Of a stretch of 60,796 nucleotides of DNA, positions 1 through 60,796 are shown one piece after another. Both the position numbers and the translations under genes were made by a program. Source of the stretch: a virus (Duplodnaviria; Caudoviricetes). Within the stretch, counting starts at the first letter, position 1. Each line of letters opens with the position of its first letter. The notes below the pieces were generated by a model. That model was not told where the DNA came from. It saw only the letters and a program-made list of their open reading frames with translations, and searched no databases. Where the stretch lies: IMG/VR virus record IMGVR_UViG_3300030450_002344, positions 1-60,796 of that record; one strand, given 5' to 3'.

Positions 1-98
1 TTGCACTAAAGCAAGCGGAGCTAGGTAAGATTATAGCGGCCAGCTCTAACATAATAGAGGCGGTTAATAATCCTGACTATCAAGAACTGCTTAATACT
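1..98. repeat. Terminal direct repeat (copy 1), most likely assembly circularisation overlap
   Basis: 1-98 identical to 60697-60794; a reading frame continues through the junction. Confidence 0.92.
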
Positions 99-350
99 TC
101 GCTGACTCTACATAGTATAGAGGTTACTAAAGGTATGAAACGGGCAGCACTTAACGCGCTATTAGGTAAGAACAAAGGGCTTAAAGGTAATAAGCAAACT
201 CGTAAACAGCTAAGAGCTTTTAAGAAAGCCATTGAACCTTATACAGACCGGCCTGAAATTAAGAATCTAATAGAGATTATGACAGCTAAAAGCCTAGAGG
301 TTTCTGATAATAACTTAGAGGCTGAGGTTACTAGATGGAAGGGGAGGTAG
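1..350 (+). CDS. C-terminal part of a ~433-aa sigma-factor-like protein starting at 59745
   Basis: Frame from ATG 59745 is open across the overlap and in frame with listed ORF 135..350. Confidence 0.8.
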   Translation, partial: ALKQAELGKIIAASSNIIEAVNNPDYQELLNTSLTLHSIEVTKGMKRAALNALLGKNKGLKGNKQTRKQLRAFKKAIEPYTDRPEIKNLIEIMTAKSLEVSDNNLEAEVTRWKGR

Positions 351-436
351 TATATATACAACTATACTATATACTGCTGACTATAATATATCCCGGCTAT
401 AACTATACCGAAGACTTTAAATGCTTCTTTAGAACT

Positions 437-479
437 CTCCCCCGTAGGGGGAGGTCAGCCGGTGTCGCAGTTAAGTGGC
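437..479 (+). promoter_or_regulatory. Double-hairpin element copy A
   Basis: CTCCCCC-GTA-GGGGGAG, 10-nt linker, GTCGC-AGTTAA-GTGGC; same architecture at 2102 and 59501. Confidence 0.6.
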
Positions 480-568
480 CGACGAGCCGAGCACAGCGTT
501 GTGCTTAGGTGAATAAATAATATCTTATGTGTCGGTTTGATATGTACATGGTATGAAAGGAGTTTGAT

Positions 569-793
569 ATGCCTAACATAGATATAGATTACACAGTATT
601 AATCACTGATGAGGGGGAATTCTGTGTAAGGGGCGGGGTATTATATTGTAATAATATCCCTATGCCTTACGTGGATGAACCAGAACAAGAGTTCTATACA
701 CTAGTATCGCAGGAGATTGATAACCTGCAAGAGGGTAAAGATACGGGCAGCTATATAGAAGTTCGTAGAATGCAAGTATGGGAGGAAGCATAA
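569..793 (+). CDS. Small acidic hypothetical protein
   Basis: AAGGAG SD before ATG; TAATG coupling to the next gene. Confidence 0.7.
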   Translation: MPNIDIDYTVLITDEGEFCVRGGVLYCNNIPMPYVDEPEQEFYTLVSQEIDNLQEGKDTGSYIEVRRMQVWEEA

Positions 794-1050
794 TGCCATT
801 CGTAGAGTACGGTAAACATGGGATGAAGCGATGGGTTAATACCTATCAGGTTGGTGATGTAATATACGCTAACCATAAGGCTAAGGGCCTTGAAGATATG
901 GAAGGGTCTTGTGTAGAAACTAAGTTAGTTACTACGCAGGGTTACTGGCCGCCAGAGTACGATAAGAATACAGCCTATCGTATAGTGCAATACTTTAAGT
1001 GTGCTGTATGTGGTGTAGCTATAGAGGATAAGGAGTTTATAGATGGGTAA
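793..1050 (+). CDS. Hypothetical protein with C-terminal CxxC
   Basis: GGAGGA SD, TAATG overlap (start MPFVEY), CAVC motif. Confidence 0.65.
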   Translation: MPFVEYGKHGMKRWVNTYQVGDVIYANHKAKGLEDMEGSCVETKLVTTQGYWPPEYDKNTAYRIVQYFKCAVCGVAIEDKEFIDG

Positions 1051-1393
1051 TTTATACTCACTTCAGTGTGAACTTAATCTAATCGCTGATGGGTTAAAAA
1101 CTTATGAAGACGTTATAGATTTTAATCATGCTGATGAACATACAAAGTCTATAATGGCACAGCTTTGGGACGTATATGTAGAGCCTCCGTCTCAGTCTTG
1201 GTACACATATCAAGGATGTTGGGAAAGTGAGGATGAATTTGCTGCGGATTTAGCAAGTGAAACAGGGTTTCTTGATAGTGATTGGAGTACATACTTTGAT
1301 TATGACCTGTGGACTAATGACTTATTCATAAGTGACTACACGTCATTAGACTGTAGGCAATGTGGTGACTTAATGATAGTGAGGTATGACTGA
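1043..1393 (+). CDS. ardA: ArdA-like antirestriction (DNA mimic) protein
   Basis: Very acidic; YQGCWESEDEFAADL..ETG...YFDYDLW..DLF..DY matches the ArdA C-terminal pattern. Confidence 0.7.
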   Translation: MGNLYSLQCELNLIADGLKTYEDVIDFNHADEHTKSIMAQLWDVYVEPPSQSWYTYQGCWESEDEFAADLASETGFLDSDWSTYFDYDLWTNDLFISDYTSLDCRQCGDLMIVRYD

Positions 1394-2097
1394 TGGAAAC
1401 TAAACGCAAAACAATTAGGATACCTAATACTGGGGCATGGTTGTCTCAGATAGTAATGGATGCCATGGGATACGGAGGTGCTGAATGGCGTAGGTATAAG
1501 ATGCAAGGTATCATACGGTTGGTAACTCGTGATGGTACTAGCAAGCCTGAAGTATGTAGTAGGGCTAGGGATGAGGACTTATGGGTAATGACCGGGACTA
1601 CTGTATATATTGGTAGGTCTATAGAGATTGAAGTATTAGGAGAGATTATGGAAGGCACTGCAAAGTGGACAACAGGTAAGGATGAAGACCAAGCTGTTGT
1701 TACCACGGCGGAAAGAGATAAACTGCTAAGGGATTATTGGAATCATGCTAGGTATGTTAGTCGTGTACAAGAGTTATCTCGTGAGTCTATTAAGCGTATG
1801 CTTGATAAGTCTGAGAAACTAACCGAAGCGATTGTAAATACAGTGTACCCTGCTATTAGGCTTATGGCAGATGGCAGTTGGTACATAGATAAGGAAGGTA
1901 ACGCTCATGTAGGTTACAATCCACCAAAGACAGCTATGATTATGTATAGTCACAACTGGAAATCTAGTGAGAAGTGGGATGACTTCCGTAAGGCAGAGGT
2001 CGCACTGACTGAGGATGTACGGATATACATCCGTAACCATATAGAAGAACTTGCAGATGCTAGAGAGATAGCACACATAGTAAAGTTAATGGCTTAA
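1393..2097 (+). CDS. Hypothetical protein
   Basis: 234-aa ORF, TGATG coupling, GAGG SD. Confidence 0.75.
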   Translation: METKRKTIRIPNTGAWLSQIVMDAMGYGGAEWRRYKMQGIIRLVTRDGTSKPEVCSRARDEDLWVMTGTTVYIGRSIEIEVLGEIMEGTAKWTTGKDEDQAVVTTAERDKLLRDYWNHARYVSRVQELSRESIKRMLDKSEKLTEAIVNTVYPAIRLMADGSWYIDKEGNAHVGYNPPKTAMIMYSHNWKSSEKWDDFRKAEVALTEDVRIYIRNHIEELADAREIAHIVKLMA

Positions 2098-2101
2098 CCC
2101 T

Positions 2102-2146
2102 CTGCCCCGAAGGGGCAGGTCACAGGGTGCCGCAGTTAACCGTGGC
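2102..2146 (+). promoter_or_regulatory. Double-hairpin element copy B
   Basis: CTGCCCC-GAA-GGGGCAG, 10-nt linker, GCCGC-AGTTAACC-GTGGC. Confidence 0.6.
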
Positions 2147-2196
2147 TCGGTGGGGTCACAAAGATAAAAATGATTGGTCAACGGAAGGATAATAGA

Positions 2197-2484
2197 ATGG
2201 CTAAAAGTTTTGTTGAAGTACCACAAGATGCGGTACGAATTAGAGTCGGTGAGAACACCGAGTTGGTTGCTTGGCAATCAGAGTATAATGGGGAGAAGCA
2301 GATTAGCTTCGGCAAATCTACCCAATACAAAGAAGGTGGAGATGTCTACACTAAGATGGCTCCTCCTATCACAGCTTCTACATTCCACATGCTAGTTAAC
2401 CTAGCTAATGGACACCTCTTTGGTGGTGATGTAGATGCTCACGACGGTGTAGCTATTGAGGCTCCACGTCGGGGTGAACGTTAA
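2197..2484 (+). CDS. Putative PC4/YdbC-like single-stranded nucleic acid binding protein
   Basis: AAGGA SD before ATG 2197; ELVAWQSEYNGEKQISFGK..YKEGG..YTK resembles the PC4-fold pattern. Confidence 0.5.
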   Translation: MAKSFVEVPQDAVRIRVGENTELVAWQSEYNGEKQISFGKSTQYKEGGDVYTKMAPPITASTFHMLVNLANGHLFGGDVDAHDGVAIEAPRRGER

Positions 2485-2499
2485 TAAAGTCTAGCAAGT

Positions 2500-3136
2500 G
2501 GGAGCCTACCACCGTCAGGTTCCCCCTTACTAGTGAGATTCTTAATCTATCTCCTCTCGTCCTAGGTTAGGAGTCTCACTAGTAAGGTCTTGATAGCATA
2601 TAACGATTGTAGTTTATTAATTTAACAATTATTATTATTAAGACTTTACTATAGTAAGGCTAATAGGAGATGATCTTGACAGCCATAGCTTATTAGACTT
2701 ACTGCCTCATAAGGGTGGACAAGTAACGTGACTTCCTCACACCCCCAAGTTACTTGTACATCCCTATGAGGTACCATAGTTGCTCCTTATTATGGGACCT
2801 CTAACCATGTTGGTGCTAGGTTGGCAGGTAAAAGGTTTAAGCCATTGGCTGAGTATCCTCACCTGTCGGCCTAGTATTATAGTGGTATGTAAAGGCGCGT
2901 TTCCTGTCGGGTGGGTTTATAAGCACCCTATAAACAACGTAAGAGATTGGCATAAGCGATTAGTACAGGAAGCCAGTCCGCCTTACTCTATTAGTTACAA
3001 GTGGATTCAGTAGTTACTATCCGATGGTAAAATGCCTAGCATGACCTCCGTGGATATGACTAAGGGTGAACTCCTTACCTTTGCTGAAGCGTAGTGCACA
3101 CTAAGGGCGCTGAGGCTGCTACTGGATCCACTTGTA
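2500..3136 (+). ncRNA. Large structured ncRNA or array of about 9 back-to-back hairpin/multibranch modules
   Basis: Stems up to 25 bp whose non-Watson-Crick positions are mostly G-U on the + strand; no credible ORF. Confidence 0.8.
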
Positions 3137-3160
3137 TCTAAAAGAATGGGAGGAAGATAC

Positions 3161-3376
3161 ATGCAAATAGGGATTGAAGCACACAATGATATGACTCTAA
3201 TTGAGATCATACAAGCAGTGGAGGATGGCTTTACTGACGGAGGGGTGGAAATTTCCTTAGAGGAGGAAGTATGTAGACATGACATAGAAGCCATGGCTAT
3301 ACAGATATGGAAAGATATGTACGGAGATTTTGAGATTGATGGTTTATACATCGCAGGTGTAAGGGATAGAGAATAA
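3161..3376 (+). CDS. Small acidic hypothetical protein
   Basis: GGAGG SD before ATG 3161; D/E rich. Confidence 0.7.
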   Translation: MQIGIEAHNDMTLIEIIQAVEDGFTDGGVEISLEEEVCRHDIEAMAIQIWKDMYGDFEIDGLYIAGVRDRE

Positions 3377-3795
3377 TGACTGACTATGCAACAGTAAGAA
3401 ACAAGGTAGAGACAGATGATACTTTAGTATTTGCTGCGGGGCATGAGACCTTAGATGATAGACCGCATAAGATTACTAAAGAACAACTGGATGCTATCCC
3501 TGACTTCATCCTAAGATGGGATGATTATATACCTGTCGATGCAGTACGAGCATGGATAGAGTACCACCAAGATGGACAGAGTGAGATACATGACCAAGGT
3601 TTATTCATAAGTTCTGCTAGTTCAGATGAGTACTTTGCTAAGGTAGTCTATGAGTATGATGAGTCATTAAACAAACTCGATGATGTCTTAGCATTTGCTA
3701 TTGATTGGGAAGTTGTAGCGCATGAGCTACTTAGGGAGGACTATATTAAGTTGGAATACAACGGTAGTAACTATTACTTTAGGAGTGTTGCATGA
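3376..3795 (+). CDS. Second ArdA-like acidic protein
   Basis: C-terminal AIDWEVVAHELLREDY....NG..YYFR resembles the ArdA C-terminal domain. Confidence 0.55.
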   Translation: MTDYATVRNKVETDDTLVFAAGHETLDDRPHKITKEQLDAIPDFILRWDDYIPVDAVRAWIEYHQDGQSEIHDQGLFISSASSDEYFAKVVYEYDESLNKLDDVLAFAIDWEVVAHELLREDYIKLEYNGSNYYFRSVA

Positions 3796-4019
3796 GTATG
3801 GAAGGATTGACTGACAACGGGGTAGCTCCTGAAGAGGGGAACGTAACGAGGGAAGGCTTACTGCTATACCGATTAGAGGGATACTTAAATAAGCTGAGGT
3901 ACTCGTTACAACAATTAGAAGATACATTTGAAGGCACTGACCATGAAGGATTGTTCCGTAACATACAGGACATGTCTGAATGGGTAGAAGAAATAAGAAA
4001 AGAGATTAAGAATGGCTAA
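3792..4019 (+). CDS. Hypothetical protein
   Basis: AGGAG SD; overlaps both neighbours. Confidence 0.65.
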   Translation: MSMEGLTDNGVAPEEGNVTREGLLLYRLEGYLNKLRYSLQQLEDTFEGTDHEGLFRNIQDMSEWVEEIRKEIKNG

Positions 4020-4260
4020 CATTACATTAACAGAGAGCACAATAGAAGAGATAGCATCCGCATTAGAGAGACACTTAGCACCAGCTATTGAAGATCCGGG
4101 TAATATTATTGATTACGACTACGAAATAAATGTCAGTGGTGAAGGTGATGGGTACAGTAATACAGATGTAGACATAACCTTACGTGTTGATGAGACATCA
4201 TTGAAGGCTGTGATAAAAGAGATACTAGAAGATGACTTAGGTGAAAACAGCGACGCTTAA
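4012..4260 (+). CDS. Highly acidic small protein (possible DNA mimic)
   Basis: 82 aa, strong D/E excess. Confidence 0.65.
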   Translation: MANITLTESTIEEIASALERHLAPAIEDPGNIIDYDYEINVSGEGDGYSNTDVDITLRVDETSLKAVIKEILEDDLGENSDA

Positions 4261-4272
4261 GAGGAGGTTGTA

Positions 4273-4548
4273 ATGGGTTGGAGAGCGATGTATCCAAAGT
4301 TTTATGTAGAGTTCTTTAACGAGAATGGACATCAAGCTATCATCGAGATGCCAGATCATATCATCACTGATGCTATAGGAAACTTTGTACAAGATGAGAT
4401 AGATAATGATGACCTGCTACGTGGTGGTAGGTGGCGCTTACTGTCTGATGAAGAGGCCGAACAATGGGAACGTGACCAAGATGATAAGGCTAACCTTTAC
4501 GATGATGAGCGCCAGTATGATAATGAAGACTGGAATTGGGAGAAGTAG
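4273..4548 (+). CDS. Acidic hypothetical protein
   Basis: GAGGAGG SD; D/E/W-rich C-terminus. Confidence 0.7.
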   Translation: MGWRAMYPKFYVEFFNENGHQAIIEMPDHIITDAIGNFVQDEIDNDDLLRGGRWRLLSDEEAEQWERDQDDKANLYDDERQYDNEDWNWEK

Positions 4549-4549
4549 T

Positions 4550-4780
4550 ATGGGTGTAATACATGACACAAATGATAGGCAACTAGCACTTGCTATCTTT
4601 GCAACATTAAATAGAGAAGTAATGGATAGTATAGGACGGCAGGATCCAAAGGCAGATACAGTTAATGAGCTGTTCCAGTATTGGATTCGTCTGTATTATA
4701 AACAGACTACACCTACAACGGAGAAGGTATGGAATTATGTCAGAGATTTACCACGAAGATTGTTTAAACACAATCAATAG
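4550..4780 (+). CDS. Hypothetical protein
   Basis: Likely start MGVIHD just after the upstream stop, GGGAG SD. Confidence 0.55.
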   Translation: MGVIHDTNDRQLALAIFATLNREVMDSIGRQDPKADTVNELFQYWIRLYYKQTTPTTEKVWNYVRDLPRRLFKHNQ

Positions 4781-5489
4781 GTTGAGATGGGAACATGTAC
4801 GAGATAATAAAAAGACTAGGCAGCCTGTCGATTTGGTAGTAACATCACCCCCTTACAATATGAATCTACGTATACAAAATGGTAAGTATCGTAGCCGCCA
4901 GATTACTGAAGAGTTTAGTAATAAGTATGATGGCTTCACAGATAACATGCCGATTGATGAGTACACAAACTTTCATAGCTTAGTACTTGAAAGTCTATTT
5001 GGTATCTCTGACCTAATCTTTTATAATGTGGGCATTGTTACTGGCAGTAAACGTGCATGGTTTAAAATAATTGGAGACTTCTCTAAGTATCTAAAGGAGA
5101 TTATTATCTGGGATAAGGGGAACGGACAGCCCGCTATGCAACAACAAGTATTGAATCGGCGCTCTGAACTTATACTGGTGTTTGATAATGACTATGCTAT
5201 TAGCAGACAGTTTAGAGATAAGGGTACGTTTGAACGTGGTACGTTGGATGATGTATGGAATATAGGTAGGCCACTACCACATGAGAAGGTAGATAATCAT
5301 GCTGCACAAATGCCTGAAGCATTAGTAGAAAGAATCCTCTTGAACTTCAGCGAAGAAGGTGATACAATCTATGATCCATTCATGGGTACAGGTACCACTG
5401 GTGTTGTAGCTAAGAGGTTGAATAGAAAATTCATAGGCAGTGAGCTAGTAAAAAGCTACTACAATACTGCACAAAAAAGATTGGGTTGA
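4737..5489 (+). CDS. Class beta amino-DNA methyltransferase (N4-C/N6-A)
   Basis: IYHEDCL N-terminus, motif IV VVTSPPY, motif I DPFMGTGTT, FIGSEL. Confidence 0.92.
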   Translation: MSEIYHEDCLNTINRLRWEHVRDNKKTRQPVDLVVTSPPYNMNLRIQNGKYRSRQITEEFSNKYDGFTDNMPIDEYTNFHSLVLESLFGISDLIFYNVGIVTGSKRAWFKIIGDFSKYLKEIIIWDKGNGQPAMQQQVLNRRSELILVFDNDYAISRQFRDKGTFERGTLDDVWNIGRPLPHEKVDNHAAQMPEALVERILLNFSEEGDTIYDPFMGTGTTGVVAKRLNRKFIGSELVKSYYNTAQKRLG

Positions 5490-5490
5490 T

Positions 5491-6000
5491 ATGAGTACCT
5501 TTATAAACAAAGAACGTGCTGAATCTTTCACTAATATACTGAATGACCTTTCTGTAAGAGTGTTCGGTAAAGAACCTTCGGAAGCTATACTAGCTGGTGA
5601 ATGCCTAGGTTGTGGCATCACTGTAGATTTAGATTCAATGCACATTGCTAGACAAGAACGCTATGGGATATGTGGTATGTGTAGTGACTGCCAAGCCAAT
5701 TGGTTACCCGCAGAAATCTTTGATTCTCCTCAGAATGAGGAACAGTTGAAGGGACAGTGGGGTGTACCTAAAAGGTTTAAGCAACCACGCTATAAAAAAT
5801 CACGAGAGAAAATTGTACGTGCTATGAAAAAGAATCATCCGTATAAGCCAATTGAAATTGAAGAACGATCTGGCGTAGCAGGTACTACTATCATGCGGCA
5901 CCTAAAAGATATGCAACAGCATAGGAAAGTATCACAAATAGAAGTTTTTGGCAAGGTAATGTATGTAAGATTGGTGGGTATAAAAGATGCAATGTCCTAA
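5491..6000 (+). CDS. Zn-finger plus winged-HTH protein
   Basis: CLGC...CSDC; C-terminal IEIEERSGVAGTTIMRHLKDM HTH-like. Confidence 0.55.
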   Translation: MSTFINKERAESFTNILNDLSVRVFGKEPSEAILAGECLGCGITVDLDSMHIARQERYGICGMCSDCQANWLPAEIFDSPQNEEQLKGQWGVPKRFKQPRYKKSREKIVRAMKKNHPYKPIEIEERSGVAGTTIMRHLKDMQQHRKVSQIEVFGKVMYVRLVGIKDAMS

Positions 6001-6184
6001 CTGTAAGTCCCGGTCAGTACGTGAAGATGATCCGGGAGAATACATATGTAATATATGTGGTCATATGATATACGATAAGGACACAATGATACGTGTCATG
6101 ACAGCACTATCAAGCGACATCGTACTAACGGCCACAGAAACACAACGTAGAAGGTTCCCCACTATAGGAGGGCAGAAGTTATGA
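5987..6184 (+). CDS. Zn-ribbon small protein
   Basis: MQCPNC...YICNICG. Confidence 0.65.
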   Translation: MQCPNCKSRSVREDDPGEYICNICGHMIYDKDTMIRVMTALSSDIVLTATETQRRRFPTIGGQKL

Positions 6185-6345
6185 GTAAGATAGTATATGA
6201 TAGTGAGTGTATATTCTGTGAGGAAGGCATAGAGAAGGGTGAAGAATCATGGTGTACGGCTGATGGCTATGATGCTCACAAGTTTTGTTGGGAGTCAGCC
6301 GCAGATAGTCCAGATGTATGGACAGCGAGACAGATATATGGATAA
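6181..6345 (+). CDS. Small Cys/His protein, 54 aa (not in ORF track)
   Basis: AGGAGG SD, ATGA overlap; MSKIVYDSECIFCEEGI...AHKFCW. Confidence 0.65.
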   Translation: MSKIVYDSECIFCEEGIEKGEESWCTADGYDAHKFCWESAADSPDVWTARQIYG

Positions 6346-6383
6346 AGTATGGATAAGTTACGTACCTTTTGAGGAGGTTGAGT

Positions 6384-8729
6384 ATGATATTACTATTCGA
6401 CCTGCCAAGTCTACACAAGATGATGAGTCCTCCATTAGATACCAAGCTGGTAAATCTAATAGCACTGAGGATGTCATACAAACTAAAGATGGTGCACTAC
6501 CCTGATACTATTGTAGTGTTTAATACTGAGGATAATCGTGGTGCTTTCTTTCAAGACTGCCACTACACCACCAATGTATTAAACAGTATTAAACGTGCGG
6601 GGATATCATTCGATGATGCAGTTATTATGTCAGCTAATCCTGAAGTGCTGGCTTTGAATAACTATGGTGCCACTAGCTATAGACCATCTGAGAACTGGCT
6701 AGACCCACAAGAAGTTACTGCCAACAGAGTTAAGCTTGACCTAGGGTATGACCCTAGAGATGTTAGCTTCTTTGCCAAGCAGAAGATTGTGGAGCCTAGC
6801 AAGGCAGCTAAGATGAAGGCAGGTCAGACAAGAAAGAAGCGATGGGATTGGGCTGAGAATCCTATGGAAGGAGAGATCAAGTTGAAATCTATCGCAGATA
6901 ATATACATGTCAAGGTGGGTAGGGAATCATTCTCTAATTATGAGGTGATACAAGACCTCCCTGACTTCTTGACAAAACTATCTAAAGTTGATATAGTAGG
7001 GTGGGATACGGAAACTAATGGACTTAGTTGGCAGAACAACCATATCGTAGGAGAATCATTTAGCTTCGACGGTAAGCATGGGTACTACCTGCCAGTATCT
7101 CACAATACAGAAGGTGAATATAAGAATGTACCATGGGGTGAGGTGAAGGATAAGCTTCATCCTATGTTGGCTAAGAAAACCTTAGTCGGTGCCAACCTCT
7201 CTTTTGATGTGCTGATGGCAGCTGAACATGGACTAGGGTTCCCTACTAATCTATTAGATGTGCAAGGGTTTGCCTATATGTTAGGTATGCATGTACCACA
7301 ACCTAACAAACTAGGGCTGAAGGCATTGTCGGCTGACATACTCGGTGATGTTATGGAAGAGTTTGGTGCAGTAACAAAGGGGGATACCTTTGATAACATT
7401 GACATTGCTCGTGGTGCTCCTTACGCTGCTGATGATGCCGTCAAGTCGTTTAGATTAGGACAAGTATTAGGTAAGCGATTAACTGAGGAGCAACACAAAA
7501 GATACACAGAGATAGAGATGCCATTCTTATCAGCATGTATACGCATGTCTTACAATGGTATGTTCTTAAATATGGAGAAGCTAAGTCCTCTGCTCCATGA
7601 GTTAGAGGGTCGTGCTGAACTATTAAACAGTAGGATACAGATGTACAATGGCGAAGAGATGAATGTCAATAGCCCGGTACAGCTAGGTAAGCTACTGTTC
7701 AAGAAGCTAGGGTTACCTACAACAGCACGTACTAAGACAGGGTACTCCACATCAAAGGCAGAGCTTGAACGTATCGAGAACACACATGAAGTGGTTGGTA
7801 TTATACTAGAGTATAGAGAGTTAGCAAAGTTAATTAACACCTATCTCAAGGGATACCCTGACCACATCGGTACGGACAATCGGATACATTCAAGGCTTAA
7901 TCCATTCAGAGTAATAACAGGTAGGCTGGCATCAACCGAGCCAAACCTAATGAACATACCGATAAGGACAGACAATGGCAAATCAATCAGAAGGTTATTT
8001 GAAGGTGAGGGGGAACACGTACTCTTGTCAGCTGATGCAGCACAACTTGAGTATAGGATTCTTGCACACTACTCTAAAAACCGGACCCTCGTTGACGCTT
8101 TCTCTGACGAGACAAGAGATGTCCACAAAGAAATGGCATCGCTTATCTTTGAAGTTCCTGTTAGTGAGATTACCGGAGACCAAAGAAGTGCAGCTAAAAA
8201 TATCGTATACGCCGTTATCTACGGGGCCTCTCCCATAAAGATATCGATGATGTTGAATAGACCAGTGGATTATGCAGCCAATGTACTTAACAAGATTGCA
8301 TCGAACATACCAGAGATTGAACGATTACGTACAGCAGTTATTACTGATGCTCGCAAGTATGGGTATGTTGAATCACTTGGAGGTCACAGGTCATACATAC
8401 ACGGCATCAATTCATACAATAGTTCTGAACGTGGCGCAGCAGAACGGTCAGCATTTGATTCCCTCTTCCAAGGAACAGCAAGTGGTGACATCACAAAGAT
8501 AGCAACCAACAAGATACAAGAATTACTTGACAAAATATATCCGGATAAGTTTAATCCCGGTATAAAGTTGGTGCAACAAATACACGATGAAGTATTACTG
8601 GAGGGAGATGAACAAGAACTTACAAGTATAGCACCGGAGGTACTGTTAGCATTTGAAGATGCAATGTCATTAGACGTACCGCTTGTTGCAGAGTACTCGA
8701 TAGGAAAAAACTGGGGCGATATACACTAG
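6384..8729 (+). CDS. polA: Family A DNA polymerase with 3'-5' exonuclease and extra N-terminal domain
   Basis: GAGGAGG SD before ATG 6384; ExoI WDTET, ExoIII YAADD, TGRLAS.EPNLMNIP, motif A DAAQLEYR, motif B KNIVYAVIYG, motif C IHDE. Confidence 0.96.
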   Translation: MILLFDLPSLHKMMSPPLDTKLVNLIALRMSYKLKMVHYPDTIVVFNTEDNRGAFFQDCHYTTNVLNSIKRAGISFDDAVIMSANPEVLALNNYGATSYRPSENWLDPQEVTANRVKLDLGYDPRDVSFFAKQKIVEPSKAAKMKAGQTRKKRWDWAENPMEGEIKLKSIADNIHVKVGRESFSNYEVIQDLPDFLTKLSKVDIVGWDTETNGLSWQNNHIVGESFSFDGKHGYYLPVSHNTEGEYKNVPWGEVKDKLHPMLAKKTLVGANLSFDVLMAAEHGLGFPTNLLDVQGFAYMLGMHVPQPNKLGLKALSADILGDVMEEFGAVTKGDTFDNIDIARGAPYAADDAVKSFRLGQVLGKRLTEEQHKRYTEIEMPFLSACIRMSYNGMFLNMEKLSPLLHELEGRAELLNSRIQMYNGEEMNVNSPVQLGKLLFKKLGLPTTARTKTGYSTSKAELERIENTHEVVGIILEYRELAKLINTYLKGYPDHIGTDNRIHSRLNPFRVITGRLASTEPNLMNIPIRTDNGKSIRRLFEGEGEHVLLSADAAQLEYRILAHYSKNRTLVDAFSDETRDVHKEMASLIFEVPVSEITGDQRSAAKNIVYAVIYGASPIKISMMLNRPVDYAANVLNKIASNIPEIERLRTAVITDARKYGYVESLGGHRSYIHGINSYNSSERGAAERSAFDSLFQGTASGDITKIATNKIQELLDKIYPDKFNPGIKLVQQIHDEVLLEGDEQELTSIAPEVLLAFEDAMSLDVPLVAEYSIGKNWGDIH

Positions 8730-8741
8730 AAAGGAATTAGT

Positions 8742-9734
8742 ATGGCTCACTTAGTAGAAGAAGGTTCTGCGGTATACGCAGAGAAACCAGCGTGGCATGG
8801 AGTAGGTATAACAGTACCTGAGAACTTCACCACTGAACAGGCATTGAAGTTAGGGAACTTTGATTATAAAGTATCTAAGTCTCCTCTCTTTATTAAAGAT
8901 GGATGGCGTGATGTACCTGTACCAAATCAGGTAGCAGTTGTACGAGAAGATACACAACAGATTCTCGGTATCACATCTGATAAGTATGAACCGTTTCAAA
9001 ACATAGAGGCAATCAACTGGGCAGATAGTCTGCTACAAGATGGTATTGCTCGTTGGGAATCAATGATGGTTCTTGATGGTGGTAAGAAGTTTGCCGGGCT
9101 TATGAAGCTTGAGGAAGATATGCGAGTTGGTGATGAAGATTACTGGCAGTACTTCCTTATCTCAACGGGACATGATGGTAAGTATGCTATCCACCTGCTC
9201 CCAACAAATGTTCGGGTAGTGTGCTATAATACACTTACCGCTGCAACACAGAGCAGATACTGGACACAGAGTAAAGCATCCTTTAAGGTACGCCACAATA
9301 CTAACATGCGTACCAACCTTGAAATTGCACGGGAATCAGTACTAATAACTACTGCGGCAAACAGACGTATGAAAGAGTGGCTAGAGAAAGCTATGCTCGT
9401 TAACTTAGCAGCCTCTAGAGAGAAGGATATTCTCAACCACTTATTCGGTGACCCTACAGGGGATGACATGACTAGCTGGCAAAAGAATCAGCGTAACATC
9501 TTTGTTACTCAGTTCCTTGATGAGGAATATGATCGTAACGGAGAGACCGCATACTCATTCTTACAGGCTGCTTCAGGTTATGCTGACCACGGTATCCCGT
9601 TTAACAAGCGTGAGTCTGCTACCGTTAGAACACAGAGTGAACGTAGGTTTGCATCTGCTATGGTAGGTGGTCGTGGGGAACAGATAAAGAAAAAGACATT
9701 CGCAGCACTAGACGCATTAGGAGTTGGTAGTTGA
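8742..9734 (+). CDS. DUF932 family phage/plasmid protein
   Basis: PAWHGVG, GHDG, VRVVCYNTL motifs. Confidence 0.88.
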   Translation: MAHLVEEGSAVYAEKPAWHGVGITVPENFTTEQALKLGNFDYKVSKSPLFIKDGWRDVPVPNQVAVVREDTQQILGITSDKYEPFQNIEAINWADSLLQDGIARWESMMVLDGGKKFAGLMKLEEDMRVGDEDYWQYFLISTGHDGKYAIHLLPTNVRVVCYNTLTAATQSRYWTQSKASFKVRHNTNMRTNLEIARESVLITTAANRRMKEWLEKAMLVNLAASREKDILNHLFGDPTGDDMTSWQKNQRNIFVTQFLDEEYDRNGETAYSFLQAASGYADHGIPFNKRESATVRTQSERRFASAMVGGRGEQIKKKTFAALDALGVGS

Positions 9735-10075
9735 GCATACTAGATGAGATTGAAGAGATAGCAAAGAAAGAGTTTGATTCATGGACACAAGACATGTATA
9801 TGAATGCTGTTCTAAGGTTAATAACTCTTGAGCTATTTATTAGAATGCAGCAAACAGAAGATGGAACACTCCGTCATATCTGGTTGACTAGTTCCAATCA
9901 TCCTCTATTACTTAACATCTTTAATCAGACAGAACACGTACCGTTTTCAGATGAACTGCTTGACGCAATAACAAAGGCGTACTCTAAGCTTTTAGGTTTA
10001 GATGACATGGAAGTTGCAGCATTAATACAATCAATAATAACACCTGAAGATATGGAAGGAGACTTGGAATATTAG
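9731..10075 (+). CDS. Hypothetical protein
   Basis: AGGAG SD, TTGA overlap. Confidence 0.65.
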   Translation: MSILDEIEEIAKKEFDSWTQDMYMNAVLRLITLELFIRMQQTEDGTLRHIWLTSSNHPLLLNIFNQTEHVPFSDELLDAITKAYSKLLGLDDMEVAALIQSIITPEDMEGDLEY

Positions 10076-11649
10076 TAGCATCAACCCCAAGAGAATACGG
10101 GTTAGATGAGAATGAATGGTATCCTAATCAGCAAGACTTAGCTCAAAAGATTTTGGACTGGTATGAAACTGATAAACGATTCCTTGTTCTCGTCGCCCCA
10201 ACAGGTACTGGCAAATCTCTATTGTCAGTGGTAGCACAACGAGCGTTAGAGAAACGTACTCATGTTGTGGTATCTACACTTAGGTTGCAGGATCAACTAC
10301 GTTCCTCCTTTTCCTTTGCACCTGTGCTAAAAGGTAGAGATAATTATGAGTGTCTTATTGCAGATGTGGCTGTAACACAAGCACCCTGTCAAGTAGGGTT
10401 TCAATGTGCAGTCAAATCATCATGTGATTACTTCATAGATAGGGAGAGTGCATACGTTTCAGACTTTGCAATCTTTAATTACCCTCTGTATATGTACACG
10501 TCAGAGTTCTCAACAACATTCAAACAGCCTGAACTGCTGTTTTGTGATGAGGCACACTTAGCTAACTTAGAGTTAGAGAAGCATGTGTCTGCTGAGATAT
10601 CTGACCGGGATATAGGCTCAATGTCATGGCGTAGACCACGTAATCTTACGGTGGAAGGTATGTCAGACTGGGCTGCAGAAAATATGCCAGAGATAGAAGA
10701 AGAGCTACAACGTGCTCGATTATGGATTTATGGTATAACTGGTGGGGCTGCTGGAGATAGAATCAAAGGTAGTACAACCGATTATAAACGAGCCATGTCG
10801 AGATACGGTAAGTATCAGAGGCTTGCTCGTAACCTGACCTTGATGATACGAGCCGGTGTAGATTTAGAAAATGGCAAGCCGTGGGTATTTGATAAGATTG
10901 GTTCTGTGTATAAGTTGCGGCCTGTATTCGTAAGGGACTACACAAACTATCTCTTCGGAGATGTACCCAAGGTAGTACTAATGACCGCTACTATGAATCA
11001 CGATGATATTGATAGACTCGGTATAGAGGACTATGATATAATAGAGACAGAGAGTGTCTATGAAGTGAGACGTAGACCTGTTTATTACAGGCCAGTGGGC
11101 AGAATGTCTACTAAGTCTGAGTCTGGTTTAATGCCAGCCATGATAGATGAAATTGATACTATCATTGGTGCGCACATGGCTAGACAACACAAAGGAATTA
11201 TTCACACTGTAAGTTATGCTCGAGCCGAGTTGATTAGAAACAATTCTAAATACAGACGACTCATGATGACACATAGTGCGAGTAATAAAAATGAAATTAT
11301 TCGGGAATTCAAAGAATCGGAGGAGGCTAGTATACTTTTATCGCCCTCTATCTTAGAAGGCGAAGACTTCCCGCATGATGAATGTCGTTACGTCATTATG
11401 CCCAAGGTACCTTACCTGTCTCTTGGGGATAAAGTAGTACGAGAACGGCTCTCTGAAGACCCTGATTGGTACACATGGAAAGCAATTTCAGATATCATTC
11501 AAGGCTCAGGAAGAGGTATGAGGAATGAGAAAGACTTTTGTTCTATCTATATCCTTGACGCAATGTTTGAGGACATAGCTAGGAAACATAAGGCTGACAT
11601 TCCGCAGTGGTTTCTTGAAGCCATCAAGTACCTAGAAATAGATTTGTAA
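10069..11649 (+). CDS. DinG/XPD-like SF2 helicase (probable ATA start)
   Basis: Q-motif WYPNQ, APTGTGKS, Fe-S Cys cluster, DEAH, EGEDFP, QGSGRGMR. Confidence 0.88.
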   Translation: MLVASTPREYGLDENEWYPNQQDLAQKILDWYETDKRFLVLVAPTGTGKSLLSVVAQRALEKRTHVVVSTLRLQDQLRSSFSFAPVLKGRDNYECLIADVAVTQAPCQVGFQCAVKSSCDYFIDRESAYVSDFAIFNYPLYMYTSEFSTTFKQPELLFCDEAHLANLELEKHVSAEISDRDIGSMSWRRPRNLTVEGMSDWAAENMPEIEEELQRARLWIYGITGGAAGDRIKGSTTDYKRAMSRYGKYQRLARNLTLMIRAGVDLENGKPWVFDKIGSVYKLRPVFVRDYTNYLFGDVPKVVLMTATMNHDDIDRLGIEDYDIIETESVYEVRRRPVYYRPVGRMSTKSESGLMPAMIDEIDTIIGAHMARQHKGIIHTVSYARAELIRNNSKYRRLMMTHSASNKNEIIREFKESEEASILLSPSILEGEDFPHDECRYVIMPKVPYLSLGDKVVRERLSEDPDWYTWKAISDIIQGSGRGMRNEKDFCSIYILDAMFEDIARKHKADIPQWFLEAIKYLEIDL

Positions 11650-11670
11650 ATAGATAAGGAAATATATATA

Positions 11671-12219
11671 ATGGCTACAGAAGAAATTGAGGTGTTGGAA
11701 TTGGGTGAAGATCTTCTTGACGCAAACAACGTCTCTGACCGAACGGTCATCTTAGCAGAAATTGCAGGGGAACCTGTGTTTCAAAAGCGAACGATCACTT
11801 ACAACGACAAGGAAACTGGTGAAGAGCGTTCATTCCCTAAAGTGGAATTGAAATGGTCTTACCGCCAGATACACCCTGAAGTTTCGAGTCCTGATCGTGA
11901 CATATACATCAACATTAGTCGAGCGCAAGCTGAAGCGTTGGAAGCAGGTAAGTCTCCATCCATGCATGCCAAGACTGATCTTGGTAGGATAACCAGACAG
12001 TGTTCAGACGCTGGATTGCCGAACCCCGGTAGTTCTGACCTAGTTGGTAAAGTCCTAGTACTTGCATCGTACACTGAGGAATTCCGTGGTCGTACTGAGC
12101 GCAAGTATGATGTGCTAGCAACTGTTGGAAGTGCAGAAGACTTTGACCTTGAGCGTGGCATTGCCATTGTTCAAGACGAAGCTCTTGCATCAAAGCAGCA
12201 AGTATCAGCTAGCTACTAG
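11671..12219 (+). CDS. Putative ssDNA-binding/replication protein
   Basis: Acidic, beta-rich, located in replication module; function inferred from context. Confidence 0.45.
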   Translation: MATEEIEVLELGEDLLDANNVSDRTVILAEIAGEPVFQKRTITYNDKETGEERSFPKVELKWSYRQIHPEVSSPDRDIYINISRAQAEALEAGKSPSMHAKTDLGRITRQCSDAGLPNPGSSDLVGKVLVLASYTEEFRGRTERKYDVLATVGSAEDFDLERGIAIVQDEALASKQQVSASY

Positions 12220-12243
12220 CGAATAACTCCTCCGATTAGGGGG

Positions 12244-12272
12244 TTGCCAAATGTCTGCAGATATGTTATAAT
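12244..12272 (+). promoter_or_regulatory. Sigma70-type promoter
   Basis: TTGCCA-17 nt-TATAAT with TG extended -10. Confidence 0.75.
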
Positions 12273-12284
12273 TATGTGTAGACA

Positions 12285-12448
12285 TATTGGTGACCTCTTT
12301 GGAAGTTATCAAGGATTATTGAGTCTCATACTTACATGATTCCCCAATCATATGAGACAACATTTAAGGTGACGCGAAGGGGGAACTCGCTGAATAAGTC
12401 CTTACGTGCCTAGCACATTCTTGATAGTTTCCAAAGAAGTCATCAATA
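12285..12448 (+). ncRNA. Structured RNA / 5' leader with ~31-bp closing stem and three inner hairpins
   Basis: 12285-12315 pairs with 12418-12448 (G-U rich); inner CCCC and GGGGG loops are complementary. Confidence 0.7.
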
Positions 12449-12457
12449 GGATCAAAT

Positions 12458-13255
12458 ATGAAAACATTATCATACAGTGGCTTATCACTCTTCTCAGAAT
12501 GTCCAGAACGATTTCGACGAGAGAAGATGTCGGATTTGGAACTGGACTACCAAGTCACACAGAATACTGTGCGTGGAACAATCATCCACAAGTTCATGGA
12601 AGACGTTATCAATATATACATCAAGTCTGGAAACTGGCTTGATCAAGATATTGCTATTGAACATATGGAAACAATCTGGAACGAAGGCTTTGATAACGAT
12701 AACGGTGTTAACGTATTAGACACCTGTCCGTGGAACAGTGATTTTCTAGAGAAGTCCATAGAAGATTCAAAGCTACTCGTACCCCAGATGTACGATGAGA
12801 TATTCCCCTACCTAAGTAACCCTATAGCAACTGAACAACATCTTGAGATGAACATCAACAAGAAGTGGAAGCTTCATGGGTACCTTGATTATATGGGGGA
12901 ACCCGCTACAATAATAGACTGGAAGACTAAGACAAGCCCAATGAATGAACGGTGGCTTGACCAAGACTTACAGGCTACAGTATATGCTGCGCTTAGTGCA
13001 TGGGAGAAAGTGTCCGTTCACTTTGTACAGTTTATATTCTTAAAAACAAAAGGCCCACGTATTGTGTGGTCAACAACGAATAGAGATAGGAGGCATACTG
13101 ATTGGTTATTAAATGACATGATACCACAAGTCATTCGGTCACTAGATGAGAAGATTACTCCTCCTACTCCCGGATGGTGGTGTGGCAACTGTCCATTACC
13201 GTGTGATGCATTACCAAATGTGTCAGTGAATGTAGAAAGTTTAACGTATGTATAA
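12458..13255 (+). CDS. Cas4/RecB-like PD-(D/E)XK exonuclease
   Basis: LSYS...ECP, G..IH, GYLD, IIDWKT, Q..VY, C-terminal CGNCPLPC. Confidence 0.88.
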   Translation: MKTLSYSGLSLFSECPERFRREKMSDLELDYQVTQNTVRGTIIHKFMEDVINIYIKSGNWLDQDIAIEHMETIWNEGFDNDNGVNVLDTCPWNSDFLEKSIEDSKLLVPQMYDEIFPYLSNPIATEQHLEMNINKKWKLHGYLDYMGEPATIIDWKTKTSPMNERWLDQDLQATVYAALSAWEKVSVHFVQFIFLKTKGPRIVWSTTNRDRRHTDWLLNDMIPQVIRSLDEKITPPTPGWWCGNCPLPCDALPNVSVNVESLTYV

Positions 13256-14036
13256 AGAAACAATATTAATAGTAGGTCCAGATAGTTCCGGCAAGTCATC
13301 ATCACTGTTGGATATTGCAGACAAGCATCCAGATTCTAAGATCTTTATGATAGATCTAGAAAACAAACTAGGCAAGTTACTTGATGGTTTGTACCCTGAC
13401 CTTGAGATTGAGGTCGAACCGTGCTTGAACTGGGATCAGTTAGCTGATGCTTTCAACAAAGCAAAGCAGACACTAAAGGCTGGTGACTGGCTCATGATAG
13501 ATGGGTTGGATAAAGCATGGGACCTAGTACAAGCAGATTATGAAATGAAAGTCAACGGTATCACACTCTCTAATAGAGTGGAGGAACTACGACTAGGTAC
13601 GTCAGCTCCGGGTATTGACAAGTGGGGTTGGTGTAAAACAAAGCACAACAAAGATTTCTTAGATGTAGCTACGGGCCGTGCACCGTTTCATGTAGCTGCT
13701 ACAGCATGGGCACATCCAGTAGATATAGAGGGTGTAGGTGCTGACAAAGATATAACAGTACGTGAGACCACAGCTATGTGGAAGCAAGCAGGGTTTAAAC
13801 CCGGCGGAGAGAAACGTAATACTCAACGCTTCGATACTGTGTTCGCACTGAATCTAAAGATGGCTCCGGTTAGTTACCAGATAGCCACAATGAAAGACAA
13901 GGTACGTCCGTACCTAGGCAACAACAAGTCTAGTCTTTGGTCTACGTTCGACATTGAACAAGGACTATGGGATACTTATGTACAGGCTTGTGAAGATGTA
14001 AAGGCAAGTGGAGGGCGAGTTATACTACCCGCATAA
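13248..14036 (+). CDS. AAA/RecA-fold ATPase (Sak4-like)
   Basis: Walker A GPDSSGKSS, IDLE, Walker B LMIDG. Confidence 0.75.
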   Translation: MYKETILIVGPDSSGKSSSLLDIADKHPDSKIFMIDLENKLGKLLDGLYPDLEIEVEPCLNWDQLADAFNKAKQTLKAGDWLMIDGLDKAWDLVQADYEMKVNGITLSNRVEELRLGTSAPGIDKWGWCKTKHNKDFLDVATGRAPFHVAATAWAHPVDIEGVGADKDITVRETTAMWKQAGFKPGGEKRNTQRFDTVFALNLKMAPVSYQIATMKDKVRPYLGNNKSSLWSTFDIEQGLWDTYVQACEDVKASGGRVILPA

Positions 14037-14039
14037 GTA

Positions 14040-14741
14040 ATGCTTACAATCGACTCAAGAGAGCAGGGGTCTATAGACATTGTTCGAGAAGCTTTCAAGG
14101 CTTCTAAGATCCCTGTCTCTGTCGAGAAGCTTGAGTATGGTGACTATCGTATGGACATCACTCAAGACAACGGTAATAAGCGTACTATCCTTGTCGAAAG
14201 AAAAACTCCTACAGACTTCATCTCGTCAACAAATCCCACTATGAGAGATCCCGGTAGTAAGATAGCTAGACAACTAAATGGTTGTCTTCAGTCTGATGCG
14301 GATGTCGTAGTGTTGTTGGTGGATGGTTACTATCAGTGGATGAAGGGCGGTAAGATTAAGACTAAGAAGATTAATCTACAGCACTCACCAGATGCATTTG
14401 TATCTAAGCTACGCACGATACAGTCCCATGCAGTACGAGTGGAGTACAATCCTAGTGATTGGTACCTGCCCTTTCATCTGCTTAGTCTGTACAAGTATGA
14501 AACTAGAAGTGAGCACAGCACACTGGCGTTGTCTCCTAAACCGTTTGCCGTTCCCCCTAGGTCACAATCTAAGTGGACAGTTCTTATGGGTATGAGAGGA
14601 GTAGGGCCGAAGATGGCACAGTTGCTCCTAAGTGAATTTGGTAGTATAAAGAATCTTGCCAATGCAGAGAAGACAGAACTGACACAAGTTAAAGGCGTGG
14701 GAGAGAAAACAGCGGAAGAAATATTATGGTATCTCAATTAA
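14040..14741 (+). CDS. ERCC4/XPF-type nuclease with tandem HhH
   Basis: IDSREQ, GDY, VERKT..DF; GVGPK and GVGEK HhH motifs. Confidence 0.9.
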   Translation: MLTIDSREQGSIDIVREAFKASKIPVSVEKLEYGDYRMDITQDNGNKRTILVERKTPTDFISSTNPTMRDPGSKIARQLNGCLQSDADVVVLLVDGYYQWMKGGKIKTKKINLQHSPDAFVSKLRTIQSHAVRVEYNPSDWYLPFHLLSLYKYETRSEHSTLALSPKPFAVPPRSQSKWTVLMGMRGVGPKMAQLLLSEFGSIKNLANAEKTELTQVKGVGEKTAEEILWYLN

Positions 14742-15091
14742 TAGTAGAAGATGAGACAGGACAGAAGTGGGTGCTAGATCCAACTGATCCTGTATATGAA
14801 TTAGTAGAAGGATTGCCTGTGGCATTTATCAAAATACCTAGGGCATTGCTCGTAGAGTTACATGAAAGTCAAACAGAGAATACATCCATACTAGACCAGA
14901 AAGATGTACTAAACGATAGCAAAGTAGGAGAAGTGATTAAGACACAGGTGTACAATCACTTAACAAAGAATGTCAGAAACCCGAACAATCAAACCAGACG
15001 ATTACCTTCCGAGTTCCTCCTTCATGTGGAAGGACGGGACGAAGGATCAGTACACTCACCCACCTCTGATGGAGATATCACGTCCTCCTGA
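14726..15091 (+). CDS. Hypothetical protein
   Basis: ORF within the operon. Confidence 0.55.
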   Translation: MVSQLIVEDETGQKWVLDPTDPVYELVEGLPVAFIKIPRALLVELHESQTENTSILDQKDVLNDSKVGEVIKTQVYNHLTKNVRNPNNQTRRLPSEFLLHVEGRDEGSVHSPTSDGDITSS

Positions 15092-15545
15092 AGTAGAAAC
15101 CAAAGATGGCTTACATGATATAGTATTTGTTCTCTTTGGAGATATAGACTTCTCTATACAAATTATAAATATAGATGCATTCATGGGATTTTTGATACAT
15201 CATATATCCAAGATGCCTCTGTTCAGTGTCAACATAACTACTACATATGCTAGGTTATACAAGCACCAAGAAGATACAGGACATGATCATATATTAGCGT
15301 TTAGTCCTAATCAAGATTTAGGTAACTCGTATATAATGTACTCTTCTAATGATCTTGAAGAAGTAAAAGAAGAGTTTGAAAGAAACATACGCCTTATAGA
15401 GAAAGGATTACTTGAACGATTAATAGTAGAAGACAACCCAGTGTTTAAATTTGAGGAGAAGCCAAAATTCTTAATATCAAAGACTACGTTTTATGGAGAT
15501 CATCCAGAGGAACCAAGCCAAGACTTGATGGACCATCGGAGTTAG
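14970..15545 (+). CDS. Hypothetical protein
   Basis: 191-aa ORF; start uncertain because of the overlap. Confidence 0.55.
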   Translation: MSETRTIKPDDYLPSSSFMWKDGTKDQYTHPPLMEISRPPEVETKDGLHDIVFVLFGDIDFSIQIINIDAFMGFLIHHISKMPLFSVNITTTYARLYKHQEDTGHDHILAFSPNQDLGNSYIMYSSNDLEEVKEEFERNIRLIEKGLLERLIVEDNPVFKFEEKPKFLISKTTFYGDHPEEPSQDLMDHRS

Positions 15546-15961
15546 GTGTCACTAAAGCAGAATGGAAAGCGTTTATAGACTTATCTAATTTTATTGTAGA
15601 TAAGATGGGACTGGAACCGCAATGGGTAATCAATATAATATTACCTTCTAAACCAGAGAAAGATAAAAGAATAGATGCAACAACATCATGGATACCACAC
15701 TATAGAGAAGCAACAATAATAATTAAGCAAGACCTTGTAACAAACCTAGATAGATTTACCAAGACACTTATACACGAGCTAATACATGTACGAATGGCAG
15801 ATATACACGACTGGATTATAGAACAAACACCATCAGGTAGACGAGAAGATGCTGTGAATATTATTGAGCAGACCGTTAGTGAAGTATCAAACCTGTACAC
15901 TAATGAGTTCTTGAAGGTGTATGCTGATGAACTAGACAAGTTCGCAACACCTACGAAATAA
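15467..15961 (+). CDS. HEXXH zinc metallopeptidase-like protein (probable ATT start; first ATG at 15605)
   Basis: LIHELIH; frame open upstream to GAGGAG-8 nt-ATT. Confidence 0.65.
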   Translation: MLNIKDYVLWRSSRGTKPRLDGPSELGVTKAEWKAFIDLSNFIVDKMGLEPQWVINIILPSKPEKDKRIDATTSWIPHYREATIIIKQDLVTNLDRFTKTLIHELIHVRMADIHDWIIEQTPSGRREDAVNIIEQTVSEVSNLYTNEFLKVYADELDKFATPTK

Positions 15962-16058
15962 CTACGAAACATCCCCGAAACAATTATATGTTATAATTAG
16001 AATAATCAGTATTTCCCACTGAATTCTCATCCCATTTTTCTACGCCAAGGAGGGCGCA

Positions 16059-18038
16059 ATGACCGTTTTCGCTTTAAACCAACAATTCCTAGACACATAC
16101 AAAGATAAACAACCTGAGTTTGGTTGGAATGGTTTAGGTGAAGTAGTCTTCTTACGTACCTACTCACGATCAGATAACCCTAAGACACAGGGTTTAGAGA
16201 AGTGGCATGATGTATGTGAGCGTGTCATCAATGGCATGTATCAGATACAACAAGATCATATGACTAAAGAGTCATGGGATTCTGATAAGGCACAGCGTTC
16301 AGCACAAGAAGCGTTCGACCTTATGTTCAGGATGAAGTGGTCACCTCCGGGCCGTGGCTTATGGATGATGGGTACTGACTTTGTAATGAACAGAGGAGTA
16401 TCTGAGTGCCTACAAAACTGTGCGTTCATTTCATCTAAGCACATCTACAAAGAAAAAGGATCATTCTTCTCATGGATAATGCACATGAGTATGCTCGGTG
16501 TAGGTGTGGGCTTTGATACTGAGGGTAAAGATATCCTTACAATTAACAAACCAGAAAAGACTAGGGCTATTATAACAATTCCTGATACAAGAGAAGGATG
16601 GGTCAAGTCAGTTGAGCTACTCATAAACTCGTATCTCATGCCGGAGCGTATGGCTACAATCGAATTTGATTACAAAGATATACGACCAAAGGGGGAACCG
16701 ATTAATGGATTTGGTGGTATTGCTAGTGGGCCTGACCCTCTACGCCAGCTGCATCGTAGTATCCGAGAGGTACTAAACAATAAGATTGGTGAGAAGCTAG
16801 GCACCAGAGAGATAGTAGACTTAGCAAACATGATAGGTCGCTGCGTTATTGCAGGGAATGTTCGACGTTCTGCTGAGATAGCATTTGGTCAAGAGGATGA
16901 TGAGACATTCATAGACCTAAAGGATTACAACAAGTACCCTGAGCGTATAGATTATGGGTGGGCATCTAACAACAGCGTGTTCATAACACCTGAGTCGGAC
17001 GTTAGCAAATTAGCTGAACGCACATGGCACAATGGTGAGCCGGGATTTGCTTGGTTAGATAACGTACATAACTATGGACGAATGAATGGTATAATAGATA
17101 CAACGGATGAACATGCACTAGGCTTTAACCCATGTGGTGAACAGCCTTTAGGACACAAAGAAATGTGTACGCTTGTTGAAATCTACTTGCCGCATATCAA
17201 AAGCAAGGAAGAGTTCAGAAGAGTTATCAAGTTCGCTTACTTATATGGTAAGACTGTCACTCTCGCCTCCTCTAACATAGAGGATGGAACATCCAGAGAG
17301 ATTATGGCAAACAACAGACGTATTGGTTTGTCCCTTACTGGTATCACACAGTTCGTAGGTAAGCATGGTAACGAAGTACTTAAGGATTGGATGGACCATG
17401 GATATCATTGGAGTGGTGACTATGATCGAATCTATTCCCAGTGGTTTGATGTACCTACGAGTATACGCAGGACATCTGTTAAGCCGAGTGGTACGGTATC
17501 TCTCGTAGCCGGTGTAACTCCCGGTATTCACTACAATGTAGAGGGACGATTCCATATCAGACGTGTCACATTAGCTGACAATAGCCCCCTTGTAGAGCCA
17601 CTACAGGCTGCAGGATACCACGTAGAACCTGCTGTGATTGACCCTGATAACTCCGTAATAGTAGAATTCCCTGTAGATGCAGGTGTAGGTGTACGCTCTG
17701 AAGCAGATGTAGAACCTATGGAACACCTAGAGTTGATAGCTGACGTAGCTAGATTCTGGGCAGACAATGCAGTGAGTGCTACTGTTAAGTTCGACAAAGA
17801 AGAATACGGACCTGAACAACTAACAGAGATGATTAACTGGAGTAAGGATAAGGTAAAGGATATAGCGTTCCTACCCCTTAGTCCTACTGGTGCATACCAA
17901 CAGGCTCCATACGAGAGTATTACCGAAGAGGAGTACAACGCTAAGAAACAAAACCTACAACCATTGGTACTATCAGCTATTGGTGATGGCGATAAGCAAG
18001 CGGACCTATACTGTGATGGAGATGCTTGTGAAATATAG
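16059..18038 (+). CDS. nrdJ: Class II (B12-dependent, monomeric-type) ribonucleotide reductase
   Basis: RTYSR, PPGRGLW, NCAF, GNVRRSA, NPCGEQPL, VKPSGT, C-terminal CDGDAC. Confidence 0.95.
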   Translation: MTVFALNQQFLDTYKDKQPEFGWNGLGEVVFLRTYSRSDNPKTQGLEKWHDVCERVINGMYQIQQDHMTKESWDSDKAQRSAQEAFDLMFRMKWSPPGRGLWMMGTDFVMNRGVSECLQNCAFISSKHIYKEKGSFFSWIMHMSMLGVGVGFDTEGKDILTINKPEKTRAIITIPDTREGWVKSVELLINSYLMPERMATIEFDYKDIRPKGEPINGFGGIASGPDPLRQLHRSIREVLNNKIGEKLGTREIVDLANMIGRCVIAGNVRRSAEIAFGQEDDETFIDLKDYNKYPERIDYGWASNNSVFITPESDVSKLAERTWHNGEPGFAWLDNVHNYGRMNGIIDTTDEHALGFNPCGEQPLGHKEMCTLVEIYLPHIKSKEEFRRVIKFAYLYGKTVTLASSNIEDGTSREIMANNRRIGLSLTGITQFVGKHGNEVLKDWMDHGYHWSGDYDRIYSQWFDVPTSIRRTSVKPSGTVSLVAGVTPGIHYNVEGRFHIRRVTLADNSPLVEPLQAAGYHVEPAVIDPDNSVIVEFPVDAGVGVRSEADVEPMEHLELIADVARFWADNAVSATVKFDKEEYGPEQLTEMINWSKDKVKDIAFLPLSPTGAYQQAPYESITEEEYNAKKQNLQPLVLSAIGDGDKQADLYCDGDACEI

Positions 18039-18056
18039 GGGGTGATCCATATCTAA

Positions 18057-18188
18057 TGTTAGTAAAAGATTATGAAAAACTTTTGGCGGGGAAACCAAAA
18101 GAAATGACGTTTGGCACATGGGCCAAGCTGATGAATAGAAAGGCATTGTATGAGCGTAGGAGACCAATCAACCACCCATTTATCTGAT
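18057..18188 (+). CDS. Possible 43-aa protein
   Basis: Extended SD GGGGGTGATCC before ATG; MLVKDYEKLLAGKP... Confidence 0.4.
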
Positions 18189-18752
18189 ATAGAGAATAGG
18201 ATTAGAGCCTGTCGCCAGTGTGGATTACACAACAATAGGACATTTGGCGTAGCAGGTGAAGGCCCTGTAAACGCTGATATAGTAATTATAGGAGAAGCTC
18301 CCGGTGATCAAGAGAACCGCACAGGTAAACCGTTCATTGGTTATTCGGGGCAACTCCTTACAAAGATACTGCAAGATGCAGGATACTCCAGAGCAGATAC
18401 ATATATAACAAACATGGTGAAGTGTTGGGTAGGTGATGGCAACCCTGACCCCAAGCAGCACGAGATAGATGCATGTGCACCATGGCTCGATCAACAATTA
18501 AAACTTATTAAACCAAAGGGTGTGATTACTTTCGGTAGGTTCTCTACCAACAAGTTTATTGACTTTCCAAACAAGGGCGGAATAGGAAAAATACAAGGGC
18601 ATATACGTCGGGGGTGGTGGGACTCCACACATCCAACATATATTATGCCCCTATATCACCCTGCTTATCTAGCAAGGTCTCGTGACGAAATACCTAATAC
18701 AATGGAACATCTAGTTAAATTCAGACAACTTATTGATGATTTGATTTGGTAG
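18150..18752 (+). CDS. udg: Family 4 uracil-DNA glycosylase
   Basis: CRQC, GEAPG..E...G.PF.G.SG, TN.VKC, YHPA. Confidence 0.93.
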   Translation: MSVGDQSTTHLSDIENRIRACRQCGLHNNRTFGVAGEGPVNADIVIIGEAPGDQENRTGKPFIGYSGQLLTKILQDAGYSRADTYITNMVKCWVGDGNPDPKQHEIDACAPWLDQQLKLIKPKGVITFGRFSTNKFIDFPNKGGIGKIQGHIRRGWWDSTHPTYIMPLYHPAYLARSRDEIPNTMEHLVKFRQLIDDLIW

Positions 18753-18938
18753 CTAGGCCAGATTGTTTTCCGGCGCTGACTCATTCCATAACTTATCATC
18801 ATAGAATTCCAGCTGCTTTTCTAGCTGTGCAATCTTCTCATCTTTTTGTTTAATCGTCTGCTCTAAGATACGACACTGTATGCCTAGCTCACCATAAGCT
18901 AGTATCAATTCGTCAGGTGATATCTCAAGTTGGTTCAT
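18753..18938 (-). CDS. Small coiled-coil protein
   Basis: ORF directly downstream of the holin. Confidence 0.55.
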   Translation of the reverse strand: MNQLEISPDELILAYGELGIQCRILEQTIKQKDEKIAQLEKQLEFYDDKLWNESAPENNLA

Positions 18939-18939
18939 G

Positions 18940-19155
18940 CTACTTTAATAGGTTTCCTGACTTGTCACCTGAGTGCTGTGCTACGTAAGTCTTTACAACT
19001 GACAGTACGGCTGCAACACCTGCAGCTGCCCCTGCTTTCATAGGCTCAACATCCATACCAACCATAGGGCCAGCAGCAACGATACCTAGAAAAGCCTGAG
19101 CAAATGTCATCACACAGCGTTCTCCTAAATCCTGCAATTTTTCTTTCTCAAACAT
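18940..19155 (-). CDS. Holin (r1t-like)
   Basis: ERCVMTFAQAFLG and two hydrophobic helices; GGAGG SD. Confidence 0.8.
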   Translation of the reverse strand: MFEKEKLQDLGERCVMTFAQAFLGIVAAGPMVGMDVEPMKAGAAAGVAAVLSVVKTYVAQHSGDKSGNLLK

Positions 19156-19164
19156 TTGTACCTC

Positions 19165-19968
19165 CTACAGTACTATATCCATATCAACAGACGCATCTTC
19201 CGTCTTGATATCTATTTTAATTCCGCCTAATGCGGCGGGGGACATCATACCCTTCTCAACATATGTGGAAGAATTTTCCATGTATCCCTTCAACCAACTT
19301 CCTGTACACGCTAGGATAACATCCTTGTGTGCCAGCCTCTTTGCACTACTTGCATACAGCTTTTGTACCTTCGTCGCTATCTTCTTATGGTGGTGACCTA
19401 TGAGATATATGTCTGCGTCAAAAGAATGTAGCATCTTTTCCAACTGAGTAATTGGCCCGGCAATAGACGAACCTCCACCTCTACCGTGGTGTAACCATAT
19501 AGAGCATGATGGGGTTGCGTTCTTAATGCGTGGGAATTTCATGGTAACAATACCTGAAGTACCTAGGAATTCACATCCTAGATAGTTAGCCAATTCCTCA
19601 TCTGTAGTCGTACCATCTTCGTACTCCCAATAGTGATGACCCTCAACAAGACCTAACCATTTTCCTTGTGTGGGTTTCAGAATGTCCTTAACTGTATTGA
19701 GGAACTCCGTTGACTTCATATCCAACGCTTGTTGAATAGTGTCGTAAAGGTTCCCCCTCTTTACTTCAGCAACGATACTGTTTCTATTTGATGGACTGCC
19801 CAAGTCAATGTAATCCCCAGTACCTATAAACTTTGGATTCTTATGCGACATTGCATAATCTATCCATCGTTGGAATCCATTGATATCACAAGCGGGTGGC
19901 CCATACTGTACGTCCCCTATTGGGAACAGCTGAACATCACTGTCAGCTTTCAAAGTCACGAGTTTCAT
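19165..19968 (-). CDS. Calcineurin-like metallophosphoesterase
   Basis: GDVQYG, GDYID, EGHH, HHG, GHHH motifs. Confidence 0.85.
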   Translation of the reverse strand: MKLVTLKADSDVQLFPIGDVQYGPPACDINGFQRWIDYAMSHKNPKFIGTGDYIDLGSPSNRNSIVAEVKRGNLYDTIQQALDMKSTEFLNTVKDILKPTQGKWLGLVEGHHYWEYEDGTTTDEELANYLGCEFLGTSGIVTMKFPRIKNATPSCSIWLHHGRGGGSSIAGPITQLEKMLHSFDADIYLIGHHHKKIATKVQKLYASSAKRLAHKDVILACTGSWLKGYMENSSTYVEKGMMSPAALGGIKIDIKTEDASVDMDIVL

Positions 19969-20003
19969 GATATAATTATACCATAGATAAAAAATAATTT
20001 CAA
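19968..20003. promoter_or_regulatory. Overlapping divergent promoters; the minus one gives a leaderless mRNA
   Basis: Minus: TTGAAA-17-TATAAT-6 nt-ATG; plus: TGATATAAT extended -10. Confidence 0.65.
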
Positions 20004-20011
20004 GGAGCTGG

Positions 20012-20266
20012 ATGCTAAAAGTTGAGTATCTTGATATTGTTGAAGGACCATGTACCTTTTGTGGTATAGAGCCGGTTGACGGTTCAATCCGTATCTCCAG
20101 AGATGAATCAGAGTTCTACACTAGCATCTGTTCCGAAGAGTGTATGGATCTTTTTGTTAGACTATCTGACAATGACAAGGTACCAGTAGACTGGAGAGGG
20201 TCATACTATGATGCATATATTGAAAAAGATAACAAGATTACTCTCGGCGCAATCAAGGACGATTAA
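20012..20266 (+). CDS. Small Zn-finger (TRASH-like) protein
   Basis: AAGGAG SD; CTFC...ICSEEC. Confidence 0.65.
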   Translation: MLKVEYLDIVEGPCTFCGIEPVDGSIRISRDESEFYTSICSEECMDLFVRLSDNDKVPVDWRGSYYDAYIEKDNKITLGAIKDD

Positions 20267-20940
20267 AAGGCCCTATGTGACTGGACCCATTCTTCTAGTA
20301 TGTCTAGTCGTTCTTTTATACTGGCAAGTTCATCGGAACTTACAGATGGTTGAGAGCTACTTGAACCCCCACCCCCGTTAATCCTACTAAGTAAATCTTC
20401 TCTACTCCATTGAGGACCGGGATCATTAGCACGACTAACAGCATCCGTTTCAAAGTGTCCGATAACTGTCTGGTCATTAGCCTCTAAGCCTAGTTCCCCC
20501 AGTATCCACTTATGTACCTTAGCTGATGCATCCATCATAGCTTCAGGCCAACTACCATCATAAATATAATCATAACCGTAGCCGGGATCTACACTGAATC
20601 CTTCATGCTCTATACCCACAGTATACTTATTCGGGTTACCACCGGGAAATGACTTCCACGATTCTTTAGCAGTACGACCAGCATGCCAAGCAGGAGAGTA
20701 TATACTCACTGTCTGAGTAATGTTTCCTTCCCTGTCAATAATGAAGTGCGCTGATTTCTGTACGCTATTATTCGTAGCCCAATCAATCATAGTTCTTGCA
20801 TACCCCTGCATGATGTGGTTAATAACTGCTATAGGTTTCATGGTTTCGGGGGGAACATCGGTGTAACCGTACATAGTAGTGCCTATGTGGTCGATGTCAG
20901 GCATCCAGCCTTTTGAACCCTTGTATTGATTGTATGTCAT
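20263..20940 (-). CDS. N-acetylmuramoyl-L-alanine amidase (endolysin)
   Basis: INH, SAHF, AWHAG, GIEHEG, GH, DPG Amidase_2 motifs. Confidence 0.9.
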   Translation of the reverse strand: MTYNQYKGSKGWMPDIDHIGTTMYGYTDVPPETMKPIAVINHIMQGYARTMIDWATNNSVQKSAHFIIDREGNITQTVSIYSPAWHAGRTAKESWKSFPGGNPNKYTVGIEHEGFSVDPGYGYDYIYDGSWPEAMMDASAKVHKWILGELGLEANDQTVIGHFETDAVSRANDPGPQWSREDLLSRINGGGGSSSSQPSVSSDELASIKERLDILEEWVQSHRAF

Positions 20941-20953
20941 GATAGCCTCCTAG

Positions 20954-21469
20954 CTATATTCTACCTTCTAGTATAACATTTAATTTGTTTTCTAGAAACT
21001 CATCACTAATGTATATTTCGCTTTCCCAAATTTCATAGTACAAGTACCCTTCACGTCTAACAGCCATCTCACGCTCTAGGTCAGCGGCCTTCTCGTAAGC
21101 CTGATGCCAATAATCACCCAGTATTTCAATTACTAAGTATGGCAGCTTATCCGTTATTAGAAAGTCAAGAACAAAACCACCGATATAGTTACGCCCACCA
21201 CCTTCTGTTCTCTGGAAGATAAAATTATGGGAGCCTTGCATCATTTGACTAAGCTTTTTATACATAATTCGCTCAGGTAATGTAGCATAAAAACCCTGTG
21301 ATGCTCTTCCTTCTAACTCCTCTGGTCCAAATACAGGTTTAGGTCTACGACGGTCTCTAAGAACTGTCTCTGTATTACTTTTAATATAAGTTCTAGGAAA
21401 CTTAGGTAGCTGAGAAGCTTGCCGCTTCCCTCTTAATGGTTTAATACCCTTTAATGGACCCAAACCCAT
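20954..21469 (-). CDS. DUF559/Vsr-like endonuclease
   Basis: FVLDF...LVIEILGDYWH...IWESE. Confidence 0.7.
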   Translation of the reverse strand: MGLGPLKGIKPLRGKRQASQLPKFPRTYIKSNTETVLRDRRRPKPVFGPEELEGRASQGFYATLPERIMYKKLSQMMQGSHNFIFQRTEGGGRNYIGGFVLDFLITDKLPYLVIEILGDYWHQAYEKAADLEREMAVRREGYLYYEIWESEIYISDEFLENKLNVILEGRI

Positions 21470-24309
21470 TAGGAAACCTCACGAAGACTCAATGTTATCT
21501 CACTATCGAAGGTTGTAGTACTCTCCTTGACCTCTGGGTATCGCAATGATTCAGTCATACCAGTGATATAGACCTGATAACCAGATTGACGAACACTTTC
21601 AGAGTTATGTGGTGTACCCAACCATCTACATCGTAGCTGGTCTCCATCGACATAGTCATAGTTTGGAATCTTTAGATTGTTAGGACCATTGTTAGAGAAC
21701 TCTACAGTGTCAACATAGAAGGGTGCAACTGTATCTGCGTCAGCAGACTTACGAAGAATTCTAAAGGTGTAGTTAGCTGCGGAGGTTACTCCTTCATAGA
21801 AAACATAACCACGTACCCATCGAGTGTGGTTCGCTAAGTATATATCTCCAAAATCACCGGATGCAGTCATTGGAGTAAACTCTTTTTCTGCGAGTATAGA
21901 ACTATCTGAAGTCTTTATTACTTGTAGATACACGTTATCCGTTCCATTTGGTACATAGATATTCGCAGCTGCAAACACGTTATCACTTAGGTCTAAATCA
22001 AATGTTCCAATAGACACACCTGCATCTCCAGTTGCAGCATCAGGCACTACTTTCATTGACCTAAAGCCGTGTGCTCTATAGATAGATGTTGTTGATAAGG
22101 TTGAACTAATTGCGGAGTACCCAGTAGGAGGAGTTCCTTCTACACCAGTTAAATATTCCATAGATGGATTAGTTACTTTATTTTTAATTTGGTGTAGTTC
22201 AGTACCATCGTGGAAGATAATAGGTATCTTCTGGTCACGAAGTGAATACAGATACTGTCTTAATTCAGCTGCACTTTTAGATTCTTGCCTACGCTGTAGG
22301 TCAATAAGATTATCATAACATTTAACTGTTACGTTCCAACCATACCGAGACTCAGGACGTACAACAAAATGATACGCCCATGATTTAAGTACTGGTGTAG
22401 TGTAGTAAGCAGTACCTCCAGTTGTTGCACGAGTTAACGTAAACTTTAATCTAATTTTCTTAGCATAGATAGATTTGTCTAGATTACCATTATCAGGAAA
22501 GGTAAGTTTTTGTAGTGGGCTAGAAATAATTAGGTCAGGATTGGCTGCTGTTATATCTGATTGTTGATGTAGTTCATTCCAAACATCTATATCATCTACT
22601 TGATATTCAACTTTTATATGGTTATTTGTAGTACCTAATCCAATATTTTGTGCCGCAACAACGACATCAAAGAAAGTTTTTTCAACATCAGGTAGACCTC
22701 CATCGAACCATGAAGTGATTAGGTAACCAGAAGGCTGAAAAGCTAATGCGTAATCTTGACCAGATACGAGATCATCTAATAGATTTTGTCCCCATCTAGG
22801 CAGATATGCCATTAGTATCCTATCTTCTTTTTCTACCCCATCTTCCGCAGCATTCGTTACAGCCTCGTTTCCTATAATAATGCGTGGATAGTTTTCCCAT
22901 CCTGCGTTCCCCTTCCTAGGAATAAAGCCAACAAATTGTGTACGGTAATCTCCCGGCCCATGGTTAGCACTGTACCACTCATTAGTAGAGTATATTTGGT
23001 GCCAACCAGAACTTCCAAAAGCCATTACACGAGATTCAAGACCAGAACCTCCTGTGGCATCGCCACCAGAATCAACTGCAACATAGATGTTTGTGCCATC
23101 GTGTGTCATAGAACGAATAGTACCTACTGCACCAGAGTTGAGTGAAGCTGCTTCTGCATTTATATCTTGTGGTAATGCTGTATCATATACAGATTGTAAT
23201 TGCATAGTGTTCTCTGTTGCATTGGAGCCTTTATCTGGTCCCATGTATTGTATTGTAGCACCATCATATTTACCTAAACCACGATCTACAGTAAAGTATA
23301 AATTCCCACCAAAACTCATCATAGCTTGCCCATTAAATTCACTAATAACATGAGATAAATCAATTACCTTTTCACATGTCCAAATCTCCGTAGCAGAAGT
23401 AGATGAATTATAGATTCGATATATACCATCGTCTTTACCTATCCATAATGATCTATCATGAACACACATTCCTCTAATAACATAGGTTGAATCCCCTACA
23501 GTACCATCATTCATCCCTGTAGGTGCTGTCCATGTAGCACTACCATCACTATGAGGATCTGAGGAGTAATAAATTTCGTTTAGGTTATCTGCTCTCCATA
23601 ATTTTCCAGCAAAGGATTCTAAAAATTTAGCAGGTACACCATTATCTGCGTGTGTAGCTAAATCTGAGTTAAATCGTCTCATATTAACCGCTTCACCTTG
23701 TGCAATATACAGATTAGTATTAGCACCAGTTCCAAATGCCTGTAAGTCTCTTGGGCTAGCTGAACCTGACGTACTCATTCCTGCTGTAGCTGCAGATTGA
23801 ATCCACTTATCATGGGTATCATTCCAATAAAACAGTTTATTATAAGAACCAGAGTCACCTTCAACTAATATGTATGTATTGGCACCAAACTCAGCCTGAG
23901 CACGAATAACTCCATTTACGTCTGTATATGAACTACTTCCATCAGCGTTAGCACTAAAAGGATGTGAGTTCCAATAAGGTGCGAGAGTTACTTGGTCTGG
24001 TACTAATGTCCATACACCTTCTGATTTAAAAAACTTTGCACGGTCAGAGAAGTTTAACTCTCCAAATCCATGATGGTATGTCTTCTGTCCAAATGTATCT
24101 CGCTCAGAGAAGTCTGTGTGTTGTCGCTGTTCAGAACCAATAGAGATACGTGGGATGGCAGTAGTAATATCAGAACGAGATGGTACACCAGCGGTCATAA
24201 GACCAACATTGTCCATAACTATGTTATGGGTAACTCCAGCCTCATCTCGTGTTCCTATGGGAGGTGAGTAGGTTTCTTCTCCATATTTAAATTCACCAAA
24301 TATAGCCAT
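21469..24309 (-). CDS. Tail nozzle/stabilisation protein (beta-propeller) with CBM-like insert
   Basis: Propeller-like repeats; YLITSWFDGG..K motif; NKVTNPSME CBM-like start; synteny. Confidence 0.65.
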   Translation of the reverse strand: MAIFGEFKYGEETYSPPIGTRDEAGVTHNIVMDNVGLMTAGVPSRSDITTAIPRISIGSEQRQHTDFSERDTFGQKTYHHGFGELNFSDRAKFFKSEGVWTLVPDQVTLAPYWNSHPFSANADGSSSYTDVNGVIRAQAEFGANTYILVEGDSGSYNKLFYWNDTHDKWIQSAATAGMSTSGSASPRDLQAFGTGANTNLYIAQGEAVNMRRFNSDLATHADNGVPAKFLESFAGKLWRADNLNEIYYSSDPHSDGSATWTAPTGMNDGTVGDSTYVIRGMCVHDRSLWIGKDDGIYRIYNSSTSATEIWTCEKVIDLSHVISEFNGQAMMSFGGNLYFTVDRGLGKYDGATIQYMGPDKGSNATENTMQLQSVYDTALPQDINAEAASLNSGAVGTIRSMTHDGTNIYVAVDSGGDATGGSGLESRVMAFGSSGWHQIYSTNEWYSANHGPGDYRTQFVGFIPRKGNAGWENYPRIIIGNEAVTNAAEDGVEKEDRILMAYLPRWGQNLLDDLVSGQDYALAFQPSGYLITSWFDGGLPDVEKTFFDVVVAAQNIGLGTTNNHIKVEYQVDDIDVWNELHQQSDITAANPDLIISSPLQKLTFPDNGNLDKSIYAKKIRLKFTLTRATTGGTAYYTTPVLKSWAYHFVVRPESRYGWNVTVKCYDNLIDLQRRQESKSAAELRQYLYSLRDQKIPIIFHDGTELHQIKNKVTNPSMEYLTGVEGTPPTGYSAISSTLSTTSIYRAHGFRSMKVVPDAATGDAGVSIGTFDLDLSDNVFAAANIYVPNGTDNVYLQVIKTSDSSILAEKEFTPMTASGDFGDIYLANHTRWVRGYVFYEGVTSAANYTFRILRKSADADTVAPFYVDTVEFSNNGPNNLKIPNYDYVDGDQLRCRWLGTPHNSESVRQSGYQVYITGMTESLRYPEVKESTTTFDSEITLSLREVS

Positions 24310-24312
24310 TCA

Positions 24313-25173
24313 CTACCCCCTTACGCCTCTCTTCCTGTAACGCATAGGTCTAGCTCTATTCCTCATTGGCTTGGCAGGTCGCTTAGATCTCATACGATGC
24401 TCACGTATCCACGGTCGTAGAGAATCCATAATCTCTCGCATGACTGTAATGTTTCCACCTATATCAGAAGAAGGCGCATCAACAATACGCATACGGTTTA
24501 GATAGGCAATGGCAATATCCCGGACACCATCAAAGAATATCTCTTTCTCAACTATGTTAACGAAAGAAAGAAGAGACGATGTACCATGTGCGGCAGCAGC
24601 AGTATCCATTTTTGCTCTAGCTACTGTCAATGTTTCAGGAGAAGCAGTACGGGTAATAGCACTATACGACATTACCTCATTATCAATTTTTAAGTACCCT
24701 GTAGCGGGCCAATCAATAGTATTAGTACTAGACGAAATAGGAATAGAGGTCACTGAATCATTAATAGTTGCATTCATCGTCAAGTCAGAGGGGAACGGAG
24801 TAGGGTGACGCTCATACCATACGTGTATAGTGGCGCTCGCCGTATGACTCTCTAGGAAGTATAGGTCTGTCCCTGCTATATTCTTTTCCTCATACCAGTC
24901 AGACGCAATTTGGGGTGGACTCGTAGCTGAATCCACAAAGTCTACACGGTATATATCTTTTACAGGGTCGTTGTATGTGTACTGAAATGTACCAGTTGTA
25001 AAGCTTTTAGTTGTATCTTTGTCTTCGTACCAGAAGTACTCAGATAGATAGTTAGTTGCCCTGCGTATAGCAAGGTCTATTTCTGCATCGGTATACCGAG
25101 ATGCCGTAGTAGGGTTTCTCAACTCAGTAGTAATATCCGACCTCAAATCCGCAAGGGAATGGTGTCTACTCAT
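24313..25173 (-). CDS. Head-tail adaptor protein
   Basis: LADLR...EL...YTDAEID.AI..A helical N-terminus; synteny. Confidence 0.65.
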   Translation of the reverse strand: MSRHHSLADLRSDITTELRNPTTASRYTDAEIDLAIRRATNYLSEYFWYEDKDTTKSFTTGTFQYTYNDPVKDIYRVDFVDSATSPPQIASDWYEEKNIAGTDLYFLESHTASATIHVWYERHPTPFPSDLTMNATINDSVTSIPISSSTNTIDWPATGYLKIDNEVMSYSAITRTASPETLTVARAKMDTAAAAHGTSSLLSFVNIVEKEIFFDGVRDIAIAYLNRMRIVDAPSSDIGGNITVMREIMDSLRPWIREHRMRSKRPAKPMRNRARPMRYRKRGVRG

Positions 25174-25475
25174 TAACGCGCTCCTCTCCCCTGACTCTTC
25201 TCTAAGGATCTTGCAGCAATTTCAGCGCGTCTTACTAATGAATCCAATTGCTGTTGTGTATGTACTAACGACTGTTGCGATTGTTCTATCCGTCGTATTC
25301 TTTGTTCCCAATGTTCATACTCGCGGATGATAGGATGATTGAGCAAGCCTTCTATTTCAGGGGAGTTTCGCAACAATTGCTCTAGATCTTCTCTAATTTT
25401 TCTGAATTCTACGTCCAGTTCTTTTACACGCTGTCCGTACCATCCACGGGGTTTCTTATCTTTAGTATCCTCCAC
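25173..25475 (-). CDS. Coiled-coil hypothetical protein
   Basis: ORF coupled to the adaptor gene. Confidence 0.55.
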   Translation of the reverse strand: MEDTKDKKPRGWYGQRVKELDVEFRKIREDLEQLLRNSPEIEGLLNHPIIREYEHWEQRIRRIEQSQQSLVHTQQQLDSLVRRAEIAARSLEKSQGRGAR

Positions 25476-25587
25476 GTTTTGTACTCTTTCTCATAGTCTT
25501 CTTCCGATCTTTCCGTTTCCTAGCTTTCAGATACTTAGCCTTTCCAGCCTTTGTATACGCAAACTTTTTGCCATCAAGCATCGGCAT
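25462..25587 (-). CDS. Small very basic protein, 41 aa (not in ORF track)
   Basis: AGGAG SD; MPMLDGKKFAYTKAGKAKYLKARKRK... Confidence 0.65.
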   Translation of the reverse strand: MPMLDGKKFAYTKAGKAKYLKARKRKDRKKTMRKSTKRGGY

Positions 25588-25590
25588 TGA

Positions 25591-25797
25591 CTACACTCCT
25601 ATCAGTACCCATATGGCACTACTACCGGCCAATGCTGTAAGTAGGGTTCCCCCTCCTACAATACCAGCTCTCCATCTTTCCAAACTGCTAATCCTTCCGT
25701 TAGTAATTGCAGTATTCTTTTCTATTCTCCGAACGTGCTCTATCACATCTTCTAATTGTTCTTCAATTCGTGCGATAGCCTCACGCTGTGTAGACAT
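25591..25797 (-). CDS. Coiled-coil plus C-terminal TM protein (XhlA/holin-like)
   Basis: TNGRISSLERW followed by a hydrophobic helix. Confidence 0.6.
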   Translation of the reverse strand: MSTQREAIARIEEQLEDVIEHVRRIEKNTAITNGRISSLERWRAGIVGGGTLLTALAGSSAIWVLIGV

Positions 25798-26369
25798 TAT
25801 GCTTCAACCCAACCTTTTGTGTTGTCACCTTGATAAGTGCTTTCGCTCCAGTTGTATGTCTTTCCATCATTAGGGTAGTCAACAGGAGATTCATATGTAC
25901 CTTTATCTCTATTCCAAACCCAAGAAGCATAATCAGCTACAGGGGTTATCTCTAACCAGCCCTTTGTATTATCAGATTGGTATAAGGACTCATCCCACCT
26001 AAACAACTTACCTCCTTTATTAGAGAGTGACCAATGATCAGGATCACTAAGAGGTGCTTTCCATTTTCCAGTTGACGTATCAAGAGTCCACGAGTTACAG
26101 GTATCTCCATCATCATCTACTGGTTTATTTGGGTCATAAAAAATATCATTTGTTGCATCATATTTATAACCAATATTAGCGTGTTGACCTCTTATATTAT
26201 CGTTAATGGAGGTTTGAATCCACGTAGTGTCACTGCCAAAAAGACTCTTACAAAATGCAATTCCGACTGCTTCAGATTCTTTGTTGTCTCCATCTAGACA
26301 ATCTTCATCTGCAATCTTTGCAGTTTCAATTACTATATTAGAATCATTTAGTTGTGCAAAAGTAGCCAT
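25797..26369 (-). CDS. Tail-fibre-associated protein
   Basis: MA.FAQL...WIQTS.N..RG..A.IGY.YD...D.F pattern typical of partners of Gly-rich fibres. Confidence 0.7.
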   Translation of the reverse strand: MATFAQLNDSNIVIETAKIADEDCLDGDNKESEAVGIAFCKSLFGSDTTWIQTSINDNIRGQHANIGYKYDATNDIFYDPNKPVDDDGDTCNSWTLDTSTGKWKAPLSDPDHWSLSNKGGKLFRWDESLYQSDNTKGWLEITPVADYASWVWNRDKGTYESPVDYPNDGKTYNWSESTYQGDNTKGWVEA

Positions 26370-27388
26370 TAAACGAATACCCTCACTATAACTTCTCCGG
26401 CTGAACCGCTTCCAGAGGTGCCTCCATAGACACCGCCTCCACCGCCGCCTGTATTTTGATTTGCTGATTTATTGTCGACCGCACCTGATCCGCCTCTCCC
26501 ACCAGCAATTCTACCACTAGCAGTTCCATTAACATCCCAATCTGTTTGAGAGTAGCCTGTGTCCCAACTGCCACTGCCGTCAGTCCTACTAGCAGCTCCA
26601 CCACTTGCATAAGATAAGTTACTGCCTTCTTTCCACTCATTATAACTACCACGTACAGTTCCGGGAGAGTATGCGCTAGTTCCAGTAGAAGGAGAAACGT
26701 CTACCTTGCCACCACCGTGTCCAGCTGTCGCCCAGTTGCCTGATTGACTTGAATTAGCACCTGCTCCACCATACTCACCTGCAGAACCGCCAGAGTATGT
26801 ACTTACACCTGATCCAGTCCACAGACCTAAGATAGCAGCACCACCTCCAGCACCACCATCTCCATCATTATACCTATTCGAAACGTCTCCGTTACCGTTA
26901 CCCGCACCACCGCCACCACCACCACTGTGGTAATCTATGCTTCCTCCGTTGATTCGACTGAAACCACCTTGTCCACCAGTAGAACCACTACCGGGAGTAC
27001 CTGCAGCACCTACAGTGACAGTATAAGTTGTTCCTGCATCAAGTGTTACCTCTTCTATTAAGCGGAATCCACCGGCTCCACCACCTCCCGGTTGTTTAGA
27101 ACCAGAGTAGGCTGCACCAGCACCGCCGCCACCAACTAATAGAATGTCTGCTAGACCTCCCTTGTCAGTTACAAATGACCCACTAGCTTGGAAAGAGTAG
27201 GCTTTGTATGTGGTTTGGTCGTGTTCAGTTCCCCCAGAAGCTCGTGTAGCGTAAGCAGGACCAGTTACAAGGCCATTTGGTCCAAACTCTGATACAGATT
27301 TGGAAGGATGCGCTCTTTGCATATCATATCTTCCTTTAAAAGAAGATATAGCCTTAGAAGGATTGAGTCTGAATTGATTTGTACTCAT
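26369..27388 (-). CDS. Glycine-rich tail fibre/receptor-binding protein
   Basis: LLVGGGGAG, GGGGAGG, NTGGGGGG, GEVIVR. Confidence 0.75.
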   Translation of the reverse strand: MSTNQFRLNPSKAISSFKGRYDMQRAHPSKSVSEFGPNGLVTGPAYATRASGGTEHDQTTYKAYSFQASGSFVTDKGGLADILLVGGGGAGAAYSGSKQPGGGGAGGFRLIEEVTLDAGTTYTVTVGAAGTPGSGSTGGQGGFSRINGGSIDYHSGGGGGGAGNGNGDVSNRYNDGDGGAGGGAAILGLWTGSGVSTYSGGSAGEYGGAGANSSQSGNWATAGHGGGKVDVSPSTGTSAYSPGTVRGSYNEWKEGSNLSYASGGAASRTDGSGSWDTGYSQTDWDVNGTASGRIAGGRGGSGAVDNKSANQNTGGGGGGVYGGTSGSGSAGEVIVRVFV

Positions 27389-27398
27389 TAACCACCTA

Positions 27399-27752
27399 TT
27401 ACATGTCTATTTTGTTCACAAATCCATAAATCATTACGACGTTTGTAGTTGCACAAAAGGCTGTAATTGCTGCACCATTTTGAAGCGGAAGTCCCGGACA
27501 AATTAAGGTAAGTCCTGCTTCTGCTGTGATAGTTTGTTCAATTAAGTTATCCGGAGAAGATGTTCCTCCGAACTCAATTGTAAGTTTTCTATCACTTGAG
27601 TCAGAATTTACAGCGTATAACCACACTTCATCAATGTCTGTTGTACCTGCTACTGCTGTATGTACTGCGGTGCCCGTACTTGAGGTAGCTGCTATTTTAA
27701 TGCCCTTACCATCTGTACTACCGCTTAATTTTGCTTTTGTTATTGTAGCCAT
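27399..27752 (-). CDS. Virion beta-sandwich protein
   Basis: LSGSTDGKGI, DEVWLYA.N; tail gene context. Confidence 0.65.
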   Translation of the reverse strand: MATITKAKLSGSTDGKGIKIAATSSTGTAVHTAVAGTTDIDEVWLYAVNSDSSDRKLTIEFGGTSSPDNLIEQTITAEAGLTLICPGLPLQNGAAITAFCATTNVVMIYGFVNKIDM

Positions 27753-27762
27753 TTATTTCCTC

Positions 27763-28566
27763 CTAAGAAAATACCTGTGAATGTAAAAGAACATTTGCGT
27801 CTGGGCTACCAGTAACATTTAAGGCACCTGTAACATGTGCATCACCGAAAATATACGCATCTGCATCTTCATCTACTAGAAATCTTGTAACATCTGCACT
27901 ACCAACACGAGCACGTACAGAGAATACGTTTCCATCCGCTGTAATATCTGCTAATGCGTTAGAGCCATTGTGCTCTGCTACATAAATATCAACAAGACCT
28001 ACACCAGATGTAGTCTTAGTTGTCATAGCAGTACCACCAATAGAATGTATTTGGGTTACTTGGTCTTCTGCAGCGTCCTCTGCCATAGATGTTATTTTTA
28101 ATCCACCTAATGTAGCAGAAGATTTTTGGAAAGCTGCGTAGGTGTCTGTTTCACCACCTGTAGTATACCCGTGTGCAATATCACTTGACTTAAATGCAAG
28201 TACTTCATTGTCATTTGCACCTTGGTTAATTGTTACACCGAGCGTCATACTACCGTTAGCAGATTCATTCACGTAGAGGGTGGAAGCAAATGTTCCCCCA
28301 GTTACAGTAACTACACCTGCGTTTGTAATCGTTGCGTTACCAGATAATGTCTGCCATTCACTTGTTCCCGCTGACGAGCCACCAATAAGCACTTTGGCGC
28401 TAGTAGGAGTACTTGCAGTAATACCTACTTTAGCTTGTGTTGCTTTAATCGCAGCGTTCTGGTTATTTTGGTGAGCAGCAGCAACGGTATCTACGTTATC
28501 CGCAAGGTTCTCATTAAGGTTAGTATTATCATCTAACGCAGCGGGATAAGCTGTCGTTCCTGCCAT
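27763..28566 (-). CDS. Tail fibre/spike protein
   Basis: YPAALD...AAHQN N-terminal anchor; beta-rich body. Confidence 0.65.
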   Translation of the reverse strand: MAGTTAYPAALDDNTNLNENLADNVDTVAAAHQNNQNAAIKATQAKVGITASTPTSAKVLIGGSSAGTSEWQTLSGNATITNAGVVTVTGGTFASTLYVNESANGSMTLGVTINQGANDNEVLAFKSSDIAHGYTTGGETDTYAAFQKSSATLGGLKITSMAEDAAEDQVTQIHSIGGTAMTTKTTSGVGLVDIYVAEHNGSNALADITADGNVFSVRARVGSADVTRFLVDEDADAYIFGDAHVTGALNVTGSPDANVLLHSQVFS

Positions 28567-28576
28567 TCCCTCTCCT

Positions 28577-28741
28577 CTAGGCTAATCGCCTTCTTCTTAT
28601 TCTTCTGTATATATTCTGAATCTCTACAGCAGAGTATTTAAACTTAGCATATAAGTTATCGCTTCCACCGTATTGTTCTTGACTACCAGTGTTACCAGCA
28701 GCAATACCTACGTTACCTGCGCCTGTTGTAAGATCCGGCAT
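28577..28741 (-). CDS. Small protein, 54 aa (not in ORF track)
   Basis: TAATG coupling; MPDLTTGAGNVG...RRIRRRRLA. Confidence 0.55.
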   Translation of the reverse strand: MPDLTTGAGNVGIAAGNTGSQEQYGGSDNLYAKFKYSAVEIQNIYRRIRRRRLA

Positions 28742-29211
28742 TATACTCTAAACGTCCCTGTTACTGAAAAAGTAAATGAAGCGTTATCCGTGCTAACATC
28801 TGTCACTGTCCACTTCACACGGAGTGCATCACCCCATGCAAGGTCAGCAACTGAACCAGCTGTCAACGCACCATCATTAATTGTTCCAGACGTTTCACCG
28901 CCTGTAGCACCGGGGTACACATCAGCACGATATTTCTTTGCACCCCCATTACCTAAGACTTCTGCAAAGGATACAATATCCATCCAGTCACCATTAGGCA
29001 TCTCTCGCTGAATAAATACAGCAAGTTTGTCACCTGCTTCTGTGGCCGCTACTGAAACATCAAGCATGAAATAAGCACTCGTATATGGAGCAAGTCCTCT
29101 CACAGTTGTTGTATCGCTTGCCGTTCGTGCAGCGGATGCCACTAAAGTTAAGTTGTCCATATAGGGCATAGAATTTTGTAAATTGTGCCCATGAGATACT
29201 CCACCTGACAT
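28741..29211 (-). CDS. Virion structural protein
   Basis: ASAARTAS, LRVKWTV...FTFSV jelly-roll-like. Confidence 0.65.
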   Translation of the reverse strand: MSGGVSHGHNLQNSMPYMDNLTLVASAARTASDTTTVRGLAPYTSAYFMLDVSVAATEAGDKLAVFIQREMPNGDWMDIVSFAEVLGNGGAKKYRADVYPGATGGETSGTINDGALTAGSVADLAWGDALRVKWTVTDVSTDNASFTFSVTGTFRV

Positions 29212-29227
29212 TTTTCACTTCCTTTAT

Positions 29228-29264
29228 AGTAGCAGGGGGGAACTTAATCCCCCCTAACTAACTA
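29228..29264 (-). terminator. Hairpin, probable terminator/attenuator after the capsid genes
   Basis: AGGGGGA-TTAAGT-TCCCCCCT inverted repeat. Confidence 0.5.
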
Positions 29265-29266
29265 TA

Positions 29267-29692
29267 CTAAACTCTCATATGAAAGATCATCGTTGTATCA
29301 ACAGCGTGAGTCCCGTGTGAGGACTGCACATCGACTTGAACTACGTCACCCTTTGTGAAATAAGTTTCATCAGAGGCTGCAATAGCCGTGCCAAAAGCAC
29401 CATCCACTCCAGCTGCCAATGTCAGCGTAGAGTATGAAGATGTTGTAGCATTAGTAAGTCGTATTACTGTATCAGTGCCGCCATCTTGGACACCAACGTA
29501 CCAGTCATACATATCTATATATCCCGAAGCAGGAGCAGAGAAAGCAGCAACAACACCAGTGGTGAGGTCACTATAGCCTTCATCTTCTGCCAAGTTTCCG
29601 GGAATGTGTACTGTTATCGGTAATCGAAAGTGATCGTCAACCTTGGGCATAGTGTGACCAAAGAACCGATATGATTCTGCAGTGTTACCCAT
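29267..29692 (-). CDS. Capsid decoration/minor structural protein
   Basis: Directly after MCP; GGAGGTGAT SD. Confidence 0.6.
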   Translation of the reverse strand: MGNTAESYRFFGHTMPKVDDHFRLPITVHIPGNLAEDEGYSDLTTGVVAAFSAPASGYIDMYDWYVGVQDGGTDTVIRLTNATTSSYSTLTLAAGVDGAFGTAIAASDETYFTKGDVVQVDVQSSHGTHAVDTTMIFHMRV

Positions 29693-29709
29693 TTATATCA
29701 CCTCCCCCT

Positions 29710-30942
29710 TTAACTTAGTGTTGTACTCAACGAGTGAATCCAGCCGTGGGCCTTAGTCGCGTTTCGTACTTCCATTGTGTACTCACCAGTGATTGTAGCA
29801 ATCTGTCGGTCGCCGTCAACTGGAACTGGTGTAGTGAAGAATGAACGGTCATTGCCGTTACCCTTAAGTGCACCAATACCTAGGTATTCTTTCTGAACGA
29901 TAATCAAGTCAGCTGGCTTAACGTATCGGTCAAGAACAATGTCTAGGTTACCAAACTCAGACTCGTAAGTACCAACGATAACACCGAGTGCGTTCTCATT
30001 TCGGTCAGTCCGTACATACGGGCTAGCGAAAGAAGAGAGAACTCGCTTCTGTGTTGCGTTTACTAGGATAGTATCTGGATTACCACCATCATCCCAGATG
30101 TCTTGCAGACAATCTACAAGAAGTTTCTCAGTCAATTTGGCTGAAGAAGCATCCTGCAAGTTTGCAGTGGCATCGTTACGGATGTAGGAGAACAGTCCAC
30201 CCATTCGTCTTACGTTTGTCAAGTCAGTGTTATCGGATGGCAAGCTGTTTGCCAAACCATAGTGAGCAGCTCTTTCGAGCTTAATTACAACCTCTTGGAA
30301 CTTCTTAGCGAATTCTCGGTCGAACTCGTTTGTTATACCAAACTTCTCAGTTGCCTCGGAAGTACCAGAAACTGATACTGCGTCGTGGAAAATCTGAGTG
30401 TAGTTTGATGCAGAAGTTAGGTCAGTTGATGAGTAAACGGTCGTGAATGCTGCACCGTCAAATCGTAGACTACCAAGGTTATATACTACATCACCAACAG
30501 CGTTAGCTGCTAGTGAGGCTGAACCATCAGCCTGAACGATGGTGAAAGCACCACCGGATGTATTTACGGCTGAAATTTCACCGTAAGTACCATTTAATTC
30601 AACAAGGTCACCAATGTTAAAGTAGTTGATGGCAGTAGTGCCAACTGTTACTGTAGTATATGGTGAACCTGAGTCAGCACCTGTTAGGGTTGCTTTGGAA
30701 GGGATTAATTCATCACTCTGCCATGTGTGTGTTGGGTTAATACAAGGGAATGCTAGTGAATCAGCACCTGCTACTGCAGTTCCTGCTTCTGATCCCATGC
30801 CCAACATGGAGAGTAGTGGAATATCCCTAGGGTCGATTGCGTCAATAAAGTCCGAAACGTTCTGCTTCTGAGTATAGGCACTATCAAATATAGTCCTCAT
30901 ACCACCAGCAGCACCGTCATCGGCTCTGTTTACTGCTACCAT
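29710..30942 (-). CDS. Major capsid protein (SU10/DUF5309-like)
   Basis: HTWQSDEL, NYTQIF...VSVSGT, RRMGG, YESEFG, GEYTMEVRN. Confidence 0.9.
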   Translation of the reverse strand: MVAVNRADDGAAGGMRTIFDSAYTQKQNVSDFIDAIDPRDIPLLSMLGMGSEAGTAVAGADSLAFPCINPTHTWQSDELIPSKATLTGADSGSPYTTVTVGTTAINYFNIGDLVELNGTYGEISAVNTSGGAFTIVQADGSASLAANAVGDVVYNLGSLRFDGAAFTTVYSSTDLTSASNYTQIFHDAVSVSGTSEATEKFGITNEFDREFAKKFQEVVIKLERAAHYGLANSLPSDNTDLTNVRRMGGLFSYIRNDATANLQDASSAKLTEKLLVDCLQDIWDDGGNPDTILVNATQKRVLSSFASPYVRTDRNENALGVIVGTYESEFGNLDIVLDRYVKPADLIIVQKEYLGIGALKGNGNDRSFFTTPVPVDGDRQIATITGEYTMEVRNATKAHGWIHSLSTTLS

Positions 30943-30966
30943 TTAGGTATTCCTCCAAATTTTATA

Positions 30967-31779
30967 TTATTGGAGTCCGTGTTGTCTCTTGTAAGAGATT
31001 ATTTCCCCTTGAAGCGCAACAGCCATTGCGAGTTTCTTTCCCTTTCGGGCGGTTTCGTATCTTTCCTCCAGCTCAATTAGCCCTGCGTGGGCACTATCAG
31101 TGCCGTCGCGCCTACTCGTTGAGGCAGTTTCAGATCCTCGCGAAGTTCCCGGTGTACGGGAAGCCTCTTCTTGTGCGGGTACTTCTGCATCTCTACTGGG
31201 TTTGACTGCGGCTAGTAACTCTTCTTTCAAAGCGTTCATCCTATCATCAAGTTTAGATTCTTGTGCTTTTGCACTTAAATCTCCAGCCATACGCCACACT
31301 TCTTGTGGTGTCGATGCAGATTGTAACGCACTTGGGTCAACATCAGGAAACGAGCCTACCGCTTGCTGAATAGCCTGTGTAAGAATACGTTGGCGGTTAG
31401 CCGATTGTTCCCTACGCTCTTGTTCAGCTTGTTGTATAGCTTGCTCACGTTGTTGTCTCTCTTCAAGAACCAATTTGGCTCCGTCTGCGTCGTCGGCTTC
31501 AATCAAGCGTTGTTCAAGAGTGTTGATAGCAACATCTTTAGTTTTAATTTGCTCGTCATAATAGGTTTGTAAACCTTGGTACCACTCTTGGTACTTACCT
31601 TCAAGGTCACGTTCTTGTTCCCCCATTTTACGAGCCATATCACCGACTCTTGAGTTCAAGTCTTTTTTCTCAGCCTCTAATTCTGCGATTTTGGCTTGCA
31701 TCTCATCTGATGACAGATTGGGATTATCGGGGAGTGAGTCAGCAGACTGCTCCATAATATCCTCTGTTTCGTTTGACAT
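30967..31779 (-). CDS. Capsid scaffolding protein
   Basis: Acidic coiled-coil immediately upstream of MCP. Confidence 0.75.
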   Translation of the reverse strand: MSNETEDIMEQSADSLPDNPNLSSDEMQAKIAELEAEKKDLNSRVGDMARKMGEQERDLEGKYQEWYQGLQTYYDEQIKTKDVAINTLEQRLIEADDADGAKLVLEERQQREQAIQQAEQERREQSANRQRILTQAIQQAVGSFPDVDPSALQSASTPQEVWRMAGDLSAKAQESKLDDRMNALKEELLAAVKPSRDAEVPAQEEASRTPGTSRGSETASTSRRDGTDSAHAGLIELEERYETARKGKKLAMAVALQGEIISYKRQHGLQ

Positions 31780-31800
31780 ACTAATCCTCCATTCTTATTT

Positions 31801-31829
31801 ATTATAACACTTTTGTCAAGGTTTGACAA
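31801..31829 (-). promoter_or_regulatory. Promoter for scaffold/MCP overlapped by an inverted repeat
   Basis: TTGTCA-17-TATAAT with TG; TTGTCAA-nnn-TTGACAA palindrome. Confidence 0.65.
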
Positions 31830-31832
31830 GTG

Positions 31833-34800
31833 TTAATCTCTATATCTTGCAAACCTTGGAGTATCACTTGGGTATGAGAAGGTAGGAGAGCGACCATATG
31901 GTGTGAAACTACCTCTACCTCCCAAACCGAGCATTTCCTTAGTTTGATAGATCAATTTTAATGCCTGTACCCACTGTTCAAATGAATAGTTTGTGCCTAC
32001 AGGGAACGTTCTAAACATAGCACGTAACATACGTTCATGGTTACGAGTTAACTTCTGGCTTGGGTTTGTAAAGAAGTTGGTAAGTGCATCTTCAAATGAA
32101 GCATCATGGAATACCATATTGATATGCTTAGATACTTCACTCCATTCAGGTAAGCCACCGACCCCAGAAGTTGTTGGTGCCGCTTGTCTACCACTCGCAG
32201 CAGGTTTAGACCATTTACGAGTAGGCAATGCTACCTTAGTAGGTGTTCTTTCATTTCTCTTACGTCCAGTAGCTATTCCTACTATAGCTGAAAGAGCATC
32301 AATATACTGGAAAGAAGCAATCTTAGCATCTTTATCTGCTACTCCACTTGCACCTGTTAGTCGTAGTAGAGTGGCTACTTCTCTAATGTTTGATAAGTCA
32401 CCATACATTCGACTAATCTGGGGGAACAGACTTTCCCACATATCTTTAATGTCTTCAATATCTGCAACACCGTTTCTTGCAAATGTTTCAAATATAAAAT
32501 CTCCGGGCATAAGGTTCTGTGTCTGCCTGTAATACCGTGAGGCGATAGATGCTTTAATATTTTGGGCCTCTTCAGAAAGTCTAGGGTGTTGTGCTAAATC
32601 ATACAACTGGTACTTTCTACCAATATTCCTCGCATCATCGCTTACTGAAGGGTAACCGCTTTGTGGTTTGCCTCTAATAGTTTGTGGTATACCTGTTACA
32701 TCATCAAATTCAGGTAAATCCATCTCTTCTTCAACAGCAGCTACAACACCTAGTGGCGTTTCTGATTTATCCCTCTCAGCATACATTCGTTTTAAGTGTT
32801 CTGCTTGTTCCCACTTACCAGCGTCTTCTAATTTTTTGATTGATAAAGCTTCTGCAATAATTTTATCTGCGTCCTGTTGAAAGTATTTAAGATATAATTT
32901 GTGTTCATCCAGAGTTGGATCAAGTTTGTTATAAATGTCATAAAGTGATACAAACTTCATAAGTTCTTTGACTTCTAAAGCTGCCTTAAACTCTTCAAGT
33001 GTTTCTGCGTCATAGATTCCAAGTTGCTGGTTTGGTGCCATAAAGTGATACTGTTCATCCCACGGAGCAGCTTGATCAAGGTCGGTTTGTAACCGTGTTA
33101 CCTTCTCATCCCATGCACCATTCTTCATGTCCATATATGTAATGTTCTTTACATCACCAAGTCTTTCTGTTATGTGTTTTACAAGGTCAGATTGTGTATA
33201 CTCATTACGTTCCATCCAAACTTTGCCATACTCGTTGGTCTCCAACCAGTCCATAACACCTTCAACTGTAGGTGGCTTCCACATATCTATAGTAGTTTGT
33301 ACTGAATTTGCCATAGAAGCTACATCTCTAAGCTCACCTTCGTAGATTCCGTTAATCTCTGTTTGTATCTCTCTCATAACAGATTCAATAGCTTTGTCTA
33401 CTATTTGTGGCATACTTGCCGATGAAGCTTCTACTATTTTGTATAGACGGAATTGCTCAGGATCTTTAGCTTCCATCGCAGTTTCCCACTCTTCTACTTC
33501 TTTAAGATATTGGCCCCAGTTGACAATGTTTGTTGTCCTACCATCCTTAGCCACCACAGAGAACTCATCTTTTCTAGCAGTAAATTCTTCTGAGAATAAT
33601 GTAGGAGCTGTCTTACGCTTGTCTTCTCGCATAAGTTCAACAAAGCTCTCAAGCTGCCATGCGTTAAACATGTCTACACTTATAAACCTTGGGTCGTATC
33701 TAACTCCAGTTTTTTCATACTTCCAGTCAGACATGTCTTGTAGAACTTGCTCAACATCTTCTCGTTTTATCTCACGGTACTCACCATCAACGAACAAGGT
33801 GTCCATCACTTCTTCAACTTTGTGTACTCCTGCCATAGGATCATCCGCAAACAATGTCATGAACCATTCATCTTTGATAAGTTTATCGCGTGTCAGTTGC
33901 CTCCATAGTTGCGTAGAACCGAATGAAGTTTTATCCATAATGTGATTCGGGTCAATAGGTACACCACCGACCTCTTCAGGAGATAGACCTACGTTTACAC
34001 CTGTTGTTTCAAATATACGTAACTTAGCTTCTTTAAGTTGTTCATTCTTTCGGTTGTTAACAGTCTCTAAATCTCTAAAGAAGGTCTCATCCATTGCAGG
34101 AGGATCTTGTATTTCAAGTCCAAACTCACTAAGGTTTGGTCTATCTTCACTTCTACCACTTGGTATTGAAGGACGTTCACCGGGAATTGCAGCTATACCT
34201 GCATCGTACTCGGCATTTATATCTTCGGCAACCTGATAGAACATACTCGAAGCTTGTGCACGGTTAATTGCGTTATGTTCAAACTTCTTATTATTCAACC
34301 AGTTTCTTGCCCAAGGTGTTCCCTCAAAGAACTCAGAGTACTTTTTACTCTTTTGTGCTTCAGTTAAAGACCTACTTCTTACAATATCATAGTAGTTATT
34401 CATAACATCCGCAGGATATACTTTTTTACCAGTGGAAGGATCTAAAGTATATTCACGTCCCGGTTTGAAAGAAAACCCTAATAGAAGAGAAGATGAATCT
34501 TGTATACCACGCCTAGAACCTGCCGCCCTTTCCATATCATTATGTACTTGGTTAAGAACAGACATGTCTACTTTCTTACCTGTAATAGGGTCAATAAGTT
34601 CTGCCTCTGGGTCTAGCTTATGTCCAAATATTTTTTGACCAGTATCCCCTATTGTGTGCAATAACGGAATATTTATCACGTTATTCTGTTTTTGACGACT
34701 CCATGCATCCCAAGCAAGAAGAAGCAAATACAACTTCTCATTTGTTTCAGGGTTCGGGTCAGGTGATTGTACCTGTACTTCTCTACCATTCTCATCAATT

Positions 34801-37800
34801 GTAACTGTGTAGTTATTCATTATAGCTGCGTGAGCTGCGTTCATATATGCATAATCAATTTCTCGAATATCTCTGTTTGTTCGGATAAGTTGCGTTGTAC
34901 TAAAAGCTCCCGTAAGACCTGCTGTTACACTCATCGCTGTATCTATAGGACGAGTAAATGAACCAATAGTCTTTTCAAGCTTATCAACGTTCTCACCATA
35001 TTGACCAGTAACAGTCATAGCGGTTGTAATAGCTGGATTAAGTGGTAGCTTAAGCATACCAGAGTACACTTCAGCCATCTTACCTAACCGACTAAAGTCA
35101 TCCATAGCATTTAATGGATCTTCACCAGCTCTAATTCTTCCTCTACCTGATGGGTAGTAATCAAACATGTCATTCCAGAAGAGTACTGCATCAACATTAA
35201 GAGATGCTCCATCTGAGTATTTTTCTGCTACAGAAACCCATCCGCCGGGATCTATGCCAAGCGACTTGGACAAACTAAAGAATGGTTGTAGTGCCTGACC
35301 AATTGGTATATCACGTTGCGCCCATTTTGAGGAACCTAAGTCTCTATTTACATCTCGTATAGATTGTAGGTACTGTGTAACCCTATTTAGTAGCTTTGGG
35401 TTATCCATGAGTGTCATAGCTGTCTTACCAGCTGTACGTGTTTGCCAAATATGCCACGGACCAAGCCACCTAATGAGGTAATCAAGATTACTTGTATTGC
35501 TGTAATCATGTAGAATCCAGTCAGCCTGTGCCTGTGCAAGTTTAGCAGAAGTTCTACGCAGTTGATTAGTCTGTACTTCTAACTCATCCATTAGCGTTCG
35601 TAGTTTGGTTACATCTTCTCTTGATATGACTCTAGCTGGACCATCATCAACAGGTGTGTATGGTTTAGTTCTATCTGCATATGCAGCAGCACGATCTCTT
35701 ATATCACTTACAGCCATACGCTGTTGTGCTCTAGCTTTTTCAAATACTTTCTGCTCTCTAACAAACAGATCAAGAATTTCGTCTCGTGATGTATTAGGTC
35801 GTCCATATATAGGCCAACCTTTATCCCACTGGTCCATCATATAGTTTGAAAGATTTTTAAGAGCACGTCTACGTACAGCTATTTCGTAAGCTAGATTATC
35901 TTTAGTTTTTCGCCTTCTGAACCATGCTATAAACCCTTTATAAACATCTGAGTCTTGATCTTTCAAGTCAGCAATCTCATCAAGAACCTCTTTTAGTTCT
36001 TTTTGTGCAAATTCAGGAGTCATTCTTCGGTTGGTTTGTAATCCTGCTGAACCTGACCATGATACTTGGAAACCTGTCCAGTTCTCAGTACCACGCGATT
36101 CTTGTCGATACTTCCAACCAATCTTCTCGTTATCTTTTTTCAGTCTATCTCGATATTCTGCAAGACGCTTAATACCAGCTTCAATTTCTGCCTCATTAGC
36201 ATCTTTTCTTACAAAAACTGCAAGACGGTTCATAGCCAGCTCACCACTTTGATTCCACGAATCGTCTGTAATAAGGGGAACATACCCATCAGGTGCTTGT
36301 TGCATAGGAACACGCCCATGAACACCTTGTGGTGGGAATTGATCTAGTACAGTACCGTCTGTTCTAGTCTGTGGGTCCATACCAAAGTTCATTGGGAGTA
36401 CTGCTTCATCTCCACTAAATTTTATATGCTTTCCTTCTACAGGATCTGGTAATGTCCATGTGTAATTAGGGTCACTCTTAGCTTTACTTATTGCACGTTG
36501 GGCCGGACCAAATGTACGAGAACGAGTAATATCCTCAGTCTGTCCTCTAGGAATTATCATACGCATAAGAGGTATGCTAAAAGTTCTCCCCTTTGCAGAC
36601 GGTCTTCCAAGAAGACTTTCTAATTGTAGTCTTTTTTCAGGATTAAAGGCATTTTCACGAACATCTTCAAAGTTATTACGACGGGGCATCCCTCGGTAAT
36701 TAATATCTTTACCAAGATCAAACTCTCGTGTCTTATGCATTGGGTCAATCGCTTCTATTTGATCTGCAAAATCATCAAGTAAGTCCGCGTCTAACTCTGT
36801 GTCAAGATATAAACCACTCCAAGCTCTTGCCTCTGCTTCTTTATACTTGCTTAAATTATCTATGAAAGCACCAAGACTATCACTTACAGGTTCTCTTCCG
36901 GGTAGGAAAGGAACTTGATCGAAGGCTTCTGTTGTTCCTCCTGCTGTGTAATCATCATCGAGTTTTCTTTGCCACTTCCGTAAAAAGCCCAATACAGGAA
37001 CTTTTTCTAATAAGATACGATCAAATGCATGTTGACCTTGATCATGCCAAACATCCATACCAGCTTCATCTGCACGACTTATCCCATGCTTACGTCGTAA
37101 GTCTGTTGATTTTGGTTCTAATCCAAGTGCGCTACGAACTTCATTTAATCGATTAATACTATCCTCTATATAAGAATCTTTACCTTGTAGTCTTTTTTGT
37201 ATTGCATCAAGTAGTTTTTCTTTAGCTCTTCTAGCATCTTGTCTAGAATAAACAGATCTAGGACGTGTGTTTCCCCCTGCATTAGATAAGAACTGTTCTG
37301 TTAATACACGTATATCTTCGATGGCTTTTTTAGAAGATTCATTTAAGCTCTTTGCAAGCTCATCAATTTGATCTCTAGTATTTCTTTTAGCAAATGCTCT
37401 TTCTGTTACAGCATCTGCTAGTGTACCTAATTCCTCTCCAAGCTCATTTGCTTTTTCAATTAACTCTTTCTCACTAAGTGGTGGCCTCGTCGGATTCGGT
37501 TCTATTGTTACAAATTTACTCTTTGTTGCAGTACGTTTTGGTTGGAAGAATGTACCATCGTCAATACGTCGTTGTATCGCCATGTTTACATCAGCATTGC
37601 TAAAGGTCATTTTAGCATTTTTAGTAAAGTATTTATTACGGATAAATTGTGCATCTAGTAATTTAGTATCTGAACCGTTAAATAAAATATCCATCAGTGT
37701 TTCATCAATAAGTTTTTCTTTTACAATATCGTCAGCTGTTGCAAAATCTATGCCCTTAATACGGTCATCGAGACGTTCTTTTAGCTGCTTAGTAGGTATC

Positions 37801-40800
37801 GCACCGACGTTGACTTTTGACCCCTGACTTATACTCTCTGCTCGGAATTCTCCAAGAAGTTTTTCTGCGTTAAATGCAGCAAGTTCTATTGCATTTTCCT
37901 CAAAATCAGGATTAATAGCATTATCAATAAATCTTTGGCCCTCAAACGGTTCTCGTGCTTCATCAATTAGACTCTGTATCTCGTTGAATCCAAGCATCTC
38001 ATCGCCATTTTGTATTTGCTCAAACATACTTGCACGTTGTGTAGGGGGAACAAAGTTAAGCATCTCTTCTTCATCAACTGTTCCTAGTTCTCTTAGTCTC
38101 CTTACAAACTCAAAACGCTCACTTCTGTATGTTTCCTTATCTGTCATGATTGTGATAAGGTAATTCTTCTGCTCTTCCATAGCTCGAAGAGGCTTAATGA
38201 GTTCAAGCATAATTTCTTGTGTAGCATCATGGGCAGCTTTGATTGTCTCTTCACTAACAGGCCCAGTGCCGTTATGTAAGTAACCTTTTATTGCATCAAA
38301 CAATCCTTCTTGCTCTTGAGTTCCCCCAAAAAGAGTGAGAATATTTGTAAGTAAGTCATTAGTATCTGGATCTGTAACCCCAATTAGTGTATGATCTTCT
38401 CCAGCAGCTTTACGTGCCTTTCGTAGTACACTTGGATTTGTATCATATGTTACGTCAATACCTGCTTCCATTGCGTCTTCTCGAAGTTCACGAAGAATGT
38501 TGTCATACTCTTCTTTCAAAGTATTCCTAATAAGTTCTGCTGCCTGAAGATTTGGGTCAGTTATAACTTGTACAGTACCATCAGGTAGAACTTTTTCTAC
38601 TGCTCTATGATCAGGGGTATGGTATTTAACACCATCAAGTATTCTATTTATAAGGTCATCTACTTTTGCATCTTCTAGCGCATTAGCGTGAAAACCTAGT
38701 GAACGTATATATGTACGTGCGCTCTGTCTCATTTCTAAGAACGCTTCTCCTGTGTCCGTAACACCTTCTACAATATTAATAACATCATCTAAGTTTAGAG
38801 TTCCCGGTGATTGAACAGCTTCTACCATTGTTTTCCACAATGTGCCATCACCATCTTTAAGGATTTCTATTGATTCTGGACTAATTTGTCTAACTAAGTT
38901 TTCAATTTGATCTTCAGAAGATAATAATCTATACCATCTGTAAGAAGCCGAGTCAATGATGCGCATACGGTCTACAGATTCTGCATAACCTGAAAGCTGT
39001 CGTGCGTACACAAAAGGTAAACCACCACCAATAAGGGCAACACCACCACCCTTAGCTCTAGTAAGTAGTTTTTTCCAACCTTCTCTTTTTTGTACGTTTT
39101 CGTCGGCACCACCGAACATAATTTTCCATGATTTCATAACACCTCTTACGGGTGCAAGTGCTGCCACGTCTACATCAAGCGATGCTCTGGTATGTCCCTT
39201 TACGGCAAGATCCACATCTCCCCAAACACTCTGCCACTGCTTGTCTCGTGCTCTAAGCATATCTCCTCTAGCCATACCATCCATGAGCATTAAGGTTTTG
39301 TTTGTTACCCAGTTTCGCACAGCAAATGCAGGTCGCTCTAAGAATAATTTAGATGTCCAACTATTAATAGCATTTTGTAAGCCAAGTGCTTCACCTGCTT
39401 TTTCATCCAAACCATACCGCTTAAGCATTACATTTTGTGTTTCAAGTTTTACTTCTTCATTAAATCGTGACCACCACTCAGCTGGTGTAAGACCATCAGG
39501 GTCTATATCAGATGGATCGAGACCATTTTTGAGGGAAGGAACCTTATCTAAATCGATATCCTTTAGAATATCCAGTGCTTTACCAGTTTCAGCATGTAAC
39601 TGTGAGCTTATTTTTTTACTCTGTAGCATCATTAAATATGCCATAGGGTCATCTGCTTTACCGACTCTTTTTATTTCCTCAAGTAACTCTCTAACTATAT
39701 TTGCATGATCATGCGACAGAGTTTTTTGGAATCTCGGACCCCAAGCACCAAGCATGGAGCTAAGTTCGTTCATTGTTGTGTAAATATTAGACACCATTCG
39801 GTCTCGTGTAGCGCCCTCTGTTGTTGCACTAAATGCTTTATTTCGTAGCCAACGTGTAGCTTTGAACGCACTATATGTTGATCGCTCTGGCTCTTGTACA
39901 ACATGTTTCAAATCTTCGGGACCAAACTTATTTACTGCACGAAACTCATCAATATTCATTGAAGCAAGTTTTTCAGCTTTGCTCATTGCTTTAGTAATCT
40001 TAAAGAAATCTTTTATGCTGCCGCCAGTATCTATATATTGATCTGCGCGTAATATTGCTTTACCAATATCGTCATAGCCTTTAACTATAAGTTCATCAGT
40101 TGGAGAGTATCTTAGAGCGTCCTCTATTTCATCAGCTAATTTAGTTAATTGGTTAGCTTCATCACCAAACTCAGAGACCTTAGTTGGGAGGGAACCAGCG
40201 TCCACAGTAAGTTTCCCTCTTAAATTTTGTCCTACTCTACCAAGGAAAGTATCAGAAACTTCAACAAGTTCACCTACATCAACTTGTCTTTGTTCTTGTT
40301 TTCTAGTCAGTTGTTTGGGTTTAAAGATTTCTTGGGGACGGCGAAGGGGAATTTTATCGATTCTTCTACGCGCTTTAGGGTCTACGATAACTGCTTGATC
40401 AGCTCTGGTTACGTCACCCATTTGTGCTTTTGAACTAATAAAGTCTTGTTGTGTCTCAGGAGTAAATTTTGGATCCTTTTTAATAACTGGGACTACACCT
40501 AGTTCATCTATTGCTTCTGCCTGTAAATTATCCATAGCATGTGCTTTTTGGCGTAGTGCACTCACAATTGTCTCAGCACTTTTTCTATCAGTTAAATTAA
40601 TACGACCTGTTTCTACAACAGCACGGATAAGTCCGTTCTGAGTAGCACCAGAAACTCTTGACATTCGAGCACCTTTTACAGCCGCTGTGACACCTACTTG
40701 AGCACCTTTTGCTCCTATACCACCGAATACATCAAATAGGTTGAATGTACCGTAAGCAAAACCAGCCCGCATACGTTCACCCATCCCCATTGCTTCGGAA

Positions 40801-43109
40801 AGTGCTTCGTTCACGGAGTATATTCTATTTCCATTGTCGTCTTTTAAGTCGTATATAGAGATAAACTCAGCAGCATTAGCAAGGTACCACTGACCACCCT
40901 CGTCTAACTCATAAGACATAAGGCCACCAATAGCATCTTCTATCTCGTTCTTTTCATCTTCGCCAAGACCCATATAAATTCTTGTAAGATTCTTCCTGAT
41001 AGCACCACCTTCTCTAGAATCTTCACGTCTCATACTATTACGAATAGTAGAGTATGCAGTTAGTGGACTAACATTCTTTAACTCAGGAAATTCATCCATG
41101 TACGATTTATATGTGTACTTTCCAATATATTTGTCTTGAAATGCCTCACCAGTAAACTCGATTTGCTCCCAACTAGGTCCGAATTCGTTAGCTCCAGAAC
41201 CTTTAATGTTTGCTCTACTTAGTAAGTTCCTAGTGACTTCGTATGTTCCCCCTATTCCAAGCCAAATAGCGGCAAATGTTTTTTGTTCACCAACCGTCAA
41301 TCCTTTCATCAAATTTGTAAAAGGCTCTAGAGTAGGGTTATTCTTTGCAATTTCGTCCCAATCTTCAGCACTCTTCAAAGTTATACCAGAAAGTATTCCA
41401 AGGTCAGTTCTACCAGCTTGTTTATAGGGGTCATCTTCTAATGACCAGCCCGTTTCTGCGGAGGGGTCTATTAATACTTTTTCAGCAATACCATCTACGA
41501 CGTATTCATCAGCAGCAATAAGAGCACCCATGGCATCACCACCAATACCGAATGCTTTACTTAAACCCTTTTGGAACCAGTTACGTCTATCTACTGTCTG
41601 CAACCCTTGACTCAATAAGAACTCATTAGAGATGTTGTCTGTAATTGGAGCGCCGTCAAGAGGCAATGCCTCTGAGGGAGGCCATTCATCGCCAGCCCGG
41701 ATACGCTCATCACGTACTCTATTAATCCATTTAAGGAGATTTAATTCATCTTCTGCTTTCTCATCTGCAGCTTGTGCCGCCTTTGATAATGAACCAGATA
41801 ACCCTGTTTGTGCACCTTGAGTAATGGCTGCTCGTAAACTATTCTGTTGCGAAGTGGATAATCCTAAGTGTGTCCACATGTCTTCTACTTGAGTAGCTAT
41901 ACCACTCATACCTAGATTCGATGAGTACGGATTTATATCAGAAGGGGTTACCATAAGCGCACGTAAGAATGTATCTGCATCCAAGCCTCTAAGTGCGCCT
42001 ATACGCTTCATTGCTACTAAGTCAGACGGCTCGATAGAAAGTAAGTAAAAGTTCTCTTCTTTAGAACCAAAGTCTTGTAAAGAACTTAAAACATGTTTAC
42101 GTGCTTCAAGTAAATCATTTTCTTCTATTACTGCTTCGTTACCAAACTTACTAAATGCATCCGCAACAATGTTTAAAGTTTCAACACGATAAAAAGGTGT
42201 CTTTGAAAGACTTATATCTTCATCTGTAATATACCTAGAGAAAGCCGAACGTAGCGCCTCTATACTACCATCATTATTCAGCTGATCATCAAGTGCCTTA
42301 GCAAACCTAGGCTCTAAGTTTGACAGATCCTTTGGAATTTGAATAGGTTCTTTGGTTGTCGTAACAGCAGCTTTATCTTTAATTATTTTGTACTGTCTAT
42401 AAAATTGTTGGAGGTCTTTACCAGCTTTAGCATCATTAATAGTATAGTCAAGCATAGCAGAGAATATTTCTGCCTCACCTTCTTCACTACCCATTCGGCT
42501 TCTAACGAAGTAACGTGCTTCTGGATGGTCTATGCGCTCTACCTCAGCTGTAACTATTCCTAAGAACTGACTTTTTATATCTTCTCCTAGAAACTCATAA
42601 GCATTTTTAGCGAGTTCTTGTGCAACATCTTTTCCTGTGCGATTTTTGGTCTCATTCGCCCATTTTCTTCGAGCAACACCATCAGTGTATGCTTCTTTAG
42701 TACCTGTAATAATTCCTGTAAGATTTTCACCTACCTCAAAGTTGGATTCCTTTGTGTAGTAGTTAAAGTTAGAATCTACTTGCTTAAGTGCCTCGTCTAC
42801 CTCATTCGTAACGAAGGAATCAACACCATACTTATCATATCGAAGAGAAGTTCCTGTGTTTTCTTCAGGAAGTTCATGACTTGGAATAAGTGTTTCCGTT
42901 GTTAGACTATCTGTAGTTTCTACAAAATCTGGTTTAACACTTTCTGTAAGGGGGTCAGCAGTTGCTAACTGACTTTCAGCACCAAGTTCAGTTGTACTGC
43001 TAGTTGGACTAGTAGTACGTATCTTTTCCATCATCTTTTTAGATTGTTCTGGAGTGGCTTTACCAGAACCTAGTTCACCTAACCAACCGTCTATTTCTTC
43101 AATTGACAT
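31833..43109 (-). CDS. Giant 3758-aa internal virion/DNA ejection protein
   Basis: Uninterrupted helical-looking ORF between portal and scaffold; no catalytic motif recognised. Confidence 0.8.
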   Translation of the reverse strand: MSIEEIDGWLGELGSGKATPEQSKKMMEKIRTTSPTSSTTELGAESQLATADPLTESVKPDFVETTDSLTTETLIPSHELPEENTGTSLRYDKYGVDSFVTNEVDEALKQVDSNFNYYTKESNFEVGENLTGIITGTKEAYTDGVARRKWANETKNRTGKDVAQELAKNAYEFLGEDIKSQFLGIVTAEVERIDHPEARYFVRSRMGSEEGEAEIFSAMLDYTINDAKAGKDLQQFYRQYKIIKDKAAVTTTKEPIQIPKDLSNLEPRFAKALDDQLNNDGSIEALRSAFSRYITDEDISLSKTPFYRVETLNIVADAFSKFGNEAVIEENDLLEARKHVLSSLQDFGSKEENFYLLSIEPSDLVAMKRIGALRGLDADTFLRALMVTPSDINPYSSNLGMSGIATQVEDMWTHLGLSTSQQNSLRAAITQGAQTGLSGSLSKAAQAADEKAEDELNLLKWINRVRDERIRAGDEWPPSEALPLDGAPITDNISNEFLLSQGLQTVDRRNWFQKGLSKAFGIGGDAMGALIAADEYVVDGIAEKVLIDPSAETGWSLEDDPYKQAGRTDLGILSGITLKSAEDWDEIAKNNPTLEPFTNLMKGLTVGEQKTFAAIWLGIGGTYEVTRNLLSRANIKGSGANEFGPSWEQIEFTGEAFQDKYIGKYTYKSYMDEFPELKNVSPLTAYSTIRNSMRREDSREGGAIRKNLTRIYMGLGEDEKNEIEDAIGGLMSYELDEGGQWYLANAAEFISIYDLKDDNGNRIYSVNEALSEAMGMGERMRAGFAYGTFNLFDVFGGIGAKGAQVGVTAAVKGARMSRVSGATQNGLIRAVVETGRINLTDRKSAETIVSALRQKAHAMDNLQAEAIDELGVVPVIKKDPKFTPETQQDFISSKAQMGDVTRADQAVIVDPKARRRIDKIPLRRPQEIFKPKQLTRKQEQRQVDVGELVEVSDTFLGRVGQNLRGKLTVDAGSLPTKVSEFGDEANQLTKLADEIEDALRYSPTDELIVKGYDDIGKAILRADQYIDTGGSIKDFFKITKAMSKAEKLASMNIDEFRAVNKFGPEDLKHVVQEPERSTYSAFKATRWLRNKAFSATTEGATRDRMVSNIYTTMNELSSMLGAWGPRFQKTLSHDHANIVRELLEEIKRVGKADDPMAYLMMLQSKKISSQLHAETGKALDILKDIDLDKVPSLKNGLDPSDIDPDGLTPAEWWSRFNEEVKLETQNVMLKRYGLDEKAGEALGLQNAINSWTSKLFLERPAFAVRNWVTNKTLMLMDGMARGDMLRARDKQWQSVWGDVDLAVKGHTRASLDVDVAALAPVRGVMKSWKIMFGGADENVQKREGWKKLLTRAKGGGVALIGGGLPFVYARQLSGYAESVDRMRIIDSASYRWYRLLSSEDQIENLVRQISPESIEILKDGDGTLWKTMVEAVQSPGTLNLDDVINIVEGVTDTGEAFLEMRQSARTYIRSLGFHANALEDAKVDDLINRILDGVKYHTPDHRAVEKVLPDGTVQVITDPNLQAAELIRNTLKEEYDNILRELREDAMEAGIDVTYDTNPSVLRKARKAAGEDHTLIGVTDPDTNDLLTNILTLFGGTQEQEGLFDAIKGYLHNGTGPVSEETIKAAHDATQEIMLELIKPLRAMEEQKNYLITIMTDKETYRSERFEFVRRLRELGTVDEEEMLNFVPPTQRASMFEQIQNGDEMLGFNEIQSLIDEAREPFEGQRFIDNAINPDFEENAIELAAFNAEKLLGEFRAESISQGSKVNVGAIPTKQLKERLDDRIKGIDFATADDIVKEKLIDETLMDILFNGSDTKLLDAQFIRNKYFTKNAKMTFSNADVNMAIQRRIDDGTFFQPKRTATKSKFVTIEPNPTRPPLSEKELIEKANELGEELGTLADAVTERAFAKRNTRDQIDELAKSLNESSKKAIEDIRVLTEQFLSNAGGNTRPRSVYSRQDARRAKEKLLDAIQKRLQGKDSYIEDSINRLNEVRSALGLEPKSTDLRRKHGISRADEAGMDVWHDQGQHAFDRILLEKVPVLGFLRKWQRKLDDDYTAGGTTEAFDQVPFLPGREPVSDSLGAFIDNLSKYKEAEARAWSGLYLDTELDADLLDDFADQIEAIDPMHKTREFDLGKDINYRGMPRRNNFEDVRENAFNPEKRLQLESLLGRPSAKGRTFSIPLMRMIIPRGQTEDITRSRTFGPAQRAISKAKSDPNYTWTLPDPVEGKHIKFSGDEAVLPMNFGMDPQTRTDGTVLDQFPPQGVHGRVPMQQAPDGYVPLITDDSWNQSGELAMNRLAVFVRKDANEAEIEAGIKRLAEYRDRLKKDNEKIGWKYRQESRGTENWTGFQVSWSGSAGLQTNRRMTPEFAQKELKEVLDEIADLKDQDSDVYKGFIAWFRRRKTKDNLAYEIAVRRRALKNLSNYMMDQWDKGWPIYGRPNTSRDEILDLFVREQKVFEKARAQQRMAVSDIRDRAAAYADRTKPYTPVDDGPARVISREDVTKLRTLMDELEVQTNQLRRTSAKLAQAQADWILHDYSNTSNLDYLIRWLGPWHIWQTRTAGKTAMTLMDNPKLLNRVTQYLQSIRDVNRDLGSSKWAQRDIPIGQALQPFFSLSKSLGIDPGGWVSVAEKYSDGASLNVDAVLFWNDMFDYYPSGRGRIRAGEDPLNAMDDFSRLGKMAEVYSGMLKLPLNPAITTAMTVTGQYGENVDKLEKTIGSFTRPIDTAMSVTAGLTGAFSTTQLIRTNRDIREIDYAYMNAAHAAIMNNYTVTIDENGREVQVQSPDPNPETNEKLYLLLLAWDAWSRQKQNNVINIPLLHTIGDTGQKIFGHKLDPEAELIDPITGKKVDMSVLNQVHNDMERAAGSRRGIQDSSSLLLGFSFKPGREYTLDPSTGKKVYPADVMNNYYDIVRSRSLTEAQKSKKYSEFFEGTPWARNWLNNKKFEHNAINRAQASSMFYQVAEDINAEYDAGIAAIPGERPSIPSGRSEDRPNLSEFGLEIQDPPAMDETFFRDLETVNNRKNEQLKEAKLRIFETTGVNVGLSPEEVGGVPIDPNHIMDKTSFGSTQLWRQLTRDKLIKDEWFMTLFADDPMAGVHKVEEVMDTLFVDGEYREIKREDVEQVLQDMSDWKYEKTGVRYDPRFISVDMFNAWQLESFVELMREDKRKTAPTLFSEEFTARKDEFSVVAKDGRTTNIVNWGQYLKEVEEWETAMEAKDPEQFRLYKIVEASSASMPQIVDKAIESVMREIQTEINGIYEGELRDVASMANSVQTTIDMWKPPTVEGVMDWLETNEYGKVWMERNEYTQSDLVKHITERLGDVKNITYMDMKNGAWDEKVTRLQTDLDQAAPWDEQYHFMAPNQQLGIYDAETLEEFKAALEVKELMKFVSLYDIYNKLDPTLDEHKLYLKYFQQDADKIIAEALSIKKLEDAGKWEQAEHLKRMYAERDKSETPLGVVAAVEEEMDLPEFDDVTGIPQTIRGKPQSGYPSVSDDARNIGRKYQLYDLAQHPRLSEEAQNIKASIASRYYRQTQNLMPGDFIFETFARNGVADIEDIKDMWESLFPQISRMYGDLSNIREVATLLRLTGASGVADKDAKIASFQYIDALSAIVGIATGRKRNERTPTKVALPTRKWSKPAASGRQAAPTTSGVGGLPEWSEVSKHINMVFHDASFEDALTNFFTNPSQKLTRNHERMLRAMFRTFPVGTNYSFEQWVQALKLIYQTKEMLGLGGRGSFTPYGRSPTFSYPSDTPRFARYRD

Positions 43110-43127
43110 TACAGTTTACCTGTTTCC

Positions 43128-46100
43128 TTAGTTATACTTTTTAAGCCAGTCCGAACCTTGTTTTTTGATTTGGGACTTTTTTACCGTATCTGCAGCAGTA
43201 CCTGTTGATCCGCCAGTAACTCCTTCATATGCTTCAAATGCAGCTTTATCCGCATCGTCTTGTGCCATGCCTGTGGCTGTTGTACCAGTATATGTTCCTT
43301 TAGCACCTTTGCTCTCGACTACTTGACCATAATGGGGTTTTGCAGGAATGCCAAGCACACCACCACTGCCCTTATATTCAGTATATGCCTTAGCAGCATC
43401 TGTACCTGTAACTCCCGTTTGTCCTGTACTTGCTAGGTAGTCTTGCCATTGTTGCTCTGCATACGCATCTGACTTTTGACTTGCTGCTGCCCTAGATGCA
43501 TCTTGAGCAGCCTTTGTTGCAGCAGCTTTTGCAGCTATATCTGCAGCACTATCTCCTACTTGATTAACTTCAATACCGCCTGTCCAGTCCATAAATGTAT
43601 CTTCTTCTTTTTCTTCTGTACCCGCTGGAGCTGGAGCAGTTGAAGCTTCATATGCTTCAAAAGCTGCCTTTTCTTGTGCTTCTCGTTGTGCAGCTTCTGC
43701 AGCTAACCGCGCAGCTTTCTCTGTCTCAGTTTCCCCAGTCGGTTGAGTATCCTCATCAGGTTGTTTACCCGATTCAAGATCAGCGAGTCGTTGTGCTTCA
43801 GCAGCAGCAGCTGCGGCGGCAGCCGCTTGCGCTAATCTCTGCGCCTCTGCTTCTTTTGCCTTTGCTAACTCTTCAAGTCTTTTCTTCTCTGCTGCATCTG
43901 CTGCTGCATCTGCCGCTTTTGCCAATCTGTCTGCCTCTGCTTTTGCTGCCGCAGCTTTATCCGCATCTGCTTTATCTGTAACACTCTTGTCATATGCAGC
44001 CGCTTGATCTATAAGATTTGTGACAGTCCCAACATACTGTTGAAGTGCTGGATCTCGTAACATTTCATTTTCCCAATCACCAGCTGCTATTGCTCGCATC
44101 CAATCAGGAACATCTTCTCCAAGCTTTTCTAATCTCGCTATCTCAGCAAGAGAACCTGTTTTAAAACTGTTTAATTGACTAAGAACAAAATTGTACTCTT
44201 CTTGTTCTTCTGTTGGGTAGTTCGCTGCCCATATTTCTTTTTCAGCTTCAGTGCCATACAAGTCCAACCAACGTAGTCGTGCAGCTCTATCTGATGTACC
44301 GGGATTTCTAGATAAAACATTACCCTCGGCATCTGTATTTACCCAAACAGCTAAATTATCAGGAGATGTGTCCCAGTAACCTAATACGTTTCCCTCCGCA
44401 TCATACTCTCTATCCAAGAAAGCCGAACTACTATACTTACCTTGCCCTGTAGTATTGTACTGCCACATATTACCTGCTATTCCAGTTCCTCCCGCGTCTT
44501 TATTAGCCGCTTCGGTAGTTCCCGGCATTGGCTTTGCATTTGAAGGAATCAAGCTAGCCCTAATGTCATCTATTATATCTTTTGCGTCCATAACAGGAAC
44601 ACCATCTACTGTAGGCTTTCCGGCAGTATCACCTCTATCACTAAAGTAAAGTGGTGGGAAGTTACCTTGACGGCCTTCAGAACCTATCTGTTCATATCGG
44701 TCCATAGCGTTCCACTGGTCATACCAACTACCTGCCGTTTGTAATAGACTATCTGCCCCTAGTGCAGCTGCCGCTCTTGTGCCTAGCCCAAAGTCACTTC
44801 CACTTCCTGTTGAATTGACAAAGTTAGGATACTTAATATCAAAACCCGCCACACTAATTGGGGGTTCCCCCATTCCCATAGGAATTTCTACTGGCTGCAT
44901 AGCATACTTTGGGTCACTAGCGAGTCGAGCTTGCCCTAATAAATAACCTACCCAATGCTTTACAGAATCTTTTCTTTTTATAATATTCTGTTGATCTGGA
45001 GATAATCCAGCCATTTCATCGGCAGAAAGATTACGAAGTTCTGCTGGAATAGCACCATCAATAACGGTCATGTCTCCACCTGAATTCAGCACAGCATTTA
45101 GCCATGGGCGCACAGATGCGGGAACGCCCTCTAGCATACTTTTACCTACTTGTGCTTCATTTGCTTGGTCAATTTCCCATGAGCCACGTCCAGTGGGATT
45201 GTTTGGGTCTTTCGGAATCCAACGCAATGATGATGGAGATGGTCCAACCCACGGCAAGGTATCGATTAGTTCTGGTCGTTTAGTTATTGGGTCATAAGAC
45301 CATGCAATTCCTGTCTTTATCAGTTCTGCAGGAAGCGCGGGCATCTGGTCTTCTCTTGGGTTATATGGGTTTGCCTGTTCGACTACACCATTTAGTCTAC
45401 TATATATTCTAGCAAGTGCTGGAACATCTGTTTCATCTACACCGAGTATATCGGGGTTTAATAGACCGTCTTTCAGGTCCCACCAACCTCCAGCATGTAT
45501 ATCAATTGTTTTTACGTTACCATCAGCACTCTCAGTAACTTTACCAAGATAATCCCTAATAAGTGTGGAATTTTTCAGGATATTCCATGAATCTTCATCA
45601 AGTACTATTTCTGCAGTATCGGGTGTCATCGTTCCGTCACCCTCTTGCTTCATTATCTCTATTCTAATAGTGTACGGCTCAGGAGCTTGAATAAATGCGT
45701 CGCCCTCTAATTGAGTTCCCTCTGGTGCAGGACTGTCTACTTTTGCACTTGCTGAGATTAGTGCCGTCCAACGAGCTATAGTATCCGAACCGACTGGCCT
45801 ATCTGTATCATTTCTGTGGTCTCTTATTGTTTCCTCTGCATCAAACATGTATGAGAATCTTTTCTCATACCATGAGTACCAAGCTAAAAACTGATTTAAC
45901 TTCTCCGTATCAACATTTGGATCTTGCCATTTTTTCATAACATCCATTACTTGCTTTAATGTGATACCGTTACTAAGCATATAGGGCGTTTGAGTAGCTT
46001 TACCTTGTCCACCACTAGCAGGAGGTGTTGCTCCCGCATTATCAGCACTGCCCATTGCACTCATCCATGCATCATAATCTGCTTGGCTATTCCAATAATT

Positions 46101-46151
46101 GGGGTCATTCTCTGTTCCTTCAGGTCCAAAGTGAGTATCTATATGTGTCAT
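43128..46151 (-). CDS. 1007-aa internal virion protein with Ala/Lys/Glu-rich coiled coil
   Basis: DKADADKAAAAKAEADRLAK-type low-complexity helix; synteny. Confidence 0.75.
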   Translation of the reverse strand: MTHIDTHFGPEGTENDPNYWNSQADYDAWMSAMGSADNAGATPPASGGQGKATQTPYMLSNGITLKQVMDVMKKWQDPNVDTEKLNQFLAWYSWYEKRFSYMFDAEETIRDHRNDTDRPVGSDTIARWTALISASAKVDSPAPEGTQLEGDAFIQAPEPYTIRIEIMKQEGDGTMTPDTAEIVLDEDSWNILKNSTLIRDYLGKVTESADGNVKTIDIHAGGWWDLKDGLLNPDILGVDETDVPALARIYSRLNGVVEQANPYNPREDQMPALPAELIKTGIAWSYDPITKRPELIDTLPWVGPSPSSLRWIPKDPNNPTGRGSWEIDQANEAQVGKSMLEGVPASVRPWLNAVLNSGGDMTVIDGAIPAELRNLSADEMAGLSPDQQNIIKRKDSVKHWVGYLLGQARLASDPKYAMQPVEIPMGMGEPPISVAGFDIKYPNFVNSTGSGSDFGLGTRAAAALGADSLLQTAGSWYDQWNAMDRYEQIGSEGRQGNFPPLYFSDRGDTAGKPTVDGVPVMDAKDIIDDIRASLIPSNAKPMPGTTEAANKDAGGTGIAGNMWQYNTTGQGKYSSSAFLDREYDAEGNVLGYWDTSPDNLAVWVNTDAEGNVLSRNPGTSDRAARLRWLDLYGTEAEKEIWAANYPTEEQEEYNFVLSQLNSFKTGSLAEIARLEKLGEDVPDWMRAIAAGDWENEMLRDPALQQYVGTVTNLIDQAAAYDKSVTDKADADKAAAAKAEADRLAKAADAAADAAEKKRLEELAKAKEAEAQRLAQAAAAAAAAAEAQRLADLESGKQPDEDTQPTGETETEKAARLAAEAAQREAQEKAAFEAYEASTAPAPAGTEEKEEDTFMDWTGGIEVNQVGDSAADIAAKAAATKAAQDASRAAASQKSDAYAEQQWQDYLASTGQTGVTGTDAAKAYTEYKGSGGVLGIPAKPHYGQVVESKGAKGTYTGTTATGMAQDDADKAAFEAYEGVTGGSTGTAADTVKKSQIKKQGSDWLKKYN

Positions 46152-46402
46152 TAGCTTGCCCCTTGCTTATCAATTTCACCAAGTTTCTTCTCTACTTCGG
46201 CGGCAATCTTGACCATCCAATCAGGTCCGAGTTTGTCTACTATCTGTACTTGCTCCGTTGGCTGCATTGTAATAAATGATTGTCGTACCATTGAGTTAAT
46301 TAGTGTGTCTTCAGGATATCTATCCAAAATATGCCCGCGTACTTTTAGTACCGCGTCAAATATATGGTTATCTAGTTTTTCTGGATATGACTCTTTCGCC
46401 AT
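46151..46402 (-). CDS. Hypothetical protein
   Basis: TAATG coupling on both sides. Confidence 0.7.
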   Translation of the reverse strand: MAKESYPEKLDNHIFDAVLKVRGHILDRYPEDTLINSMVRQSFITMQPTEQVQIVDKLGPDWMVKIAAEVEKKLGEIDKQGAS

Positions 46403-48363
46403 TAAACGCCCATCCCCGGTGGTAAGTTTCCTAAAGGATTTTCTTCAGGTACTGGTAATGGTGTCGCATTATCTGCCATACCCTGATCGGCCCCTATTTG
46501 GGCTAATAATCCTTCCATTTGCATTTGGTCTGGTGGAGGTCCCATTGGAGCTGGAGCCTCTGGTGTACCTTGTTGGCTCATTTGACCCCGCATAGCAAGA
46601 TCCTCTGGAGTCATCGGAGCTGCTGGTGGTTCTTCACCTTGTTCAGCAAGTGCTGAGAGTTCCTCTTGTACCATTTGCTGTACTGTCGAACGCTGTGCAA
46701 TTGTCTGTAATTGTGTATCAATAAGTTGTTGCATAACCATTGGGTTATCCTCAGCCCGTGTCGAAAGAATCTCATCACGCCATGTTTCAGGATCTTGAGC
46801 ATGTAGCAGTCGTTTCATAACAACCTTAGCTGGCATAAGCTCTGAGTTCTTAAGTGTAGCCGCAGCTGCAACATTTCGCAGTTCTTCGAGAGGGAACCGT
46901 GCTCGGAGATGTACTTTTGTATTACGCATCCCCTTTGTATCTTTGCCCTTTATATTAAAGGCAAACGATTCTACATTGTCTTCTGAATCCATACGACCCA
47001 TAACTTCAATAGGAGTCTCCCATGAGTATCGTTGTGTTAGACCGACTATTTTAGCATTGACATCTTCAAGGGCCATTTGGACATTCTCTACAGGTTTGAA
47101 TACTTTAATAAGCGAAGCCTGTTGCTGCGCAATAGTATCAATTCCACTTGAACCTGCTTGTGGTAGTGAAAATCCTTCCTCGTCTATCTGCACACGGAAG
47201 AATTGTGTAAGTTGGTCTAGATCAGGCAGTGTTCCCCTAAATTGTAGGTAGTACACATCCTCGCCTTCGAGAATCTCGATTGTACCTGATCCCGGTTCGA
47301 TGTCTACCGGCTCGTCATTAACGCGCCTAATAACCATTGTGGGATCTGCATACAAGTCTGCGATACGCATGTGCCTATTGAGTAACCACTCCATTTCGGC
47401 TACGCTATCGACAAGAGCATAGTTTACAGATAAACCCATATTCCCACCTACTTTTGAGGTGGTCTTTGCACAATGGAATATTGTGAAGGGTAGACAATCA
47501 TAGAATTTCATCACTGAAGGACGCATTACAAACTGACTATGTGCTGTAACAGCGTGGATAATCTGGTCACCTTCCCATGCCCAGTAATCAACTACTTCAA
47601 CTTCCTTTTCTGGGTGCAGTGGTGTTGTCCAATCTAAATCTTCGTCTTCACGGTCAGCATCATTGTAGTTTAGTTGAACATCCCACTGCTCTTCAACTTC
47701 ATATACTTTCATCCAAGTACGATGTACAATAGCTTTCCACTGCTCATGTGTTCCTCCTGCAATGGGGAACACCTCACTAGGGTCAATATTCTTTATTTCA
47801 ATTGGAAAGTGATACATAGGTTTATCACCTTGGAAATCATCATCATCATCTTCGTAAGTATTACGCGACCATGTAGTTCTTAAAATACCCCAACCATACA
47901 ATAGCTGATTAAAAATAGCATCATGTACAGGATTAGCACCCCATTTACGGGTGTTTAGTTGGTAAACACTATGAAGTAACCTTACTACTTTATCCGCACG
48001 AGATGAACCAGAAAGTACTTCTATTACAGGTTCTTCACCAGTCATCATAGTATGTGCTCGTTGTACAGACGAAAAAGGTATATTAAGTGTGACTAGGTGC
48101 TCATTCTCAATGTTTGTTGTATTATCAATCTGTTCAGAAATAGGTACATCAGCTGTCTTTGGTACAGAACGGTCATAATGGTCACGGTAGTACCAACGCT
48201 CTTGCCGCTGGAATTCTTGGTCGCGTTCAAAATAGAAACTCAGACCAAACTTCAGGTCTGACATCATGCGATCTAGAAATTTATCATCACGTTCCTCATT
48301 GGCCTCAATTTCGGCTTCACCTTCACCGACATCGACTCCCTTAGCGTACAGTATTTCTCTCAT
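46402..48363 (-). CDS. Portal protein
   Basis: Follows TerL; 653 aa; GWGILR, IDP..VFP, LPF patterns; Q/P/M-rich tail. Confidence 0.85.
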   Translation of the reverse strand: MREILYAKGVDVGEGEAEIEANEERDDKFLDRMMSDLKFGLSFYFERDQEFQRQERWYYRDHYDRSVPKTADVPISEQIDNTTNIENEHLVTLNIPFSSVQRAHTMMTGEEPVIEVLSGSSRADKVVRLLHSVYQLNTRKWGANPVHDAIFNQLLYGWGILRTTWSRNTYEDDDDDFQGDKPMYHFPIEIKNIDPSEVFPIAGGTHEQWKAIVHRTWMKVYEVEEQWDVQLNYNDADREDEDLDWTTPLHPEKEVEVVDYWAWEGDQIIHAVTAHSQFVMRPSVMKFYDCLPFTIFHCAKTTSKVGGNMGLSVNYALVDSVAEMEWLLNRHMRIADLYADPTMVIRRVNDEPVDIEPGSGTIEILEGEDVYYLQFRGTLPDLDQLTQFFRVQIDEEGFSLPQAGSSGIDTIAQQQASLIKVFKPVENVQMALEDVNAKIVGLTQRYSWETPIEVMGRMDSEDNVESFAFNIKGKDTKGMRNTKVHLRARFPLEELRNVAAAATLKNSELMPAKVVMKRLLHAQDPETWRDEILSTRAEDNPMVMQQLIDTQLQTIAQRSTVQQMVQEELSALAEQGEEPPAAPMTPEDLAMRGQMSQQGTPEAPAPMGPPPDQMQMEGLLAQIGADQGMADNATPLPVPEENPLGNLPPGMGV

Positions 48364-49952
48364 TATCTATGCCTCGTGCCAAAGTGCTTTTTCATAATTT
48401 GTTTTCGTCGTGGTCGTCCTCGGCTAGTAATTGCAACTATATCTTTAGCCATAAGTGCCACTCCCATACTGCTTACTCTATCATCGTGACCTGAACCTTC
48501 TGCACCTGTTCGTTGTCCAGTTCTTACATATGATTGAGCCTCGTACACAAATTCCATGTCTCTTGCTTTTAAGCTACGTTGAGCGATTTCAGTTTGTAAC
48601 CGACTCTCCATAATTGCTTTTGTCTTGGAATTTGTAGGCCACCCCTCTTTATTATCTCCATCGCCTGTCTTACGGTCTTTCTTATAGATAAAGATATTCT
48701 CGTAATTAAAGACATTCTTCAATGCAGATAGCACTGCATAGCCGTGGTTATTTCTTTCCACAGCTAGCAATGCACGATTAAAACTTCTACCTAACGCCGC
48801 AAGAAGTCCTGCGAAAGTATCCGGGTCATAACGTCCTGCAATACTCGCATACTGTTCCCCAGTTGCGGCATCAATCACTTGTGCCACTGAAAAATCTCCG
48901 TTAGGTTCACCACCTGCAGGATCCGCCCCAACTATAAAACCTTGACCTACTCTTGGTAATGACCAGATTTTTAACTCCGGCCAATCACGCTGCAAATCGT
49001 GTAAGTATCCATTTCTACTGAAAACTTCACCTACAGTTAAGGGTTCTCTACAATGTGTCTCTGCTATATATTGTAACCCATCTAAGTCAAAAATGCAACC
49101 CCCTGTAGTAATAAAAGATTCTAAAGGGCTGGAAGGGTACTCTTGTTGGAAAAGCTTCTCATCTGTATAACTAGATTTCTTTTCTTCATACCAGTCATCG
49201 TCTCTTCCCGGTCTTAAGTGATATGGGAGGAACACGCCTTTAAACCCATTTTCATTTGCTTCTGCACCCTTCCACATTTTATAGTAGAAATTCCCTAACC
49301 CATTTGCAGTGCTAACCCCGATGAACTGACCGCCCGCATCAATCGTTGGTGATAGAGCAGCCCAGTTTTTTTCAGCATGTGGATGGAACGCCCACTCATC
49401 TGCAATAACGACAGATGCAGTTTCTGAACGTCCTGCGTCTTCAGTAGCGGGAAGTGCAAATACGACAGAGTGATGTGTCACGTTCCCCTTCTTATTACGC
49501 TGTTCGATTTCAAATTCTTTTTTGTTATCGTTGATTAGCGGTCGCCATTTGCGTATCCACTGGGGTAATCGTGAGTATTGGAACTTTACTTTTAACAGGA
49601 GTTTCTGAGCTTCATCTTCTCGTTTGGAAAGCATAAGCACGTTTGCGTTATTATAGAACAAAGCTTTATGTAGTGCGTAGGATGAGGCACACCAAGATAC
49701 TCCTAGTTGCCTTCCCTTTAATACAATTATCCTATCGTGATTTTGGAAGTCACGTAGTAGTTCTTTCTGAAAGTCCCAAAGTTTAAACGGAAATGTTTCA
49801 AAAGTTTGCGGGTCGTTGATTTCACAGTAAGTTTCAAGAAAATAAGCTATATCTTCTTTACACTTCAGAATCTCCTCCAGCTGCTCCTTCTGATTCAGCT
49901 CTTCGTTCTTCAAGTCTTTCGAGGATGTCATCGAGGTCGTCTGTGCTACCAC
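48363..49952 (-). CDS. terL: Terminase large subunit
   Basis: LKGRQLGVS, VIADEWAF, STANG, VGADPAGG, HDDRV; exact start uncertain. Confidence 0.95.
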   Translation of the reverse strand: MVAQTTSMTSSKDLKNEELNQKEQLEEILKCKEDIAYFLETYCEINDPQTFETFPFKLWDFQKELLRDFQNHDRIIVLKGRQLGVSWCASSYALHKALFYNNANVLMLSKREDEAQKLLLKVKFQYSRLPQWIRKWRPLINDNKKEFEIEQRNKKGNVTHHSVVFALPATEDAGRSETASVVIADEWAFHPHAEKNWAALSPTIDAGGQFIGVSTANGLGNFYYKMWKGAEANENGFKGVFLPYHLRPGRDDDWYEEKKSSYTDEKLFQQEYPSSPLESFITTGGCIFDLDGLQYIAETHCREPLTVGEVFSRNGYLHDLQRDWPELKIWSLPRVGQGFIVGADPAGGEPNGDFSVAQVIDAATGEQYASIAGRYDPDTFAGLLAALGRSFNRALLAVERNNHGYAVLSALKNVFNYENIFIYKKDRKTGDGDNKEGWPTNSKTKAIMESRLQTEIAQRSLKARDMEFVYEAQSYVRTGQRTGAEGSGHDDRVSSMGVALMAKDIVAITSRGRPRRKQIMKKHFGTRHR

Positions 49953-50406
49953 TCTTATGTGTAACCTCCACTTTGCTCTTTGTTATCCCGCCAAGATCAA
50001 TTAGCCTGTCAATTGCGTACTGTACCACACGAACATTCTGATGGTCAAGCATTAATAGTAATTTGTGTATTGCTTTTGCAAGTCCAAACGCTGTAACTTC
50101 TGCAGCCATAATTACTGGTTGCGTAGTAACCTTCTCGTATACGATACGAAAGTTTTCATTATTTTGTTTCCAAGAATATGCTGTAGTAGGTGAAATATTA
50201 CAAGCTTCTGCAGCTTGCTTATCTGATAGTCCGTATAATTTACCGACCAAGAAATTCTCTTGATTATCATTAAGTGTTTCAATCAGACCACCTGCACCAA
50301 TAAGTGGGTTAGGTGTTACTGATTGCTCTACGTCCATTTCAGAATGGTCAAGGTCATAGTCCCCATCCATCATCTGAGTTAACGCTGTAAGCGGATTTGC
50401 TGGCAT
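49858..50406 (-). CDS. terS: Terminase small subunit
   Basis: HTH-like QAAEACNISPTTAYSW; directly upstream of TerL. Confidence 0.75.
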   Translation of the reverse strand: MPANPLTALTQMMDGDYDLDHSEMDVEQSVTPNPLIGAGGLIETLNDNQENFLVGKLYGLSDKQAAEACNISPTTAYSWKQNNENFRIVYEKVTTQPVIMAAEVTAFGLAKAIHKLLLMLDHQNVRVVQYAIDRLIDLGGITKSKVEVTHKSGSTDDLDDILERLEERRAESEGAAGGDSEV

Positions 50407-50472
50407 TTTTACTCCATTTGCATGTTTGTGCCATGTATGCTATACTTTTTATAATAACATAAGATTGGAGAA

Positions 50473-50715
50473 ATGTCAATGCCTAATTACAATGATATGG
50501 TACACAAGCGTGTTCATATACACAAATCTACTTCTATGCTCTTAAGTACTATGTCAGAACTTATGGGAGAATCATATAGAGATACATTTGAAGCAGCTTT
50601 ATTGTATGGACTTGCATACATGAATGAATACAACAATATGCATATGACTCAGTGGCTAGATGAAGTTAAGTTACCTAAAATAGAAGATGTTGACAAATTC
50701 ATAAAAGTCAGTTAA
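50473..50715 (+). CDS. Ribbon-helix-helix-like small protein
   Basis: KRVHIHKSTSMLLSTMSELMG; divergent from terS; TTGCAT-17-TATACT upstream. Confidence 0.5.
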   Translation: MSMPNYNDMVHKRVHIHKSTSMLLSTMSELMGESYRDTFEAALLYGLAYMNEYNNMHMTQWLDEVKLPKIEDVDKFIKVS

Positions 50716-50725
50716 ACTAAAACTA

Positions 50726-51448
50726 ATGTCAAAGTTAACACCACGAGAATTATACCGTGTTCTTATTAAAGCTGGTTGGGGCAAAGATGCTGAAAAAGCA
50801 TTTAAAGTATCCTATTTAGAAAGCACACTAGAGGCTGATGCTATAAATGATGCGGATCCCCTCCCTGATGGAACTCCCGGTAAAGCATATGGTCTTTTTC
50901 AAATACACTCTCAACACATCAAAAATCTGGAAAAAGAGTTTGGTGATGACTGGAAAGAAGAAATATTAGACCCTGTAAAAAATGCAGAATTTGCTCTTAA
51001 GTACCCCTTTGCTGAAGTTGGTTGGGATGCTTGGTATAATGCTACTCTATTAATAGATAATGATGACACAACAGATGAAAACTACGCAGCTAGTGTAACT
51101 GCATGGGAAACTGCCCGTAAAGATGCTAGAGATGATGTAGATATTCAAAACGAAGCTAATTTTATGCTAGAAGGTTATGGTAATGGAGACGGTTCTTTTT
51201 CTTTTGCAAAAGGAACTCAAGAGCCTCCTGAAATGTTGCCTGACGATTCTATGGAATGGGAAGTAAGTCCTACTCCAATTGAAAGTCCTGTTGGACCTCC
51301 TTCAATGCCTACAGAAGAACCCGTTACAGCTTATACAAACCCCGATGTTCCCCTACCTCAATTTGTACGGGATCAAACAGCAGAACAAACAGACCCTAGA
51401 CAATCGCCAGAATTTCAACCCAACTTTATGCAGAATATGGTACGATAG
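50726..51448 (+). CDS. Lytic transglycosylase (SLT-like) with acidic/Pro-rich tail
   Basis: LES catalytic Glu, YGLFQI, DPVKN, GWDAW. Confidence 0.8.
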   Translation: MSKLTPRELYRVLIKAGWGKDAEKAFKVSYLESTLEADAINDADPLPDGTPGKAYGLFQIHSQHIKNLEKEFGDDWKEEILDPVKNAEFALKYPFAEVGWDAWYNATLLIDNDDTTDENYAASVTAWETARKDARDDVDIQNEANFMLEGYGNGDGSFSFAKGTQEPPEMLPDDSMEWEVSPTPIESPVGPPSMPTEEPVTAYTNPDVPLPQFVRDQTAEQTDPRQSPEFQPNFMQNMVR

Positions 51449-51738
51449 TGTTTATGAAGAAAAACGTCTGTCCAGTATGTGAAGGCCATCTCGTATTCGA
51501 GCCCGGACATATGAGCTACAATAACCAAGGTATGTTTTTAATTCATGCGGAGAATCGCATTGTTTGTCTTATGTGCGCTCGATACCGTTACTTAGATGAA
51601 TACAAGGGCTGTCAAGCGGTGATGGGCCGAACCTCTGCTCTCCCACACTACGTGCTAGAATATGCCCCAGAAGGTGCTAAAGAACAAACCGCTGCTGCCG
51701 AGCGCAGAGCACAATATCTATTGACAAAATCCCCCTAA
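51448..51738 (+). CDS. Zn-ribbon protein
   Basis: CPVC...CLMC. Confidence 0.6.
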   Translation: MFMKKNVCPVCEGHLVFEPGHMSYNNQGMFLIHAENRIVCLMCARYRYLDEYKGCQAVMGRTSALPHYVLEYAPEGAKEQTAAAERRAQYLLTKSP

Positions 51739-51749
51739 TTTGTTATAAT
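51721..51749 (+). promoter_or_regulatory. Consensus sigma70 promoter
   Basis: TTGACA-17 nt-TATAAT with TG. Confidence 0.85.
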
Positions 51750-51789
51750 GAAAATGACAAGATACCGGCAATAATCGGAGGATATATTT

Positions 51790-51987
51790 ATGTCTGAAAC
51801 TTCAGAACAGCGCAAAGCACAAGATAGATACATTACAGACCTACGTGCTAAACACATGGCTGAACAACGTAATAAAATCGATGGTATGAGAAGTGGAGCA
51901 ACTGATAAAATTGCTCAGATGGCAGCAGACTCTTTTGACCGTGTTATCAATGCCAAAGTAGCGAAAGGCAAGAAAAAAGGCAAGTAA
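51790..51987 (+). CDS. Small basic protein
   Basis: GGAGG SD. Confidence 0.7.
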   Translation: MSETSEQRKAQDRYITDLRAKHMAEQRNKIDGMRSGATDKIAQMAADSFDRVINAKVAKGKKKGK

Positions 51988-51992
51988 GTGTA

Positions 51993-52403
51993 ATGGACTT
52001 CAGCAATATAAAAGTATCTATTGGTATTGTCGTTGCAATAATCGCCCAAGCCTTTGGAATAATCTGGTATGTTGCACAGCTCGATTCAACAGTTGGAAAC
52101 CTTAGCACGACTGTTGATACTATTCAAGAAGAAAAAACCACTGTTGATGTTGCAGTGTTACAAAACGACATCGAAGCACTCAAGGAAAAGATTGCCATGG
52201 CTGAAGAGTTTGACGCATCTGATCTTGAGGAAGCCGTTGAAGAACTTGAAGATAAGGTAGCTGACTTAGAGACTAAAGATGCTATTATCGAGAATGAAAT
52301 GAGAACTATAATGTCTGACCACATGGGCTTTAATAAAGTGCTAGAAGACATGGGGAAATCTGGTTATTCAGATAATAGACAGTATGGCAATTATAATGAC
52401 TAA
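51993..52403 (+). CDS. Membrane-anchored coiled-coil protein
   Basis: N-terminal TM followed by heptads. Confidence 0.7.
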   Translation: MDFSNIKVSIGIVVAIIAQAFGIIWYVAQLDSTVGNLSTTVDTIQEEKTTVDVAVLQNDIEALKEKIAMAEEFDASDLEEAVEELEDKVADLETKDAIIENEMRTIMSDHMGFNKVLEDMGKSGYSDNRQYGNYND

Positions 52404-52416
52404 GGGGGAACTATGA

Positions 52417-53379
52417 ATGAAGTTTTTGAAAAGGTTGTTTACAATACCTAATATCCGGTTACCGGCGATTAAGTTTAAATCAAGAGATTGGCAAACACCA
52501 AAAGTAGACGTAGGTATGCCCAACGTCATGAATGTAGGAAAGGTGCCGGACATTAAAGTTCCAAGTTTAAAAGGTACTAGAATTGTAGGTGGTGTATGGA
52601 AAGTAGGTACATTTGGTGTCGTCATTGGTATCCTTGTCACAGGGTTCGCAATTGGCACCGCGATCAAGGGACTGAACGCAGCTCCGATATGGCCTGAACC
52701 TGCTAGTTATAACGCAGCAGCTGTTGAACCAGACCGAACCCTGCAAGTAGGTGATGAGTGGGTGTTTGCTGATAACACACCCGCTGACGAACGAGAGCTA
52801 CAAACTCACACGCTACAGCTAAACGTATCGGGTGCACGAGCCGCAGACATTACTATCTCTGGTCTAGAGATTGGTAAGGCTTCTGGGCTAACAGATGCAA
52901 TTCAGATAATAGGTACTGCTGATCATGTGCTTGCATGTGATACTGTTATCATTGACAATGTGGAAGCAACTACTTTTAACCTAGCTGCCACAAAGATATA
53001 TCAACTGAATATTACAAACGTAGCCGCTGATGGTCTTTCCATTGGGCCTACACTATCCAGCACTCCAAAAGACATCACAGTAACTTCTACTCGTGGTGCT
53101 GTTAAAATTCCGGGAGTCACTAATGGTTCCTTCGATAAGATTGTCATTAATACCGCGACTGCAGACAGCTTTTGCCGTACACTTACACTTAGTAACATAT
53201 CCGCCTTTGGTGGAGGGATTAACCTCGACAATATGGAGATTGGTACTTTAACAATTCAAAATAGTAAAATTGGTAATGGAACAGGCATTGATGCTCCAAG
53301 TTTCATAATTGATGCAACTACATTGATCCAATCAATGTCAGCAAGTAATAACTATGAGGCACCAATCACAGTCCAATAG
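52417..53379 (+). CDS. Membrane-anchored beta-helix-like protein
   Basis: TM around residues 60-82; repetitive I/T/N/G beta strands. Confidence 0.7.
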   Translation: MKFLKRLFTIPNIRLPAIKFKSRDWQTPKVDVGMPNVMNVGKVPDIKVPSLKGTRIVGGVWKVGTFGVVIGILVTGFAIGTAIKGLNAAPIWPEPASYNAAAVEPDRTLQVGDEWVFADNTPADERELQTHTLQLNVSGARAADITISGLEIGKASGLTDAIQIIGTADHVLACDTVIIDNVEATTFNLAATKIYQLNITNVAADGLSIGPTLSSTPKDITVTSTRGAVKIPGVTNGSFDKIVINTATADSFCRTLTLSNISAFGGGINLDNMEIGTLTIQNSKIGNGTGIDAPSFIIDATTLIQSMSASNNYEAPITVQ

Positions 53380-53977
53380 GAGGATAAAATGGTTTCTTGC
53401 AATTGCGGCTGCTATGAGCCTGTTCGCACTGCTTCCGAGCGTCGTAGAATCGCCCTTAGCGGTCTTTCAACAAACGTACCCCAACCCGACTCCAGTATTA
53501 GTCAAGACGGTGGAGACGCATGGTTTGGAAACTACTCCTGTTGCTCAGAGGGCGGTGAAATCTGTACATGTGGAATTGACACCACAGCAATATGTCGTTG
53601 TTCTGGATAGGTGGGATTTTGCTATACACCTAGCAGAGACGAGTTGGAGACCGTACCTTGGCTGGTACGGCATGAGTAAGCATAAGGATGAAACAAGTGA
53701 GTTGTGGAGGTTCATTAGCTGTTTACATGATAGTGACCCTACAACTCCTTTAACTGTAAAGGCGGATACAGGAGATATCGTAGGCATTTTCCAAATAAAT
53801 ATAAATGAATATTTTTGGATGATAGATTGGTACAATCCATATGAGATTGAGGACAATATGCAATTAGGTTATTTGATTTGGCAACTCGACGGATGGGATG
53901 CATGGCCTAAAGAGTGTGCTCAAATGATAGAGGGAACTGACAGCAGCGTTCCAATCGAGTGGTTTAAAAATGACTGA
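53354..53977 (+). CDS. Membrane-anchored SLT-like protein lacking the catalytic Glu
   Basis: GIFQIN, N...GY.IW..DGWDAW; ISCLHDS in place of CES. Confidence 0.6.
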   Translation: MRHQSQSNRRIKWFLAIAAAMSLFALLPSVVESPLAVFQQTYPNPTPVLVKTVETHGLETTPVAQRAVKSVHVELTPQQYVVVLDRWDFAIHLAETSWRPYLGWYGMSKHKDETSELWRFISCLHDSDPTTPLTVKADTGDIVGIFQININEYFWMIDWYNPYEIEDNMQLGYLIWQLDGWDAWPKECAQMIEGTDSSVPIEWFKND

Positions 53978-54269
53978 AGAACAAGAAGTAAAAGAGGTTG
54001 TAGTTACACAGGAGCCGCCGCGTTCTGAGGGTACTACAATTACGGGTATTCAGCTCTTAACTGGTATTATCTTCGTTCCCGTTGTAATGGTCTGGCTTGC
54101 CCTCGGTGCAAGAATCATTTGGTCAGCTACTGAAAATCCAGAAACATTGAATTCTATTGAAGGGCTTCTCACAGCTTTGGCCGTGCTTTCGCTACCTGTG
54201 TCAGCAGGACTAAGTAAGCTCTTTGAAGCATTTGGTAACGAGGTAAGTAGCAAACAAAATGAAAAATGA
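53970..54269 (+). CDS. Two-TM membrane protein
   Basis: Two hydrophobic helices. Confidence 0.7.
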   Translation: MTEEQEVKEVVVTQEPPRSEGTTITGIQLLTGIIFVPVVMVWLALGARIIWSATENPETLNSIEGLLTALAVLSLPVSAGLSKLFEAFGNEVSSKQNEK

Positions 54270-54507
54270 GATAGCTTTAATTGGTGCTTTTATTCCTATT
54301 ATCGCAATGGTAGCTTTAGCTATTTACCACATTAGCACAATACATGATACACTACAGACATATGAAGCAGCTCTTCAGTATAAAGATGCACAAATTGTAG
54401 AAATACATGATCATATAGTATATCTAGAAGAGGCTTTAGTAAACGTAGTGATAACCAGTGAAACAAATGAATACAGGTTAGATTTGATGGAGGAGATTTT
54501 CGACTAA
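54259..54507 (+). CDS. Membrane-anchored coiled-coil protein
   Basis: N-terminal TM. Confidence 0.65.
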   Translation: MKNEIALIGAFIPIIAMVALAIYHISTIHDTLQTYEAALQYKDAQIVEIHDHIVYLEEALVNVVITSETNEYRLDLMEEIFD

Positions 54508-54929
54508 TGGAAAAGATAGAAGAGAACGGTGAAGTACTATTTGAGTATGATGCAACAGGACGTGTTGTAGATGCTGAGGTAGACGAAGACGGTTGGGAGC
54601 AAATGGTATTTCCAGAGTGGCAGATGCGCTTTGACCCCGCCCTTGGATACGGTGTCACACGCATTAAAGACCGGGAGAGTTACGACAGTTGGAAAGCTGC
54701 CCGACCTACTTGGGATGTATATGATAATGACGAACGTGTCCGACTAGGATTAGAACCCTTTAAAACTGTAGAAGAGCACGAAGCAGAAATGGCCGAACGA
54801 TACGAAGCCGCTACTGCCGCTGGCGCTGCAGCTTGGGAAGCCTTCCTAGCAACCAAAGGTTTGAAAAACGACGGCAGTCCTGAAATGGCACAAGCTTGGA
54901 TGGAATATGCCCGAATAATGCAAAACTAG
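54507..54929 (+). CDS. Acidic hypothetical protein
   Basis: GGAGGAG SD, TAATG coupling. Confidence 0.7.
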   Translation: MEKIEENGEVLFEYDATGRVVDAEVDEDGWEQMVFPEWQMRFDPALGYGVTRIKDRESYDSWKAARPTWDVYDNDERVRLGLEPFKTVEEHEAEMAERYEAATAAGAAAWEAFLATKGLKNDGSPEMAQAWMEYARIMQN

Positions 54930-54935
54930 GAGCGA

Positions 54936-55011
54936 CGCGGGGTGGAGCAGTGGTAGCTCGTCAGGTTCATTGTCTGAAGGTCGTCAGGTTCGATTCCGGC
55001 CCCCGCTACCA
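54936..55011 (+). tRNA. tRNA-fMet (CAT), atypical anticodon loop and T-stem
   Basis: CGCGGGG/CCCCGCT acceptor with unpaired C1, GAGC/GCTC D-stem, TTCGATT T-loop, encoded CCA. Confidence 0.88.
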
Positions 55012-55016
55012 AACTA

Positions 55017-55193
55017 ATGAAATTACTTAAAGATTATTTTCCGATACCGCTTATCCTCTTTGGGGGCATCATGGCTGATGTGTCCAGACACCTCTTTGAG
55101 GGTGTTATGACCATTCACATAATCTCGTGGACTTCCGTTGTTGTGGGAGTTATTGGGCTTGCACGAATTGTATGGCAGGTGGTACGAAAATGA
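55017..55193 (+). CDS. Small two-TM protein, 58 aa (not in ORF track)
   Basis: MKLLKDYFPIPLILFGG...; ATGA overlap with the kinase gene. Confidence 0.6.
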   Translation: MKLLKDYFPIPLILFGGIMADVSRHLFEGVMTIHIISWTSVVVGVIGLARIVWQVVRK

Positions 55194-55714
55194 GGATAGC
55201 ATTCTTTGGTTCTCCCGGCTGCGGTAAGTCAACATTGTCACGCCAGATGGCTGCACTGTATAGGGGAACTATGCTATCATTTGCAGCACCACTGAGAAAG
55301 TGCGTCAGTCAGACTTTCGACATTCCGATGGAAGACTTGACCACAGTGCCGGAAAAATACAAGTGGCGGCAATTGTTGCAGTTTTGTGGCAACAGGATGC
55401 GAGATGTAGATGCGAACTATTGGGTCGACATTATGGCCCGCACTATTGATAGCCACCCTCCAAGTACTCATATGTTTCTCGACGATGTTCGTTATCCTAA
55501 TGAGTATGATCTATTGCGGAAGCGTGGTTTTGAGATGGTCCACGTCGGTTCCAATCCCAGTGTCACATCCAACGCGATCACAGCCGACGAAAGAAGAGAT
55601 AGTAGCGAACAGCATTGGCGAGACTTCACAGAAGATTATTACGTTCCGTGGCGGCACGATAAAGCTATGAGATTACACAAATTGTGTGATATAAGAGAGA
55701 AGGTTTATGTATAA
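55190..55714 (+). CDS. Deoxynucleoside monophosphate kinase
   Basis: GSPGCGKST, SFAAPLR, RQLLQ..G..MR, DDVRYPNE. Confidence 0.88.
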   Translation: MRIAFFGSPGCGKSTLSRQMAALYRGTMLSFAAPLRKCVSQTFDIPMEDLTTVPEKYKWRQLLQFCGNRMRDVDANYWVDIMARTIDSHPPSTHMFLDDVRYPNEYDLLRKRGFEMVHVGSNPSVTSNAITADERRDSSEQHWRDFTEDYYVPWRHDKAMRLHKLCDIREKVYV

Positions 55715-56051
55715 TTATAGAGTTTATTTAGAGCGCGTCATTGACGGTGACACTTGCGACGTAACCATTGACTTGGGCTTCGACGTACAGATGAAACACC
55801 AGCGCATTCGATTTTTCGGCCTTAATACACCGGAGAGTCGCACAAGGGACCTCGAAGAAAAGGCTCGTGGGCTTGAAGCAAAAGAGTACACAAAGAAGAT
55901 GCTGGAAGAAGCCGAAGAGATAATACTTATTTCACACGAACGCGGCAAGTACGGCAGAATCTTGGGGGAACTCATTTGTGATGGAGTCAACCTAAACGAC
56001 AGCCTGATAGCCGACGGCCACGCCGTTCCCTACTTCGGAGGTAAGAGATGA
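55707..56051 (+). CDS. Thermonuclease (SNase-like)
   Basis: VIDGDT, RIR..G.NTPESR, GKYGRILG. Confidence 0.88.
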   Translation: MYNYRVYLERVIDGDTCDVTIDLGFDVQMKHQRIRFFGLNTPESRTRDLEEKARGLEAKEYTKKMLEEAEEIILISHERGKYGRILGELICDGVNLNDSLIADGHAVPYFGGKR

Positions 56052-56653
56052 GTACAGATGAAGATTTTTTCCTACAGGAAATGCCTGAAACTCCACAAAC
56101 AGATTTTATCTGGGGAGACTTTATTGATGAAGAAATTATTGACGATGTGATACATCTAGTACATGAAGACACTCATTACTTTCAAGTACGAGAGGGAAGA
56201 ACTGGTGAGGGTGTTGATAAAAACTTAAAAGATTCTACGGATATCTATTTACCAATTGCATTTAATCATGTTGCTATTCAGAATTACCTTGATGCATTAC
56301 AAGAAGTTCTTGTAAAGTATATAGAAAAATTTCCGTGGGCTGGTGCATATGGTAAATTCACAATAAAAAACAATATCTCTTATCAATGGTACGCTCCGGG
56401 AGGTGGTTTTAAAGTTTGGCATACAGAACGAACTGGTTCTGCTCCCTTTGCCGTAAATAGACATCTTGTATATATGACATACTTAAATGACGTACCTGAC
56501 GGTGGAACCGACTGGATTCACCAAAGTTTGTACGTTCCCGCCCAAAAGGGCTACACGGTCATTTGGCCCGCAGACTGGACATACACACATAGAAGCCATG
56601 TTTCAGAAACAAGTGAAAAGGCTATCCTTACTGGGTGGTATGAATTTACATAG
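56048..56653 (+). CDS. 2OG-Fe(II) oxygenase
   Basis: WHTE, MTYLNDV..GGT, WPA.WT..HR, K.ILTGW. Confidence 0.88.
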   Translation: MSTDEDFFLQEMPETPQTDFIWGDFIDEEIIDDVIHLVHEDTHYFQVREGRTGEGVDKNLKDSTDIYLPIAFNHVAIQNYLDALQEVLVKYIEKFPWAGAYGKFTIKNNISYQWYAPGGGFKVWHTERTGSAPFAVNRHLVYMTYLNDVPDGGTDWIHQSLYVPAQKGYTVIWPADWTYTHRSHVSETSEKAILTGWYEFT

Positions 56654-56674
56654 TGGTGATAGAAAGGACTTAAA

Positions 56675-57406
56675 GTGTGGCTACACATTCCCCGCAAACA
56701 TATCTCAGTATCGCATCTGGAGTCGGAGGACTTGATCTGGCGGTTACGTCTGGGAGTTCTGGAACGGCTCATCCCGTCTGTTACATTGAAAACGAAATTA
56801 CTGCAGCCGCAGTATTGGCGGCGCGTATGGAAGACGGAACATTGGCTGAGGCACCTATATGGTCTGACCTTAAAACCTTCGATTATGGAAGCTGGAGCGG
56901 CCTCGTGGATGGCATCATTGCGGGCTTCCCGTGCCAACCCTATAGCATCTCAGGAAACAGAAGTGGGGAACACCACTCAGAATACGTTTGGCCCTCTCTC
57001 CGAGATGGAATTAGAGCTGCCAATCCAGCATGGGTATTTCTTGAAAACGTCAGTGGAATCCTTGGAGTCGGAGGATACGAAGTCTTTAGAGACCTTCAAG
57101 AACTGGGTTACGATGTTTCGGCAACACTCTTATCGGCGGAGGAGGTCGGCGCGTCGCATCGTAGGGTCCGACTCTTCATTTTGGCAAACTCCCACAGCAA
57201 GCGAGAAGCATCAGACGGCCAGATTTGGGGATCGACAGTCACTTACGAGCCAAGCAATACACTGCTCGAACAACTTGGACGAGGACCCGGAGAGTACGAT
57301 GGAGATTTACTCACTCAATCCGAATTTCGTGGAGGGCATTATGGGACTGCCGACGGACTGGACCTCACTCCAAAAGACCGAACCCACCTCCTTGGAAACT
57401 CAGTAG
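56675..57406 (+). CDS. Overprinted beta subunit of C5 MTase carrying motif IX
   Basis: WQTPTASE and LNPNFVEGIMGLPTDWT in the alternative frame; 243 codons open. Confidence 0.75.
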   Translation: MWLHIPRKHISVSHLESEDLIWRLRLGVLERLIPSVTLKTKLLQPQYWRRVWKTEHWLRHLYGLTLKPSIMEAGAASWMASLRASRANPIASQETEVGNTTQNTFGPLSEMELELPIQHGYFLKTSVESLESEDTKSLETFKNWVTMFRQHSYRRRRSARRIVGSDSSFWQTPTASEKHQTARFGDRQSLTSQAIHCSNNLDEDPESTMEIYSLNPNFVEGIMGLPTDWTSLQKTEPTSLETQ

Positions 57407-57471
57407 TTCCCCTACAAGCAGCCGTAGCATGGAGATTATTATGGCACAATTATGCCAGTGCTAGAAAATAG
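56677..57471 (+). CDS. DNA cytosine-5 methyltransferase (alpha subunit)
   Basis: SGVGGLD, GFPCQPYS, FLENV, HRRVRLFI, motif X LGNSVVP; motif IX absent from this frame. Confidence 0.9.
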   Translation: MATHSPQTYLSIASGVGGLDLAVTSGSSGTAHPVCYIENEITAAAVLAARMEDGTLAEAPIWSDLKTFDYGSWSGLVDGIIAGFPCQPYSISGNRSGEHHSEYVWPSLRDGIRAANPAWVFLENVSGILGVGGYEVFRDLQELGYDVSATLLSAEEVGASHRRVRLFILANSHSKREASDGQIWGSTVTYEPSNTLLEQLGRGPGEYDGDLLTQSEFRGGHYGTADGLDLTPKDRTHLLGNSVVPLQAAVAWRLLWHNYASARK

Positions 57472-57920
57472 TTGAAATTTCTGGATCTGTCGGCCTATAG
57501 TATTCTGTTCTTCTCAACTGCCAAGGGTACCCTACGTTCCTTCTCTACCTTTCCCACACGCGCGAAAAAAAATTTATGTCTATACTAACAAATATTATTA
57601 GCACACACTAACAATTATAGTTAGCACGTACATACAGATCCCGTCAGGCTGCCCATCAAATCCCGGGCAGCACACACTACAAAATCCAGCACGCTCACAC
57701 TACTATTTCCAGCGTGCCCATGCTATCAATGCCAGCCTCCACAGACTACAGAACTTGAGCAGCTAAAATAAACCTGAGTAAATAGGTCAGGTATTATGAT
57801 AGGTTTGCATAGATTCTACTCCAAAATTGGTAGGGGATAGGGGTTGTATTCTGAGAAAAGCTGTGCCCATAATGTATACAGGTTCAAACGGTAGACAGCC
57901 GAGAGAGGAGGTTAAAAAAA

Positions 57921-58328
57921 ATGGATAAGCAAACAACTAAACTAGTTGAGGCTTTAGCGTCAAAAGCTTACATGTACAGCACTGTCAGAAAATCTGACCT
58001 TACTGTAACAGCTGTCAAGCATGCAGAGATTCCGCTAGCGGATTACACAGGGTTTATTACTGTAGAATCTACATCGGATTCAACGGTTAGGGTGAATTAC
58101 ATCCTAGACGGTGAAAACCTAGGCGGTCTTGATATCTCAAAAACTGTTAAAGGTTCGGGCGAATCGGTACAGTTCAACAAGAGTTATCTAACTCGGCAGG
58201 TAAGCGAATGGGTCGAGAGAGAAGGCGGGCTATTAGCTCCGGCGGATTATCTCAAGACTCTCTCGCCTGAAGAGGCTAAAGAGTTGGCCGACGCTCAAGC
58301 TATACTAGCTAAATACGGTCGCAAGTAG
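57921..58328 (+). CDS. Hypothetical early protein
   Basis: AGGAGG SD; TTGTAT-18-CATAAT upstream. Confidence 0.75.
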   Translation: MDKQTTKLVEALASKAYMYSTVRKSDLTVTAVKHAEIPLADYTGFITVESTSDSTVRVNYILDGENLGGLDISKTVKGSGESVQFNKSYLTRQVSEWVEREGGLLAPADYLKTLSPEEAKELADAQAILAKYGRK

Positions 58329-58474
58329 CGAGGCAACCACATCGAGGGTCGTGACCACCACGGGCTAGCTACCACAGCTAAACAACAGGGGAGGCCTTCA
58401 GGAACCGGAGGCCTTCCCACCACCAAGGGATTTAGACAAGCAGCAACCCTGGTTGTAGACAAGAGGAGCAAACA

Positions 58475-58702
58475 ATGAATTTACTACAGCGATACAGACA
58501 ATACAAGTATGATAGATGGAGAAAAAGGATCTTACCTAGCCTTAACAAGGTAGCAGGTCAAGACTTCGAGACATACGAGCAATGGCAACAATGGTACATC
58601 AAGCAAAAGTTCGTTGATAAGTTTTGGAGAATACACGTTGACCGCGGGCTACACGTTAACGCTGACGGTACACCTGTTAAGGGTGGACACTACGACAGAT
58701 AG
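58475..58702 (+). CDS. Hypothetical protein
   Basis: GAGGAG SD. Confidence 0.7.
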   Translation: MNLLQRYRQYKYDRWRKRILPSLNKVAGQDFETYEQWQQWYIKQKFVDKFWRIHVDRGLHVNADGTPVKGGHYDR

Positions 58703-58711
58703 GAGGTAGAC

Positions 58712-58897
58712 ATGGATTACCCAATCGGTAAAAAGGAGAGAGATCTAGTTGATTGGATCTCGAGCGCACTAGAAAGAAAGGAGAGACTACTAGACCAGAT
58801 AATGACTGAGAATAGAATTATCTGTCAGTACGAAGCGCAGCTATCCGATGCGCAAAAGAGACCAATGGCCCAAAGGATACACGGTAAAGAACAATAA
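58712..58897 (+). CDS. Hypothetical coiled-coil protein
   Basis: AGGAGG SD. Confidence 0.7.
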   Translation: MDYPIGKKERDLVDWISSALERKERLLDQIMTENRIICQYEAQLSDAQKRPMAQRIHGKEQ

Positions 58898-58900
58898 GAT

Positions 58901-58927
58901 AGGAGGGGCTTCGGCCCCTCTTCTCTT
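58901..58927 (+). terminator. Intrinsic terminator
   Basis: GAGGGGC-TTCG-GCCCCTC followed by TTCTCTT. Confidence 0.8.
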
Positions 58928-58939
58928 ACCCCTAACATA

Positions 58940-59460
58940 TCTTGTTAGCACACACTAATAATTTTTATTAGCCTACCCTAATTATTATTTTATGGTCACA
59001 CTAACCCGGGAATTATACACACACTAATATATATTTTATGTTCATACATATTTTTTAATAACATCTCTCTTCTATAGTATATACTATAGTTAAAACTATA
59101 GTAAAGATAAACTATAATAATATATAATATATATATAATATAATATAATATTGTGGTGTGGTGCTAGTATGATGATGTAGTGTTGGTATAGTATAGTGAT
59201 GCTGTATTAATCCCACCCACCACCCTAGTATAGTATAGATATATGGTAGTGTCAAGTACATATGTTACCGGGATGTTACAGAATGATTACGATTGTGTTA
59301 CATACTGGTAGATTTAGGTAGGTTTGCTACGAAATTATGGTAAAACTAATCTAATCTGTCGGTATTACCTGAGCTTTAGTGTTCGTTTATATATCATTCA
59401 TAAGTTAGGTGGTGCTAACTAGGTGTATTAGTGCGTACTAACATGGCACATATGGTACTA
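58940..59460. other. AT-rich non-coding region with CACACTAA repeats and palindromes (candidate origin or genome-end region)
   Basis: 18-bp palindrome at 59072-59089, near-pure AT tract, repeated CACACTAA. Confidence 0.5.
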
Positions 59461-59500
59461 CTATGCCAGTCTATTGACTAATAGGTTCGGCTATATTATT

Positions 59501-59546
59501 CTGTCCCTTACGGGACAGGTTGCGGCTCGCTGCATTTAGGTGCGGC
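59501..59546 (+). promoter_or_regulatory. Double-hairpin element copy C
   Basis: CTGTCCC-TTAC-GGGACAG, 10-nt linker, GCTGCA-TTTAGG-TGCGGC. Confidence 0.55.
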
Positions 59547-59744
59547 TCGGCCCTTTAGGGATCGTTGCTGTAATGTTTAATCACTTAACTGTTTAATAGT
59601 CTAGGTTCTATGCGGTTTCTTACTAGCTAATAGGACATATTAGATCGGCTATATAAACGAAGGGGGGTTGACAAGTTTTGATATACTGGTCGTAAGTCGT
59701 TTAACGACGAACGGCCTAATAGGAATCGGAAGGAGTATTTAATT

Positions 59745-60796
59745 ATGATTCTTACTAACTTACAGTGTGGTTGTGAATATAAAGAGGATGAGGTCTTTCA
59801 TAGAAAGATATTAGAGAAGGATTGTGGTAGGCATATACCTAAGCCCGGCTTTAAAGCTCCTAAGAAAGAACCTGTTCTAGTAATGTGGCATCCCCCTTTA
59901 ATAAGTATATATTGTAGTGGCTGTGATAATCCATTCTATAAGAGACATCCTCATAGGATTACAGGGATGGGTCATGTAATAGAACATGGTGACTCTAATA
60001 CATTAGACGAAGCCTTTGAACTGTATCATGATAAGTGGGTTGACTGGTTTAGTAACCCCATGAATCATAAAGGGACGGTCAACTTTACAGGTATAGATTA
60101 CAAGACTGAGTTCTTAACTATTAACAAACCTGTTAGGGGACAGAGCCGTATTAACTTTATGAAATATAATTCTGATAGTAATGAGGGGAACGCGCCTATA
60201 CTTACAGAAGAACCTTATGTTATAAAGCAAGAGTTTACAGATGGACGGGTTAAGATTAAGCCTCTGTTCCCTGAGTTTACAGCGGCCAAGCTATTAAACT
60301 TTACATACTTCTATCTAGTAAAGCGTACCTATAACGGAGGTAAGTCTTCAGACCAAGAGATTTGGAATAAAGACTTTAAGGGTGAGGACATCCTAGAAGA
60401 TTTAGCCAACGATGTAATCTTAGAATTCTATGAACGTACAGCTAGAGGGGTGCCGATAAGATCTATATACGGATTCATTGCTATTATTGCTAGTCAGGTA
60501 CTAAATGACTGGCGTAAAACTAGAGCCGAGACTAGGTTAAGAACTATACCGGAGGCTATACTATCTCAATATGAGGACATAGATAATCCTATGGAACTCT
60601 ATGATATATACGCTGCCACTAAAGATACTCAGCGGGAGCATGAGTTAGATAGTTTAACTAAGTTACTAAATGATATTGATAGAGATAATGCCGAGCTTGC
60701 ACTAAAGCAAGCGGAGCTAGGTAAGATTATAGCGGCCAGCTCTAACATAATAGAGGCGGTTAATAATCCTGACTATCAAGAACTGCTTAATACTAC
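59745..60796 (+). CDS. N-terminal part of sigma-factor-like protein (continues to 350)
   Basis: AAGGAG SD; open to the window end; EDLANDVILEFYE...IYGFIAIIASQVLNDWRK resembles sigma70/ECF region 2. Confidence 0.75.
   Translation, partial: MILTNLQCGCEYKEDEVFHRKILEKDCGRHIPKPGFKAPKKEPVLVMWHPPLISIYCSGCDNPFYKRHPHRITGMGHVIEHGDSNTLDEAFELYHDKWVDWFSNPMNHKGTVNFTGIDYKTEFLTINKPVRGQSRINFMKYNSDSNEGNAPILTEEPYVIKQEFTDGRVKIKPLFPEFTAAKLLNFTYFYLVKRTYNGGKSSDQEIWNKDFKGEDILEDLANDVILEFYERTARGVPIRSIYGFIAIIASQVLNDWRKTRAETRLRTIPEAILSQYEDIDNPMELYDIYAATKDTQREHELDSLTKLLNDIDRDNAELALKQAELGKIIAASSNIIEAVNNPDYQELLNT
60697..60794. repeat. Terminal direct repeat (copy 2)
   Basis: Identical to 1-98. Confidence 0.92.

Follow-up and report, generated by a model that had tools for sequence, protein, structure and literature searches.

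In an uncultured marine phage (Caudoviricetes), a gene-free early-region interval of about 660 bases (2485-3145) holds a conserved non-coding structured element that consists of a constant frame and variable middle hairpins, and whose fold is selected on the + strand. The source record, IMGVR_UViG_3300030450_002344, was analysed over its full 60,796 nt, which we call the window. The interval contains no conserved ORF and is positioned between genes at 2197-2484 (upstream) and 3161-3376 (downstream). We tentatively read the element as a new, clade-restricted modular structured RNA. It would be transcribed in sense orientation within an early operon, probably be cleaved in its long helices, and serve as a sponge or decoy. 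To our knowledge, large structured phage RNAs are few and a function is known for almost none of them. With the element, a well-defined family 400-660 nt in length joins them; covariation holds its conserved ends, and near-identical phages differ by the exchange or loss of middle hairpins.

Table 1. Features of the element and of the DNA directly upstream of it (fold scores from comparison with 200 shuffles; in brackets, shuffles folding as well)
Feature	Position	Strand	Description	Fold z-score
Hairpin and conserved box	2102..2160	+	GC hairpin of 7 bp with GAA loop, just upstream of the 95-aa gene	
95-aa gene	2197..2484	+	directly upstream of the element; conserved C-terminal PRRGxR tail (alignment A3, 16 sequences)	
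H0	2500..2524	+	constant 5' hairpin, GGGAGC...GUUCCC	-3.9 (0/200)
H1	2525..2587	+	constant 25-bp stem, no mismatch; hypervariable tip	-9.0 (0/200)
H2	2588..2650	+	AT-rich hairpin cassette	-5.3 (0/200), for 2581-2650
H3	2653..2703	+	hairpin cassette	-3.2 (0/200)
H4	2703..2773	+	hairpin cassette, loop CUUCC	-5.6 (0/200)
H5	2774..2795	+	small hairpin cassette, loop UGCUCCUU	-3.8 (0/200)
H6	2804..2886	+	constant 19-bp stem (core), variable tip	-7.3 (0/200)
H7	2889..2986	+	largest cassette, weakest fold	-1.6 (15/200)
3' domain	2996..3136	+	constant four-way junction	-5.9 (0/200)

On the + strand, 2485-3145 folds with -256.1 kcal/mol, against -184.8 +/- 7.3 for its shuffles (z -9.8, which, like every shuffle-control z-score given here, is not a probability), and none of 20 shuffles came as low. 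The - strand reaches -201.4 kcal/mol (z -5.1). This is the strongest-folding part of the whole 60.8-kb record: in a scan of the window by 150-nt pieces at steps of 50 nt, with MFE regressed on GC, 2451-3150 contributed 8 of the 25 most extreme + strand pieces, the top three included. A sequence-only reading had described the interval as an array of nine back-to-back hairpins. All nine fold as it described, eight of them better than all 200 shuffles, with H7 as the weak one (Table 1).

That reading had also held that deviations from perfect pairing are mostly G-U on the + strand and indicate selection on RNA. Its counts for the 25-bp stem (three G-U pairs) and the 19-bp core (six) were reproduced when the helices were read pair by pair. 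Across the + strand fold of the window's element, 31 G-U pairs stand against three single A.C mismatches; summed over the folds of 12 variants, the figures are 255 versus 14, and in each of the 12 the + strand fold is the better of the two. Together with covariation and with G-U pairs that are themselves conserved (one U-G kept in 14 of 14 sequences in H1, another in 11 of 11 in H6), this asymmetry supports selection on the + strand RNA fold.

Twelve distinct full-length and three partial variants of the element were found in marine metagenomes, and the 95-aa gene directly precedes it at every locus with enough downstream DNA. Within the constant parts overall, 97-99% of alignment cells are paired, versus 27-56% with slid partners. 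By part, pairing amounts to 93.8% in H0 (8 pairs, 14 sequences), 99.3% in the outer 20 pairs of H1 (14 sequences), 96.8% in H6 (17 pairs, 11 distinct sequences) and 99.4% in the 3' domain (39 pairs, 12 sequences; slid-partner controls 29-47%). Changes on both sides were seen in three pairs of H0 and three of H1, together 6 of the 28 pairs of H0-H1, as well as in 4 of the 17 H6 pairs and 4 of the 39 pairs of the 3' domain; covariation among homologues, a check proposed with the original reading, is thus found, though it rests on few events because the relatives are close (flanking protein at least 63% identical), and most pairs never vary. For the 32 variant pairs with a gene identity below 80%, identity is 87% in the 3' core and 82% in the 5' domain versus 72.5% in the adjacent gene. 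A profile search for distant relatives yielded a single full-length 50%-identity cluster and two fragments, along with the weak candidates P0043 and P0054, neither of which had a locus in IMG/VR. Among isolated phages, neither the element region (blastn) nor the two flanking genes (tblastn) gave a match, and the phage's DNA polymerase shares 29-33% identity with phages among the matches listed.

H0-H1, H6 and the 3' domain form the constant frame, and the cassettes and tips in between are gained, lost and exchanged, with the result that the element measures 395 to 663 nt across variants and carries 5-9 hairpins. Modules were called with reference modules and blastn-short, by which the short diverged stems of H0, H1 and H6 are under-detected; the presence of these three was therefore taken from alignments A5 and A6. 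H2, H4 and H5 each occur in 4 of 15 variants, and H7 was found in the window and L030 only. H3 is missing in L016, H7 in L001 and H6 in L030. Exact deletions were seen in marine DNA contigs: one (run X13) skips precisely H3 (2652-2704, 53 nt), which is flanked by direct repeats GACTT(T)ACT, and others (runs X5 and X13) skip 2878-2986 (109 nt). Two further cassettes, G and K, are present in L018, L019 and L030, L017 and L023 have a duplicated H1, and the H1 tips vary in content and length (UCUCCUCUCGUCC is the tip loop in the window). Since relatives drop, swap and add whole hairpins between constant ends, a single compact fold across all 660 nt is unlikely. The suggestion of one large ncRNA is consequently too simple; the 3' domain is a discrete multi-helix RNA.

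The 3' domain comprises a 19-bp closing stem (P1), a helix with a variable insert (P2), a hairpin spanning roughly 3062-3082, whose ACUCC loop is invariant (P3), and a fourth arm with the loops GCAC and AAGG, both invariant (P4). At gathering score, Rfam 15, with its models for GOLLD, ROOL, ribozymes, riboswitches and Y RNA, matched the whole window only at its sole tRNA (54936). Relaxing the search to E values up to 10 over 2300-3300 yielded sub-threshold miRNA-hairpin rows and one snoRNA row, at 15-26 bits versus cut-offs of 36-230, in agreement with the proposal that the RNA is undescribed. A ribozyme was considered and rejected, as even the relaxed search contained no ribozyme row; the hammerhead core ends in A after CUGAUG, and by eye the CUGAUG string of the 3' domain has no such final A. 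The array is not CRISPR or REP either, as had been claimed, nor is it a direct-repeat RNA like those of type III antitoxins: tandem direct repeats of one unit are absent from the interval, which holds one direct repeat only (2 copies, 15 nt, 80% identity), the remainder being inverted repeats, strongest in H1, H4 and the closing stems. The sharing of AGTAAG/CTTACT ends also stood up within the interval (three copies of CTTACT versus 0.17 expected, two of AGTAAG versus 0.21). The extra copies belong to the window's own lineage, and we rejected the motif as a universal cassette boundary.

Concerning genome setting, an ArdA-like gene (1043-1393; Pfam ArdA 28.8 bits, cut-off 27) lies 1.1 kb upstream of the element, and DNA methyltransferase genes are near, in keeping with an early-type region. 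The element had been placed among ArdA-like genes in the plural; this rests on the one gene, because the gene at 3376-3795 had no ArdA match in Pfam or PHROG.

According to the reading that we tentatively favour, the element would be co-transcribed with the 95-aa PC4-like gene within the early operon, host RNase III would cut the perfect 19-25-bp helices, and stable hairpin RNAs as well as the 3' domain would be released. While the host is being taken over, the released RNAs may work in trans as decoys or sponges; their C/U-rich loops (CUCC, CUCCUU; compare the 3' end of 16S rRNA) would be offered to an RNA-binding factor or to sequences of GGAG type. A candidate partner is the adjacent PC4-like protein, which has an arginine-rich tail, and element RNA and protein make a concrete candidate RNA-protein pair. 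Among the sequencing runs listed with the stretch none is an RNA run, which speaks neither for nor against transcription. If the decoy or sponge function is true, phages could carry counter-measures in exchangeable RNA modules, besides small proteins.

Cleavage could also be the whole function. The hairpins would then serve in cis only, as RNase III sites and 3'-end protectors by which the cistrons of a long early transcript are parted and stabilised, and as folds that shield a long untranslated stretch against Rho and RNases, and nothing would act in trans; we consider this possible, if somewhat unlikely. Precedent exists in the early region of T7, where hairpins act as RNase III sites between early cistrons (R0.3-R1.3, one per junction, with characteristic internal loops). 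Like these sites, the element places long hairpins between early-operon cistrons on the sense strand, with helices of about two turns; against the double-stranded RNA of at least about 20 bp that defines a T7-type site, H1 offers 25 bp, and 19 bp are present both in the core of H6 and in the stem that closes the 3' domain. Within positions 1-6500, terminator-like sites were not found and sigma-70-like promoter sites were not in excess, which fits a processing spacer, as does the persistence of the locus despite cassette loss. However, one or two hairpins would suffice for such a spacer and the element has 5-9; its four-way junction with invariant loops outconserves the adjacent gene, and processing sites have no need of the loop tetramer enrichment described below. 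Unlike the T7 sites, the element packs its hairpins together, adds the junction domain and turns its cassettes over, and its cleavage is a prediction. Even as a processing spacer only, it would mean that tandem RNase III-type hairpins can be stable and conserved in early operons of abundant marine phages.

The linked gene itself raises the possibility of a function at the DNA level. An AF2 model of the 95-aa protein (pLDDT 71) shows four strands and a helix (E-E-E-E-H). PC4 homologues form the best Foldseek rows, at weak E values of 0.05-0.3, and the top 17 rows of VIA-align are all PC4, Sub1, Pur-alpha or Whirly, with Z scores of only 7.2-4.9; no Pfam or PHROG family was matched. The model thus suggests a PC4/Whirly/Pur-alpha-like fold. 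PC4 relatives bind single-stranded DNA, and a PC4 homologue of T5 is among the structural matches. The element might accordingly work as single-stranded or cruciform DNA, be it as an origin, a recombination hotspot or a hairpin signal for the PC4-like protein, which we judge unlikely. Folded with DNA energy parameters, both strands are indeed far better than shuffles (-106.9, z -7.7, versus -95.2, z -6.1), H2 is AT-rich, and N4-type phages possess DNA hairpin promoters, as described in the excerpted text of PMC4496689. Yet the conserved G-U positions and the G-U excess over A.C favour the sense strand, and the AT-rich H2 is confined to 4 of 15 variants. Motifs A and B of the H1 tips, tried as promoters, were rejected, being confined to H1 tips and not recurring in 312 kb of related loci. 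N4 promoter hairpins have 5-7-bp stems and 3-nt loops, unlike the array, whose stems span 7-25 bp and loops 4-13 nt or more and whose best fold is on the non-template strand. The same excerpt describes short hairpins read on the template strand, with a GC-rich heptamer centred at -11 and inverted repeats on either side (PMC4496689). We also rejected a 3758-aa ORF as an N4-type virion RNA polymerase; because it had no PHROG, significant Pfam or PDB sequence match, an 'N4-like' label for the phage stays unproven.

Among loop sequences, CUCC stands out. It is unpaired in 32 of 36 occurrences, when about 31% of bases are unpaired overall, and in 57 non-redundant hairpin loops it ranks first of 256 tetramers (9 seen versus 1.86 expected; 9 reached by 0 of 2,000 within-loop shuffles), for a motif that was chosen after being seen, in loops of which some are related by descent, and with a Poisson test that is only borderline after correction for 256 tetramers. 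Such loops recall Staphylococcus aureus RNAIII and other sRNAs, in which C-rich (UCCC) loops pair with Shine-Dalgarno sequences. Like RNAIII, the element is multi-hairpin, about 0.5 kb long and equipped with apical C/U-rich loops complementary to GGAG; unlike RNAIII, it is phage-borne, modular and without sequence relation, and its pairing with Shine-Dalgarno sequences is putative. The sponges CsrB and RsmZ, which present a GGA motif, similarly repeat a short loop motif on stems of differing sequence, but the motif of the element is CUCC, at only 2-4 copies per RNA. GGA loops are not enriched in it: whether hairpin loops or all unpaired segments are counted, the ten most enriched tetramers include none with GGA, and only 14% of loop bases are G. 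Antisense targets were sought in the phage window with all 12-mers of the region, the longest match (12 nt) being at about chance level; the 15-nt complement of the H1 loop likewise gave nothing beyond chance there.

The loops might instead work in cis, as a leader in which CUCC pairs with the Shine-Dalgarno sequences on either side (AAGGA and GGGAGGAAG) and times translation of the two flanking genes. In favour of this, the 3' closing stem stops 8 nt short of the downstream Shine-Dalgarno sequence. But the gene after the element is not constant (L008 has an additional ORF there), a single anti-Shine-Dalgarno sequence would suffice, and 400-660 nt greatly exceeds what known translational operators need; we regard a leader as rather improbable. 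Returning to the favoured trans-acting decoy or sponge, an extended form can be drawn, which we hold to be doubtful. A fixed scaffold would carry exchangeable decoy hairpins, as an RNA counterpart of the protein 'accessory islands' known from phage early regions, and would be processed into an RNP with the PC4-like arginine-tailed protein; CUCCUU loops, by mimicry of the 16S rRNA 3' end, would tie up Shine-Dalgarno sequences or else a host factor that targets RNA, and an arms race with different hosts would be the reason why cassettes and tips turn over rapidly.

Patchy sharing of cassettes (H7 in two variants, G and K in three), their exact deletion and the duplication of H1 are also what selfish or neutral MITE-like palindromes would leave if they had piled up without function at a permissive intergenic site. 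Dispersed palindromic elements of the REP, MITE or Correia type should, however, be found at many unrelated loci. Searching the phage genome for copies of the element returned self matches only. In IMG/VR, three patterns from the 3' domain and cassette G recovered this locus alone, once two unrelated chance matches of the shorter pattern are set aside. A single match, again by chance and unrelated, came from 185,579 species genomes; L012, L014 and L041 were set aside as chance pattern matches. With the constant parts evolving more slowly than the adjacent gene, and with the G-U asymmetry, this makes piled-up cassettes quite improbable. Small protein genes hidden in the element are very improbable: a 12-codon ORF (MT[KN]GELL...) lies in the 3' domain of 10 of 12 variants and a - strand ORF of 26-30 aa in 7 of 12, but the former lacks a stop in L019, an ATG in L025 and a well-spaced Shine-Dalgarno sequence, its substitutions fit the helices, and no ORF of at least 25 aa is common to all 12 variants.

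Three further comparisons place the element among phage RNAs. GOLLD and ROOL are often carried by phages. Like these, it is a phage-borne, structured non-coding RNA of more than 400 nt; unlike their fixed complex folds, it is a chain of exchangeable hairpins, and Rfam at E values up to 10 did not match it. The excerpted text of PMC12286853 describes GOLLD and ROOL as large ornate RNAs. In the hyperplastic regions of T4-type phages, PeSL (promoter-early stem-loop) cassettes border protein genes and bring an early promoter with them. Stem-loop units shuffle in the phage early region here as well, but each cassette is itself a hairpin, and there is no enrichment of promoter-like sites. A catalogue of candidate structured RNAs from the same data source, IMG/VR, comprises 8,495 entries of 29-151 nt, with none longer than 151 nt in the excerpt that describes it (PMC10690425); the element is far longer than these candidates, which may include individual modules of it, for example H1 or a portion of the 3' domain.

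Upstream of the 95-aa gene, the hairpin with its conserved box (Table 1) is a candidate for an early promoter or for a terminator-promoter element, and the window has two further copies, near 437 and 59501; three hairpin-type early promoters are described for N4 in the excerpt of PMC4496689. A hairpin of the same shape and different sequence occupies the equivalent place in most of 14 loci.

The gene-free hairpin array at 2485-3145 is a clade-restricted, non-coding, structured element under sense-strand selection, built from a constant frame and exchangeable hairpins. It sits between a gene for a 95-aa protein (2197-2484) and one for a 71-aa protein (3161-3376), all on the same strand. Folded as RNA, its + strand reached -256.1 kcal/mol (shuffles, -184.8 +/- 7.3; z -9.8) and its - strand -201.4 kcal/mol (z -5.1). 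When the whole window was scanned, the element accounted for 8 of the 25 + strand windows with the most extreme values, the top three included. All nine hairpin units listed by the sequence-only reading folded as written there, and its 25-bp and 19-bp helices were borne out together with their G-U counts. Eight units folded better than 200 of 200 shuffles, the sole weak one being 2889-2986 (z -1.6; 15 of 200 shuffles folded equally well). Tandem direct repeats were absent from the element, in agreement with the claim that it is not CRISPR-like. The second strongest + strand folding region of the window (12151-12400, residual z down to -3.5) lies directly before an exonuclease gene at 12458, and the top - strand outliers are 30451-30600 (residual z -3.8), within the major head protein gene, and 57551-57750 (residual z -3.3).

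Features of the array, of hairpin cassettes in related loci and of the surrounding genome (positions in the window)
Feature	Position	Type or place	Detail
H0	2500-2524	hairpin, constant frame	
H1	2525-2587	hairpin, stem in constant frame	
H2, H4, H5	2588-2650, 2703-2773, 2774-2795	cassettes	4/15 variants
H3	2653-2703	hairpin	
H6	2804-2886	hairpin, stem in constant frame	
H7	2889-2986	cassette	window and L030 (most distant lineage)
3' domain	2996-3136	constant frame	
P1		3' domain	closing stem, 19 bp
P2		3' domain	covarying (A-U to G-C, C-G to U-A); variable-length insert
P3		3' domain	hairpin of 5-8 bp; loop ACUCC invariant
P4		3' domain	loops GCAC and AAGG invariant
S		small hairpin cassette	loop CCCCUCUCC; 6/15 variants
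G, K		cassettes	3/15 variants
M, N		cassettes	1 variant each
GC hairpin + box	430-500 (~437)		
GC hairpin + box	2095-2165 (2102)		
GC hairpin + box	59494-59560 (59501)		
ArdA-like anti-restriction gene	1043-1393	1.1 kb upstream of array	Pfam ArdA 28.8 bits (cut-off 27); PHROG anti-restriction E 4e-6

Using flanking-protein and DNA-pattern searches, we found the locus in four further IMG/VR contigs and 21 metagenome loci; removal of duplicates left 12 distinct full-length and 3 partial variants. The element ranged from 395 to 663 nt, and wherever a locus extended far enough downstream, the 95-aa gene preceded it. Three parts make up the constant frame: the H0 + H1 stem, the H6 stem and the 3' domain, a four-way junction. 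The exception is locus L030, in which H6 and H1 are both absent. Across the 28 pairs of the H0 + H1 stem, 97.7% of cells were paired (14 sequences) and 6 pairs were altered on both sides; none of 500 shuffles matched the observed pairing or covariation score, a control that is not a probability, and a slid partner gave 38-56% pairing. Corresponding values were 96.8% for the 17 pairs of the H6 stem (11 distinct sequences, 4 pairs altered on both sides, slid 27-46%) and 99.4% for the 39 pairs of the 3' domain (12 sequences, 4 pairs altered on both sides, slid 29-47%). The covariation among homologues to which the sequence-only reading had looked for a check is present as compensatory changes in all three constant parts; since the relatives are close, the majority of pairs show no variation and few events underlie the counts.

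One motif recurs in the loops. CUCC occurs two to four times per variant, and 32 of its 36 copies are unpaired (versus ~31% of bases). Among 57 non-redundant hairpin loops it topped the 256 tetramers in enrichment (9 observed versus 1.86 expected), and 0 of 2,000 within-loop shuffles reached 9. This enrichment is suggestive, as the motif was spotted before testing, descent links some of the loops and the Poisson estimate, once corrected, is borderline. Three window loops carry CUCCUU(A), which resembles the 3' end of 16S rRNA; no antisense target of greater length was found in the phage.

The 95-aa protein matched no Pfam or PHROG family, and its own family is narrow, confined to the present phage clade and invariant in a C-terminal PRRGxR tail. 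Its AlphaFold model (pLDDT 71) has four strands and a helix. The best structural matches, PC4, Sub1, Pur-alpha and Whirly, filled ranks 1-17 in VIA-align (Z 7.2-4.9), and in Foldseek E was 0.05 or higher; the model is consistent, if modestly, with a PC4/Whirly/Pur-alpha-like fold. Members of this fold bind single-stranded DNA or RNA. Directly upstream of the gene stands a GC hairpin of 7 bp and, behind it, a conserved box (GTC...CGCAGTTAA / GGCTCGG). The window has three copies of this unit, with loops of 3-4 nt, and the one before the 95-aa gene is kept there in most relatives with differing stem sequences. All three may be early promoters of the N4 type or combined terminator-promoter elements. 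N4 has three early promoters of hairpin type (PMC4496689), from which we infer that the 95-aa gene and the RNA element form an early transcription unit.

Our preferred reading, held tentatively, is that the element would be co-transcribed with the PC4-like gene, that RNase III would cut its long perfect helices and that the RNA, by way of its conserved 3' domain and its C/U-rich loops and perhaps together with the PC4-like protein, would serve as a trans-acting decoy or sponge. A purely cis-acting spacer for processing and stability, of the T7 kind, is a serious if unlikely alternative. The element resembles T7 RNase III sites in position and helix length. It also resembles RNAIII (a multi-hairpin RNA with C-rich loops) and sponge RNAs (a loop motif shown repeatedly), and shares with GOLLD and ROOL that it is large, phage-borne and of unknown function. 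However, its frame-plus-cassette build distinguishes it from every one of these. The element lay outside all Rfam 15 families, which agrees with the earlier proposal of a candidate undescribed RNA, and literature searches on phage anti-SD-loop ncRNAs, N4-like early ncRNAs and large structured phage RNAs brought up no description of it. The candidate structured RNAs catalogued from IMG/VR (PMC10690425) are all 29-151 nt long, and single modules of the element may already be among them.

In all 12 variants the + strand folded more strongly than the - strand (margin 14-52 kcal/mol), and G-U pairs were commoner on the + strand in 11 of them. Summed over the 12 folds, 255 G-U pairs stood against 14 single A.C mismatches. 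Several G-U pairs were invariant, such as U-G pairs in H1 (14/14 sequences), H6 (11/11) and P1 (12/12). G-U excess, conserved wobbles and sense-strand preference favour the proposed RNA-level selection on the + strand. With DNA parameters the gap between the two strands was much smaller (-106.9 versus -95.2 kcal/mol) and both folds lay far below shuffles, so that a DNA hairpin is compatible with the energies alone. RNA is the simpler reading because wobble positions are conserved, because the favoured strand is the sense strand of the rightward operon and because the cores of the 3' and 5' domains are more identical (87% and 82% of core columns) than the adjacent gene (72.5%; 32 pairs with gene identity <80%). 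We consider it improbable that the element works at the DNA level. A translational leader acting in cis is given slightly less weight still; the downstream neighbour varies among relatives, an extra small ORF being present in L008.

Between the constant parts, whole hairpins were gained or lost among variants. Two relatives, L017 (2783-3199) and L023 (916-1350), carry tandem H1-type hairpins with unlike tips and an H3-like hairpin between them, which suggests paralogy between the H1 of the window and that of the L007 group. H1 and H6 tips vary in length and content, and their sub-motifs are absent elsewhere in 312 kb of related loci. Exact skips occurred alongside full-length forms in marine DNA runs: one of 53 nt (2652-2704), flanked by direct repeats GACTT(T)ACT, in one contig of run X13, and one of 109 nt (2878-2986) in one contig each of X5 and X13. 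A 33-39-nt piece of H7 (2901-2939) was also seen in contigs with window-unlike flanks (X5 record 18, X16 record 9), which probably represent the same locus in diverged form. Patterns for the 3' domain and cassette G matched only the present locus in IMG/VR, plus two unrelated chance matches; the single match among 185,579 species genomes was likewise due to chance. With no further copies in the genome, the cassettes are ruled out as dispersed elements, and we regard selfish palindromic cassettes as very unlikely. Hidden coding is scarcely credible; no ORF of at least 25 aa was common to all 12 variants, and an ORF of 12 codons within the 3' domain, intact in 10 of the 12, was rejected as a gene (stop lost in L019, start lost in L025, no well-placed SD).

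The phage genome of 60,796 bases looks complete (virus record completeness 100). Rightward genes run from ~50.7 kb across the record end to ~19 kb and encode a helicase, DNA polymerase A, exonucleases, methyltransferases, ribonucleotide reductase and the ArdA-like protein; the leftward block (19 to 50.4 kb) holds the large terminase, the major head protein and a 3758-aa ORF (31833-43109, - strand). By its size and place in the structural block this ORF recalls the N4 virion RNA polymerase, an unconfirmed likeness. Since neither PHROG nor PDB sequences matched it and its Pfam rows all fell below threshold, an N4-type lifestyle is only a suggestion. Searches with the region, its flanking genes and the DNA polymerase found no close isolated phage. 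Homologues of the neighbouring gene bear Tara names, and the runs containing the DNA are marine metagenomes. A gene-free, repeat-laden, very AT-rich stretch at 58900-59500, in which GC falls to 0.17-0.21, looks like a genome end or control region; a GC hairpin at ~58905-58925 precedes it. Small hairpins with loops of the ACCAC type are clustered at 58329-58470, and the array has ACCAC in its H0 loop too (2508-2516).

Follow-up and report, generated by a model that had tools for sequence, protein, structure and literature searches.

A conserved modular RNA with exposed anti-Shine-Dalgarno-like loops in an uncultured marine phage

The gap of about 660 bases between two small genes of an uncultured marine phage holds a real and conserved structured RNA on the + strand (2485-3160, from the first base past the upstream stop codon to the last base ahead of the next start codon). 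Coordinates refer to the window, by which we mean the whole analysed stretch of 60,796 nt (IMG/VR record IMGVR_UViG_3300030450_002344). The element is a new, clade-specific modular RNA and no cuckoo RNA, and its hairpin loops are enriched in exposed words that resemble anti-Shine-Dalgarno (anti-SD) sequences.

To our knowledge, few large structured RNAs have been found in phages, and their functions are mostly open. The RNA described here is unusually clear as a structure, with a z-score of about -11, compensatory helices and a junction domain whose conservation exceeds that of the proteins encoded beside it, and the persistence of its exposed anti-SD-like loops through module swaps is a testable property. 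Our preferred reading, offered tentatively and by analogy, is that this modular multi-hairpin RNA is read from the + strand of a small-gene operon and that its C/U-rich loops might pair with Shine-Dalgarno (SD) regions and occlude ribosome binding; the RNA may control which messages get translated. If true, the cuckoo/RNAIII principle would have a phage counterpart that acts as infection begins; if the loops do not block ribosome binding sites (RBSs), the invariant 3' domain even so points to an RNA-protein or RNA-RNA interaction in uncultured marine phages that are abundant. The reach of the finding is limited for now to a small family forming one clade.

Fold and modular architecture

The + strand of 2485-3160 folded with a minimum free energy (MFE) of -262.9 kcal/mol (z -10.66) and the antisense strand with z -5.96; among the 15 gaps tested in the window, this was the only one with z below -7. 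The shortest relative, L033, gave z -11.0 on the + strand vs -6.5 on the antisense. The MFE structure of the window sequence comprised 13 hairpin loops and about 20 helices across 654 nt, with a multi-branch 3' domain, and 31 of its 226 pairs were G·U. Four helices reached 19-24 bp or more, namely H1 (24 bp), H4 (23 bp), the D hairpin (27 bp with bulges) and P1 (19 bp). Changes on both sides of a pair were found at 4 of 39 pairs in P1, P2 and P3 of the 3' domain, 4 of 17 in the D hairpin, 1 of 10 in H2 and two positions of H1, and G·U-preserving changes were counted alongside these compensatory ones in the four helices. The invariant G·U pairs and the UA/UG/CG swaps fit the + strand acting as RNA. 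A coding role for the gap was rejected, the sole ORF (2780-3013, TTG start) spanning modules that are deleted in relatives.

At the 5' end lies hairpin H0 (2500-2524, arms GGGAGCCUAC and GUCAGGUUCCC, with a C-rich loop), present in 11 of 11 full-length members with a varying loop or insert. It is followed by H1 (2526-2586), a perfect 24-bp hairpin whose apical loop, UCUCCUCUCGUCC at 2550-2562, is referred to as loop 1. Among relatives, two positions of the H1 stem show paired replacement of U-A by A-U, and population contigs show double-sided changes at 2534/2578 and 2540/2572 under an unchanged loop; the apex itself is hypervariable, with 15-74 nt between the conserved arms. The next module (2587-2700) is predicted to fold into an AT-rich hairpin (2587-2644) and two small hairpins (2646-2684, containing AGGAGAU at 2665-2671), with an arm at 2688-2700 that pairs back with 2487-2499. 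This module was found only in the window and L005, and 2652-2704 is skipped in L020 and in one contig of run X20.

Further downstream, the long hairpin H4 (2703-2773) carries an apical CUUCC loop at 2732-2736 and an ACCCCC internal loop, together loop 2, and is shared by 3 of 11 members (the window, L005 and L020). Its CUUCCUC segment is complementary to GAGGAAG at 3150-3156. H5 (2774-2795, 7 bp, 3 of 11 members) presents loop 3, UGCUCCUU at 2781-2788. The D hairpin (2804-2886, core 2812-2878), a long helix with a variable apex, yielded 17 pairs in an RNAalifold consensus of 9 sequences, with both sides changed in 4 and two invariant G·U pairs. An optional insert beginning with CCUGUCGGGUGGGUUUAUAAGCACCC (2889-2986) is held in common with L010 only and is absent from L005 and L020, and 2878-2986 is skipped in one contig of run X20. 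A fragment of it (2901-2933) also occurs in an unrelated 4644-nt contig of run X3.

The conserved 3' domain (2996-3136), defined from an alignment of 13 sequences, is a three-way junction closed by the perfect 19-bp helix P1 (2996-3014/3118-3136). Within it, P2 (3018-3027/3048-3056) surrounds a variable insert and the GACCU internal loop of ACCUCC (loop 4), the P3 hairpin (3062-3082) presents ACUCC at 3070-3074 (loop 5), and the P4 hairpin (3083-3116) bears the invariant UAGUGCACACUAAGGG. RNAalifold on the 13 sequences gave 39 pairs, with both sides changed in 4 and UA/UG/CG swaps in P1.

Conservation among relatives

Full-length relatives, 11 of them distinct and 382-654 nt long, came from marine viral and metagenome contigs. 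Throughout the family a frame is kept, consisting of H0, H1, the D hairpin and the nearly invariant 3' three-way-junction domain, into which interchangeable hairpin modules are inserted. The 3' domain is conserved beyond the flanking proteins (68-81% identical), and neither its ACUCC loop nor the P4 16-mer varies in any of the 13 sequences, while the stem below ACUCC switches between C-G and U-A. The near-invariance of this domain (the P4 16-mer and P1) is left unexplained by an anti-SD role. ACUCC(UU) could also pair intramolecularly with AAGGG of P4, with no covariation to decide.

Conservation of the loops, which the initial annotation had made a test of its reading, held for the theme and failed for single sequences. 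Loop 1 occurs in 2 of 11 distinct relatives and is missing from L005, whose flanking protein is 99% identical, and loops 2, 3 and 4 are each found in only 3 of 11. Loops are gained and lost among close relatives, L005 having neither the 2550 loop nor a copy of CCUCUC. The motif CCUCUC nevertheless has a single copy in each of 10 members out of the 11, placed in the H1 loop in the window and L020 and in another hairpin in the rest, and in 8 of these 10 no base of it is paired. Similarly, CCCUCUC is invariant in 6 of 6 H2 hairpins though the stem alternates between G-C and A-U.

Exposure and enrichment of anti-SD-like loops

Five loop sequences had been singled out as anti-SD-like, and all five are present and mostly unpaired in the predicted fold. 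According to the partition function, the mean probability of being unpaired was 0.92 for UCUCCUCUCGUCC (2550-2562), 0.76 for ACUUCCUCACACCCCC (2731-2746), which a weak 4-bp mini-stem (GUGA/UCAC) divides into the CUUCC loop and the ACCCCC internal loop, and 0.94 for UGCUCCUU (2781-2788). It was 0.72 for ACUCCUU (3070-3076) and 0.69 for the region of ACCUCC(G) at 3044-3050, scored over 3042-3048, an interval that begins 2 nt before the motif; here GACCU forms the internal loop and CCG is paired.

The words CUCC, CCUC and UCCU occurred 17 times in the window RNA vs 8.8±3.2 in 500 dinucleotide shuffles (P 0.022), and 7 copies were fully unpaired vs 1.42±1.22 in 60 folded dinucleotide shuffles, of which none reached 7. 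The folded-shuffle test covered 4 of the 11 members, and the other three gave 6 unpaired words vs 1.4 (L023, 0 of 60 shuffles), 5 vs 1.1 (L033, 2 of 60) and 4 vs 1.0 (L006, 2 of 60). When the 11 members were pooled, 48 of 103 words were fully unpaired against an expected 10-17% or so, and SD-like words (GGAG, GAGG or AGGA) were unpaired in only 1 of 41 cases, although these counts are not independent because the members are related. Among 59 distinct hairpin loops, which are pyrimidine-rich (C 32%, G 9%), 14 carried an anti-SD-like word vs 5.2±2.0 in composition-matched shuffles (P 0.0005), again a count of non-independent items since one homologous loop accounts, in variant forms, for 7 of the 14; none of the 59 carried GGAG, GAGG or AGGA. 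The total number of words did not exceed that in dinucleotide shuffles for 8 members out of the 11 (P 0.10-0.62), and the signal there lies in the placement of the words and not in their number. The loops are thus both enriched and exposed, and the initial annotation, which had staked its reading on enrichment over shuffled controls, stands on this point.

These counts also bear on a role of the inverted repeats at the DNA level, where extruded hairpins might for example serve a virion polymerase or mark an origin or packaging site, and on the loop pattern being a by-product of composition and MFE folding. We consider either case most improbable. It is true that the antisense strand also beats its shuffles (z -6), as any set of inverted repeats would, that C is the least pairable base, so that predicted loops tend to be C-rich, and that GC-rich hairpins of another kind flank the operon. 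However, the invariant G·U pairs and the UA/UG/CG swaps would turn into A·C mismatches if read from the opposite strand, the sense strand folds far better in both the window and L033, shuffles of the same dinucleotide content hold 1.0-1.4 unpaired words when folded vs 4-7 observed, and the loop shuffles give 5.2 vs 14.

Also very unlikely is that the loops mimic the 3' tail of 16S rRNA and so titrate a factor that recognises the tail (a maturation factor, nuclease or toxin) or compete with the 30S subunit for SDs. Six-letter windows of the canonical tail motif, from which the host 16S rRNA may differ, numbered 5, 5 and 6 in the window, L005 and L020 vs about 1 in shuffles (P 0.012, 0.006 and 0.008) and were mostly unpaired. 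The other 8 members contained only 1-3 such windows (P 0.07-0.46), however, CCUCUC, the motif that persists best, differs from the canonical tail, and no such factor was found.

Candidate pairing targets

RBS occlusion by the loops is plausible by analogy with cuckoo RNAs. The RNA would be made as part of a polycistronic message, and its G-poor, C/U-rich loops (CUCCUU, ACCUCC, CCUCUC and CUUCCUC) would pair with purine-rich SD regions; possible targets include the gene just downstream, other phage genes and host messages. Such pairing would block ribosome binding, as proposed for the C-rich loops of cuckoo/CcsR RNAs. None of the RNA sequencing runs listed contained the stretch, which bears on its transcription in neither direction. 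Canonical SDs are in use by the phage genes. Any C/U-rich loop will match purine-rich SDs.

We compared the loops with the 68 translation-initiation regions of the phage, using composition-matched shuffles of each loop as controls. Three short loops paired better than their own shuffles (UGCUCCUU, P 0.02; GACCUCCG, P 0.01; GAACUCCUU, P 0.025), and two long loops, loop 1 included, paired with these regions no better than shuffles (P 0.23 and 0.195). No specific target stood out among the 68 regions. The earlier proposal that the loops occlude RBSs is partly supported: the loops are real and enriched, three short ones beat their shuffles and the property outlasts module swaps, but no specific target emerges, the two long loops fail and the battery of sRNAs that it invoked is hypothetical.

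As had been pointed out, the reverse complement of loop 1 agrees at 10 of 11 positions with GACAAGAGGAG, which precedes the ATG at 58475. This gene was rejected as a special target, being the best partner of loop 3 (-12.7 kcal/mol) yet lying outside the four best of loop 1. The RBS region of the downstream gene was likewise dropped as a favoured cis target, since it ranked between 2nd and 28th against the 68 controls in 10 usable rows, the L022 row being left out for a wrong ATG. Over 11 nt the H1 loop of the window is perfectly complementary to CGAGAGGAGAU, which serves L007, L023 and L026 as downstream RBS. In the nested MFE fold of the window sequence, the downstream SD stays unpaired.

A kissing interaction between loop 1 and AGGAGAU inside the array had also been suggested. 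The partner is indeed at 2665-2671 but is mostly paired (probability of being unpaired 0.36), and the internal kissing pair was rejected because the two do not co-occur: L020 retains the loop without AGGAGAU, and L005 has AGGAUAU in its place. The suggestion that pre-early phage mRNAs are targets is not supported, as it presumes an N4-type phage and the 3757-aa ORF is without a Pfam, PHROG or PDB match.

A more far-reaching version, which we regard as improbable, would make the element a new class of phage RNA, a multivalent 'Shine-Dalgarno sponge' or 16S-tail mimic produced in quantity when infection starts, from an operon with anti-restriction genes, whose swappable loops would reprogram ribosome loading on host and phage messages and whose invariant 3' junction would dock a host or phage factor. 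A second ArdA-like paralogue at 3376-3795 was unsupported (E 0.68).

Genomic context and phage identity

Upstream of the RNA lies a 95-aa gene (2197-2484, + strand), which adjoins it in 4 of 4 IMG/VR relatives, these having been located via the 95-aa gene itself, and which in L026 was read upstream of the RNA. The protein matched no Pfam family (E up to 0.1), no DUF1127 and no PHROG family, and a search for distant relatives returned one cluster at 50% identity plus fragments, the other matches being short repeats in large proteins. Its AF2 model comprised four strands and a helix (pLDDT 60.4), and the best Foldseek rows with this model were PC4-like single-strand binders (best E 8.8e-3). Downstream, the RBS GGGAGGAAG and the ATG at 3161 (3148-3163, + strand) belong to a 71-aa gene; second-type relatives carry (C)GAGAGGAGAU in place of GGGAGGAAG.

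Together with the conservation data, this neighbourhood raises a possibility that we rate as doubtful, namely that the RNA is a large folded particle whose function resides in the invariant 3' junction and the overall architecture, serving as a scaffold or decoy for a protein, with the loops as protein sites or tertiary contacts. Suggested partners are the product of the adjacent 95-aa gene, a PC4-like single-strand binder by its model, as well as ribosomal protein S1 and a host defence sensor. Consistent with such a particle are the conservation of the 3' domain beyond the flanking proteins, the invariance of the 16-nt P4 segment and the ACUCC loop, a pairing of P3 UCCUU with P4 AAGGG that can be read from the sequence, the 95-aa gene that always accompanies the RNA, with its predicted PC4/Pur-alpha-like model, and the tolerance of inserts at helix tips, as for peripheral elements of a folded core. 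Against it, no covariation was found for any tertiary pair and the protein model is weak (by its pLDDT and best E), and the particle leaves unexplained why it is anti-SD-like words, of all pyrimidine runs, that recur; three loops did better than their composition-matched shuffles.

Upstream of the 95-aa gene, a GC-rich hairpin with a 7-bp stem and a 3-nt GAA loop (2102-2118, + strand) has a twin at 437-453. No other intergenic hairpin of this type was found, and a motif downstream is common to the two. In relatives the position of 2102-2118 is occupied by a hairpin with a different stem sequence, and the 2102-2118 hairpin may be a promoter or a terminator. The LUZ7 paper (PMC9163698) describes early genes of N4-like phages with short-stem, 3-nt-loop hairpin promoters upstream. 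The two 7-bp/3-nt-loop hairpins of the window may or may not be such promoters.

The phage is not demonstrably N4-like. In N4-like phages a virion RNA polymerase transcribes the early genes from DNA-hairpin promoters. The 3757-aa ORF had no Pfam, PHROG or PDB sequence match, only 4 unnamed metagenomic proteins as homologues and weak leads in a protein atlas (all below 0.9), and an N4-like identity was dropped as unsupported because the ORF did not match the giant virion RNA polymerase of N4. We obtained no blastn match for 2000-3400 in 50,697 phage records and no match for a 652-aa ORF among cultured phages, and the major head protein was below 60% identical to that of assorted phages overall (23-31% in 15 listed records); with these two lacking a match and the head protein remote, no cultured relative or host was found. 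A 22-base pattern gave 0 matches in prokaryote genome contigs.

Comparison with known RNAs

A search of the whole window against Rfam 15 at the gathering threshold returned tRNA only, and at E up to 10 the 300-3300 region gave only microRNA-type hairpin noise far below the cut-offs. In the loci of 7 relatives (E up to 0.5), the rows consisted of tRNA elsewhere, two of microRNA type and one snoRNA far below the cut-offs, and no bacterial or phage RNA family was matched. A literature search found no description of this RNA; an IMG/VR survey (PMC10690425) reports 8,495 candidate structured RNAs of 29-151 nt, which may include pieces of it.

Cuckoo RNAs, as outlined in PMC4615179, consist of 2-4 adjacent hairpins, alike in size, with variable stems and the anti-SD-like motif CCUCCUCCC in each loop. 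With these RNAs (CcsR1-4/RSs0680 of Rhodobacter; C14/NfeR1 of Sinorhizobium) the phage element shares a series of hairpins, compensatory stem change and pyrimidine-rich, anti-SD-like loops. PMC8034643 places the CcsR RNAs in the 3' UTR of a gene for a small RNA-binding (DUF1127) protein, from which they are processed, and the phage RNA likewise lies directly 3' of the 95-aa gene with its predicted nucleic-acid-binder-like fold. However, CCUCCUCCC occurs in 0 of 11 members and finds no + strand match in 2485-3160 even with 1 mismatch, the phage RNA is 380-650 nt long with a three-way-junction domain and long perfect helices in contrast to 2-4 small hairpins, the upstream gene belongs to neither DUF1127 nor another Pfam family, and the RNA is phage-borne whereas cuckoo RNAs are chromosomal in Alphaproteobacteria. 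Membership in the cuckoo RNAs was ruled out by the missing motif, the hairpin number and the lack of a DUF1127 gene.

Several other RNAs resemble the element in part. In RNAIII, RsaE and 6C, C-rich loops are reported to pair with G-rich RBS regions, and RNAIII of S. aureus is a multi-domain RNA of about 0.5 kb. RNAIII, RsaE and actinobacterial 6C share with the phage RNA multiple hairpins with C-rich loops, and RNAIII also its similar length and multi-domain layout; they differ in host group and genomic context and in having UCCC/CCCC loops in contrast to the CU-mixed loops (CUCC/CCUC) of the phage, whose RNA matched no Rfam family in sequence or structure at E up to 10. GOLLD and ROOL are likewise highly structured, phage-carried non-coding RNAs of several hundred nt whose function is open, but the phage RNA is smaller, is made of exchangeable hairpin modules and has no Rfam match, and multimeric assembly is not indicated for it. 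CsrB and RsmZ are sponges with GGA motifs in many hairpin loops, and they share with the element a multi-hairpin form with one short motif repeated in loops. Here, in contrast, the loops contain 9% G and the repeated words are roughly the complement of GGA, and a CsrA/RsmA sponge was rejected because GGA-type words occur in 0 of 59 distinct hairpin loops.

Phage T7 has RNase III hairpins between its early genes, each a single site of about 60 nt with an internal loop. The resemblance lies in long double-stranded helices between cistrons of a phage operon, and the difference in the 8 or more helices, conserved loop motifs and invariant junction domain found here. An mRNA processing or stability module, in which RNase III would cut the operon into messages at the helices and leave protective 3' hairpins, with the loop sequences being incidental, is a rather unlikely account of the whole. 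It would be in keeping with the four long helices, the span of the element over the full gap from stop codon to next RBS, the freely exchanged helix apices and a scan of 1-6000 that showed no intrinsic-terminator-like site. The retention of loop motifs while stems vary is nevertheless contrary to incidental loops, and 380-650 nt with an invariant junction domain far exceed what a cleavage site needs. Under the preferred reading of RBS-occluding loops, RNase III could plausibly cut the perfect 19-24-bp helices, which would set the flanking cistrons apart and free hairpin units. RNase III substrates have about two turns of uninterrupted double helix, a length that the perfect predicted helices H1 (24 bp) and P1 (19 bp) reach; bulges interrupt the longer H4 and D hairpins.

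A structured RNA between two small genes

The 676-nt gap at 2485-3160 lies between an ORF of 95 aa (2197-2484) and one of 71 aa (start 3161). Both ORFs are + strand, and the 60.8-kb viral record that contains them is rated complete. The + strand of the gap folds at -262.9 kcal/mol (z -10.66), with 0 of 20 shuffles folding as well, and its antisense strand reached z -5.96; in the shortest relative (L033), z was -11.0 for the sense versus -6.5 for the antisense strand. No comparable fold was found elsewhere among the 15 window gaps of at least 150 nt tested, the second best being 12220-12457 (+; z -6.5). This region, another structured intergenic one with a single long helix of ~30 bp, gave z -5.68 when 246 nt (12215-12460) were folded.

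Modular architecture of the RNA family

Searches with the upstream protein and with two conserved DNA words located four IMG/VR contigs, and a pattern scan of metagenome contigs added 17 loci; with the window, these amount to 16 distinct sequences, 11 of them full length (382-654 nt). The RNA had no match among 50,697 phage records or in species-representative prokaryote genomes, and it matched no Rfam family in searches that covered the window and relatives.

The common frame begins with hairpin H0, found in all members, and long hairpin H1, which is replaced by a different long hairpin in L010 only. It continues with hairpin D, not found by anchor search in L010, and a 3' domain (2996-3136) closed by the 19-bp helix P1. 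Within this domain are P2, which carries an insert that varies, P3, whose loop is ACUCC, and P4, which bears the 16-mer UAGUGCACACUAAGGG. The apical part of H1 is hypervariable (15-74 nt between conserved arms). In L007, L026 and L017 the H1 tip carries one or two copies of a ~21-nt unit (GUAUGUACGGACU...), so copy number differs among relatives. The remaining hairpins are optional modules, of which 2587-2700 is common to the window and L005 only, 2703-2795 to the window, L005 and L020, and 2889-2986 to the window and L010 only. Contigs from public runs showed that modules are likewise present or absent within natural populations, with 2652-2704 and 2878-2986 skipped. A fragment of an optional module (2901-2938, +; TTCCTGTCGGGTGGGTTTATAAGCACCC...) also occurs in a different 4644-nt contig of run X3, which has about ten times the depth and unrelated flanks, so this short hairpin motif may occur in other genomes. 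Directly 3' of P1 (3137-3163, +), the Shine-Dalgarno (SD) sequence is flanked by the two arms of a short stem (GUAUCU/AGAUAC in the window) and thus lies in a small loop immediately before the ATG; relatives have GUAUCUA/UAGAUAC at this site, then the SD.

Evidence for pairing at the RNA level

Every helix examined had pairing support. The 3' domain (RNAalifold, 13 sequences) has 39 pairs, four of them changed on both sides, and in P1 one position varies among UA, UG and CG and the adjoining one between UG and UA. Hairpin D (9 sequences) has 17 pairs, including four with double changes and two invariant G·U pairs, and one of the ten pairs of hairpin H2 (6 sequences) alternates between G-C and A-U, three versus three. 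At two H1 pairs (2534/2578 and 2540/2572), U-A is replaced by A-U in six of the ten relatives, and the same pairs co-vary in a population contig with the loop kept. Because the G·U pairs correspond to A·C mismatches on the opposite strand, the folded molecule is the + strand RNA; action at the DNA level is unlikely, and the alternative that the gap is a DNA-level element or an artefact, against which the same mismatch speaks, is highly improbable.

Exposure and conservation of anti-SD-like loops

The initial annotation had described anti-SD sequences in five loops, at 2550-2562, 2731-2746, 2781-2788, 3044-3050 (ACCUCCG) and 3070-3076 (ACUCCUU), here loops 1-5. All five sequences were confirmed at these positions and were mostly unpaired in the ensemble, with a mean P(unpaired) of 0.92, 0.76, 0.94 and 0.72 for loops 1, 2, 3 and 5, and of 0.69 for loop 4, scored on 3042-3048, an interval beginning 2 nt before the named motif. 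ACCUCCG is only partly loop, its CCG being paired, as is ACUUCCUCACACCCCC, which a weak 4-bp stem divides. Anti-SD-like words (CUCC, CCUC, UCCU) numbered 17 in the RNA of the window versus 8.8±3.2 in 500 dinucleotide shuffles (P 0.022), and seven were fully unpaired versus 1.42±1.22 in folded shuffles, seven being reached in 0 of 60; the words are thus enriched over shuffled controls, and the proposal withstands the objection that they might not be. Total word counts exceeded dinucleotide shuffles in the window, L005 and L020 only.

Pooled over all members, the anti-SD-like words were fully unpaired in 48 of 103 cases (expected, 10-17%), the SD-like words (GGAG, GAGG, AGGA) in just 1 of 41. 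An anti-SD-like word occurred in 14 of 59 distinct hairpin loops (5.2±2.0 expected, P 0.0005) and an SD-like word in none of the 59, in counts that draw on related members and in which 7 of the 14 word-bearing loops are variants of one loop. Loop composition was 32% C and 9% G.

As for conservation, single loops are mostly not kept, while the C/U-rich property of the loops is kept across the family. Loop 1 occurs in 2 of 11 members (window and L020), L005 having a different 40-nt insert in its place despite a flanking protein 99% identical, and loops 2, 3 and 4 are restricted to the window, L005 and L020. ACUCC of loop 5 is invariant (13/13) on a stem that alternates between C-G and U-A. The other eight members bear C/U-rich loops of their own, with D-hairpin tips including ACUCCUUUC, AUCUCCAA and CUCCUC. 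The H2 loop CCCUCUC is invariant in 6 of 6, and exactly one copy of CCUCUC is present in 10 of 11 members, fully unpaired in eight of these ten; it lies in the H1 loop in the window and L020 and in other hairpins elsewhere (H2 in six members).

Candidate targets and proposed mechanism

Canonical SDs (GGAGG, AGGAG, GAGGA) precede most called genes, and 68 translation-initiation regions (TIRs), based on crude gene calls, were compared. The reported 10/11 match between the loop 1 complement and the ribosome-binding site (RBS) of gene 58475 is correct. In predicted pairing with the 68 TIRs, the three short loops outdid 200 shuffled versions of themselves (P 0.02, 0.01 and 0.025), and the two long ones did not (P 0.23 and 0.195). 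The RBS region of the gene directly downstream was not favoured: in the 10 members with usable data (the L022 row being invalid), it came between 2nd and 28th among the 68. An internal kissing interaction of loop 1 with AGGAGAU found no support, as this motif (2665-2671) lies in a stem and is not found together with loop 1 in the relatives.

Positions 2549-2559 (H1 loop 1 of the window, also in L020) are exactly complementary, over 11 nt, to CGAGAGGAGAU, which in L007, L023 and L026 is the RBS of the gene that follows the RNA; CGAGAGGAGAU is absent from the + strand of the window, where the downstream gene has the RBS GGGAGGAAG, to which CUUCCUC of loop 2 is a match. This single case hints that loops and RBS variants may once have travelled together and later parted by module exchange.

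The analysis establishes the fold, its strand, and loops that are exposed and persist across the family. We tentatively propose that the RNA, presumably transcribed and processed, acts through its exposed C/U-rich loops, which would base-pair with SD regions and thereby block ribosome binding; its long perfect helices would be probable targets of RNase III. Among the alternatives, a folded scaffold or decoy with the invariant 3' junction at its centre is possible, if doubtful. That the element serves processing and stability, its loops being incidental, seems rather unlikely, and mimicry of the 16S tail quite improbable.

Comparison with known RNAs

In function the RNA would be most like the cuckoo/CcsR RNAs, bacterial multi-hairpin sRNAs which share its variable stems and anti-SD-like loops. 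CcsR RNAs lie in the 3' UTR of a gene for a small RNA-binding protein, and the RNA likewise adjoins the 95-aa gene, whose product has a PC4-like model. Unlike them, it is far larger and branched, has the defining cuckoo loop motif CCUCCUCCC in 0 of 11 members, and has no gene at its locus for DUF1127, the CcsR upstream gene. A literature search found no description of the RNA; its fragments may be among the 29-151-nt candidate RNAs of PMC10690425.

Genomic context

The operon includes an ArdA-like antirestriction ORF (1043-1393, +; Pfam PF07275, E 2.3e-6, 28.8 bits versus a cut-off of 27) ~1.1 kb upstream of the RNA. For the 95-aa protein (2197-2484, +), no family and almost no relatives were found. 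It was modelled, at low confidence (pLDDT 60.4), as four strands plus a helix, with PC4, Sub1, T5 PC4-like and Pur-alpha as best, weak structural neighbours (best E 8.8e-3), and the protein might bind single-stranded DNA or RNA.

The 3757-aa ORF (31833-43109, -) had no Pfam, PHROG or PDB match; its homologues are only four metagenomic proteins (29-97% identity), and a protein atlas gave weak hints of 'large polyvalent protein' domains (scores below 0.9). Because no likeness of this ORF to a known family or solved structure was detected, we describe neither the phage as N4-like nor the transcript as 'pre-early'.

Two GC-rich intergenic hairpins (437-453 and 2102-2118, +) have 7-bp stems and 3-nt loops, GTA and GAA, and are followed by a common motif (GTCA..GCAGTTAA) and no U-run. 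The second is kept in relatives with differing stems (CACCCC/GGGGTG; CTCTCTCCC/GGGAGAGAG). Their appearance suggests promoters or terminators, and they resemble hairpin promoters described for N4-type phages (PMC9163698). The phage also carries one tRNA-Met gene (54936-55011, +; anticodon CAT).

Follow-up and report, generated by a model that had tools for sequence, protein, structure and literature searches.

Locus and gene context

The stretch of DNA analysed here (60,796 nucleotides, hereafter the window) comes from an uncultured marine phage with a 60.8-kb genome, which carries a T4-type large terminase and a family A DNA polymerase. At 12.3 kb, within the replication and recombination module, an element of about 170 bases lies between a promoter and the gene of a PD-(D/E)XK exonuclease. 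The features of this region are as follows.

12229–12243, plus strand: small hairpin CCUCC-GAUUA-GGGGG, 10 nt past the stop of ORF 11671–12219 and just 5' of the −35 hexamer
12244–12272, plus strand: sigma-70-type promoter TTGCCA-17-TATAAT with an extended −10 (TGn), consensus score 11/12
12279–12280, plus strand: predicted transcription start, from promoter geometry (about 7 nt past the −10)
12285–12316, plus strand: 5' arm of the closing helix (inverted repeat I1; MFE and centroid folds)
12323–12358, plus strand: hairpin H1, 8 + 5 bp with a 6-nt bulge and an apical loop with UUCCCC (12340–12345), from the fold and RNAalifold
12365–12404, plus strand: hairpin H2, UAAGG...CCUUA with an inner GCGA/UCGC stem and the loop AGGGGGAAC with GGGGAA (12380–12385), from the sequence
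12406–12416, plus strand: hairpin H3, GUGC-CUA-GCAC, from the fold
12417–12448, plus strand: 3' arm of the closing helix (inverted repeat I1), its final base being the first base of AGGA
12448–12460, plus strand: AGGA (12448–12451), 6-nt spacer and ATG (12458–12460), from the sequence
12458–13255, plus strand: PD-(D/E)XK exonuclease gene (PF12705, E 2.3e-18; exonuclease in PHROGs)

The promoter, already claimed in an earlier note made from the sequence alone, was confirmed at this place and, with its TG before the −10, is the best of 14 promoter-like sites in the scanned region (11000–14000); other operon starts of the same genome also carry sigma-70-like sites. Only about 5 unpaired nt separate the predicted start from the closing helix, which begins about 13 nt downstream of the −10 hexamer. 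In a single consensus scan nothing resembling a terminator turned up between 12272 and 12458, so the element is, as judged from these signals, the 5' leader of the nuclease operon mRNA, contiguous with the message, rather than the discrete transcript ("~165-nt RNA") that the note had described. The sole terminator-like site downstream on the plus strand is weak and intragenic (13914–13933).

The nuclease gene leads a recombination operon and is followed by genes for a Sak4-like AAA_24 protein and an ERCC4-HhH nuclease (the next genes match PF13479, PF02732 and HhH, and PHROGs describes the one after the nuclease as Sak4-like). The nuclease alignment holds four invariant cysteines, C15 (nearly so), C242, C245 and C249, which may be the ligands of a Cas4-type Fe-S cluster. 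Two 90% clusters of the nuclease comprise 127 and 139 sequences. Pfam matches among the eight neighbouring ORFs were to helicase, nuclease, AAA_24, ERCC4 and DUF932, with no recombinase and no RNA-binding domain in the neighbouring proteins, and neither an RNase III gene nor a TROVE (Ro60) gene was found in the phage.

Of the 14 related loci listed, 12 carry the element ahead of the nuclease gene, as does the further locus L027. These loci represent seven distinct sequences in two clades that are about 80% alike in DNA, that of the window and a second one (the 75% clade), in which the −35 TTGCCA is unchanged, the −10 reads TACTAT or TACAAT with TGn, and the spacer has diverged. Two other loci (L019 and L020), with nuclease homologues of 49–52% identity, have no such element; a consensus promoter likewise precedes their nuclease gene, TTGACA-17-TATAAT or TATACT standing 7 nt ahead of the ATG. 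Since the element is absent from these relatives of about 50% identity, the nuclease does not need it.

Fold, conservation and distribution of the element

A separate search of the window for short-range inverted repeats ranked the arms of the closing helix first in length (I1), and the same 31-bp helix appears in both the MFE and the centroid fold. This bears out the stem of 31 bp proposed in the earlier note: over 31 positions there are 26 Watson-Crick pairs, 4 G-U pairs and 1 mismatch, and counting 32 positions gives 27 Watson-Crick pairs, 4 G-U pairs and 1 C·A mismatch (12295/12438). Between the mismatch and the junction, an uninterrupted duplex of 21–22 bp is found in all seven distinct sequences. 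The stem also ends at the Shine-Dalgarno sequence as claimed, the last paired base, A12448, opening AGGA. The 75% clade has no purine-rich site at the helix foot, where the sequence is CCAATTAAAAATTTATG.

The folding energy of the element (MFE −58.9 kcal/mol) is far below that of 200 dinucleotide shuffles (−36.6 ± 4.1; z −5.39), none of which folded as well. Locus L004, from the second clade, gave a z of −6.59 against its shuffles, and in the genome just 3 intergenic stretches out of 22 reach this degree of structure. In the alignment, 96.8% of cells are paired in the closing helix and 96.1% in the whole structure, compared with 40–46% when the 3' partners are slid. Of the 32 pairs of the closing helix, 21 are invariant, 6 show one-side changes (GC/GU/AU) and 3 two-side changes, while the remaining 2 have unpaired cells because the one mismatch moves by one position. 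Covariation in relatives, which the earlier note had named as a check, was found: by pair count 3 pairs of the closing helix are compensatory, and RNAalifold gives 5 pairs changed on both sides; H1 and H2 do not vary. These counts are based on two clades, in effect one deep split, and with this covariation method related sequences may beat shuffles even without structure.

The strand is indicated by the mismatches themselves. Read on the plus strand, each of the seven sequences has exactly 1 mismatch and 3–5 G-U pairs in the helix; read on the minus strand, the same columns hold 4–6 mismatches. The neighbouring genes are all on the plus strand, and promoter, gene orientation and G-U asymmetry, all of them sequence signals, point to that strand for the predicted transcript. 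Given the shuffle z, the recurrence among loci, the compensatory changes and the strand asymmetry of the mismatches, the element is, on comparative grounds, a real plus-strand RNA structure. The leader overall is no better conserved than the neighbouring genes: its identity in 60-nt bins is 0.75, 0.78, 0.93 and 0.63, compared with roughly 0.7–0.95 in the flanks.

The three inner hairpins described in the earlier note are present at 12323–12358, 12365–12404 and 12406–12416 and form a four-way junction with the closing helix. The H1 stem is nearly invariant, and variation is confined to its loop (UUCCCC, UCCCC or UACCC); RNAalifold adds three basal pairs, one of which shows a U-A to C-G change. 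H2 is identical at 40 of 40 nt in all seven sequences, set in flanking DNA that is about 80% alike, and the apical pairing that RNAfold prefers for it differs slightly from GCGA/UCGC. As H1 and H2 do not vary, their inner pairing is unproven by covariation. H3 has a different sequence in the 75% clade and forms only a weak hairpin there (82% of cells paired). A 25-codon ORF across the hairpins (ATG at 12337 to TAG at 12410–12412) was rejected as a gene, as a 1-nt loop deletion frameshifts it in the 75% clade.

The loops of H1 and H2 had been proposed to kiss, and in the window's clade UUCCCC and GGGGAA are indeed complementary over 6 nt; a simple simulation puts the chance of at least 6 complementary bases among loops of such sizes at about 0.003. 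The second clade does not maintain this. By distinct sequence (n = 7), the complementarity is 6 nt in two, those of the window's clade, 5 nt in one and 3 nt in four, all five of the second clade, and the GGGGAA partner loop is invariant, so that there is no loop covariation. The loss of complementarity that the note itself had named as telling against kissing is therefore partly seen, and with just 3–5 nt available in the second clade, without compensation, the kissing or pRNA-like idea is weak.

Motif scans for relatives found the element in these two clades only. Model R1 matched one locus per genome and had no match in L019, L020 or L006–L010. The exact H2 20-mer occurs in 6 viral contigs, all of the same two clades, and a gapped H2 pattern has 8 viral matches, the 6 known ones plus L036 and L037, which look chance-like by eye. 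Its 18 bacterial and archaeal matches are about the number expected by chance in 596 Gb (a rough estimate, none of the matches having been inspected). The H1 16-mer has 18 viral matches, of which 12 are new and 0 of those 12 fit model R1. Searches with blastn and tblastn against 50,697 phage records gave nothing for the locus or the nuclease, and the large terminase (TerL) has at most 33% identity to any deposited phage. The Infernal/Rfam check named in the earlier note yielded no family for the element: cmscan of the whole window at gathering scores found tRNA-Met only, and for 12150–12550 with E up to 10 it found seven weak matches, none of them pRNA or a riboswitch. These are eukaryotic or viral families, scored 12–20 bits against cut-offs of 45–150 bits, and were all rejected.

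A second leader, at 2987–3145 in the early region, has a similar build, with a 27-bp helix (2987–3013 with 3119–3145) that encloses three hairpins, ends 3 nt before GGGAGG and has been retained by the other clade. In the window's version, the outer pairs of this helix extend over the ribosome-binding site. No promoter adjoins the leader. The two leaders were rejected as paralogues, as their pairwise alignment is unconvincing and model R1 does not match the second; they share a TGCCTAGCA hairpin, of which the window has two copies, a number that 8 of 100 shuffles reach too. Judged by sequence, they are presumably analogues, not homologues.

Possible roles of the leader

The element is most likely a processing or stability signal of the nuclease message, not a free-standing RNA machine. 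More closely, we give about even odds to a static element of RNase III type, serving processing or stability and built around a four-way-junction core whose sequence is constrained. Among the three identities offered by the earlier note, the RNase III-controlled leader fits best, with its position from promoter to start codon, the lack of a terminator-like site in the scan and a 31–32-bp duplex kept by covariation. The nuclease-associated RNA is argued against by the element-free homologues at 49–52% identity (L019, L020), and the new ncRNA, taken as a pRNA-like oligomerising RNA, is weak on account of the missing Rfam match, the four-way junction, the position in the module, the T4-type terminase and loops that are not maintained.

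Under the RNase III reading, host RNA polymerase would initiate at about 12279–12280 at the conserved sigma-70-type promoter, and the transcript would enter the 31–32-bp helix within about 5 nt, the opposite strand of which ends at the ribosome-binding site. With a single mismatch over such a length, the duplex looks too stable to rearrange, so the leader is probably a fixed structure, not a switch. The minimal RNase III substrate is about 22 bp, the threshold lying at about two helical turns, and the helix, with 31–32 pairs, one mismatch and 21–22 unbroken pairs beside the junction in all seven sequences, is of that order. A duplex of at least two helical turns would thus be a substrate for RNase III, and as the phage has no such gene, the host enzyme would have to act. 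Cleavage may then trim the leader and free the ribosome-binding region from the helix foot, fix where the nuclease message begins and how long it lasts, and liberate a junction core of about 100–130 nt. Uncut, or before cleavage, the 5'-proximal helix could shield the message from 5'-end-dependent decay. The near-invariant H1–H2 core is probably held by an intramolecular tertiary loop-loop contact or by a bound protein. No Shine-Dalgarno sequence stands at the helix foot in the 75% clade, so unmasking of that sequence cannot be the general mechanism.

Several points stand against the RNase III reading, among them the two-clade base of the covariation and an overall conservation of the leader no higher than that of its neighbours. 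The near-invariance of H1 and H2 exceeds what a mere processing stem needs, and the mismatch and 3–5 G-U pairs could equally have been selected for resistance to RNase III.

The R sites of the T7 early region, which are single irregular hairpins, and the lambda N leader are known RNase III processing signals, and the 5'-terminal stem-loops of the ompA leader, SP82 and ermC, all short hairpins, are known stabilisers. The element shares with the former a long, mostly Watson-Crick, static duplex before the first gene of an operon, and with the latter a helix that starts a few nt from the 5' end. It differs from the RNase III signals, which have no Rfam family, in lacking sequence similarity to them and in that its helix encloses a conserved 100-nt four-way junction, like the stems flanking rRNAs; its cleavage is a prediction. 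It differs from the stabilisers in that its helix is far from a short hairpin; about 5 nt would stay unpaired at the 5' end, and any stabilising effect is likewise a prediction. RNase III control of leaders is established for rnc and pnp and for the metY-nusA-infB operon, where, according to PMC3997798, the cut releases a tRNA and starts decay of the downstream mRNA. If the present leader is processed, it would share with metY-nusA-infB the freeing of a folded RNA module from an mRNA 5' end. The two leaders of the window together suggest that long processing helices shape messages in this lineage, as RNase III sites do in T7.

The expression of uncultured marine phages is known almost only through open reading frames, and the element adds an RNA structure that is conserved, sharply bounded and provided with an evident promoter, ahead of a recombination operon. 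Viral metagenomes have yielded a catalogue of over ten thousand candidate structured RNAs, with IMG/VR v3 among the references (PMC10690425). As far as they are described there, these candidates are the same kind of object, namely conserved cis-leader structures in uncultivated phages; in the main text of that source the words nuclease, exonuclease, RNase III and kissing are absent.

A stable small RNA is an unlikely alternative in which the junction core, either alone or together with some of the helix, would be excised or accumulate and act in trans, either kissing like phi29 pRNA or bound to protein. Phi29-like genomes are small. Their pRNA, as set out in PMC5066667, has 174 nt, a helix A, a three-way junction and CE and D loops that pair between molecules, and is a discrete transcript (bp 147–320 of a phi29-like genome). 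Like pRNA, the element is of phage origin, measures about 170 nt, pairs its 5' and 3' ends in a helix, and has a multi-helix junction and two mutually complementary loops. It differs in being the leader of an mRNA, in its place at 12.3 kb in a genome of 60.8 kb that has a conventional, T4-type large terminase, in its four-way instead of three-way junction, and in having neither an Rfam match, pRNA included, nor covariation of the loop complementarity. The low chance of 6-nt complementary loops in the window's clade favours a small RNA, and two intermolecular G-C loop pairs suffice for pRNA self-association (PMC5066667), so that even three G-C pairs might be enough; the complementarity is, however, down to 5 nt in one and 3 nt in four of the five second-clade sequences, and two hairpins that neighbour each other in one junction would more readily make contact within the molecule. 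GOLLD and ROOL, as presented in bioRxiv 10.1101/2024.12.08.627333, are phage-borne RNAs that multimerise through kissing loops, and the 40 nt of H2 and most of H1 are invariant despite about 20% DNA divergence between the clades. Against this stand the lack of a terminator-like site in the scan, which leaves the RNA contiguous with the nuclease mRNA, the single copy per genome and its absence from the nuclease-bearing relatives of about 50% identity. Another RNA of comparable outline is YrlA, one of the Y RNAs of bacteria and phages that are bound by Ro60/Rsr; the element shares its long stem of 5' and 3' ends and multi-hairpin module but has no Rfam match, no TROVE gene in the phage and no status as a discrete gene. 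The same invariance of H1 and H2, beyond what pairing requires, would suit a translational operator, in which the helix presents the core to a phage protein (the nuclease, the Sak4-like protein or the upstream ORF product) that represses or times translation of the operon. The element directly precedes the operon's leading gene, viral-metagenome candidates commonly include gp32-type autoregulatory leaders (PMC10690425), and P0016, the upstream ORF product, has a weak DUF669 lead (atlas score 0.90, the family being on 18% of cluster members). A core placed 31 bp, or about 85 Å, from the start codon nevertheless offers poor geometry for steric repression, the neighbouring proteins have no RNA-binding domain in Pfam, and an operator, too, is rated as improbable. 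DUF669 proteins bind single-stranded DNA. A bolder and still more doubtful reading takes the helix as an rRNA-type processing stem that would free the invariant core and so give the phage a stable small RNA of about 100–130 nt, whose C-rich and G-rich loops would dock within or between molecules and which would act in trans, on a factor of the host or the phage, as replication becomes recombination-dependent, with 2987–3145 as another member. If this were true, a new class of helix-caged phage RNAs, carved from mRNA leaders, would emerge, and a caged core that is a stable RNA with its own partner would add a phage RNA class; if not, the element would be one more leader structure, worthy of an Rfam entry yet unsurprising.

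Three further readings have lower probabilities. The put RNA of HK022 has two hairpins in about 70 nt and lets the polymerase on which it acts pass terminators, and a put-like processive antitermination RNA, binding the transcribing polymerase and conferring terminator resistance downstream, would suit a static, sequence-constrained structure that starts about 5 nt past the predicted start behind a conserved promoter. It is highly improbable here, as the element is far larger than put, its 31-bp closing helix has no counterpart there, the one plus-strand terminator-like site downstream (13914–13933) is weak and lies inside a gene, and the 2987–3145 leader of the same build lacks an adjoining promoter. 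A DNA-level element, that is, an invertible segment, a MITE-like insertion or a replication origin, is scarcely plausible, even though 32-bp arms flank a 100-bp segment within the replication and recombination module, and the absence of the segment from relatives of about 50% identity, in which promoter and gene adjoin directly, gives it the look of an insertion. The arm differences are all G-U-compatible on the plus strand only and inter-clade changes preserve RNA pairing; the inner segment has a single orientation in the window and in all 13 element-bearing loci, occurs once per genome and is placed by the motif scans in two clades only (6/6, 6/8 and 6/18 matches); no recombinase was found by Pfam among the eight neighbouring ORFs, and GC skew tracks gene orientation, with no inflection at 12.3 kb that would mark an origin. 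Least credible is a riboswitch or RNA thermometer for the nuclease operon. The purine riboswitch aptamer has a comparable junction with loop-loop docking, and a multi-stem junction with possible loop docking in a 5' leader recalls it, but there is no Rfam riboswitch match even with E up to 10, neither an alternative pairing nor an expression platform is plausible given a 31–32-bp helix shared by the MFE and centroid folds, no terminator-like site was found by the scan between helix and gene, and nothing is sequestered in the 75% clade.

Transcript contigs and the upstream hairpin

Transcript data came from four marine metatranscriptome runs (X1–X4) of one study, with at most two samples, which hold 22–35% of the sampled words of 11000–14000. 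Contigs from the flanks include 11303–12253 (X2), 11666–12253 (X3), 11314–12118 (X1) and 12435–12828 (X1). Positions 12254–12434 are uncovered by contigs of X1–X4, and the pieces listed explain all of the depth in the bins; these are assemblies and not reads, and a gap in them is no finding. Two contigs of one sample end 10 nt past the small hairpin, and another contig starts within the 3' arm at 3 nt from the mismatch. These ends would fit termination and cleavage, and are not counted as evidence, strain polymorphism at 12258–12261 being able to break assemblies and DNA carry-over being possible in the contigs.

The small hairpin at 12229–12243 was not called by the terminator scan, only two U following it. 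Its five pairs are preserved in all seven distinct sequences, with one pair changed on both sides (C-G to U-A) and a U·G retained, which together fit a plus-strand RNA. It is probably the 3' hairpin or a weak terminator of the upstream transcript.

The leader of the nuclease operon and its surroundings

The window is a complete IMG/VR virus record (60,796 bp). The phage is marine and uncultured, and nothing closely related has been deposited: its TerL shares no more than 33% identity with that of any deposited phage, and searches of the locus and its nuclease against deposited phages gave no match. All genes surrounding the element, a structured RNA stretch within the 238-nt gap between a 182-aa ORF and the nuclease gene, lie on the plus strand:

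near the element, +, family A DNA polymerase and DUF932 protein
10153-11649, +, SF2 helicase
11671-12219, +, ORF of 182 aa (P0016), no Pfam or PHROG family
12244-12272, +, promoter TTGCCA-17-TATAAT with TGn (score 11/12)
12285-12316 and 12417-12448, +, arms of the closing helix
12323-12358, +, hairpin H1
12365-12404, +, hairpin H2
12406-12416, +, hairpin H3
12458-13255, +, PD-(D/E)XK exonuclease, followed by a Sak4-like AAA_24 protein and an ERCC4-HhH nuclease

The promoter, the arms, the three hairpins, and the end of the helix at AGGA were all located as the earlier note had described them; the helix closes at the initial A of AGGA, a motif 6 nt ahead of the nuclease ATG. The 178-nt element stretch has a minimum free energy (MFE) of -58.9 kcal/mol, against -36.6 +/- 4.1 in shuffled sequences (z -5.39, 0/200). 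A survey of 22 intergenic stretches of the genome gave three outliers, namely the element (z -6.6) and two adjoining stretches of the early region (z -10.0 and -7.7), with the rest between -3.0 and +1.3.

Directly upstream, P0016 is among the best-kept stretches between the two clades compared below (60-nt bins, 0.93-0.98). The closest named cluster of the atlas (score 0.90) has DUF669 on just 18% of its members, which is a lead only. Its gene has the top contig depth of the examined region in RNA-library contigs, a measure that cannot rank genes.

Further near-consensus sigma-70-like sites (11-12 of 12 matches) sit where transcription units begin, and occur on both sides of a divergent region near 50 kb:

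51721-51749, +, 12/12
31829-31801, -
20003-19975, -
50479-50451, -

Judging from these sites, the phage appears to rely on the host polymerase for several operons; as their leaders are short, that of the nuclease operon is the exception. Virion RNA polymerase of phage N4 is a giant protein carried in the virion. A single minus-strand ORF of 3758 aa (31833-43109), matching no Pfam or PHROG family, is reminiscent of it in size, and nothing in the window supports the likeness.

Conservation and origin of the leader

Searches started from the nuclease protein and from its aligned homologues gave 14 informative loci. The element is present in 12 of these, and in the additional locus L027, in identical position and orientation: four loci fall in the window's clade, with nucleases 96-100% identical, and eight in a second clade (74-76%), two of which (L003 and L017) are one contig. 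Together, they hold seven distinct leader sequences. DNA identity between the clades is about 80% over neighbouring genes, and 93% in the 60-nt bin 12338-12397.

Standard pairs fill 96.1% of all cells across the seven sequences, a share that drops to 40-46% if the 3' partners are displaced by 1-3 columns. Among the 32 pairs of the closing helix, 21 are invariant, six change on one side (G-C, G-U, A-U), and three on both, while the single mismatch shifts by one position among sequences. RNAalifold returns the same fold and counts five pairs in which both bases differ, one of which lies at the base of H1. In effect, this covariation reflects a single deep split between two clades, and so few independent events. 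Read on the plus strand, every one of the seven sequences contains 3-5 G-U pairs and a single mismatch; the minus-strand reading of the closing-helix columns gives 4-6 mismatches. Combined with the promoter and the direction of the genes, this asymmetry fixes the strand as plus and favours RNA over DNA.

There is almost no variation in H1 or H2 (H2 is invariant over its full 40 nt), and the sequence of H3 is not conserved. At the level of the alignment, the near-invariance of H1 and H2 shows sequence constraint and yields no test of their pairing. The kissing loops proposed in the earlier note hold as a 6-nt complementarity in the window's clade, between UUCCCC in H1 and GGGGAA in H2 (chance about 0.003 in a simple simulation). 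The H1 loop of the second clade is UCCCC (one sequence, 5 nt complementary) or UACCC (four sequences, 3 nt), with the H2 loop unchanged in every sequence, so that covariation lends the contact no support. A contact between these loops is possible, and, as H1 and H2 are neighbours on one junction, contact within one molecule is the simpler reading.

The element was not found in loci L019 and L020 (nuclease 49-52% identical), where a consensus promoter, TTGACA-17-TATAAT or TATACT, lies 7 nt before the nuclease ATG (about 1800-1850 and about 2950-3003, respectively), and where the operon message would be of the leaderless type. The presence of a promoter before the nuclease operon is, thus, old, and one lineage has gained the leader, which also indicates that the nuclease has no need of this RNA.

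Candidate roles of the element

Several readings fit poorly. The element is not coding, since its only inner ORF (25 codons) suffers a frameshift in the second clade. Nor is it a repeat or mobile element, as each genome has a single copy, in one orientation and with no copies elsewhere, and the lack of a GC-skew turning point at the element speaks against a replication origin. A switch is unlikely, given that the 31-32 bp helix is common to the MFE and centroid folds and that no terminator-like site was found before the nuclease gene. The element resembles phi29 pRNA in size, end-to-end helix, and complementary loops only, and fails those pRNA membership tests that gave a clear outcome. Neither an RNase III gene nor a Ro60 gene was found in the phage. 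The Infernal/Rfam check suggested in the earlier note matched no family, and the element is in no curated RNA family. The more than ten thousand candidates listed in the supplements of PMC10690425 may already include it; the words nuclease, exonuclease, RNase III, and kissing do not occur in the main text.

The most likely function of the element is that of an RNase III-type processing or stability leader, RNase III control being one of the roles put forward in the earlier note. The closing helix contains 21-22 uninterrupted pairs, and a duplex of this kind is a classical RNase III substrate. Leader cleavage by this enzyme regulates the rnc and pnp messages and, in metY-nusA-infB, frees a folded RNA at the operon's 5' end, as described in PMC3997798. 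The long duplex and these known cases lead us to propose that, in a leader of fixed structure transcribed by the host polymerase from the conserved promoter, host RNase III would cut the closing helix. Such a cut would define the 5' end of the recombination-operon message, along with its stability and translatability, and would set the junction core free. The simple version, in which cleavage unmasks the ribosome-binding site, is at odds with the second clade, where the foot of the helix lacks a purine-rich site. So little variation in the core suggests that it does more than fill the helix: it may adopt a tertiary fold, bind a protein, or have an independent existence once released.

The positions just before the nuclease ATG (12448-12457) carry AGGA in the window's clade and only A/U (CCAATTAAAAATTTATG) in the second (L003-L005, L014-L018); start-site recognition, thus, differs among close relatives.

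A second leader and other non-coding regions

Element 2, a leader of like build, closes a 680-nt, extremely structured non-coding early region (2485-3165; MFE -263.7 kcal/mol, z -10.2, 20 shuffles):

2525-2587, hairpin of 25 bp
2705-2771, hairpin of 26 bp
around 2805-2890, stem of about 20 bp
2987-3013 and 3119-3145, element 2, a 27-bp helix enclosing three hairpins and ending 3 nt before the GGGAGG of ORF 3146/3161-3376

In the window, this GGGAGG ribosome-binding site is covered by outer pairs. Comparison gave no homology between the two elements. Three parts of the region recur in the second clade: the opening 60 nt, the stem at about 2805-2890, and element 2, the arms and second hairpin of which are retained at 86-88% identity. 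Two U-A to C-G changes, one in the outer helix and one in that hairpin, were read from the alignment, and the first inner hairpin has an insertion of about 100 nt in that clade. A closing helix kept while the interior changes in size fits the helix as the working part.

About 2 kb at the record ends (58898-60796 and 1-134) hold no ORF of at least 60 aa, include AT-rich overlapping palindromes (59111-59154), and fold mildly better than shuffles (z -3.0 and -2.6); they could contain genome ends, an origin, or early promoters. One tRNA-Met (CAT) gene lies at 54936-55011, among the plus-strand genes of the right arm.
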